DNA from: Rickettsiales bacterium
GTDB taxonomy: Bacteria > Pseudomonadota > Alphaproteobacteria > Rickettsiales > Deianiraeaceae
Reading direction: 5' to 3'
Length of the DNA: 42,456 bases
Assembly: GCA_017444125.1 (NCBI GenBank)
Contig: JAFSXL010000012.1
Span: 1 to 42,456, forward strand
The translations under genes and the position numbers were made by a program. Of the stretch, positions 1 through 42,456 are shown piece by piece. The first letter of the stretch is position 1. Every line of letters starts with the position of its first letter. Below the pieces are notes generated by a model that saw only the letters and a program-made list of their open reading frames with translations, did not search any database and was not told where the DNA came from.

Positions 1-1729
1 GGGCGGAAGTAGCTTCGTCAAGTATAACAATTGGCGCGTCCTTCACTATTGCACGCGCAATAGCTATTCTCTGTCTTTGTCCCAGCGACAACAATGAGCC
101 ACTGCACCCTACTTTTGCGTCAATACCTTTGCGCTCCTGTTCCAGGAAATTGATTTGTGCCAACTCAACAGCACGCTCCAATGTATCACTGTCAACTGTG
201 TTAGCTGCTGTGCCATATAATATATTATTACGAATTGTGTCATCAAACAGGAAGTTGTCCTGACCGATGTAAGCAATATTCTTCCGCAAATACTTCGTGC
301 TAATATCCTTGATGTCAACTCCATTGATTGAAATCTTTCCTTTGCTGTATTCATACAACTTCATCAGCAGGTTGACAAGCGTGGATTTTCCGCACCCAGA
401 TGACCCAACAAATGCAACCTTTGAATGTGGTTTTATTTCAATATTTATATCATTTAGCGTTGCAAATGTTTGATTTTGTTCTTCTTCCTCAAGGATTTTT
501 GCAATTTTATACTTTGACCTCTTCTTTTCATTGATATTTTTTGCCACTATTGCAAACGTATCATCTTTGTCTTCCGCTTCTTCCTCCTGTCTTTTGTCAT
601 CAGTACCAAGCACATCTTGTATTGTTTTTGGTTCGTAGTAATAATCAAAACAAACATTTTCAAATTTAATTGTTGCGTCCTCCATTTCAGGTTTTGAACC
701 ATCTATTAGTTCCTCAGTGCAGACATTGTCAGCAAAATCATAGATACGGTCAAGCGAATTCACACATTCCTGTATCTTTGCATTTATTCCCGACAGCGAC
801 TTTGTTGGTCTTAAAAACATTAGTAATGCCGTAAAGAATGAGAAAAACTTACCAACATCACATGTGCCATTGATAATTCTATATCCACCAATGAAAATCA
901 CCAGCGCAACGGATGTTCCGCTAACCATTTCCATTAGCGGTGAGCCCATGACTGAACGCCTTATAAAACTCAAACTTATTCTTGTCCTTTTGAGTAGCAA
1001 TCTACGCATATTACGCTCCTCAATGCGTTCAGCGTTGTATGATTTTATTGTCTTCAAGCCGTTAAACACATCGTTGAACTTGGCAGTGATGACTTGGGCA
1101 TTTTTCATTCCACTATTTGAATCTTGTTTGAGCTTTTTTGATAGCCGCGCTATTGGCATCAGGACAAATGGATAGAGGATAAACGCAACAACCGCAAGGA
1201 ACCAGTCATTGTAGAATACCACACCAAGGAGGAACGCGCAAATCAGCACATCGCGTAATGTCGTGACAAACAGCTCGCTGATGGAGTTTCCTACTCTGTT
1301 TATGTCATTCAGGAAGAGCGTCAGTAGTTTTCCGTTTGTCATTTTGTGTATTTCCTTCATTGGCAACTTGATGATTTTTGCAAACATGCTAACGCATAAA
1401 TCAGTCGTCACGAGCGTGCAAACACTTTTCAATATTATGTTTTGGATGTATGTGCTGACTGTTTTGACGAGATAAACGAATACTGTAAGCAAGCATATTG
1501 GCAGAAGCAAATCTGTTTCTTTGTTCAGGAATACTTTGTTGATTGTTGGGCCTACAATATATGCCACAACTGACGTGCAAACCGCAACGATAATCATTAA
1601 CAGCCCAGCAATAACAAGTCGTCCGAGATATTTCCTGACACTTTCTTTAAACAACCTTTTGAATGGTTTCAATGTTGCGATAAATCCTGGTTTTTGTTTT
1701 TTGTCATTTTTTTCCGACTTTTTTTTCAT
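1..1729 (-). CDS. ABC exporter with fused transmembrane and ATP-binding domains (MsbA/ABCB-like); 3' end runs off the left window edge
   Basis: Absent from the ORF track because no stop lies in the window. Manual minus-strand translation from the ATG at 1729 gives MKKKSEKNDKKQKPGFIATLKPFKRLF, followed by hydrophobic TM segments. In the same frame: Walker A VAFVGSSGCGKST (~380-418), ABC signature LSLGQRQRIAIARA and Walker B IVILDEATSA (~1-100). Confidence 0.85.
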   Translation of the reverse strand, partial: MKKKSEKNDKKQKPGFIATLKPFKRLFKESVRKYLGRLVIAGLLMIIVAVCTSVVAYIVGPTINKVFLNKETDLLLPICLLTVFVYLVKTVSTYIQNIILKSVCTLVTTDLCVSMFAKIIKLPMKEIHKMTNGKLLTLFLNDINRVGNSISELFVTTLRDVLICAFLLGVVFYNDWFLAVVAFILYPFVLMPIARLSKKLKQDSNSGMKNAQVITAKFNDVFNGLKTIKSYNAERIEERNMRRLLLKRTRISLSFIRRSVMGSPLMEMVSGTSVALVIFIGGYRIINGTCDVGKFFSFFTALLMFLRPTKSLSGINAKIQECVNSLDRIYDFADNVCTEELIDGSKPEMEDATIKFENVCFDYYYEPKTIQDVLGTDDKRQEEEAEDKDDTFAIVAKNINEKKRSKYKIAKILEEEEQNQTFATLNDINIEIKPHSKVAFVGSSGCGKSTLVNLLMKLYEYSKGKISINGVDIKDISTKYLRKNIAYIGQDNFLFDDTIRNNILYGTAANTVDSDTLERAVELAQINFLEQERKGIDAKVGCSGSLLSLGQRQRIAIARAIVKDAPIVILDEATSA

Positions 1730-1775
1730 ATTTCTGGCAGAATATACACCTATTTTTTAAAATTCAAGGTTTTTT

Positions 1776-1830
1776 GTTGCGTGGTGCGAAGCGAAATACA
1801 AACCGCGAGAACATGACCTCGGGCAGTACA
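1776..1830 (+). repeat. GC-rich palindromic intergenic element, short copy (R1)
   Basis: gttgcgtggtgcgaagcGAAATACAAACCGCGAGaacatgaCCTCGGGCagtacaaac. Shares both cores with the other copies. Lies between the slt stop (1833) and the ABC start (1729). Confidence 0.8.
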
Positions 1831-1832
1831 AA

Positions 1833-3863
1833 CTACTCACTCTCCACTGCCTCATAGACCATTTCAGAACCAAGAATATGTGTTGCATAGCTGCGAGTGA
1901 ATTCAAATGGTATTTTCTCAATCCAAGCCACAACTTCCTCATTGCTATCCATATTCCTCAAATCGCCGTTGCGAATAATCCACTTGTCAACATTAAGCGG
2001 CCCAGCATTATAAGCTGATAAAGCCAAGATTTTATGCCCGCCGTATCTATCCAACAAGCTGTCAATGTAGTACTTTCCAAAGCCGACATTATATTTTTCA
2101 TCAATCAACAAGCGGTTCAAGTCCAGTCGCACGCCCATTTCCTTCGCCAAGAAAGACGCCGTGGACGGCATAATCTGCATCAGTCCGCGTTCGCCCTTGC
2201 CACCAATGACTTTCTTGAAATTTGTCTCTTTTTTGATAATTGCATTGACCAAATTGTCGCTGTTTCCCTCACTTTGCGGGAAGCTCAAATGCTTTGTCGC
2301 GACATCACGGCGCAGTGCATACATCCCAGCCGTAATCGCACTTGAACGACTAAGTTCTTTCTCAAACACTTTCAGTGCCATATAAACCCTCTGGTCGGTG
2401 TTATCTCTGTTCTGGATGTAGCTAATCAGTATTGGCGACAGGTTTTTGATATATCCAAACTTCTGGTCCATGTATCCTGCCAAGAAGACAACGTCCCTGC
2501 AAAGCAAGCTTTTAGAGCCCTTGAACGAGGCAAACTTTCTGGTTATTTCCTTGACTGGGTCAAGCCCGAGCTCTTCTGCTGCAAGCTGGCCATACATTGT
2601 AAATACGTGCGTAGCGCTCTGTTCAAATGCCTGTTTGGCCGACTTTGAATTCCCCAAATGTTTGTGCGCTATACCAAGCCAGTAGGCCGCTTTGGCATTG
2701 CTCTCAGCGTATACCGAATTGTCCGTGGCATCTCCAAAATGGCGCGCCGCGTTTTTGAAATCAGCCCTGATATATGCCAGCAAACCAGCTAAAAATGCCT
2801 GTGTATAGAATGGTTCTCCGCGCAATTCACCCGCATTTGCGATGACTTCATATCCACCTTTGAGGTTGCTGTTTTTGTTGATCGCCTCCCTTGCAATGCG
2901 CGAACGATACTTTATCCACTGGGCTGGCAGGAATGTCGGATTGTGGTTCTCATTCAGCATTTTTATTAGATAATCATCAGAGTTTTTGTGCGTCCTTGTG
3001 TATCTATTCATGCAGTAAAGATCAATATATTCATCATAATGTGCCATTTTAACGCATTCATCATTGACTTGCGATGCCGTCATTCCAGACGAAATTGTCT
3101 TTGTTTTTTTGTTCTTGCCCTTGCCAACAGTTATAGTTTTTTCAGTCCTCTTATTCACTTTTTGATAGAACTCCAACAGCCTTTGCGCGTGTTCTTTTGA
3201 TGAAGATTTGCTCATCATGTCAATCACGCGATAGATGTTTGTCAGGTTGTTGTGATACAGTCGCAAGCGCACCTGATGCATCAGCAGGTCATCGTTCACC
3301 ATGCCTCTATGCATGCGCGCCAGCTCACTGATAATGTCATAATTTATTACCTCATAGCTCAGTGCCTTTCTGATGAAATCTTCCTTGAATTCGTCAGAAA
3401 AATCGTCCCAATCAACACGTTTATTTGTCAGTAAATTAACCTTTTCAATATCATTTAACCTCATTGTTGAGATATACTTTTCAAGCTCGCTCGTAGACAA
3501 TTTGTTATTGATTAAATAATTCAAAACCCTGTTCTTGAAGCCACTGATTTTTGCAACATTATCAAATCCGATTATGTCTATCGCATCGTCATTCATGTAA
3601 AATCCTGACTGCTTCATGTCGCGGTAGAAGAGTAGTAAATACATGGCTTTTCGGAGGCTTTCCGTTGGTAAATCATCTATTCTTGCTGGAATTGCGCGGC
3701 TGTTTCCCTCGCGCAGAATGTATTTTATATTGTCAATGTCATCGCCTTTTATGCCACATTCGCCGAAAAAATCTGCCTTGGAAATCTTTGTTTGCGAGAG
3801 GAGCACACATGCTGTTGTTAAAAACAAAAATAACCTCCCTGCCCTATTTATTTTTCCTACCAT
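1833..3863 (-). CDS. slt: Soluble lytic murein transglycosylase (Slt family)
   Basis: 676 aa. Hydrophobic N-terminal leader, long helical N-domain, and C-terminal SLT catalytic motifs (GERGLMQIMPSTA, LSAYNAGP). Confidence 0.8.
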   Translation of the reverse strand: MVGKINRAGRLFLFLTTACVLLSQTKISKADFFGECGIKGDDIDNIKYILREGNSRAIPARIDDLPTESLRKAMYLLLFYRDMKQSGFYMNDDAIDIIGFDNVAKISGFKNRVLNYLINNKLSTSELEKYISTMRLNDIEKVNLLTNKRVDWDDFSDEFKEDFIRKALSYEVINYDIISELARMHRGMVNDDLLMHQVRLRLYHNNLTNIYRVIDMMSKSSSKEHAQRLLEFYQKVNKRTEKTITVGKGKNKKTKTISSGMTASQVNDECVKMAHYDEYIDLYCMNRYTRTHKNSDDYLIKMLNENHNPTFLPAQWIKYRSRIAREAINKNSNLKGGYEVIANAGELRGEPFYTQAFLAGLLAYIRADFKNAARHFGDATDNSVYAESNAKAAYWLGIAHKHLGNSKSAKQAFEQSATHVFTMYGQLAAEELGLDPVKEITRKFASFKGSKSLLCRDVVFLAGYMDQKFGYIKNLSPILISYIQNRDNTDQRVYMALKVFEKELSRSSAITAGMYALRRDVATKHLSFPQSEGNSDNLVNAIIKKETNFKKVIGGKGERGLMQIMPSTASFLAKEMGVRLDLNRLLIDEKYNVGFGKYYIDSLLDRYGGHKILALSAYNAGPLNVDKWIIRNGDLRNMDSNEEVVAWIEKIPFEFTRSYATHILGSEMVYEAVESE

Positions 3864-3875
3864 TCTAAAACTACT

Positions 3876-4994
3876 TTACTTCCTTCGCAACAAAAATGAC
3901 ATCAATCCCTTTGACTTTTGAGCTTTTTTACTTGCTCCATGGCGCTTGATAAATCCTTGTATCATTGCATAACTTTTCACCCATTGGTTGTAATGCTCGC
4001 CCGGTGTGCCGATAATCTTTGAGCCATCTGGAAAGCTTTTTGAAATGTTGCTTGATGCATAAACAATGCACTGATTGCCAATTTTTATATGTCCTGCAAT
4101 GCCGACCTTGCCACCAATCATGCAGCCATAACCTATTGTCGTGCTGCCCGCAACCCCTGTGTGAGCCGCCATAACCGTGTGGTCGCCGACCGTGACGTTG
4201 TGCGCAATTTGCACCATGTTATCCAACTTCACATCATTTCCGATTGTCGTTGGCAGGAACATCCCTCTATCAATGCATGCGTTTGAGCCAATTTCCACAT
4301 CATTTCCGAGCTGCACAAAACTGAAATGATCCAGCTTTTCATTATGCATTATACGCTTGTCAAATGCAAAACCAAAACCATCCTGACCAATGACTACACC
4401 CGCATAAATATTGCATCTGTCGCCCATTATCGTATATTGAATTGATGCATTTGTTCCAATTACGCAATTTTCACCAATCTGACAGTTATTCCCAATCACA
4501 GCGCCTGCTTTTATCACCGTTCCAGCGCCTATCTTAGCACCACTACCGACACTTACAAAATCTTCAATCACGACATTTTCGCCAATTTCAACGCAATCAC
4601 CAATACTTGCAAATTTACCAATCTTCGCTGTTGATGCAATTTTACTGTCTCCTTTGGCAACTTTTTCAACCATCAACATCTTGCAAAGCCACATAAATGT
4701 TATGTATGGTTCCTCACTGATTATGGTTTTGATGTGCGCCGGCACAATATTCTTATGCTGTTTTTTCACAATTACATATGACGCCTTGGTGTTTTTTAGT
4801 GCCTCTACATACTTATTTCCTGATACCAACAATGTTGTGAAAAACGACAAATCGCCTTTCTCTGCGTGATCCAAATTGTTCAATCCATGAACACAAAAAT
4901 TATCGGGAATATCAGCTAAATCAGCATTTTTGTCGGCCTTCAAAACGTCAGCTTTAGTTATTCCTTCGGTTCGTTTGTGGTAAAAGGGGTTCAT
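3876..4994 (-). CDS. lpxD: UDP-3-O-acylglucosamine N-acyltransferase
   Basis: 372 aa. Long run of hexapeptide (left-handed beta-helix) repeats (IGxxVxIG...) after an LpxD-type N-domain. ATG at 4994. Confidence 0.9.
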   Translation of the reverse strand: MNPFYHKRTEGITKADVLKADKNADLADIPDNFCVHGLNNLDHAEKGDLSFFTTLLVSGNKYVEALKNTKASYVIVKKQHKNIVPAHIKTIISEEPYITFMWLCKMLMVEKVAKGDSKIASTAKIGKFASIGDCVEIGENVVIEDFVSVGSGAKIGAGTVIKAGAVIGNNCQIGENCVIGTNASIQYTIMGDRCNIYAGVVIGQDGFGFAFDKRIMHNEKLDHFSFVQLGNDVEIGSNACIDRGMFLPTTIGNDVKLDNMVQIAHNVTVGDHTVMAAHTGVAGSTTIGYGCMIGGKVGIAGHIKIGNQCIVYASSNISKSFPDGSKIIGTPGEHYNQWVKSYAMIQGFIKRHGASKKAQKSKGLMSFLLRRK

Positions 4995-5082
4995 AGCAAC
5001 AACATTTTATGCAAATTATAAATGTCAATTTGTTCCTTTTATTAGTGCGTAACGTACCAAAAATATTTTTATAAACTAATAG

Positions 5083-5110
5083 TTGACAATAATATATTTC
5101 AGTGTATTAT
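5083..5110 (+). promoter_or_regulatory. Candidate sigma70-type promoter (TTGACA-N16-TATTAT) upstream of the small Cys-rich ORF
   Basis: TTGACA at 5083-5088, 16-nt spacer, TATTAT at 5105-5110, then 13 nt to the ATG at 5124. No obvious Shine-Dalgarno sequence. Confidence 0.3.
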
Positions 5111-5123
5111 AAACTATTGGTTT

Positions 5124-5330
5124 ATGAAAAAAATAGTGTTTATTGGTTTCTGTGCTGTTTTCCTTTACCCACAAGACGACACAAGTAAAATAGCCCATGC
5201 GGCGTCTACGAGCTGGAACCCAGTTCAACGAGCATGCTACGACGAGTGCAAATTGCAGGGTAGATGTATCCACAAAACTGGCCAGGAATTACAAAGTTGT
5301 AGAAGTAATTGTGCTTTGAAGTGCGATTAA
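5124..5330 (+). CDS. Small secreted cysteine-rich protein (68 aa), function unknown
   Basis: Hydrophobic leader MKKIVFIGFCAVFLY. The mature part has 6 Cys in a CX3C...C / CX3CX3C arrangement (ACYDECKLQGRC...SCRSNCALKC). Confidence 0.45.
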   Translation: MKKIVFIGFCAVFLYPQDDTSKIAHAASTSWNPVQRACYDECKLQGRCIHKTGQELQSCRSNCALKCD

Positions 5331-5680
5331 TTCTTGTAAATTTTCCCCCTTTTACTTTATAAAATCAATGTGTAAAGCTGCGTATTTTCCAAATCAATGT
5401 ACTTTTCAATTATTGGTTAATGTTATAAATGTTACTTTTCTTTTTCAAGATAAAATGCTAAAAACCAATTTGTCAATTTTAATGGGTTGTCTTCAAAAAT
5501 TGTTCCTTTTCTTATTCAAAATTCACAATGAAACTTTGTAATAATCCGACTTTTGATTTGTTCTGCTGCAATTGCCAAACATAATTTCAACCTCTTGCGA
5601 AGAGATTAAAACATATTAATTATAATTATCAGGCATACTACTACCATTTTTTTCTTGATTTTTAAATTTCAAGTTCTTAA

Positions 5681-7009
5681 ATGAATAGATTTTATATGTT
5701 TTTTAAGAAGAAAAAAAACATTAATGACGATATTTTGAGCCAGATAAAAGAGAAGATAAGTGGCGAAAGTACTGACGTTAACGTTCAGGAAAACGACTTG
5801 CTCGGATCTCTAATGGACACATCCGATGGTGTCGTTATACAGCAAGAAAACGCAACACAAACAAACGAAGGTGATGAAAGTATTGATATTTTGAATAACA
5901 TGGTTGCCGATGTAATATCAAAAAACAACCAGGAACAGGCTGAAATAGAGGACATAGTTGAAGACGATATTTTAAATGACGACATATTGGATAGCACAAC
6001 AGACAATGCTTCACCAGCTACAACAGAGGCATCGGGACAACCAAATGCAAATGATGATGATTTATTGAATGATTTACTTGGTAATGCTCCTGCACAGTCA
6101 AACAATGAAAGTAAAGTAGCCACTGAAAATGCTGCAAAAGCTGATGAAAGTGTAGATGATTTGCTTGGCAATTTGCTTACAGATAAACCACATCAATCGG
6201 TCGCACCAATTCCAGTTTCTGAGGCCCAACAGACACAACAAATTGAGGAAGCAGAAAATTATGACGACCTTCTTGGGAAATTGCTTGACAATGACGACTC
6301 GAGTGCAAAAACAGAGCAAGAAGCAGCCGTTAAAGCAGAGGAAGAAAAATTCGATTCAAATTCGTTGCTTGACAATTTAATTAGTAAGGTGGATGAAAGT
6401 GTTTTAGAAGACAAACCCGTTGCAAAGCCAGCAGAGAATAATATTGAAGAGACAATCACAAATCAGTTTGTGCCTGTAAAGCAGACAATGGTGCATAAAG
6501 ATGATGTTCCAGAGGAGGTTGCAGTTGCTGATGATAAGTATGATATACAGTCTGATGATTTACTAAATAGTGTAATTGGCACAGCAAAAGATGAGAAATT
6601 GATAGAACAAGAGAAGGAGGTTCCTGCTTCGCAAATAGCAGATAAAATGGATGAATTGCTGGAAGAAGTGCCAAAAAAAGAAGAGAGAAATGAAGTTGTT
6701 TCTCCAAAAGCAATTGTAAAAGTTGAGACCAAACCAAAATCGCAGGTATCTTCAAAAATTGAAGAAGGTACTAAAAATGGCGTCAAACGCAGCATAACCG
6801 AGCTGATTGAAAATGTTAAAAACCAAATCATCTGTGAACGAGAAACAAGAACAGCACAAGCAAGCAGCAAGACACTTGAACAGGTTGTTGGCGACCTTAT
6901 TCAACCAAAGATTGTTGCCTTCTTAAATGAAAATTTGGAGCGCATCGTTGAAGATGTCGTTCACAGAGAAATCAACAAAATCATCAGAGGCATAGACGAG
7001 GAAAAATAA
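5681..7009 (+). CDS. popZ: PopZ-like pole-organizing protein (DUF2497), greatly expanded acidic repeat linker
   Basis: The N-terminal DDILSQIKEKISGE resembles the PopZ H1 motif (EEILASIRRII). The C-terminal TLEQVVGDLIQPKIVAFLNENLERIVEDVVHREINKIIRG matches the DUF2497/PopZ oligomerisation helices. 442 aa. Confidence 0.75.
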   Translation: MNRFYMFFKKKKNINDDILSQIKEKISGESTDVNVQENDLLGSLMDTSDGVVIQQENATQTNEGDESIDILNNMVADVISKNNQEQAEIEDIVEDDILNDDILDSTTDNASPATTEASGQPNANDDDLLNDLLGNAPAQSNNESKVATENAAKADESVDDLLGNLLTDKPHQSVAPIPVSEAQQTQQIEEAENYDDLLGKLLDNDDSSAKTEQEAAVKAEEEKFDSNSLLDNLISKVDESVLEDKPVAKPAENNIEETITNQFVPVKQTMVHKDDVPEEVAVADDKYDIQSDDLLNSVIGTAKDEKLIEQEKEVPASQIADKMDELLEEVPKKEERNEVVSPKAIVKVETKPKSQVSSKIEEGTKNGVKRSITELIENVKNQIICERETRTAQASSKTLEQVVGDLIQPKIVAFLNENLERIVEDVVHREINKIIRGIDEEK

Positions 7010-7417
7010 TCATCTGATATCAAGTATGATTGTGTATGTTCCGGTCCAAGCTGCATTTTTCAGATCTTCGTTTATTGTGAAATTTGCATCATAGATATCC
7101 ACCATTTCAAACGGCAGCTCGTGTGTATCACAATACGCCTCCAACTTGCTTGGTAAGTAGTTATAAAGTGCTTCAACAATATTCAAAAGCAGCACATTGT
7201 TTTTACCTTCCGTAGCCACAAAAAGCAACACAGTAACCCGTTGCAAATCCGCCGTCTCCTTGACGGGCGCAAAGTTCAACGCTAACAATTTTACATAAGG
7301 CATTTTCACACGCGCAGGCACCGAAGCATAAACATTGATGTCATTTTGTTGCAAAAACGCAATATTTTTGGCCGCCTGCACGACCATTCTCTGTATTTCT
7401 AAACTTTTAATTGTCAT
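7010..7417 (-). CDS. Phage/GTA tail-completion protein (DUF3168, RcGTA g8-like)
   Basis: 135 aa. Position and size fit g8 directly after g6/g7-like genes, with 3-nt spacers. Sequence style matches the HK97 gp10/DUF3168 family. Confidence 0.65.
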   Translation of the reverse strand: MTIKSLEIQRMVVQAAKNIAFLQQNDINVYASVPARVKMPYVKLLALNFAPVKETADLQRVTVLLFVATEGKNNVLLLNIVEALYNYLPSKLEAYCDTHELPFEMVDIYDANFTINEDLKNAAWTGTYTIILDIR

Positions 7418-7420
7418 AAA

Positions 7421-7762
7421 CTAATCATTTAAACTTACATCTAGCTCGCTTGCAAAAAATGTTAGCAACTCGCGTTCCTCGTTCAGGCACATGACGCTCA
7501 AAACCTTGAACACGCGCTCACCAAACAGTATCCGCTCGCACCCTTTCAGTTCCTCGTCAAAACGAACGACAATAGTGTAGGAAATTTCCACATCGTTTTT
7601 CATGCGTGCAATGTTCTGATTGTAGCCAGAAGGCTCTATTTTAGCCCACACGGTCTTCACATCGGCCCAGTTTGACACAATCTCACCGAATTCACCACTG
7701 GTTTGGATTTCTTTCTGAAAAGTAATCCTATGGTTGAAATTAAAAAACTCTCGGTTGCCCAT
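7421..7762 (-). CDS. Phage/GTA head-tail adaptor (head-closure, RcGTA g7-like)
   Basis: 113 aa. Pattern HRITFQ...GE....W......WAKIEP typical of SPP1 gp16/HK97 gp9-type head-tail joining proteins. Confidence 0.7.
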   Translation of the reverse strand: MGNREFFNFNHRITFQKEIQTSGEFGEIVSNWADVKTVWAKIEPSGYNQNIARMKNDVEISYTIVVRFDEELKGCERILFGERVFKVLSVMCLNEERELLTFFASELDVSLND

Positions 7763-7765
7763 AAA

Positions 7766-8077
7766 TTAATCACTCAAACCAATTCGCACACCGCGCCGCG
7801 TTTTGTATATCTCCATTGCCGCCTCTGGCACAAACGCATCGCCCTCTCTATTTTGATACATTGACGCCACATGATACAAAATGGCCTGCCTGATGTCCTC
7901 ACTAAATTCCTCGGCAGATACCAATTTTAGCCCACTTGCCTGCCGTGCAAAAATGGTCGCACTCTCCACCGCATGCGCCAAAAAGCCATCATCCAAGTCA
8001 TTGTCAATCCGCAAATAATTCTTCACAAACGACAACGGCATGACCGCATTTAAATCAAAAGTTTGTTCGTCACTCAT
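7766..8077 (-). CDS. Phage/GTA head-tail connector (gp6-like, RcGTA g6-like)
   Basis: 103 aa. LSFVKNYLRIDNDLDDGFLAHAVESA matches the gp6-like 'hLRvd...dD..i..li.aA' signature. Confidence 0.7.
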   Translation of the reverse strand: MSDEQTFDLNAVMPLSFVKNYLRIDNDLDDGFLAHAVESATIFARQASGLKLVSAEEFSEDIRQAILYHVASMYQNREGDAFVPEAAMEIYKTRRGVRIGLSD

Positions 8078-8180
8078 AAATCAATCAAACGTTTATCTAC
8101 CAGCCATGTGAAATTGGGAAGAGGGAAATTTGATGCTGTTGAAAGTTAAAATTTGTATTCTATTGGTACACTAAATTAGT

Positions 8181-9296
8181 ATGAGCGATGAGACAAAAAG
8201 CATTATATTCTGTTACCTGGCCCTGTTTGCATTGGTCGTCATACCGATAGACATTGACGGTTGTTTTAGAACAATAAGAATCATACAAGACAATATAAGA
8301 CCATTTGTTGTTGCTTTTATAACTTTGAGTGTCACAATTTATTTAAAAATCTATAATGATGTTGAAAAAAAACACAATGATGATATTGAAAAATTCAAAA
8401 AAGTTTTTCACAATGCTTATGAAAAATTGCAGAAAGACATAAAAATATGTCAAGATTGTAATTTGGATCAGGACAGCGCAGAAAAGCAAGGTGTTGAATT
8501 TGAAGGCCAAAAAATAAAAACTAAATTAAGATATTTGATGCAACATAAAAAAATAAATAAAAAGTGTGATTTTCTTTCATTTCATGAAAATTATTTATTA
8601 TGGAAGAAACCAGAACAAATGTATGCTTGTGATTGTATTTTAGAAAATGGCCAAAATTTGCTACAAGATTGTATTAATGAAATTATTTTTAAAAATCCAA
8701 ATGATGATGGTATCAAATTTGATTACGCGTGCTTTGAAGAAATTCATTTTCGGAATTTAGATATAAAACGCCATAAAGATGGGCGTCATGAAATAAATTT
8801 ATCTATCACAAAAGCTGATTTTAGATATGCTAATTTTTCCAATTCAAAAATTTCTTTTGACTGTGAGTATGAGGATGATTATGGATGGTTTGATTGTTTT
8901 TTGGGCGCACCTCATCCTGCATTATTTGAGAATTCTGAAATATATTTTTCTTGCAAAATAAGTAAAGGAGAGAATAACGAATTAGTATTTTTATTTCCAC
9001 AGCTGACATATATTAAAACTAAAAAATCTAATTTTCATTTCAATATTTGTTGTTTTGGTTGGTATAATGAAGGTGCAAAAAAAAGCAAATATTATACGGA
9101 GATAATAAATTATATTAATCAATTGCTTGGATCGTGTGGAAGAGATGCGGAGGAAACCTGCTTTACTTTTGATTTTGAAAGCATATATCCACACAGTGAA
9201 AATGATCTTTATAACAAATTAAAAGACATAGAAAAAAAATACAACAAAGCCAATGAAAAATTAAAAAACAAAGTAGAGTTTGTCATGGGACGTTAA
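8181..9296 (+). CDS. Orphan membrane-anchored protein with short pentapeptide-repeat-like runs
   Basis: 371 aa. Two N-terminal TM helices (aa ~8-24 and 41-57), a Lys/Glu coiled region, a Cys-rich middle, and A(D/N)(F/L)xx-type runs ACFEE-IHFRN-LDIKR and ADFRY-ANFSN-SKISF (~8727-8858). Very AT-rich. Confidence 0.6.
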   Translation: MSDETKSIIFCYLALFALVVIPIDIDGCFRTIRIIQDNIRPFVVAFITLSVTIYLKIYNDVEKKHNDDIEKFKKVFHNAYEKLQKDIKICQDCNLDQDSAEKQGVEFEGQKIKTKLRYLMQHKKINKKCDFLSFHENYLLWKKPEQMYACDCILENGQNLLQDCINEIIFKNPNDDGIKFDYACFEEIHFRNLDIKRHKDGRHEINLSITKADFRYANFSNSKISFDCEYEDDYGWFDCFLGAPHPALFENSEIYFSCKISKGENNELVFLFPQLTYIKTKKSNFHFNICCFGWYNEGAKKSKYYTEIINYINQLLGSCGRDAEETCFTFDFESIYPHSENDLYNKLKDIEKKYNKANEKLKNKVEFVMGR

Positions 9297-9376
9297 CAAA
9301 ACACCATTTTTCAAATTTCCCATTTGACAATTCCCCAAACTCTGATAGAATAGAGTGATTTTGTATTGTAAATATT

Positions 9377-10330
9377 ATGAGCGGGTTTTATTTGAACTCA
9401 GAAAATCAGATTGACAATCAAAATGTTCCCGATGAATTTGTAGAGATAACAACAGAGCTGCGATTGCATCGGAAGCAGGTGCGCGGGCTGCTTGCAAAGA
9501 TAGTTCATGAGTTTTGCAATGAGGAGCAGGACGCTGAAATTGGTGAGATAATGGAATATGCGTTGATGTCGGGTGAGACATATTATCGCTCGTTTTTTGC
9601 CCGCATTGTCGGCGAGGCGCTGGGATTGAGCACCGCCAAGAGCTTGTTTATTGGTGAGATTATTGAAATGGTGCACCACTACTCCACAATGCAGAATAAC
9701 CTCCCTGAATTTGACAACGATGACTTTCGACACTCCCGCCAAACATGCCACAGAAAATACGGTGCCTCCAAAACGATTATTGCCTCCAATGCGCTTGATG
9801 CCATGATTTATCAGTTCATTACGAATTGTGATAAGGTGAAAATTTCAAAATCAACACGCTGCGATTTGGTTTCGGTGATATCAAAATACAGCGGAAAAGA
9901 CGGCATTTGCGGAGGACAAATGATGAGTTTGTGCAATAAGAATAAGCCGATGTATTCTGATGAAATGACAAGATTGAAAAAATTGAAGCAATCTGTTCTG
10001 TTGAATGCGGCAATAGATTGCTTATTTTTATTGTCTGACTGCTCAGCCAAGGAGAAAAAAGCCATCAAAACATTCTCTAACGGAATATGTTCTATGTTTA
10101 ATGTCTACGACAAAATGCAAAATAGGGAGTTAAATAAAGAAGAGCTTTTGGAAAGTGCCGAACTGTTGCGCAACCAAATTATTTCATCACTGAATGTGTT
10201 TGATGACAGGGCAAAAAAAATGATTTGCTTTGCAAGATATTACTTCTTCTGCCTGCAAAAGCAGAACTACAAAATGACTTCCAATATTGAAGTTGTGAAA
10301 AGTGATGCAGAAACAGCATCTATAAATTAA
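9377..10330 (+). CDS. IspA/polyprenyl-diphosphate-synthase homologue lacking both Asp-rich catalytic motifs (probable pseudoenzyme)
   Basis: Clear collinearity with E. coli IspA: [30 protein letters not shown] versus [40 protein letters not shown] versus [24 protein letters not shown] versus GLAFQVQDDILD. Confidence 0.8.
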   Translation: [317 protein letters not shown]

Positions 10331-10344
10331 TGTATAAAATTGGT

Positions 10345-10368
10345 GGTGCTTGCCCGAGGCCACGCCTT
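10345..10368 (-). repeat. Fragment of the GC-rich palindromic element (terminal part only)
   Basis: ggtgcttGCCCGAGGCCACGCC matches the GCCCGAGGCCACGCC arm of copies at 35917 and 26249 and is the reverse complement of the arm at 14895. Confidence 0.5.
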
Positions 10369-10424
10369 CTTGTTTTTTTTATTTCTTCAATTCTCCTTGT
10401 TGTTCTGCGCCATGCAACATATAA

Positions 10425-11378
10425 TCAATCTTTCCAACCTGCAAATGAATATATCTTTGGATCATCATTACACTCATCTGGAAGCCAAATCATCGCATCA
10501 TAATCGCAAACATTCTCTCTTTTGAGCTTCCCATTTTTGCGTAATTTGTCGTATTTCTCTTCCTCGTTTTTCAGTGATTGATAGTACCCCGTCCTAAAAT
10601 TCAAATACTTATCAATAGCACCATTACTAAGCACTTCCAGCGTTGGCGCAACAGTTGCAAATTTGTTGAAATATTTACCGATAGAATTTCCAAACGCAAT
10701 CCATGTTAATGAGCTTAACTTTGGATGGAAGTAAAAAAATGGGCTGAAAACGTTTTGGTAGGTGAACAAATAAGTTGGTTTTTCGCCAAAAAATGTTTTC
10801 ATAAAGAAGTAGTTGGTTATTACAAATTCAGCAGCCATTCCAATTGTATCGCGCAGATTGCTTGGTCCGATAAATGGTAGCATCAAATATGGTCCCTGTG
10901 GAACGCCATAGAAGTGGAAAACTTGTCCAAACGTCTTGTGGACGGACTTTAATCCAAGATCACTCGCCGGATCAAGCACGCCCCACATGCCGATTGTTCC
11001 ATTGATTAAAAAACGCCATGAAGACACTAAAAAGCCCTCCAAATCAAAATCCAGAACTGACAAAATCATGTCCTGCGGCGTATCAGTGTAATGCTGGGTG
11101 AAGTTCTTAAACGACCACCTGACAGGCAGCGGAATGTTGTTCTCATACCATCTTCCGAACGGGATGTAGACATTGTCAAAAATGACTTCATTAAAACCAA
11201 AAATTTTACGATTTAAGCTTTCCCAAGGGTCATTGGTATCTATTTGTTGGACCTCAACAAAGGCTTCATCATCGTCATCACTATCATCTGCGAGCGCTAT
11301 TTTAGCGAACGAAAATAATGAAAATAACAATACATGGCAGAGTAACAAAGAGATTTTCTTACGTAATAACACACTCAA
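10425..11378 (-). CDS. mlaA: MlaA/VacJ family outer-membrane lipoprotein
   Basis: 317 aa. Signal peptide followed by DPWESLNRKIFGFNEVIFDNVYIPFGRWYE (MlaA hallmark DP.E..NR..F.FN). Non-ATG (TTG) start inferred. Confidence 0.85.
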   Translation of the reverse strand: MSVLLRKKISLLLCHVLLFSLFSFAKIALADDSDDDDEAFVEVQQIDTNDPWESLNRKIFGFNEVIFDNVYIPFGRWYENNIPLPVRWSFKNFTQHYTDTPQDMILSVLDFDLEGFLVSSWRFLINGTIGMWGVLDPASDLGLKSVHKTFGQVFHFYGVPQGPYLMLPFIGPSNLRDTIGMAAEFVITNYFFMKTFFGEKPTYLFTYQNVFSPFFYFHPKLSSLTWIAFGNSIGKYFNKFATVAPTLEVLSNGAIDKYLNFRTGYYQSLKNEEEKYDKLRKNGKLKRENVCDYDAMIWLPDECNDDPKIYSFAGWKD

Positions 11379-12828
11379 TGGTTAAAACAATTATCATTTG
11401 TATCAATAGGAAGACATAGAAGTATGTGTAGTTGTTGCATAAAATATGTGTCAATTTGTATGAAGTTGATGCGTTCACGATTGCCGTGATATACTGGCGC
11501 AATGCCTTCCAAAAGTCAGAAAATGTAGTTGCAACAATTCTTACAAATATGCATACAAACGACAAACATGATCTGACGGCTCTAAAATAATAGTTGCTTC
11601 TGAGCAAGATTGGTTTCTTTCCTGACAACATGAGCGGCGTTATGACAAAAAAAGAACAGAATAAGGCGACATAAATTAGCAGATGTTGATATTTTGGAAT
11701 GTGAAGATTGCCAATGAAGAAATATCGGTTCAGGAACACTTCTAAAGCAGTGATATAGAATAAAATGTTGAGCCAAATTACCCTCTTTAACCTGTTTCTT
11801 GCAAATAACTTTTTGAATTTTTTATCTATTTTGTCAACAACCACTTTATTTTTTGAAGTATTTTTCAATAGAATTGAATAAAAAATTCGCGCAATAAAGC
11901 CAATAAAAAACACAATTATTCCGATTTTATAGAAGGAGTTTAGTTCTGAAATGTTTTCTCCATGATTGAGTATGATGGCATAAACAGCAAACAGACCGAT
12001 TATTATGTTGAATGATATACATGCAAAGATTTTGTCAGACAGCTTGCCACAGAAATATTCTTTGATGTTTTCAAGTGTGTATCTTCTTACCCTGAATGGT
12101 GTGAAAACGCAGCTCAAAGTTGCAATCAAAACTGAAATGATAACCCAAAATGGCATCATTATTTGCATCATGCCGTTAGATATGAAAATTACTTGCAAGC
12201 CAAAGAAATATAGGATTATGTATGTGTAAATACGACGAATGTTGCTTTCAAAAAGTAGGTATATTCCTGCATAAATACATATCGCAAAGCCAGTGTAAAT
12301 TATTGAGTAAGTGCTGATGTTTAGCGCCACTTCCTGCATGATTTGCAACAGCAAAAACAGCGGCACAATAAAACAAACAATTTTGTAGAACGAGTTTGAT
12401 AACGCAAAAAGATACATTATCCACTCTGAAAATGGCATCATGCCTACTAAAAGTAGCAGAGCGACAAGTGTGTAAATGTGTGTTGCTATGTTGACAAAAT
12501 CTTCATATTTTTCACCAGCAAGACGAGAAAATATGTTATTCAACAAATCTGGATGCAATTCCTGAATGGCAAGCATAAATAGTCCACACGATAGCAGTCC
12601 AAGGTAGTAAATTCCTGATGCACGATATTTTCTGTTATGCATTATGCAGATGAATACTGACAACACCGCCATGACTTCAAAAACCATGAATTTGTTGTAG
12701 CCAAGTGTGAAAAGTGTAATAACGACTGTGCTAATTGCAAACAAAAATACGTTTCTGCGATGCATGAATACTACTTGTGTCAGGATGAGTAATATCGGAC
12801 AAATGTGTGTTGTAAGCAATTGTACCAC
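11359..12828 (-). CDS. Polytopic inner-membrane protein, function unknown (weak NuoN/MrpD-like flavour)
   Basis: 489 aa with about 12 or more hydrophobic segments. LLLLVGMMPFSEWIMYL faintly recalls the proton-conducting antiporter-subunit motif. GTG start at 12828, or ATG at 12765. Overlaps the mlaA start by 20 nt. Confidence 0.65.
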   Translation of the reverse strand: MVQLLTTHICPILLILTQVVFMHRRNVFLFAISTVVITLFTLGYNKFMVFEVMAVLSVFICIMHNRKYRASGIYYLGLLSCGLFMLAIQELHPDLLNNIFSRLAGEKYEDFVNIATHIYTLVALLLLVGMMPFSEWIMYLFALSNSFYKIVCFIVPLFLLLQIMQEVALNISTYSIIYTGFAICIYAGIYLLFESNIRRIYTYIILYFFGLQVIFISNGMMQIMMPFWVIISVLIATLSCVFTPFRVRRYTLENIKEYFCGKLSDKIFACISFNIIIGLFAVYAIILNHGENISELNSFYKIGIIVFFIGFIARIFYSILLKNTSKNKVVVDKIDKKFKKLFARNRLKRVIWLNILFYITALEVFLNRYFFIGNLHIPKYQHLLIYVALFCSFFVITPLMLSGKKPILLRSNYYFRAVRSCLSFVCIFVRIVATTFSDFWKALRQYITAIVNASTSYKLTHILCNNYTYFYVFLLIQMIIVLTIECVIT

Positions 12829-12879
12829 AATACTTGAAACAGATTTTTTTAATAATTGTCAAGGTGAAAAACGTTATTT

Positions 12880-12964
12880 GTTGCGCCAGCGCGTAGCATG
12901 TTTGTGAAGGAGAATAGTGAGAAGTGAAATACAAACCGCGAGTGATATCCTCTGGCAGCAAACG
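12880..12964 (+). repeat. GC-rich palindromic intergenic element (R2), downstream of dut
   Basis: GTTGCGCcagcgcgtagcatgtttgtgaaggagaatagtgagaagtGAAATACAAACCGCGAGtgatatcctctggcagcaaac. Confidence 0.85.
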
Positions 12965-12984
12965 TTTTTTATTTTAACACATAG

Positions 12985-13494
12985 TTATCTTGCACCAGTT
13001 GAGCCAAATCTACCGGCACCGCGCGCCGTATCATCCAATTCATCAACAAATTCAAGTTCGCATTTTGCAATTGGACAAATAATCATCTGTGCTATTCTGT
13101 CGCCCCTTTTTATAGTAAATGACTCATCCGAAAGATTGCATAAAATCGCACCAATCTCACCACGGTAATCACTATCAATAGTACCAGGCGTGTTAACGAT
13201 CGTAATACCACTTCTGAACGCCAATCCAGAGCGAGGACGCACCTGTATCTCATAATCCTCCGATAATCCGCCAGCAGCCAAACCTGTCTGCACGACAACC
13301 CGCTCCATTGGTTTCAATTCATAGTTTTTAATGTCTTTTCCAAGCACAAATGTCTCTTTTGTTGCAGGAAGAAACACATCAACGGCTCTAATATCAATTC
13401 CGCTACTTCCAACCGTCTGATAATTCAACAGTTTACCACCATAATAAACATCTTTTGCATTCTCTGACAAAAACTTAATCTTCAACCTCATCAT
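12985..13494 (-). CDS. dut: dUTP diphosphatase
   Basis: 169 aa. Motifs GSSGIDIRA, RSGLA, GTIDSDYRGEI, GDRIAQMI and C-terminal RGAGRFGSTG. Confidence 0.95.
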   Translation of the reverse strand: MMRLKIKFLSENAKDVYYGGKLLNYQTVGSSGIDIRAVDVFLPATKETFVLGKDIKNYELKPMERVVVQTGLAAGGLSEDYEIQVRPRSGLAFRSGITIVNTPGTIDSDYRGEIGAILCNLSDESFTIKRGDRIAQMIICPIAKCELEFVDELDDTARGAGRFGSTGAR

Positions 13495-13616
13495 ATCAAA
13501 AAATCAACTTCATAAACTCTTCAAACATTCCGAGTGCATCAAAAATCATAGCTATTCATGAAAAACGGTAATTGTTTTGTAAAAGTCAAGCCGTCTATAA
13601 AAACTATCAATAAACA

Positions 13617-13702
13617 GTTGCGCTACCAGAAGCAACGCCATCGCGGTTTGTATTTCACCTCTCACTATTCTCCTTCACAAACCTGCTACGCGCTGGCGCA
13701 AC
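13617..13702 (-). repeat. GC-rich palindromic intergenic element (R3), inverted relative to R2, upstream of dut
   Basis: Its reverse complement is GTTGCGCcagcgcgtagcaggtttgtgaaggagaatagtgagaggtGAAATACAAACCGCGAtggcgttgcttctggtagcGCGCAAC. It differs from R2 at only about 2 positions over the first ~62 nt. Confidence 0.85.
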
Positions 13703-13902
13703 AAATAAAACTTGCATTTAAAAAAAACACATATTCCAAACTGTCGCTGACATGGGAGTTGACAACTTTTCACACTCAATGATGATGCGCTAAGGCGCTA
13801 ATAATATATCTTCTCAATGTCTTTTCTTACTTTTTCCATAAAAACTTTTTGAATTAAAAGTATTTTTAATTTGATTTTCAATTTTGTTTATTTTTGTATT
13901 TT

Positions 13903-14802
13903 ATGAAAAAAATTATTTTATTTATATGTTTATTTTATAATATCTTTTCTGCAAGTTCTTCCGCAGGAATATTGGTTTTGCAATCTGATTTTGGTGTTAA
14001 AGATGCTGCTGTTGCTGAAATGAAAGGCACAGCTCTCACGGTTGATGAGAATATCAAAATTGTTGACAATACTCACCTTATTGAACCTTTTGACATCTGG
14101 GAGGGCGCCTACAGATTATATCAATCCATTGGAACATTTCCAAAGAATACTGTTTTTGTGTCAGTCGTTGACCCAGGTGTTGGCACAAGCCGCAAAAGTA
14201 TTGTCGTTAAAACCAAAGACGACCACTATATTATAACGCCAGATAACGGAACAATTACATTCATTGATAAAGAAATTGGTATCGCAGAAGCGCGTGAAAT
14301 TGATGAAACAAAGAACCGTATAGAAGGTAGCGAGATGTCCTACACTTTTTATGGCCGTGATGTTTATATCTATACGGGTGCAAAATTGGCAAGCGGCAAA
14401 ATCTCATTTGAGGATGTCGGTGATGAGCTTGACGTAAAAAAATTGAAACGTCTTGACCATCAACAGCCAGAGTTCAAAAAAGGTACTTTGCACGGAAATA
14501 TTCCAATTCTGGATGTGAATTACGGAAATGTCTGGACTAATATAGACAGACAAACAGCAAATAAGATAAAGCTCAAACGTGGTACAAAATATGACATTTT
14601 GATTACTGATGGCATCAAAAAATCGTTCATCAGTGATGTTGTTTATGACAACACATTCGGAAATGTCCAAGAGGGCAAGCCGGTTTTGTATTTCAATTCG
14701 TTAGGCTACTTATCAGTTGGATTAAATGTCGGCAACTTTGCAAAGGCATATGGCGTAAAATATGGCCCAAACTGGAAGATAAGCATTAGCAAGGCTAAAT
14801 AA
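13903..14802 (+). CDS. SAM hydrolase / S-adenosyl-L-methionine hydroxide adenosyltransferase family (DUF62) with an N-terminal signal peptide
   Basis: MKKIILFICLFYNIFSASSSAG leader, then LVLQSDFGVKDAAVAEMKG (DUF62 N-terminal hallmark). About 299 aa from the ATG at 13903; the track start at 13894 is TTG. Confidence 0.8.
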   Translation: MKKIILFICLFYNIFSASSSAGILVLQSDFGVKDAAVAEMKGTALTVDENIKIVDNTHLIEPFDIWEGAYRLYQSIGTFPKNTVFVSVVDPGVGTSRKSIVVKTKDDHYIITPDNGTITFIDKEIGIAEAREIDETKNRIEGSEMSYTFYGRDVYIYTGAKLASGKISFEDVGDELDVKKLKRLDHQQPEFKKGTLHGNIPILDVNYGNVWTNIDRQTANKIKLKRGTKYDILITDGIKKSFISDVVYDNTFGNVQEGKPVLYFNSLGYLSVGLNVGNFAKAYGVKYGPNWKISISKAK

Positions 14803-14829
14803 AGTATGTTGTCAATTCTTTAATTTGAT

Positions 14830-14915
14830 GTTGCGCGGCGCGGAGCGCGTTTGTGCGAGGAGCAACGCGAGGAGCGAAATACAAACCGCGAGGGCGTGGC
14901 CTCGGGCGGCGCAAC
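14830..14915 (+). repeat. GC-rich palindromic intergenic element (R4), full-length copy
   Basis: GTTGCGCggcgcggagcgcgtttgtgcgaggagcaacgcgaggagcGAAATACAAACCGCGAGggcgtgGCCTCGGGCGGCGCAAC. Confidence 0.9.
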
Positions 14916-14969
14916 CCTAAAAAATTAGCGAAGCATTGCATTTTATTTTGACGTTAGTATTAAGCCTCT

Positions 14970-15752
14970 ATGCAGAGAGTGATTGCACTCGACACAGAGT
15001 TTGATAGAAGAACAACATATCGACCGACTTTGTCAATAGTGCAAGTAAAATGTGGTGCGCAAGAAGAGCCAAAAATATATGATGTTCTTGGGCATAGTGA
15101 TGACTTAAACGAGCTTATGGAACTTCTGCGCGACGATGAGATTGTCAAGGTCATTCATGCGGCTCGACAGGATTTTGAGTGCATCTACTGCCAATTTGGA
15201 ATTACAATGCATAACGTTTTTGATACACAAATAGCAGCTAAACATCTGGGCTTTGGCGATGAAATTGGCTACGCACAAATGGTGAAGGAATTCTGCGACA
15301 AAAAAATTGTGAAAGAACACAAACTGCAAGTGTCGGACTGGCTAAAAAGGCCACTCACACAGAAGCAAATCTTCTATGCAAAACAGGATGTTGAGTATTT
15401 GCACTTGGCCTACGAGCGCATGCAAGAGCACTTTCTGACTGACAGTAAGCTGTATGAGGATTTTCTAAAAGAATGCCAAGCAATGGAAAATGATAGCTTG
15501 TATAGGTTCAACCCGCTGACTGTGTGGGAGAAAATGCATAACAAGTTTAGAATTGTGGTAGATCAGTCATTTGCGCGCGACTTGTTTATCACGCGTGAGC
15601 GCGAAGCTAACATTCACAATCTGCCACGAGAATTTGTGCTGACAAACAAGGATTTGATACTGTTTGCAAACACAAAAAATAAAAATATACTGCAAAAGTT
15701 GCATAAAAAAGTCAGCGCAAAACCATTTTTACAGTGTTTGGCTTGGCATTAG
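14970..15752 (+). CDS. rnd: Ribonuclease D-like 3'-5' exonuclease (short form)
   Basis: 260 aa. DEDDy exonuclease motifs IALDTEF, KVIHAARQDFE, FDTQIAA, YAKQDVEYL. Confidence 0.8.
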   Translation: MQRVIALDTEFDRRTTYRPTLSIVQVKCGAQEEPKIYDVLGHSDDLNELMELLRDDEIVKVIHAARQDFECIYCQFGITMHNVFDTQIAAKHLGFGDEIGYAQMVKEFCDKKIVKEHKLQVSDWLKRPLTQKQIFYAKQDVEYLHLAYERMQEHFLTDSKLYEDFLKECQAMENDSLYRFNPLTVWEKMHNKFRIVVDQSFARDLFITREREANIHNLPREFVLTNKDLILFANTKNKNILQKLHKKVSAKPFLQCLAWH

Positions 15753-15946
15753 TTCTTGGCAATTTGGCTTGCAGCAAATGGGCTTTCGTCAATGTCGTCA
15801 ATCGCGTGGCTCTCAATAAATGAGTAGACAAACACGCCAAGCAGTCCCAAAAACAGGAACGTAATGAACATGTTGACGACCATGATCTTTGTGTGTTTAA
15901 TTTCCTTATCTGCTGTTCTTTTTGCGTTATAAAAAATCATTGACAT
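15749..15946 (-). CDS. Small single-pass membrane protein (65 aa), hypothetical
   Basis: Internal ATG at 15946 gives MSMIFYNAKR... with one TM segment (MFITFLFLGLLGVFVYSFI). The longer track ORF (to 16099) reads through repeat R5 and is not credible. Confidence 0.4.
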   Translation of the reverse strand: MSMIFYNAKRTADKEIKHTKIMVVNMFITFLFLGLLGVFVYSFIESHAIDDIDESPFAASQIAKN

Positions 15947-16014
15947 ACAAACTACTTTCAATTTTATCAAAAAAAATAAACTATTGCAAGAGAAATTTGT
16001 TTTTATTTTACGTC

Positions 16015-16099
16015 GTTGTGCGGCATAGAGAGCGTTTGCACGAGTAGCAACGCAAGAAACAAAATACAAACCACAAGTGCGTAGTCTCAGGTAGCGCAA
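16015..16099 (+). repeat. GC-rich palindromic intergenic element, degenerate copy (R5)
   Basis: gttgtgcggcatagagagcgtttgcacgagtagcaacgcaagaaacaAAATACAAACCaCaAGtgcgtagtctcaggtagcgcaa. Sits just downstream of the lysE-type gene. Confidence 0.7.
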
Positions 16100-16116
16100 A
16101 AACAGAAATAAGAGGA

Positions 16117-16746
16117 TTATAACCCCAAAATGCTCTTCAAATTTGTTCCAGCAAGGCAGATGATTACAAAGCCAGCTATCTTATCAAGTGCGCCAGAATA
16201 TTTGCTAAATAGCCACCACAATTTTAGGAAGTAGCACGCAAACGCGATCATAGCAAAAGTTGCGAAGCTGACAGCTGGAACGGTCGCAAGCAGTCCTGCG
16301 TAGCCCTTCCATGTGCCAACGTGGTTGTAAAATTGTGATATGACTGTGATGATAATAGTTGCAATTCCGAAGTTGGAGAACGTGTATAAGAACCCAGTTT
16401 TGAATGCCTCAAACTTAGCTTTTGACAAACTTCCTTCAAGTTTCATGACAGTTGGTTTTGCTGCCATCATTTTCATGCCAACATACAACAAATAGCACAT
16501 TCCGAGCGCCTGAACATACATAAAAATCTTGCCGTAATAGTTCAAAGTTTTACAGAAGAAAAATCCGACAATAGCGGAAATTCCATCGCTGGTTGCAATG
16601 CCGAGTGCCGTAAATAGGCCAATAGTCAGCGACTTATTTTTGATTGTATTCTTTGCAACAGTCACGAAGGACACACCCGGTGAGATGTCAAACATGAATA
16701 AAGTTATAATGTAAAATACCCACCAAGGCAGTCCAGAAGCGCTCAT
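16117..16746 (-). CDS. LysE/RhtB family amino-acid exporter
   Basis: About 209 aa with 5-6 TM segments and a family-typical N-terminus (FMFDISPGVSFVTVAKNTIK). ATG at 16746, 8 nt after the RND permease stop. Confidence 0.75.
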   Translation of the reverse strand: MSASGLPWWVFYIITLFMFDISPGVSFVTVAKNTIKNKSLTIGLFTALGIATSDGISAIVGFFFCKTLNYYGKIFMYVQALGMCYLLYVGMKMMAAKPTVMKLEGSLSKAKFEAFKTGFLYTFSNFGIATIIITVISQFYNHVGTWKGYAGLLATVPAVSFATFAMIAFACYFLKLWWLFSKYSGALDKIAGFVIICLAGTNLKSILGL

Positions 16747-16754
16747 ATCACCAA

Positions 16755-19700
16755 TCAATCATCCTCTTCATCACGCGGTGCGTGCAACATCAGCATGGCT
16801 GGCGTAAATGTCAATGTTAATATCAACGAGAAGCAAACACCACCTGCAATCGTGGTTGCAAGCTCTTCCCACCACTGTCCGGAAGGAGCGTTAAACAGGA
16901 AGCTCAAACTGAAAAAGTCAAAGTTAACATTGAACATCATTGGCAGCAAACCGCAGACGGTCGTGGTTGTAGTAATCAACACGGGGCGCAAACGCGACAA
17001 TGCTGTCTTGATGACCGCCTCACGTGTTGGCATTTTATGCTTATTTATCAACTCCTGGAATGTGTCTATCAACACGATATTATTACTCACAACTACACCC
17101 GCGATTGAGATAATTCCAAGGCCTCCCATGGCTACACAGAACGGCTTGCCAGTGATGATAAACATCACCAATACACCACCGATAGACAGCACAACTGCGC
17201 TCATTGTGAGGGCCGCGTAATAGACAGAGTTATACTGCCACACCAAAATGAGGAACTTAATGCAAATTGCAATGAAGAAGGCATATATCAAGAACGAACC
17301 AGTTTCTTGCTGTTCTTCCATGTCTCCTCCCCAGACAAACTGGACATCTTTTTGGTTCTTAAATGTCTTATCAATCCACTTTTGCATTTCCATCAATTTA
17401 TTATTCGCGACAACTCCCTCAGCCACATTTGAAGATATTGCAACAGAATAATATCCATCCGTTCGCTTGATGAATGACTGTTCTTTATTTGGTCTGAACT
17501 TTGCAAAATTGCTGACTGCGATGTTCTTATGATGCGTTGGAGAATAAACGGTCAAGTTCTCCATTTCTTTAATAGTTTGCAGTTCACGCGGTACTTTGAT
17601 TACTATATCAACAGCATCATCAATGTCGTTATGACGGAACTCACTGATTGTATATCCCTTTGTCATTGAGGCCAGCGGATAATACAAATCAGACACTCCA
17701 ATGCCATAGAGCGAGCCAAGATTTTTGTCAAAGTCAACCACAATTTCCATCTTACCAGATGCTCTTGTGTCGTCAATATCTTTGAAATCTTTGTCATCGG
17801 CCATGTATTTAGCCACAGCATCTGCATAGTAGTCAATCTTATCAAGTGAGGATGACAAAATTTTGATTTCCAATGGTTTTCCACTGCGAGGCCCCATTCT
17901 ATCTTTTTCAACCTCAATTTGAACGCCTGATATATCGCTCAACTCGCTGTAAATATCCTTGATAATTTCCTTGCTTCTGCGGCGCTTTTGCCAGTCAACA
18001 AGCTCAATGTCAACGATCAAAAATGTATCACTTGTTGTGGTGCTGTCGGCTTCACGAGGGTCTCCAATCTTTGAATAGACAACTTTTATCTCATTCTTTA
18101 TTTTCCGCATCACGCGCTCTTCAACTTGTTTTGCAATTCTTATCTTGTTATCCAACGACATATTCCCGCGGCTTTTCATGGTTATTGAAATATTTCTTGG
18201 CTCAATGTCTGGGAAGAATGTTGTTCCGTGGCTGAGAAATTGATATGCAACAAAGCACAGCAACACACCAATGCAAACCTTTTTTACATATGCCTTTGGG
18301 TTTGTTATGACATAATTCAACAGTTTTTCATACAGCGGAGTGAGTTTGTCAAAAATTGCATTCTCATTTTTAGATGACAATTTCCGCAATGGCGTTTTTT
18401 CAATCGTAAATGCAACAACCGGCACAACCAGCATTGCACACAGTATTGAGTAGCTCAAAACCAAGATAATCACGATTGGAATATATTTCATGAATTTACC
18501 AATAATTCCAGGCCAGAAAAGCAGTGGCATATAGACAACGATAATTCCGATTGTCGCCGACAGCACTGGAACAGCCATACGGGCCGCTGATTTGATATAT
18601 GCTTGCTTCAATTTCATGCCTTGCTGGATGAGTTTGTCCGCATTTTCGGTCACAATCGTGGAGGCATCAACAATCATTCCAACTGCAAGAATAAATCCAA
18701 ACAGCACAACAATATTTAGCGTATAGCCCATCATGTAGACAGTTCCCATACCCATCAAAAATGAGAACGGAATGCTTATTCCGATTATCAAACTTTGCTT
18801 TTTCCCGATTGACAAAATAATAATCAAAACCACCAGCAGAGATGCCAAAATGACATTATTTTGTAGGTCAGTGATTGACTCCTTGATTTGGTCTGAACTA
18901 TCACGTGAATATGAAATTTTTATGTCCTTATTCAGCATGTTTTTTTTCTTCTCAACTGCTGCCTTGACCGCATCAATAGTGTGTATAACATTCGCACCAG
19001 AGCGCTTTGAGATTTCCAATACAAGTGCATCACTGCCATTTACTCGTGCAACCCTGTCAGGACGCTCAAATGTATGCACTACACTTGCAATGTCCCGCAT
19101 GTAGATTGTGCCGTTTTTTGTCCTCCTGATTGGCAAGTTTTTGTTGTCATCAACCGTCTTCACCAGCCCCGACAACTTGACGTTATATTCTGTTACATTA
19201 TTCCTCATTTTGCCGAGTGGAATAAGCACGTTGTTCCTTGCGATTGCGCCGTATATCTCATCCGATGACATGCCAAAAACCTTCATCTTTGCCATGTCTG
19301 GAATTATCTCCACAATGTCATCACTGTCTCCTGTGATGTTCACTTCAAGGACATTTTTCAAGCTTTCTATCTCCTTTTTTAGCAACCTCGCATCACGTAT
19401 TAAATCCTTCTTTGACACATTTCCGACAAGCATCACATAAAGCACAGGGAACTTGCTGACATCAATTTCACTTATTGTTGGCTCCTCAATGTCATCCGGG
19501 AGGTCAGGTTTTACCTCATCAACCTTGTCTTTGACTTTTCTCAAACATGTCTCCGCATCTGCATCCGCGATGAACTCAACAAGCGTATAACCATATCCAA
19601 ACGCAGATGTTGAGGTTATCTTTTTCACATTTTGAAGTCCTTGCAGTTTGCGCTCAATCGGCTTTGTGACCATCCTGTCAACATCCTCCGCAGACGAACC

Positions 19701-19877
19701 TTTCAGTATTGTCAGCACCGAGATATAAGGTATTTTCACCTCTGGGTGGTTCTCCTTTGAAATGTGCGTATAGCCAAAAATACTATATCCCAAACACAGT
19801 CCAAAAAACAACAATGTTGCTTTGTATCTGTGGCAAAAAATTTCAATTATGTTTTTCTTTTTCACCTCTTCAACCAT
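16755..19877 (-). CDS. RND (AcrB/HAE1-type) efflux permease
   Basis: 1040 aa. 12-TM architecture with two large periplasmic loops; N-terminus typical of ACR_tran family proteins. Confidence 0.9.
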   Translation of the reverse strand: MVEEVKKKNIIEIFCHRYKATLLFFGLCLGYSIFGYTHISKENHPEVKIPYISVLTILKGSSAEDVDRMVTKPIERKLQGLQNVKKITSTSAFGYGYTLVEFIADADAETCLRKVKDKVDEVKPDLPDDIEEPTISEIDVSKFPVLYVMLVGNVSKKDLIRDARLLKKEIESLKNVLEVNITGDSDDIVEIIPDMAKMKVFGMSSDEIYGAIARNNVLIPLGKMRNNVTEYNVKLSGLVKTVDDNKNLPIRRTKNGTIYMRDIASVVHTFERPDRVARVNGSDALVLEISKRSGANVIHTIDAVKAAVEKKKNMLNKDIKISYSRDSSDQIKESITDLQNNVILASLLVVLIIILSIGKKQSLIIGISIPFSFLMGMGTVYMMGYTLNIVVLFGFILAVGMIVDASTIVTENADKLIQQGMKLKQAYIKSAARMAVPVLSATIGIIVVYMPLLFWPGIIGKFMKYIPIVIILVLSYSILCAMLVVPVVAFTIEKTPLRKLSSKNENAIFDKLTPLYEKLLNYVITNPKAYVKKVCIGVLLCFVAYQFLSHGTTFFPDIEPRNISITMKSRGNMSLDNKIRIAKQVEERVMRKIKNEIKVVYSKIGDPREADSTTTSDTFLIVDIELVDWQKRRRSKEIIKDIYSELSDISGVQIEVEKDRMGPRSGKPLEIKILSSSLDKIDYYADAVAKYMADDKDFKDIDDTRASGKMEIVVDFDKNLGSLYGIGVSDLYYPLASMTKGYTISEFRHNDIDDAVDIVIKVPRELQTIKEMENLTVYSPTHHKNIAVSNFAKFRPNKEQSFIKRTDGYYSVAISSNVAEGVVANNKLMEMQKWIDKTFKNQKDVQFVWGGDMEEQQETGSFLIYAFFIAICIKFLILVWQYNSVYYAALTMSAVVLSIGGVLVMFIITGKPFCVAMGGLGIISIAGVVVSNNIVLIDTFQELINKHKMPTREAVIKTALSRLRPVLITTTTTVCGLLPMMFNVNFDFFSLSFLFNAPSGQWWEELATTIAGGVCFSLILTLTFTPAMLMLHAPRDEEDD

Positions 19878-19887
19878 AATTCAAACT

Positions 19888-21186
19888 CTAAAACTCCACA
19901 TCCAACCTTGACAACCTAATGTCTCTTATTCGTTTTTTGAATAGATAATCTGATTTGTTTCCTTTTTTCTTGTTGCAGTTGCCACATAGTAATTGGAAAT
20001 TTGTCAATATGTTAGCACCACCTTTTGACTTTGGAATTATGTGATCTATTTCCATATGTTTGATGTTTAGTTGCTCTCCGCAGCCAGCACATTTGCAGTA
20101 TTTTATTCCATCAATCACCTCTCCTTCCTGCAATTCAAACAGATATGCTAATATCTCTTCTCTTGATTTTGGATCTTTTGGATCTTTCAAGTTTTCTTTC
20201 AAATCTGTTCTTTCTGGTATTCTTTTTGTTGCGATAAAGTCCTTAAACATACCTTTGCTGTCTCCAACTTTACCTTCTGATAATCTCTGAATTAATAAAT
20301 CAACACTTTTTTCCGCAATATCAATTCCAATCCAATGTCTGCCAAGATTTTGTGCCGCCACACAAGTGGTTGCGCAACCACAAAATGGGTCAAGAACAAC
20401 CCCATCTTTTGGACACAAACCTTCAATAATCCTATTCAGCAATTCAAGTGGTTTTTGTGTTGGGTAGCCAGTGCGCTCAGGATGCGTAGTTGACAACATT
20501 GAAATATTCCACCAATCTTTCATTCCAACTATTGAGTATGTGCCTTTTTCGTCTTTATAATATACAACTTTTCCACCTTGTCCGCCACCAGTTTCGCCGT
20601 ATGATTTTTCCTTCTGGAGATTGAAGAAGTAATTTCTATTTTTTGAATACCAGTAAATTATGTCATGCTTTTTTGCAAAATGTCTTCTGCTTGCACCACC
20701 ACTTTTATAGCACCAAATTATCTCATTCCTAAAATTCTTCTTGCCAAAAATACAATCAAGCATTATTTTGATAAAATGTCCTGCTGTTTGGTCGCAATGA
20801 TAACATAAATTGCCTGTTGATTTGAGAATTCTATGCATTTGCACCACTCTTTGTGCCATATAGACAAGATATGATTTTAATTGTGGAGAATGAATTTTGT
20901 CAATATCACCAAGATATAAAATCAAGTCAGGATAGTCAAAAAACAAATCTCTCAAACATGCATTGTCAATATCTTCTTTTGACCACATGTCTTTAAATGA
21001 CGAACCAGCGGCAACACTTCCAACAGGCGCAGAAAATGTCTCATTCTTATTAAACGGCGGGTCAAGATAAATCAAGTCAGCAATTTCACTATTCAAGCCG
21101 TTGAGGATGTATAAGTTATCTCCTGTGTAGAGGGTGTTTTGGAATTCTTCGTTCTCTGCCATATCACTCAACTGGTAAGTAGCCAA
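19888..21186 (-). CDS. Beta-class N6/N4 DNA methyltransferase fused to a C-terminal HNH endonuclease domain
   Basis: Motif IV DPPF (21052-21063) precedes YPTQKP and motif I VLDPFCGCATT, which is the beta-class order. C-terminal CxxC...HMEIDHIIPKSKGGANILTNFQLLCGNCNKKKGN is an HNH/zinc-finger nuclease (~19950-20060). Alternative ATG at 21162. Confidence 0.85.
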   Translation of the reverse strand: MATYQLSDMAENEEFQNTLYTGDNLYILNGLNSEIADLIYLDPPFNKNETFSAPVGSVAAGSSFKDMWSKEDIDNACLRDLFFDYPDLILYLGDIDKIHSPQLKSYLVYMAQRVVQMHRILKSTGNLCYHCDQTAGHFIKIMLDCIFGKKNFRNEIIWCYKSGGASRRHFAKKHDIIYWYSKNRNYFFNLQKEKSYGETGGGQGGKVVYYKDEKGTYSIVGMKDWWNISMLSTTHPERTGYPTQKPLELLNRIIEGLCPKDGVVLDPFCGCATTCVAAQNLGRHWIGIDIAEKSVDLLIQRLSEGKVGDSKGMFKDFIATKRIPERTDLKENLKDPKDPKSREEILAYLFELQEGEVIDGIKYCKCAGCGEQLNIKHMEIDHIIPKSKGGANILTNFQLLCGNCNKKKGNKSDYLFKKRIRDIRLSRLDVEF

Positions 21187-22498
21187 CTCCTATCATGCTG
21201 ACAATTCGGTAATATGCTAAAATCAAGGCCTTTTGAGCATTTAGGTAGTCAAGATTTGAGTTCAAATAGCGCGTTTCAACATCCATTTCATCCACAAAAC
21301 TTGCTGTACCTGTGGCAACGGAAACTTTAATCTCTTTTAGCGAATTCTTGCTGGCATCAAGAGCCTTTTTAGTAGCTACAACCAAGTCCTTCATGGAAAA
21401 ATACTGATCCCATGCATAGGCCGCATCTTGCTCGGTTTGTTTCTTGGTGAGGTTGTAGTTCAAGTCCGCAATTCTGTAATTTTTATACTCCTTGCGTGCA
21501 GTATTGAAGCGGTTTAACTTGTCGTTAATCGCCCATGTTGCGCCAAATCCCATGTAGGAATAGTTCATATTCAAGAACCCTTTTGACTTGTATTTGACAT
21601 ATGAAAATTCAGTGTAAACCTCCGGCAACATATCAAATGCTTGCACCATGGCATAATATTTCTGTGATGTTGCTTCATTTTCAGCTTGCAAAAGCTTGCT
21701 GTTTTTACTTAGCGCTAAATTGACAAAATCCTCTTTATCTTTTGCTGGCAGTTGTGCATTCATGACATCTGGCATTTGCAGGTCAATAGGATCTTCCCCG
21801 GTCATGATTTTATACTCCATTTTGGCCTTATCAAGTGCAGATTTTGTACTTATTACGTCAGCTTTGTTTCTGTAAAATTGTGCTTCAGCAAGGACAACTT
21901 GATCGCTTTTAGCAGAACCATATTTATTCATCACACTGATTTTTTTCATCTTCTTTTCAAAAGTGTCAGACATTTGCTCATAGACCTTGGCGGCACTCTC
22001 ATTGTAGATTATATCCATATATTTCTGGATGAAAAGCAAACCAAAGTCTTCAAGAAAACCTTTGTATTCATAATCCTTGGCCCGTTTTCCCTTGCTCGCA
22101 ATGTAGACACCAGGCCACGTTTTGTAAATTGACAGTGAACTTTTGACATTAACCGATAAAACCGTCATCCATGGTTTTTTATTTCCACCAGAAGACAGAT
22201 TTTTCACAAGTTCAGTTTCCATTGGTGTTGTCGGTTGTACATTACTTGGCATTGAAAATAGTTTTGGTTTACTTAAAATCTTCTGGCTCTGCCAATCAAG
22301 TTGGACTGTTGGGAGAAGCGCCAAAATAGCAGTGTCGCGGTTAATGTCTCCAAAATCACGGAGTTTTTCTTTCATCTCAACTGTCTCACTATTTTCATAC
22401 GCCTTTTCAAGCGCTTCCTTCAATGTTATAGCCTCGGCATTGCCTGTTTTAGCAAGCAAACAAGCGGCAAACAGTGTAAAAAACTTTGCGTATTTCAT
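21164..22498 (-). CDS. TolC-family outer-membrane efflux channel
   Basis: Signal peptide MKYAKFFTLFAACLLAKTGNAEA, then ITLKEALEKAYENS (TolC-family N-terminal motif). Two repeat halves rich in coiled segments. ATG at 22498. Confidence 0.75.
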   Translation of the reverse strand: MKYAKFFTLFAACLLAKTGNAEAITLKEALEKAYENSETVEMKEKLRDFGDINRDTAILALLPTVQLDWQSQKILSKPKLFSMPSNVQPTTPMETELVKNLSSGGNKKPWMTVLSVNVKSSLSIYKTWPGVYIASKGKRAKDYEYKGFLEDFGLLFIQKYMDIIYNESAAKVYEQMSDTFEKKMKKISVMNKYGSAKSDQVVLAEAQFYRNKADVISTKSALDKAKMEYKIMTGEDPIDLQMPDVMNAQLPAKDKEDFVNLALSKNSKLLQAENEATSQKYYAMVQAFDMLPEVYTEFSYVKYKSKGFLNMNYSYMGFGATWAINDKLNRFNTARKEYKNYRIADLNYNLTKKQTEQDAAYAWDQYFSMKDLVVATKKALDASKNSLKEIKVSVATGTASFVDEMDVETRYLNSNLDYLNAQKALILAYYRIVSMIGVGYLPVE

Positions 22499-22503
22499 AT
22501 CTT

Positions 22504-24105
22504 TTAAAACCAACTTTTCACTTTGCCAAACAATTCAACTATATCATCTTTGATTGAAGCAAAGAAAAACTTTGAAAATTCAGGAATATCAACAATGAAC
22601 GTCACAACTTTGTCTGCAACGAGTGAAACTTGGTGCGCAACAAAATCCTTAACATTTTTAATACCCTGAAAGAACCCTGTTTTACCGCCCTGCTCTGCTG
22701 TTTTGCTCGCATCAACCGCAACATACTTTATGTCCTTCTCACCAACATTGACAAACTCATGACCGCGTTCAACAATCATGTCCTTGTCTTCAAGTCCGTA
22801 GACATAATTTATACCATCATTCTCACTATAAACCCAAATGTTCTTGGTTGAAATACTGCCATCCTCTGGCTTCAAAACCTTCACCATGAATGCTCCTGTT
22901 GGAGTGGTTTCAAGTGCCTCTGACGAAATTTTAAACACATCGTGTTGGCTCTTGGCTTTGACTTTTATCATCACGCTTATCCCAGGTTTGACCGCCTCTT
23001 CGTATCCTTTGACGCTCTCTATTCTATTAATCAAAATCGTGCGCGAGCCAGTGTAGACGTCAATGCTGTTGCCGATGACCGCAATTTGTCCGTGCGCGAC
23101 CTCATATCCTCCGACATAGACATCAACGAAATCATCCACAGCAATCTCATCTGTTGTTATGTTTTGAATATCGCATTTCACCTGCGTTGCATTTGTGCGT
23201 TCCAGTGTAAATAGTGGTTCTCCCGGGTTAATCTGCGCCTTTTCTTTTTTGTTAATATTGTCAATAAATCCATCAAATGGTGCATAAATTTTTAGTCCAT
23301 TGTAGGCCTTTTTTGCGCTCTCAAAATTGGAGTTTGCGCTCTCCAAATCTGCCTGCATTGCCTTCAAATTTCCAATACTTTCAAGTCCCTCCTGTTGCAA
23401 CTTTTTAATGGCATTATATTGCAACCTTTTGCTCTCCAAAATTGACTTGGCGCTGATATAAGAATTAGCAGTGAACTTACTGTCAAGCTCCATTAAAAGC
23501 TGGCCGCGCTTCACCATTTGTTTCTCCTTGACGTGTATTTTTTCAATCGTTCCGCGCACCTCTGATTGGTAGTTCAAATTGTTCTCACTCTCAATGTAGC
23601 CATAGCAATTTACGTCCTTTTCAATGCGTTCTGGTTTGACTTCGCGCACCATGACAACCATGTTATTTTTGTGCTCCACGAACATCAAACTGATGCGATA
23701 ACAAGCAAAGCAAATGGCCTTGTAGATGATGTATAGCAGGATGAAATAGATGATTGCGCGCTTTTTGTCTTTTTTGTAGAATGCAACCAAGAAGTGCCAG
23801 AATTTTGTGATTGAACCGAGGATAAAAACCTTGAAAAAGAACTTGAAAAAAGCCCACAAAACACGTGGCACACCCTCAATATTGTTCCTGTAAAATAGTG
23901 TTATTCTGTCAGCAACCCTCAAAATTCTGCTGTTGATGGCATAAAAAAAGCCGATGATTTTCTCCAAAAGGATTTGCAATTTGCTCTTTTTTTTTATTCC
24001 CATGGCTGTCAACATGGCATTTTGCATCATTTTTGACGGATCCAATGTCTTATTGACCTTGTTTGACAGCTTTTTAAGCTTATTCTTTAAAAATCGCACA
24101 AGCAT
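22504..24105 (-). CDS. RND/HlyD-type periplasmic adaptor (membrane fusion protein) with a long N-terminal extension
   Basis: 533 aa. The first ~130 residues are basic plus hydrophobic, followed by a biotinyl-lipoyl-like hairpin (EVRGTIEKIHVKEKQMVKRGQLLMELD ... IYAPFDGFI), a coiled coil and a beta-barrel. Confidence 0.8.
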   Translation of the reverse strand: MLVRFLKNKLKKLSNKVNKTLDPSKMMQNAMLTAMGIKKKSKLQILLEKIIGFFYAINSRILRVADRITLFYRNNIEGVPRVLWAFFKFFFKVFILGSITKFWHFLVAFYKKDKKRAIIYFILLYIIYKAICFACYRISLMFVEHKNNMVVMVREVKPERIEKDVNCYGYIESENNLNYQSEVRGTIEKIHVKEKQMVKRGQLLMELDSKFTANSYISAKSILESKRLQYNAIKKLQQEGLESIGNLKAMQADLESANSNFESAKKAYNGLKIYAPFDGFIDNINKKEKAQINPGEPLFTLERTNATQVKCDIQNITTDEIAVDDFVDVYVGGYEVAHGQIAVIGNSIDVYTGSRTILINRIESVKGYEEAVKPGISVMIKVKAKSQHDVFKISSEALETTPTGAFMVKVLKPEDGSISTKNIWVYSENDGINYVYGLEDKDMIVERGHEFVNVGEKDIKYVAVDASKTAEQGGKTGFFQGIKNVKDFVAHQVSLVADKVVTFIVDIPEFSKFFFASIKDDIVELFGKVKSWF

Positions 24106-24184
24106 ATTTACAGTATAAATTATAGAACAAAAAACTTTTTATAAAAAGCAAGTTTTTAAAATAACATGAGCAACACGGCCAAAA

Positions 24185-24262
24185 TGGGGCGAATGACCGG
24201 ACTCGAACCGGCGACATTCAGTACCACAAACTGACACTCTAACCAACTGAGCTACATTCGCC
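24185..24262 (-). tRNA. tRNA-His (anticodon GTG) with encoded G-1 and 3' CCA
   Basis: Reverse complement: G-GCGAATG-TA-GCTC-AGTTGGTTA-GAGT-G-TCAGT-TTGTGGT-ACTGA-ATGTC-GCCGG-TTCGAGT-CCGGT-CATTCGC-C-CCA. The cloverleaf was folded by hand. G-1:C73 is the tRNA-His identity pair. Confidence 0.9.
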
Positions 24263-24382
24263 ATTTTTTTGATTTCATATTTATGTTTTTAATTTTCAAG
24301 TTATTTCTTTTTTTTGCATGTCTATACTTTAATTTATGATTTAAAAAATGACAATATTAGTAAAGAAGTTGATAATAATTAC

Positions 24383-24862
24383 ATGTTTGAAATCAAGAAA
24401 AATGGAGAAAAAGAATTAGAGCAAATACTTGATAGTCCAAATGAAGCCACTGTCTGGAAAAAGTTGAAAGGGATTTTTATTAAAGACAATCAAAAAGTTA
24501 AATTATGGTGCAAAAACCAACGAACTGGAAATATTTTTGGCGAGTATTACGATGAATTTCAACAAGAACACAGAAGTTATTTTGATTTTATTATCAAGTT
24601 TGAAAATGGAAATTATCTATATCTTGAAGTAAAAGGAAGTGATGACAAGGACATTAACAAAAGCAAGACGGAAATGTTAAAAAGAGCATATGAAGAGTAT
24701 TTTAAAGGTAATGTGCTATATGCAAAAAATCTTGTAATTTGTGTGGTTGAAGTTGATGGAGAAAATATCAAGAAAATTTCACCATTTTATAATCAAAAAC
24801 AGTTTGATGATGATTTGAAAACATTTGACTTGGAAGAGGTTGTAATGAAGTTGGTTGTTTAG
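24383..24862 (+). CDS. Stand-alone PD-(D/E)xK-type nuclease-like protein (159 aa)
   Basis: SYFDFIIKFENGNYLYLEVKG fits the (P)DF-x13-ExK core seen in restriction-endonuclease-type domains such as the C-termini of type III Res-like enzymes. ATG at 24383; the track start at 24314 is TTG. Confidence 0.5.
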   Translation: MFEIKKNGEKELEQILDSPNEATVWKKLKGIFIKDNQKVKLWCKNQRTGNIFGEYYDEFQQEHRSYFDFIIKFENGNYLYLEVKGSDDKDINKSKTEMLKRAYEEYFKGNVLYAKNLVICVVEVDGENIKKISPFYNQKQFDDDLKTFDLEEVVMKLVV

Positions 24863-24916
24863 GTTTGTAATTGTTAATGATATTATTACCGAAATGTTGA
24901 AGATTTTATAGTTACG

Positions 24917-24975
24917 AAACGCGTGTTAAGTGAGAAGATAACAAACCGTGAAGGCGAGGCCTCGGGCGGCGCAAC
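24917..24975 (+). repeat. GC-rich palindromic element, 5'-truncated/degenerate copy (R6)
   Basis: aaacgcgtgttaagtgagaagatAACAAACCGtGAaggcgagGCCTCGGGCGGCGCAAC. The last base coincides with the first base of the dnaJ stop codon (24975-24977). Confidence 0.7.
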
Positions 24976-26144
24976 TAACTAAAAAATTTCTTTATATTAT
25001 CAAAAAAGCTTTCGCTCTTCGGGCTACTTGATGCGCCACAGCTTTCATCAAATTTACGCAACAGCTCCTTCTGTTCCGCTGTTAACTTGACTGGTGTCTC
25101 AACTTGGATTGTAATAATCATATCTCCCCTGCGACCATTGTGCATTGTCATGCCTTCACCACGCACAACAACTTTTTCACCGCTCTGTATGCCAGCATTC
25201 ACCATGAATTTAATGTCCCGCTTGTCTATCCCCTTGATTGTGATTTCTGCACCAAGTGCCGCTTGCGTAAAACGAATTGGGACAGTGCATTCAAGGTTAG
25301 AGCCATTCTTCGCAAAAATACTGTGTGGCTTTATCTGAAATACAACATATAAATCTCCTGTTTGTCCGCCACGAACACCACCTTCGCCCTCACCGGCCAT
25401 ACGTATTGTATCTCCATGTGAAACGCCAAGCGGAATTTGCACCTCAACCTTTTTTCTTATTTTCTCCACCCCCTCACCATTGCAATATTTACATGGATTG
25501 CTGATTATTACTCCTTCACCATTGCATTCAGGACATTCTTGCTCTACTATAAAAAATCCTTGTTGCATTCTTACTGCGCCACTTCCTTTGCATCGTGAAC
25601 ACTGTGTTCTTGCATTTTTTCCATCAGCAGAGCCACTTCCACCACAATGCGAGCACTTGCCAAGTGTGTTATATTCTGCAAATTTCTTTACTCCTGCAAA
25701 GGCATCTTCCAGAGTTATGTCCATCTTATATTTCAAATCTGAGCCACGGTTTTCTGCCTCCATGTCGCGCGCAGAACGCCTGCTTCCACCGCTGTGTCCT
25801 TCGTTAAAAAAACTGTTAAATATATCATTGATATTTCCAAAGTCAAAGCCACCAAAGCCACCACTACTGCTAAATCCACTGAAACCGCCGAAGCCACCAA
25901 ATCCTCCGCCACCTGCTCCTGCCCCGTCCGCAGAGCCAAACTGGTCGTATTGCTGTCTCTTTTGTGGGTCTGAAAGCACTGCATAGGCCTCGTTTATTTC
26001 CTTGAACTTTGCCTCGTATTTCTCCTTCTCGTCTGGATGTTTATCTGGGTGATTTTGCACTGCAAGTTTGCGATATGCCCTCTTTAACTCATCGGCTGAA
26101 GCATCTTTTGATACGCCCAAAATTGCATAATAATCCTTACTCAC
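24975..26144 (-). CDS. dnaJ: Molecular chaperone DnaJ
   Basis: 389 aa. J-domain (DYYAILGV...HPDK), Gly/Phe-rich linker, four CxxCxGxG zinc-finger repeats and a C-terminal substrate-binding domain. GTG start. Confidence 0.95.
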
Positions 26145-26181
26145 TTGACTTTATTAAAACCAACTAATTAATAGATTTAGA

Positions 26182-26619
26182 ATGAAAAGTTTTTTTTTCA
26201 AGGGGGTTTTTTCATTATTTGCTCCGTTAAAACACGCCACAAATTTATGTTGCGCCGCCCGCGGCCACGCCCTCGCGGTTTGGCTGCGCCTCGTTCCTCG
26301 GCGGCCAAACCTGCTCCGCTCTGGCGCAACCTACGTAGCATTACTCCTTTCATTCACCATACATAACAATCTCGCCCAAGCCCAACAGTTATCCAACCAA
26401 CAATACGCAAGCTTTAAGCATGCGGAAATACTACAAAAACAAAAGCACAGTTATAAATTGATACAATCAAGCAAAGTCAAATTACCAAAAATCAGTCAGG
26501 AAAACAGCAAAACAGTAGTAATGCCAAAAGCATCAATGAGTATTCATAAAACAAAAGAGATGGAAGACAAAAATGATGTTGCAAATAAAACAACTAAAAG
26601 TGAAAAGAAGGAAAAATGA
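26182..26619 (+). CDS. Doubtful ORF (145 aa) that reads through repeat R7; low-complexity Lys/Gln-rich tail
   Basis: Open frame with an ATGA overlap onto the amidase start, but residues ~23-50 are the translation of the repeat. No recognisable domain. Confidence 0.25.
   Translation: MKSFFFKGVFSLFAPLKHATNLCCAARGHALAVWLRLVPRRPNLLRSGATYVALLLSFTIHNNLAQAQQLSNQQYASFKHAEILQKQKHSYKLIQSSKVKLPKISQENSKTVVMPKASMSIHKTKEMEDKNDVANKTTKSEKKEK
26249..26330 (-). repeat. GC-rich palindromic intergenic element (R7)
   Basis: GTTGCGCcGCCCGcGGCCacgccCTCGCGGTTTGgctgcgcctcgttcctcggcggccaaacctgctccgctctgGCGCAAC. Confidence 0.85.
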
Positions 26620-28004
26620 TAATCAAAAAGTGCACAACATTCTTGGCCGTAGCAATTGGCGTTTATGCATTCTCATTGGGCGCACGCGCAGATGTTAAGC
26701 AGACACAACCAAAACCACAAGCACCAGTAAATAAAGTTGCGGACGCCAAAATCCTCAAACTCATTGACGAATTTGATGACTATCCAATCTACGAAAGTGA
26801 ACTCAAAACAGACATGGTGCATGGATATATTGGCACAGAAAAGACAGGTGAAACAGTCAAACTTGATATTCTGTTTGAACGTCGCGAGATGTCAGACCTT
26901 ATTACTATTTCAGGGCACGGAATTGAAAACAAAGAGTTCGTTTTGACATCCATGCAGGGCGAACCGCCACGCTTTTTCATTGATGTATTTGGTGCCAAAA
27001 TCAAGAACAAAAATGTCGTGTTTGAATACAAAATTCCCAAAGGCACACGATTAAAATATGGTCGCCAGCCAAATGCAAACTACCGCATTGCGTTTGATTT
27101 GGAAACAGGTGCACATGTCAAAAATGTTGTGCGGGCAAAAGATACAATTTTGGCGCTACTCGCCTACGACAATAGACACCGTGAAATCAAGAAAATAGAG
27201 CCCAAACAAGCGGAAAATGCTACAACCTCCCACCCACATTGTGAATATGACAATGGAGACGTCACAATGATTGATAACTTTGCTGGGTTAAAAAAAGTCA
27301 GTAGCAATGCGAAATTCCAGAAAGTCCGCCTTGATAATGGCAAACAGCCAGTCATTGCCATTGATGCAGGGCATGGGGGAGTTGATTCAGGAGCCATCGG
27401 AGTGAGTAAAACCAAGGAGAAAACCATTACTTTGATATATGCAAAAGAGCTGCAATTTTTGTTGAAAAGACGTGGCTTCAAAGTTGTCATGACAAGAAAT
27501 AGGAACAAAACAATTCAACTTGGCAACCGCGTGCAGATAGGTCAAAAAGGCGGTGCGGACATCTTCATCTCATTGCACACTGACTCACATCAGAACAAAA
27601 AAATGTCGGGCACCACAATCTACCGTCTGTCTCACCTCAATGAAAAACACTCTGACTGGAAGCGCTTCTACAACAAAAACTACCTGCCAACGCACTACGA
27701 GAAATATCTCTCAAACACCTCTGTTTTGGATGTCTTACTCGGCATGACGCACAAATCGCTGCTGGAAAAGTCATCTGCATTTGTCAACAATATCCTGCTG
27801 GACTTCAAAAAGAAAGGAATATGCCGAAACTGCCGCCATGGCCAGCGCTCACTTGCAGTCTTGCGCGGGCTCAATATGATTTCAATCCTCATTGAGATTG
27901 GCTACATCACTAACCCAGATGAAGAGGAAAAAATCTTATCAGCGGACTACATAAGGAAATTCTGTACAGCACTTGCAGATGCCATTGAAAACACATTTAG
28001 ATGA
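26616..28004 (+). CDS. N-acetylmuramoyl-L-alanine amidase (AmiC-type, Amidase_3) with an N-terminal targeting domain
   Basis: 462 aa. Signal peptide (FLAVAIGVYAFSLGARA), N-terminal beta-rich AMIN-like region, catalytic block IAIDAGHGGVDSGAIG ... FISLHTDS ... IEIGYITN. Confidence 0.85.
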   Translation: MIIKKCTTFLAVAIGVYAFSLGARADVKQTQPKPQAPVNKVADAKILKLIDEFDDYPIYESELKTDMVHGYIGTEKTGETVKLDILFERREMSDLITISGHGIENKEFVLTSMQGEPPRFFIDVFGAKIKNKNVVFEYKIPKGTRLKYGRQPNANYRIAFDLETGAHVKNVVRAKDTILALLAYDNRHREIKKIEPKQAENATTSHPHCEYDNGDVTMIDNFAGLKKVSSNAKFQKVRLDNGKQPVIAIDAGHGGVDSGAIGVSKTKEKTITLIYAKELQFLLKRRGFKVVMTRNRNKTIQLGNRVQIGQKGGADIFISLHTDSHQNKKMSGTTIYRLSHLNEKHSDWKRFYNKNYLPTHYEKYLSNTSVLDVLLGMTHKSLLEKSSAFVNNILLDFKKKGICRNCRHGQRSLAVLRGLNMISILIEIGYITNPDEEEKILSADYIRKFCTALADAIENTFR

Positions 28005-28580
28005 TTAAACCTTGATGTCAACAAGGTAGAATTTTCTGATTTCATCCACCAGTGCGCGATCTTTTTTAGGGAATTGCTCCTGATAAATCCCAGCCCTAAT
28101 CTCCTTCTGGTTCTCCTTTGTGTTCTTGATATTATGCTTTTCGGCATATCTTGCAATGTCATTTTGTGTAATTGACGCATTCACCTGCATCGCAACGATG
28201 GATGACCACATGAACTCTGTGCGCATATACCATTCAAATAAGTCCTCGTCTACACCCAATCTCATTGCATTTAGATTCGGAATATTCATCTTATATTCCT
28301 CGTATTCCTTGACAATATTTTCCTCCTTGATTTCCATCTTTTTTAGGTGCTCGGACTTCAAATTTTCCTCCACAAGAGAACTCAATGCCACTGGAAAAAT
28401 CTGGTCATAATTGCAGTAGTCCATTCTCTCCATGTTGCAGATTATCTTTGAAAATTGATGCACATCGTAGTCCGTAATTGCACTCTCGTGCACAATCGCA
28501 ACAATTTTGACAGCATTAGCATCTCTTGAAATTGGCGCGCAAAACATCAATGCTGAAAGAAATGCCACTGTCTTTTTCAT
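28005..28580 (-). CDS. Periplasmic SurA-N-terminal-domain-like chaperone (no PPIase domain)
   Basis: 191 aa. Signal peptide, then VKIVAIVHESAITDYDV (SurA-like opening). Helical and short. The assignment is tentative. Confidence 0.45.
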   Translation of the reverse strand: MKKTVAFLSALMFCAPISRDANAVKIVAIVHESAITDYDVHQFSKIICNMERMDYCNYDQIFPVALSSLVEENLKSEHLKKMEIKEENIVKEYEEYKMNIPNLNAMRLGVDEDLFEWYMRTEFMWSSIVAMQVNASITQNDIARYAEKHNIKNTKENQKEIRAGIYQEQFPKKDRALVDEIRKFYLVDIKV

Positions 28581-28581
28581 A

Positions 28582-29673
28582 TTATTTCACAGATGTAAGT
28601 TTCTTGAAGATTGTGCTCATCGGCACCCCATTTACAGTTGCTTCTTCATCAAACTCATCTTTCTTTACCTTCATTGAAAGGACGTTCTTGGCTTGGTTTG
28701 ATTGCTTCTTTTTCAGCATCGGAACCACATCATTTTTCATTACGCGATACATCTTTTTCAACAAGTCAGTATTACTTTGCTCGTTCTTTGCACTCATATT
28801 AAATAAATTTTCAAGCACTTTGTTGTAGTTATCAATTTCAATTAACAAATCAGAGCTTTTCAACTGAGCGCCACGGACAAAGGAACCATTCAATTTTATG
28901 CCAGCGAAGTCATTGTTAAGGACGAATTTTTCAATTTTAGTTGTATAAATTGTCTCTGTTCTTTCTTTATTAATTCCCCATTTTTTATCCTCATAAACTT
29001 CACGTATATCAAGATCCCATTTAAATGGTCTATTCGCAATAAAAATCACCGGTGAGACATCACCGTCATTAATCATAATCATGCCGGACGAACGAAAGTA
29101 TTCTTTTTTTTCATCTTTGTTAAACCTTATATCAAATTCGTCAACTTTTACATTTCCTGTTTCAAGATAACGCTCATCTATCAAGCTTAATTGCAATGGT
29201 TCGTCTATTGCTATACCTCCAAAATCAGGTTTTTCAAAAAGATGTTTATTAAAAAATGCATTAAATTTGAGATTTTTACCAGCAATAACGTTATATCTTC
29301 TTCCGTTAATACTTTTCAGCTCAACATCATTCAATTCAGCGGAAACGACATCTGGGACAATAAAACCACTTTTTTTTGTGATATAAACGCTACCAACATG
29401 CATTTCACCATTGTTGACGGTGATTGTTATGTCTTTTACACGCAATGCCGAATGAAGGAAATTGTATTTTTTCGTGTATGTAACGCTGTAATTTGGATTA
29501 TTTTTGACGTTTGAAATTGATTTTTCAAAAATTGAACTTAACAAAAATATGTTTCCAATATGCAAACAAAGTGCTAAAAATACCGCTATAATAGCCGCTA
29601 TAACTGATGCCTGAATTGCAATTCTTCTCCTCTTTTTACGACCTAAAACTTTGCTAACAAAAGAGTTTGACAT
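28582..29673 (-). CDS. Membrane-anchored periplasmic protein, function unknown
   Basis: ATG at 29673 gives MSNSFVSKVLGRKKRRRIAIQASVIAAIIAVFLAL (N-in signal anchor), followed by about 330 aa of beta-rich sequence. 1 nt upstream of the SurA-like gene. Confidence 0.6.
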   Translation of the reverse strand: MSNSFVSKVLGRKKRRRIAIQASVIAAIIAVFLALCLHIGNIFLLSSIFEKSISNVKNNPNYSVTYTKKYNFLHSALRVKDITITVNNGEMHVGSVYITKKSGFIVPDVVSAELNDVELKSINGRRYNVIAGKNLKFNAFFNKHLFEKPDFGGIAIDEPLQLSLIDERYLETGNVKVDEFDIRFNKDEKKEYFRSSGMIMINDGDVSPVIFIANRPFKWDLDIREVYEDKKWGINKERTETIYTTKIEKFVLNNDFAGIKLNGSFVRGAQLKSSDLLIEIDNYNKVLENLFNMSAKNEQSNTDLLKKMYRVMKNDVVPMLKKKQSNQAKNVLSMKVKKDEFDEEATVNGVPMSTIFKKLTSVK

Positions 29674-29771
29674 AATAAAAAAAACTTTGCTGAAAATCAA
29701 TACAAAAATGTAATTGTCAAGTAGATATAGTGCAATACTTTATACAAAAAATTTGCAAATTATAATTTAAA

Positions 29772-30848
29772 ATGTTAAATCGTTTCATGCTTGCAGATGA
29801 GAGGTTTTATTTAAAAAAACAACATATTTTCTGGGCACTTGCAATAGCAGGTTTTTTATTTATTTTCCACCAAATCAGTGTCGCGCTTTTGCCATTTTAC
29901 ATAGCTTTTTTTGAGGTTATTTTGTTCAATGGGATTGTTAACATTTTTGAGAGAAAATTTCGCATTCCGAGAGCTATAACAGCAGGTGTAATAACAGTTG
30001 GTTTTTGCGCAATTATTATTGCAATATTTGCTGCCATAATTCCGTTCTTGTATGGAAAGGGCGTTAGTGTGATTAATTATACAACAAATGCAAGCTCTTT
30101 GGATAAGTTGCGAGTGCTTTTGAATGATAAATTTTCCTCCAATACAATAAACAATATTTTTGAGTGGGCCATTGCAAATGTATCAGACAATCTGGTTGAA
30201 TTTGCAAAGAAAAATTTAATGGAAACATTCCGTTCAACGGCGCAGTTGGCTACTATAATCGGTATGTCTGCGCTATCGCCAATTGTATCATTTATGATGT
30301 TGAAAGACATGCCAAAAATCAAAAAACATTTCTTTCAAGTTTTGCCTGTCAGAGTGCAAAAAGATGTCAAAAAGTTGTCATCAAACATGTATGAAAGTGT
30401 GTTCAAATTCATGGAAGGACAAACAATGGCGGCCATCGTTTTGTCATTGATGTATGCCGCAATGCTCTTTCCAATAGGTGTAGAGCACTTTTTTATACTT
30501 GGTGTCGTTATTGGTTTCTCATCGTTTGTGCCTTATATTGGATTTTATTCGGCCACAGCAATCACACTTTGCTCGGTTTATAGCCAAATGCATGATGTGA
30601 AAAAAGTGATAATCACGCTTGCTGTTTTACTCGGTGGACAGGTTATTGATGGTGGATTTATCACGCCAAAAATTGTAGGAAGTCGTCTCGGTGTTCATCC
30701 GTTGTGGGTAATCTTCGGGGTGCTTGTTTCAGTGCCTCTGTTTGGTATATTCGGCATTTTGCTTGCACTGCCAATGGTCGGCATTTGCAATGTTGTTGTA
30801 AAATATACAATGGAAAAATATCGCCACAGCGACTATTACGGACAATAA
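29772..30848 (+). CDS. AI-2E family transporter (PerM/YhhT-like permease)
   Basis: 358 aa, about 8 TM segments. C-terminal block FSSFVPYIGF...GGFITPKIVGSRLGVHPLWVIF typical of the family. Confidence 0.85.
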   Translation: MLNRFMLADERFYLKKQHIFWALAIAGFLFIFHQISVALLPFYIAFFEVILFNGIVNIFERKFRIPRAITAGVITVGFCAIIIAIFAAIIPFLYGKGVSVINYTTNASSLDKLRVLLNDKFSSNTINNIFEWAIANVSDNLVEFAKKNLMETFRSTAQLATIIGMSALSPIVSFMMLKDMPKIKKHFFQVLPVRVQKDVKKLSSNMYESVFKFMEGQTMAAIVLSLMYAAMLFPIGVEHFFILGVVIGFSSFVPYIGFYSATAITLCSVYSQMHDVKKVIITLAVLLGGQVIDGGFITPKIVGSRLGVHPLWVIFGVLVSVPLFGIFGILLALPMVGICNVVVKYTMEKYRHSDYYGQ

Positions 30849-31118
30849 TTATCTGCCGTAGACATATGTGCATTTACTGAATGTACCGTCTTCCGTTGTC
30901 TTGTAGAGCACAAATCTGATATTTCCATTTTTCTTGGCTTGCGCTTCACTATTGTTTCCAATAAAACCAAGATATTTACATGCTTTGCCTTCTTTCATGC
31001 CAGTCAAATTGAGTGCCGTATTTTTAACTTCTGATTTTACATATTGTTTTTTTATACTTTCGCATCCTGTTATAGCTACTACAATAAACAAAACTAAAAC
31101 AATTTTTGCAAATTTCAT
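30849..31118 (-). CDS. Small lipoprotein, TRL-like family
   Basis: 89 aa. Lipobox VAITG-C. GKACKYLGFIGNNSEAQAKKNGNI...YVYG resembles the TRL-like family pattern. Confidence 0.55.
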   Translation of the reverse strand: MKFAKIVLVLFIVVAITGCESIKKQYVKSEVKNTALNLTGMKEGKACKYLGFIGNNSEAQAKKNGNIRFVLYKTTEDGTFSKCTYVYGR

Positions 31119-31163
31119 GCTTATTTATTGCAACAAAAAATTTATTTTCAATAAACATTTCTT

Positions 31164-31220
31164 GTTGCACTGCCAGATTCCAAGTTATCGTAGTTTGTAT
31201 TTCGCTCCGCGTTCCGCAAC
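31164..31220 (-). repeat. GC-rich palindromic element, short copy (R9)
   Basis: GTTGCactgccagattccaagttatcgtaGTTTGTATTTCgctccgcgttccGCAAC; resembles the reverse complement of R1. Confidence 0.7.
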
Positions 31221-31284
31221 AACAAAGCTATACCAAATTTTTATTTACTTTCAATTTTTTTATAATAAAATCTAGTTAGTTTTA

Positions 31285-31689
31285 ATGATCATTTATATGA
31301 AAAGTGAAAAAAATCAAGAAGTGTTGCCTCATAATCAACATCTAATCAATATTTCATACAGACTAACTGAACTAAATAATGTGTGTCGTTCTTTTAAAAA
31401 CAAAAAAACACTTTCTGGTGAAAAGATATTTCTTGTTAAACAAGCAATCGCCGACATTAGCAAAGACAAAGAACAACTTCAAGCATCGTTAAAGACACTA
31501 TTAATAAACAATGGTATAACGAAACCAAAAACACTAAATAACCAACAAATTTCTGATAATTTTCTTAAAGATTTGCAAATTTTATACAAAAACTATGTTA
31601 GTTTGGAAACAAAAAAAGTAAACAATAAATATAGTGAATCAAAAAAACATCGTGAAAATGGAGAAGGGGGTTGTTGTTCAATTTTCTAA
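31285..31689 (+). CDS. Orphan 134-aa protein ending in a eukaryote-type CaaX box (…GGCCSIF)
   Basis: No signal peptide, helical and Lys-rich. The last codons are tgt tgt tca att ttc taa (31672-31689). Confidence 0.55.
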   Translation: MIIYMKSEKNQEVLPHNQHLINISYRLTELNNVCRSFKNKKTLSGEKIFLVKQAIADISKDKEQLQASLKTLLINNGITKPKTLNNQQISDNFLKDLQILYKNYVSLETKKVNNKYSESKKHRENGEGGCCSIF

Positions 31690-31690
31690 C

Positions 31691-33367
31691 CTACATTCTC
31701 ACCACAACTTGTACTCTAAACGCATCAAGCCCGCATTGTATGAGCAATTGAATGCTCTTAACAATCGCGAGTTTGTAGGCAGAAACAGCTTTGTCATCAC
31801 TGATAAACTTCTCCTTTTCGTATAGCGTGTGGAATTCCGTTGCCAACTGGATGAGATAATTTGCAAAGAAAAACGGTTCGTAATTTTTGACTGCAAGCTC
31901 TAAAAAGCGGGTGTAGAATGACATTTTTATCATCATTTTGTGAAAGTTTTGAGACAGTTCAATTCCGTCCGCAGCCAGATTTTCTGCTGGTAAAATACCC
32001 TGTTCTGCTGCTTTTTTGAGAACAGAATTGCAGCGCGCATTTGCATATTGGATATACCAAATTGGGTTATCCTTGGACTGTTCCTTTGCTTTTTGGAGGT
32101 CAAAATTTAGCACCGTGTCGGCCTTGCGAGTGAGGATAATAAACCGCAAAATATCAACGTCAATCTCGTCAATCACATCGTCAATAGTGAGAAAATTGTT
32201 CTTGCGCTTTGACATCTTCACCATCTCACCATTTTTCATGAAGTTCACAAGCTCGCACAACTTGATATGCACTTCGCCTTGATTGTTGCTGATGGCTTTA
32301 ACAGCAGATGTAAGCCGTTTGACATAGCCCTTGTGGTCTGCGCCGAGCACCACAACCATGTTGTTAAAACCACGTTTCCATTTGTCGTAGTGATATGCAA
32401 TGTCGCTTGCAAAGTAGGTATGCGATCCATCGCTCTTGGCAAGTGGTCTGTCTGTATCGTCGCCAAACTGACTTGACTTAAAAAGCAACTGCTCGCGTGG
32501 CTCGTAATCCTCAACTGGTTTGCCCTTTGGTGGCTCCAAAATGCCCTGATAAATTAGGCCCAAATCAGTCAAGTGGCGGATGCTTTTTTCAATCGTGTCC
32601 TCATCTTTCAAATGCTGTTCCGAGGACCATTGGTTATAATTCACCTTTAATTTTTTGAGCGTTGGCTTGATAAAATTGTCAATTATCTCGCCAGCCGTTT
32701 CAATTTTGCTCCACTGTTTAGTAGGGTTCTTGGCCAATTCCTTCTTGCGTTTGTCAGCAATTTCCTGCAAATATTCACCCGGGTAGCAACCATCTGGCAA
32801 TTCACCTTGTGCACCATTAATACGCCACTGGATACTTTTTTCAAGCTTATCCATCTGTCCGCCAGCATCATTGATGTAATACTCACGGCAAACATCATAA
32901 CCGCTTTTTGATAACAAACTTGCAAGCGTATCACCGAAAATAGTGCCACGCGCATGTCCTATATGCAACGGCCCAGTTGGATTTGCAGAACAAAACTCAA
33001 CATTGGCTTTCTCTCCGTTGCCAAGGTTTTTTACCAAATTTTTGTCGCCATTTTGGCAAATATCCTCAACCATTGCAAACAAAATGTTGTCCTTCAATTT
33101 GATGTTAATGAACGCTGGTTTGACTACTTCACAAGCTGATACGTAATCAATTTTTTGGATCTCCGCAACCATCTCATTGGCAATCTCCATTGGATTTTTT
33201 TTGGCTGCTTTTGATAAAATCAGAGCAATATTTGTAGAGATATCAACATCGTTTTCAAGCTTCTCTGGCGGCAATTCCAGTATCAACTTATCCAGCAAAG
33301 CGCGGTCAATATCTTTGTAAAGTGACAGAATGATTTTTTTGATGTCGTTTTCAAGCTGTTGAAGCAT
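31691..33367 (-). CDS. argS: Arginine--tRNA ligase
   Basis: 558 aa. Class I HIGH motif (ANPTGPLHIGHARG) and an ArgRS-type anticodon-binding C-terminus ending in M. Confidence 0.95.
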   Translation of the reverse strand: MLQQLENDIKKIILSLYKDIDRALLDKLILELPPEKLENDVDISTNIALILSKAAKKNPMEIANEMVAEIQKIDYVSACEVVKPAFINIKLKDNILFAMVEDICQNGDKNLVKNLGNGEKANVEFCSANPTGPLHIGHARGTIFGDTLASLLSKSGYDVCREYYINDAGGQMDKLEKSIQWRINGAQGELPDGCYPGEYLQEIADKRKKELAKNPTKQWSKIETAGEIIDNFIKPTLKKLKVNYNQWSSEQHLKDEDTIEKSIRHLTDLGLIYQGILEPPKGKPVEDYEPREQLLFKSSQFGDDTDRPLAKSDGSHTYFASDIAYHYDKWKRGFNNMVVVLGADHKGYVKRLTSAVKAISNNQGEVHIKLCELVNFMKNGEMVKMSKRKNNFLTIDDVIDEIDVDILRFIILTRKADTVLNFDLQKAKEQSKDNPIWYIQYANARCNSVLKKAAEQGILPAENLAADGIELSQNFHKMMIKMSFYTRFLELAVKNYEPFFFANYLIQLATEFHTLYEKEKFISDDKAVSAYKLAIVKSIQLLIQCGLDAFRVQVVVRM

Positions 33368-33371
33368 AGTT

Positions 33372-34622
33372 CTACATCACAAACATCAATGCTGGATTTT
33401 CAAGAAACTTTTTGACATCACTTGCAAACGGCGCCAGCACGCTTCCATCAATGACGCGGTGGTCTGCCGAGAAAGTTATATTGCAAACAGGACAAACCGT
33501 GGCCTCTCCGTTGACTGCCACAACCGCATCTTCAATAGCTCCAACAGCAGCAATGCAACTCTGTGGTGGGTTGATAATTGACTGGAATTCGCTCACGCCG
33601 AACATGCCAAGATTTGATACTGAAATTGACCCGCCTGTATATTCATCTGGTGTCAACTTGCCGTCTCTGGCTTTGGCGGCCAACTGCTTGATTTCTTTGG
33701 AGATTTCCAACAGTCCTTTCTGGTCAGCGTTTTTCACAATTGGTGTAATCAAACCACCATCAATACTGACTGCAACCGACACATCAACGTTATTGTATTG
33801 TCTTATTTTGCCATCAATCCAGCTTGCGTTGATGCTTGGATTGCGCTTCAAGGCCTTTGCAATGGCCAAAACAATTATGTCGTTAGCAGAAATTTTATAC
33901 TCTGGCTTGCCGTCCACAACCTTTGCCATTTTGTTGAGTTCTGTGCGGAAGGCCACAAAATTAGCCATGTTGGCCGTGATTTTCAAATACCAATGAGGTA
34001 TGTCCTGCTTGCTTTGTATGAGCCGCTTTGCAATGGTTGAACGCATGCCGGTTGGCGCAATTTCAGTAAACTCAACTGGATTTCTAAACACGCCGCCTGC
34101 GCGCGGAGTTGCCAAAAACCGCTCCACATCTGCCTTGATAATTCTGCCGTTTGGACCACTTCCAATGCCTACCGAAGCGATGTTGATATTATTCATTGCG
34201 GCCACTTTCTTCGCCAATGGACTTGCAAAAATACGCGCACTACTTGTTGTCACAGGCACCCTACTCTCTTCCTTGATTTCAACTTTTTTATCCTCAACTT
34301 TTTCTTCTCTTTGTTCTGTTTTAGCATCTGTTTTAGGTTCCTCATCGGCAATTTTATAGTCCTTTATCGCATCAACAGTTTCACCTTTTTCTAATATCAA
34401 CGCGATGGTTTTATCGACCGCGACTACATTGTCGGCTGCAACTAAAATCTTCCCTAAAACCCCCTTGTTTTGCGCCTCAACCTCCATGACTGCCTTGTCG
34501 GTTTCAACCTCCAATAGAACATCACCAACATCAATTTTGTCGCCTTCTTTCTTGTTCCAAGACACTATTTTGCCCTCTTCCATAGTGGGAGAAAGCGCCG
34601 GCATTTTGACTTCTGCAACCAT
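33372..34622 (-). CDS. pdhC: Pyruvate dehydrogenase complex E2, dihydrolipoyllysine acetyltransferase
   Basis: 416 aa. Lipoyl domain [24 protein letters not shown]...[13 protein letters not shown]3-binding domain (ASPLAKKVA), catalytic DHRVIDG. Confidence 0.9.
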
Positions 34623-34669
34623 CAGTAGAAGAGTTGTGGCAATTTTATTATTGTCAAGAGAACAGCAAA

Positions 34670-35848
34670 TTACTCACCTTCATACCCCAAACTCTCCCTC
34701 TTCTCGTTCTCACTGACAAAATCGCTCTTGTTGACTGTCTCCCAGATTTTCTGCCGCTTCTCACTTATAGCAGAAATCGTATCCAAATCAGGTTCAATAA
34801 TCAGGTTGCGTTTATAGCTCTTTGACAGCCACTCGGACAGCTCACCTAAAATCATCTTGCATATTGGTAGCACTGTCTCCTCCCAGAAAGACAATCTGGC
34901 CTCGGACATGTTGTTGTAAGTCGCATCGCCCTTGATACCAAGCATCTGTGAAGGCACACCAAACGCAATCGCAATATCGCGCGCAGAGCTGTTTTTAGTC
35001 TCAATAAAGTCCATGTCGCGCGGATTAATACTCATCTCCTTCCACTCAATTCCACCTTCAAGAATGAGATATTTCCCAGAGTTATCTCCGCCCTTGATTT
35101 TGTCGTCCATCTCACTTTTCAAGCGCTCATATGTCTCATCTGACATTGTCTGTTTCACAACCAGTGCGCCGCAAGGACGAGCACCATTTTCCAGCAGCGA
35201 CTTATTCCACTTGATGCACTCATTGTGCTGATCTATTGAATACTGCGCGGCCTCCATTGGAGACAGTCCATACCAGTCATCCAGCGGGTGATAGTTTTTG
35301 ATGTGTAAAATATCACACTCACCATCATTGTCGTTGCATGGGAAGTAGAACGTCATGTTGTTGATTTTGTATCTAAATCCCTTTGGAATGTTGCAATGTC
35401 CGGGTAAAATTGTCATCCTGTCCGAGCGCAGTAAATACATTTCCTCCACCTCATTTTTGTCGTTGCGAATAGCTTGGATGTAGACATTTCCAGAGATGAG
35501 ATATGAACTCACAGCTGCCTCCATGAATTTGATGTAGCTTGATGTTGGATTTGGCTTCCGCAACAGAGATATAACCGCATCATTGTCATCAAGTTCCTTC
35601 TTTTTTGTGCCTTCCAACTCATAATAACAAAGTCCAATGCTTGCAACAGAGCGCGCAATCAGTGAAATTGCCCTGTGTGCCACAACATTATTGATATATC
35701 CTTCGGCCGCGAATGTTTCATAATCACGGTTGCTCCAACGCGGATTGTTGCCAGTTTGTAAGTAATACGTTCTGTCAAAATAGCGATTTCCGCCCGCAAC
35801 CTTTGTCCTCTTCAAAATTGATTTTTTACTGCCAAACAATGCAACCAT
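34670..35848 (-). CDS. HK97-family phage portal protein (RcGTA g3-like), isolated
   Basis: 392 aa. [37 protein letters not shown] and FGVPSQMLG blocks typical of the Phage_portal (HK97) family. Confidence 0.85.
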
Positions 35849-35916
35849 AAGAAAAAAATAAAAACAGGTTGTTGTATGTCATATTTTTATCTGTGGAAGT
35901 GATTTTTTAATTTTTT

Positions 35917-36010
35917 GTTGCGCTGCCCGAGGCCACGCCCTCGCCGTTTGCACTCTCCTCGCTCCGCTACGCTCCACTTCGTCCAGCAAATGCGCTCCGC
36001 GCCGCGCAAC
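35917..36010 (-). repeat. GC-rich palindromic intergenic element, long divergent copy (R10)
   Basis: GTTGCGCtGCCCGAGGCCACGCCCTCGCcGTTTGcactctcctcgctccgctacgctccacttcgtccagcaaatgcgctccgcgccGCGCAAC. Confidence 0.8.
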
Positions 36011-36086
36011 ATTATAATAATCATTAATTATTAATTGCTTTTTTATACATTTTTGATAAACTTTATTTGTTTTAATATTTTTTTAT

Positions 36087-36473
36087 ATGAAGATTGAAGA
36101 AAAAATGAAGAAAACAGACGTAGATCAAGTCATAAAGAGATTGCCATCTGTTTCAATACTGGACGATGATTATAAAACAAATTATGAAGAAATTGCTACA
36201 TTTCAAAAGTTTTTTGATCACCAAGACAAAACATTTTATAATAATAACTTTAAGATTGACATTGCAAGTGATTACCCGAAATGGCTTGATAAACAATATA
36301 AATGCGCGCTTTCAAGACCTTTGACAAGAAGTGAATATACTGATTACATTCAATCACTCCACGACATATTCGTGGACAATTATGTCCAACCACTATGGGA
36401 AAACATGCTTCATCACAACTTGAAGAAAGTAAATGAACTGAAAAAACAAATGCATGAATTTTTACACAAATAA
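36087..36473 (+). CDS. Hypothetical protein (128 aa)
   Basis: Clean ATG ORF in an otherwise empty divergent interval. No recognisable motif. Confidence 0.45.
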   Translation: MKIEEKMKKTDVDQVIKRLPSVSILDDDYKTNYEEIATFQKFFDHQDKTFYNNNFKIDIASDYPKWLDKQYKCALSRPLTRSEYTDYIQSLHDIFVDNYVQPLWENMLHHNLKKVNELKKQMHEFLHK

Positions 36474-36474
36474 C

Positions 36475-42456: not shown

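Follow-up and report, generated by a model that had tools for sequence, protein, structure and literature searches.

The window, a stretch of 42,456 nucleotides from an uncultured rumen Rickettsiales bacterium, carries within an RND efflux operon a gene for a DNA methyltransferase fused to an HNH nuclease (MTase-HNH). From its motifs and its variation among related strains, we consider it rather probable that this gene is a self-contained cassette which encodes a single-chain enzyme of the restriction-modification (R-M) type, is laterally exchanged, shuffles its specificity, and is carried on the host operon. A sequence-only reading of the window had already proposed a single-chain R-M-like or selfish module, which proved to be the best fit. 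It had seen the oddity in the mere presence of the gene between efflux components; the real oddity is the population-level hypervariability, that is, allele replacement and shuffling of the target-recognition segment (TRD).

The operon and its cassette gene

ORF calls and domain matches confirmed the five co-directional, abutting minus-strand genes that the sequence-only reading had listed. The elements of this gene string are as follows.

24185–24261, minus strand: tRNA-His (GTG), predicted by ARAGORN, co-directional with the adaptor gene and 79 nt upstream of it
22504–24105, minus strand: RND periplasmic adaptor (membrane-fusion protein), 533 aa (PF16576 HlyD_D23, 1e-14; TIGR01730 RND_mfp, 4e-36)
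21164–22498, minus strand: OEP/TolC-like outer-membrane efflux protein (PF02321 OEP, 9e-30; TIGR01844 TolC, 5e-21)
19888–21162, minus strand: MTase-HNH cassette gene (PF01555, 1.2e-40; PF01844, 8e-13)
19878–19887, minus strand: 10-nt spacer agtttgaatt from cassette stop to RND start (junction table)
16755–19877, minus strand: RND permease of the AcrB family, 1040 aa (PF00873 ACR_tran, 2.5e-163)
16117–16758, minus strand: LysE-type exporter (PF01810, 8e-12), with TTG start at 16758 and an alternative ATG at 16746

The tRNA gene forms the 5' edge of the string. The OEP gene likely starts with the ATG at 22498, a TTG at 22513 being the alternative (ORF 21164–22513), and the TTG start of the LysE gene overlaps the RND stop by 4 nt. 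A domain search of the neighbours (adaptor, OEP, RND, and LysE) revealed no Res, REase, or S subunit next to MTase-HNH, as had been claimed. The sole nearby oddity is a 182-aa ORF at 24314–24862 on the plus strand, which shows a weak match to the C-terminus of a REase family; it is conserved regardless of the cassette allele.

MTase-HNH has 424 aa when started at ATG 21162 and 432 aa when started at TTG 21186; residue numbers given here count from the latter. Starting at the TTG gives a 23-nt overlap with the OEP stop. The ATG is separated from that stop (21166–21164) by a single nucleotide (TGA-t-ATG), and the cassette stop (19890–19888) lies 10 nt before the RND start codon (ATG 19877), so that the junctions described earlier are confirmed from the sequence. 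Because homologous alleles begin with MAENE or MTENE at the equivalent position, ATG 21162 is likely the true start. The 10-nt spacer is confined to cassettes with backbone A, while those with backbone B show a stop-t-ATG junction. The first ~7 RND codons co-vary with the cassette type, being MVEEVKK in the window and MSGEK next to backbone-B alleles and at the empty site.

Neither type of junction leaves space for an intergenic promoter or terminator, and the cassette would be expressed by read-through from the host operon. Promoter-like hexamers occur within genes (e.g., an 11/12 match at 20903–20874), so that co-transcription need not be strict. The efflux operon would serve as landing pad and expression vehicle, not as a functional partner.

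Domains, motifs, and known relatives of MTase-HNH

The protein matches PF01555 (N6_N4_Mtase) at residues 37–297 with 140 bits (cutoff 26.7), and the order of its motifs (IV, TRD, X, I) is that of the beta class. The HNH domain at residues 366–418 matches PF01844 (8e-13) and PF14279 (2e-13) and has a conserved core with two CxxC pairs. The following features were located in the coding sequence.

21052–21063, minus strand: MTase motif IV DPPF (residues 42–45), the catalytic motif (N6-adenine type), without variation among 95 family members
20479–20706, minus strand: hypervariable TRD (residues 161–236), the lowest-identity stretch in a sliding comparison
20365–20469, minus strand: motif X GYPTQKP (residues 240–246) to motif I DPFCGCATT (residues 266–274), AdoMet-binding region, from invariant residues and alignment to M.BceJIV and M.RsrI
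20092–20289, minus strand: linker (residues 300–365) with low-confidence stretches (AF2 pLDDT <50 at residues 306–313)
19963–20091, minus strand: HNH nuclease core (residues 366–408), with C366-x2-C369, D381-H382, N396, and C401-x2-C404-N405 (PF01844/PF14279)

The TRD is flanked by NEIxWxY and ERTGYPTQKP. Residue conservation was computed over 95 family members from several phyla. Invariant are G240, Y241, T243–P246, F268, G270, C271, and T273 in the motif X/I region, R326 and D328 of an RTD motif in the linker, and, in the HNH domain, the Zn ligands C366, C369, C401, and C404 together with D381, H382, and N396; N405 is conserved in at least 90%. The joint presence of DPPF, GYPTQKP, DPFCGCATT, and CxxC...DH...N...CxxCN (366–405) is far beyond chance. 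The assignment as a beta-class amino-MTase carrying its own HNH nuclease is thus borne out. Non-functional HNH residues had been named as an outcome that would speak against the earlier proposal; the fact that the catalytic and Zn residues are instead invariant argues for retained nuclease chemistry. Conserved motifs suggest that MTase-HNH both methylates and cleaves DNA.

The AF2 model (pLDDT 83) has an MTase core that matches the dimeric N6-adenine MTases M.BceJIV (E 6e-17), CcrM, and M.RsrI. Together with M.MboIIA, they match residues ~110–300 best, in both sequence and structure, and share with MTase-HNH a DPPF/DPPY motif IV and a HPTQKP-type motif X; characterised beta-class N6-adenine MTases work as dimers. 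Unlike MTase-HNH, all four are devoid of a nuclease domain, and the C-terminal domain of CcrM is a non-catalytic DNA binder. Among solved HNH domains, Cas9 and IscB contain the closest ones. HNH-type Type II REases (KpnI, MnlI, Hpy99I, and PacI) and McrA share the beta-beta-alpha-metal fold, the CxxC...CxxC zinc site, and the histidine general base. The REases differ, however, in being separate polypeptides which have their own recognition elements and separate MTases, and McrA has no MTase.

The enzyme would consist of three parts: a beta-class DNA methyltransferase, probably N6-adenine specific; a central target-recognition segment that sets the sequence specificity; and, attached through a flexible linker, a Zn-ribbon HNH nuclease at the C-terminus. 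By analogy with M.BceJIV, CcrM, and M.RsrI, the MTase core would dimerise on its site and methylate the resident DNA. With incoming DNA that lacks the methylation, the pair of tethered HNH domains would nick or cut close to the site.

An endonuclease and a methyltransferase in one polypeptide, here a single ORF of 424 or 432 aa, also characterise Type IIC/IIG enzymes (MmeI, Eco57I, BpuSI, and BtgZI), in which one recognition module presumably serves both activities, as we presume for MTase-HNH. A separate partner is not needed by MmeI either. The known Type IIC architecture combines PD-(D/E)XK with a gamma-class MTase (PMC4081073). MTase-HNH lacks the majority arrangement of an N-terminal PD-(D/E)XK nuclease and a gamma-class NPPY/F/W MTase and combines a beta-class MTase with a Zn-ribbon HNH domain of the Cas9/IscB/McrA type. 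BtgZI, whose MTase is alpha-class, is the MTase-first exception, with the N-terminal MTase and C-terminal nuclease in the same order as in MTase-HNH (PMC4081073). The beta-MTase plus HNH architecture was found neither in the reviews consulted nor in the PDB or curated family models, which also gave no characterised precedent.

Allele replacement in the OEP/RND slot

The sequence-only reading had pictured a singular wedge in one operon. This did not hold up, as the gene occupies a slot between the OEP and RND genes that is conserved throughout a lineage of rumen Rickettsiales. In related rumen Rickettsiales contigs it holds divergent alleles, tandem copies, or an R-M pair, or is empty. Slot alleles are only 54–59% identical, compared to 87–99% for the flanking genes: the adaptor is 87–97% identical to those of L001, L008, and L014, the RND permease 96–99% to those of L004, L008, and L014, and the LysE exporter 97–99% in relatives. 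The allele of L008–10 is only 54% identical despite flanks with 97–99% amino-acid identity; those of L014/L100 and of L003 from a sister clade show 59% and 73%, respectively. Two tandem MTase-HNH copies occupy the slot in L001/2. In L015, the slot contains an Eco47II-type pair (C5 MTase, 9e-86; Eco47II REase, 5e-86). In L016 it is empty, with OEP and RND 9 nt apart. The earlier statement that the gene is not a canonical efflux component is therefore borne out by L015 and L016; MTase-HNH also lacks any transport-related domain.

A sliding comparison with near-identical strains showed that nucleotide identity is 50–65% exactly over the cassette ORF, and 90–98% in the flanks. The opposite is seen between the window and L001, where identity at fourfold sites is 86% for the cassette but 58.5% for OEP and 62% for RND. 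This excess indicates recent lateral transfer. The sequences further indicate that exchange is bounded by the conserved 5' ~100 nt of the cassette itself and, on the RND side, by the first ~20 nt of that gene. The proposed comparison with related operons thus found the insert present, absent, and swapped, though not the target-site scars that had also been considered: the operon has no transposase, and neither TIRs nor TSDs were found around the cassette, only short chance repeats. With no transposon scars, the exchange route was probably homologous recombination.

R-M insertion into an operon-like structure has already been reported (PMC2853133). As in the units described by Furuta, Abe & Kobayashi (2010, PMC2853133), an R-M unit would here lie between operon genes, a relative has the site empty, and unrelated R-M systems can take its place at the locus. 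The present cassette differs in that one gene makes up the whole unit, its junctions are of the stop-T-ATG type, and a long target duplication is lacking; exchange is bounded within the 5' end of the cassette and the opening codons of the host gene downstream.

Slot alleles are mosaics in which TRDs are shuffled among backbones. Backbone B (97–100% identical) carries at least five TRDs at 11–31% identity (57% for the related pair L008/P0008), while the TRD from the window recurs at 70–75% identity on backbones which are just 44–50% identical. The slot harbours eight TRD types in all. In a sample of 104 proteins, 47 TRD clusters were obtained, while 99 of the 104 backbones fall into one cluster; the correlation between backbone and TRD identity is only 0.32. 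Such shuffling gives many predicted specificities in one population. TRD mobility is described in PMC3983042 and PMC3575425.

Family distribution and alternative interpretations

MTase-HNH belongs to a large family: at least the 120 best matches, from several phyla, share its architecture. Multiple or tandem copies also occur elsewhere (L011, L012, L020, and L024), and the family is nearly absent from plasmids (no full-length match) and phages (four records, at 27% identity), which accords with the cassette reading as well. Among 35 neighbours pooled from 16 unrelated loci, no Pfam family was recurrent, indicating that there is no conserved partner gene; one neighbour is an ISL3 transposase. 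Res is thus absent both from the locus and as a recurrent gene at the 16 others, which sets MTase-HNH apart from Type III R-M systems (Mod plus Res).

Some points count against the R-M interpretation. Differential R/M stability and a C-protein are both unavailable to a single chain, and it is hard to see how a host would tolerate a specificity that it has just acquired. Homing, repair, and nicking are further roles of HNH domains.

A homing-type selfish gene is an unlikely alternative. The HNH domain would cut the empty or other-allele slot in sister genomes, double-strand break repair would copy the cassette in, and the MTase would merely shield the DNA of the carrier. The seamless intergenic placement between conserved genes, with stereotyped stop-T-ATG junctions and no transposon scars, and the discordance between allele and flanks, including an allele more alike between strains than its flanks, would be compatible with a free-standing homing endonuclease gene. 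So would copies immediately 5' of housekeeping genes (e.g., rpmH), tandem arrays, and the near-absence from plasmids and phages. However, contexts in other genomes have no common target or neighbour, and the 47 TRD types among 104 proteins are more in line with the short sites of R-M specificity than with a homing site that is long and fixed. The slot is a general hotspot, since it also takes up a classical R-M pair. The homing and R-M interpretations are not mutually exclusive, since R-M systems themselves act selfishly.

It is equally doubtful that MTase-HNH is an orphan MTase with an epigenetic or regulatory role and switching specificity, whose HNH domain would assist in DNA binding or nicking rather than act as a restriction nuclease. 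Type III mod allelic series have conserved ends around a hypervariable central TRD, and precisely this pattern is found here. Type III Mod proteins (mod phasevarions; "domain movement" in H. pylori MTases) share the beta-class core, alleles within a population swap TRDs in both cases, and EcoP15I Mod and the PADLOC MTase_III models match the core. CcrM, too, has a C-terminal non-catalytic DNA-binding domain (PMC6787082). On the other hand, none of the HNH catalytic or Zn residues varies among the 95 family members, and the gene can be dispensed with, as in L016, or exchanged for a true R-M pair, as in L015. Unlike Type III Mod, MTase-HNH has a fused HNH domain in place of a Res helicase-nuclease partner and no ATPase, and simple-sequence repeats for phase variation were not seen in the ORF.

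A CcrM-like housekeeping MTase of the cell cycle or a true efflux component, suggested by the shared operon position in most sampled relatives and a weak partial match to the CcrM model, is highly improbable and effectively refuted by the presence/absence pattern and hypervariability: the gene is indeed common in orthologous operons, yet it is neither conserved nor indispensable, reaches 64 bits with NF050803, whose cutoff is 830, and has unrelated neighbours elsewhere. A common, conserved CcrM-like MTase in orthologous operons had been named by the sequence-only reading as an outcome against its proposal; the findings resemble that outcome only on the surface.

The MTase-HNH family may already be catalogued in REBASE as putative.

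The MTase-HNH gene and its operon

The MTase-HNH gene, a single gene fusing a DNA methylase with an HNH nuclease and here also called the cassette, lies in an efflux operon. The five minus-strand ORFs proposed in the sequence-only reading were confirmed by ORF calls, Pfam, and NCBIfam. Residue numbers count from the TTG codon at 21186 (432 aa).

Genes of the efflux operon
22504-24105, minus strand, RND adaptor (Pfam and NCBIfam)
21164-22513, minus strand, TolC-like outer-membrane efflux protein, OEP (Pfam and NCBIfam)
19888-21186, minus strand, MTase-HNH (N6_N4_Mtase at residues 37-297, 1.2e-40; HNH at residues 366-418, about 1e-13)
16755-19877, minus strand, AcrB-family permease, RND (Pfam/NCBIfam, 2.5e-163)
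16117-16758, minus strand, LysE-type exporter, LysE (Pfam and NCBIfam)

The junctions claimed in that reading are also present in the sequence. The OEP stop codon (21166-21164) is followed after a gap of 1 nt by an ATG at 21162, and the alternative TTG start at 21186 results in a 23-nt overlap with OEP; the cassette stop codon (19890-19888) is separated by a 10-nt spacer from the ATG of RND (19877). Because homologous alleles open with MAENE or MTENE at the place equivalent to 21162 in the allele alignment, this ATG is the likely start of the cassette. A tRNA-His gene is found directly upstream of the adaptor gene, and the window carries no second MTase-HNH copy.

A promoter/terminator scan, made uninformative by the AT-rich sequence, returned 40 promoter-like sites where 23 were expected. 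No such site is possible inside the 1-nt and 10-nt cassette junctions, which leave no room for intergenic signals. The cassette is probably transcribed through read-through of the efflux operon. The best sigma-70-like match of the region (20874-20903, minus strand; TTGACA, 18 nt, TAAAAT; 11/12) is located within the MTase-HNH coding sequence and points toward the RND gene. It could allow cassette-borne transcription of the downstream genes but may equally have arisen by chance in AT-rich DNA.

Contents of the slot in related genomes

The cassette is a dispensable, hypervariable, and laterally exchanged single gene, and the slot which it occupies between OEP and RND is also used by a classical R-M pair. 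Contigs encoding homologues and genome loci (both designated by L numbers) were gathered, and whatever directly precedes the orthologous RND gene in them was compared with the window. RND orthologues occur in Rickettsiales bacterium MAGs from roe deer rumen (96% identical), from goat rumen (75%), and in UBA4311 (75%). This assigns the window to a rumen lineage of uncultured Rickettsiales, with a GC content of 38%.

Contents of the slot (identities to the window; those of flanking genes at the amino acid level)
Window: one MTase-HNH, backbone A
L001/L002: two tandem MTase-HNH, 48% and 99%; adaptor 83-91%, OEP 88.5%, RND 96%
L008-L010: one allele, 54%; adaptor 97%, OEP 95-99%, RND 99%, LysE 98.5-98.7%
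L014, L100: one allele, 59%; flanks 87-97%
L004-L007, L098, L099: further alleles, 52-56%; RND 98-99%
L003 (sister clade): one allele, 73%; RND 76%
L015: C5-cytosine MTase (PF00145, 9e-86) and Eco47II REase (PF09553, 5e-86); RND 75%
L016: empty (OEP stop, 9 nt, RND ATG); RND 75%

In a 100-nt sliding comparison, nucleotide identity is 90-98% in the flanks and 50-65% precisely over the MTase-HNH ORF. The pair in L015 (5907-7842), from a goat-rumen Rickettsiales MAG, is a complete Eco47II-type R-M pair (MTase of 384 aa, REase of 259 aa), which is fitted into the slot with spacers of 7, 1, and 2 nt. The synteny comparison proposed in the sequence-only reading thus revealed slots with other alleles, with a tandem pair, with an Eco47II pair, or with nothing at all. 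That reading was broadly right in its interpretation but understated the key point, which is the turnover of alleles and the shuffling of target-recognition segments (TRDs) at a fixed slot.

In L004-L007, L098, and L099, homology to the window (16117-21162) extends from the 5' end of the cassette to the end of LysE. This block of MTase-HNH, RND, and LysE (the latter two 98-99% identical to the window) is preceded by a minus-strand PNP_UDP_1 gene, a porin, and a GC-rich repeat instead of adaptor and OEP, and its downstream genes differ, too. Either the region was rearranged with a break at the cassette, or the block is present a second time. In L010, gene calling yields no more than an OEP fragment of 199 aa (2621-3220) upstream of an intact MTase-HNH, yet tblastn aligns OEP over its whole length at 95%. 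The outer-membrane gene may carry a frameshift or be a pseudogene, or the assembly may be wrong here.

Recognition segments and exchange of the cassette

Every catalytic motif is retained in the alignment of slot alleles, in which a hypervariable, length-variable segment lies between NEIxWxY and ER(T/V)GYPTQKP. Given the beta-class motif order IV-VIII, TRD, X, I-III, this segment (window residues 161-236) is at the position of the TRD; we refer to the rest of the protein as the backbone (A in the window; a second one, B, is described next). Backbone B (L004, L008, L014 = P0003, P0005, P0008; P numbers denote sampled proteins) is 97-100% identical outside the TRD and carries five different TRD segments; these share 11-31% identity, apart from L008/P0008, a related pair at 57%. 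The window TRD is 70-75% identical to those of P0028, P0010 (L011b, from a 49%-GC genome), and P0084, the backbones of which are only 44-50% identical to that of the window. At a threshold of 60% for both, the TRDs of 104 sampled proteins form 47 clusters, whereas 99 of the 104 backbones fall into one, and the correlation between backbone and TRD identity is only 0.32. Eight TRD types and three backbones occur in the slot. These alignments show that the putative recognition segment is shuffled among backbones. Solved relatives give no prediction of the recognition sequence, because the TRD resembles M.BceJIV too little. The same allelic pattern has reportedly been described as "domain movement" for H. 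pylori MTases. Type III mod genes share this pattern as well, but MTase-HNH is devoid of a Res subunit.

At fourfold-degenerate third positions, the cassettes of the window and L001 share 86% identity, compared with 58.5% for OEP and 62% for RND, which makes the allele younger than the genes around it. A stop-T-ATG junction is found between OEP and cassette, between tandem cassettes, and between backbone-B cassettes and RND. Backbone A is followed by the 10-nt spacer, and RND then has the N-terminus MVEEVKK instead of MSGEK, which is also found at the empty site. The 5' end of the cassette (~100 nt) is 78-83% identical even between alleles. The junction pattern together with this conserved end places the exchange boundaries in the 5' ~100 nt of the cassette and in the first ~20 nt of RND.

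The target-site scars for which the sequence-only reading suggested to search were not found, as neither inverted repeats nor target duplications surround the cassette. Transposon or IS cargo was rejected (no TIR, TSD, or transposase found). The same applies to a phage or plasmid origin: tblastn searches for the fused architecture returned no full-length match in 72,556 plasmids and only four distant matches in 50,697 phage records (Geobacillus virus E3, 27% identity), and PHROGs and PADLOC match only separate MTase and HNH families. Homologous recombination via the host flanks would be the simplest exchange mechanism. These reduced-genome, probably intracellular Rickettsiales would then maintain a rapidly evolving locus, defensive or selfish, in the absence of mobile-element machinery, within a housekeeping operon whose conserved flanks serve as recombination arms. 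Insertion of an R-M system within an operon-like structure has a precedent (PMC2853133). The turnover at this fixed slot, with its eight TRD types, tandem pair, unrelated R-M pair, and empty site, is a clear-cut case in nature and could be traced directly in rumen metagenomes and methylomes.

Predicted activity and distribution of the family

The assignment as a beta-class MTase with an HNH nuclease stands: both active sites are intact, and an alignment of 95 members has DPPF, F268, G270, four Zn cysteines, D381, H382, N396, and linker residues R326 and D328 as invariant. DPPF, as against SPPY/F, is a sign of N6-adenine methylation and suggests this activity for MTase-HNH. The MTase core of the AF2 model (pLDDT 83, pTM 0.77; linker residues 306-313 with low confidence) matches M.BceJIV (E 6e-17), CcrM, M.RsrI, M.MboIIA, and EcoP15I Mod, and the HNH part is nearest by sequence to Cas9/IscB HNH domains. 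Among solved chains, PHROG, PADLOC, and NCBIfam, no model or chain spans both halves.

The architecture is common to at least the 120 best database matches (E-values 1e-292 to 1e-122). Named sources include Fibrobacteria, Bacteroidia, Planctomycetes, Ignavibacteria, and Pseudomonadota, with many termite-gut single-cell or MAG projects. Some metagenome samples are presumably gut-derived, judging from their identifiers. Based on the named matches and these identifiers, the family appears to be enriched in bacteria of protist-rich herbivore guts (rumen, termite gut). Identity between phyla is ~50%, and members collapse into few 50% clusters, which indicates a tight family that has probably spread horizontally. 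A search of a representative library with linker and HNH only gave a low yield dominated by generic HNH matches. No Pfam family is repeated among 35 pooled immediate neighbours from 16 loci, and full-length members in metagenome contigs are likewise solitary. Tandem or nearby second copies occur in L011, L012, L020, and L024, and one copy is frameshifted in L033.

L011, an unrelated 2.3-Mb, 49%-GC contig, has two paralogues 4 kb apart (4113-5342 and 8001-9236), each directly followed by a pentapeptide-repeat protein of ~490-540 aa. This arrangement, seen in no other context, suggests a duplicated two-gene unit. The 32%-GC contig L012 has two MTase-HNH genes within 8 kb (1-770 and 8001-9305), one of them 66 nt upstream of rpmH (ribosomal protein L34). 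The 5' ~109 nt of these genes (L012, L013) are 87% identical to the window cassette. They probably belong to the gene pool of the same Rickettsiales or of a sister group, in which case a genome would hold several such sites.

From its sequence, MTase-HNH is probably a single-chain R-M-type enzyme. By analogy with its closest structural relatives, the beta-class core would dimerise; it would methylate resident sites, and the two tethered HNH domains would be brought to unmethylated ones. This predicted working is like that of Type IIC/IIG enzymes, the usual architecture of which (PD-(D/E)XK plus gamma-class MTase, with BtgZI as the sole MTase-first exception; PMC4081073) is not that of MTase-HNH. 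A beta-MTase-HNH fusion was not described in the literature library searched, which is no proof that none has been. If the protein both methylates and cuts, it would have a new single-chain R-M architecture, a beta-class MTase with C-terminal HNH, for which nature provides dozens of recognition modules or more on almost the same scaffold. Such a TRD series would suit the study of how a segment of ~80 aa dictates DNA specificity, and possibly engineering.

It is conceivable, if somewhat doubtful, that MTase-HNH represents a widespread, so far uncharacterised one-gene R-M class, with cassettes that spread between phyla and strains, splice into operons, and shuffle their TRDs. Its members would combine an N6A MTase of the beta class with an exchangeable TRD and a tethered HNH, need neither ATPase nor partner, and enter host operons frame-neutrally (stop-T-ATG) as minimal promoter-less cassettes. 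The class would then count as a new subtype of Type II and offer a small scaffold, modular by nature, whose specificity could be programmed. A homing-type drive mechanism is an alternative that is compatible with an R-M enzyme. Another is a specificity-switching epigenetic MTase with an HNH domain that does not serve restriction. A housekeeping or efflux role is effectively excluded: the score as a CcrM-like MTase, the case which the sequence-only reading had named as refuting, is far under the cutoff, and the gene is hypervariable and dispensable; a functional link to efflux is rejected on the empty slot in L016, the Eco47II R-M in L015, and unrelated neighbours elsewhere. The tie to the pump seems to be one of position and not of function, and the understanding of efflux pumps is unchanged.

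Other features of the window

GC-rich repeat copies
26231-26345, long copy
14882-14915, 24942-24975, 35916-35950, core copies
In relatives: L004 (4784-4830, 16204-16250), L014 (three copies), L008, L017, L098, L099

This GC-rich repeat of an AT-rich genome has a core of 34-47 nt and reaches ~115 nt overall; all four window copies are intergenic, and the long copy has a long predicted hairpin (-51 kcal/mol, z -2.05). A copy immediately precedes the MTase-HNH gene in L004-type contigs. The repeat could belong to the REP/RPE-like elements or act as a module for termination or promotion of transcription.

A 182-aa ORF (24314-24862, plus strand), divergent from the operon, lies between tRNA-His and dnaJ and is 88% conserved in L008/L009. 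It had no match in Pfam, PDB, or PHROG and only a weak one in NCBIfam (3e-6), to the C-terminal ~75 residues of the 970-aa BPTD_3080-family restriction endonuclease; a D...EVK-like motif was seen by eye. As it lacks Pfam, PDB, and PHROG support and is conserved whatever the cassette allele, it was ruled out as a cognate nuclease. A further, very long ORF (37569-42452, minus strand) reaches to within a few bases of the window edge and encodes at least 1627 aa when counted from the TTG listed as its start.
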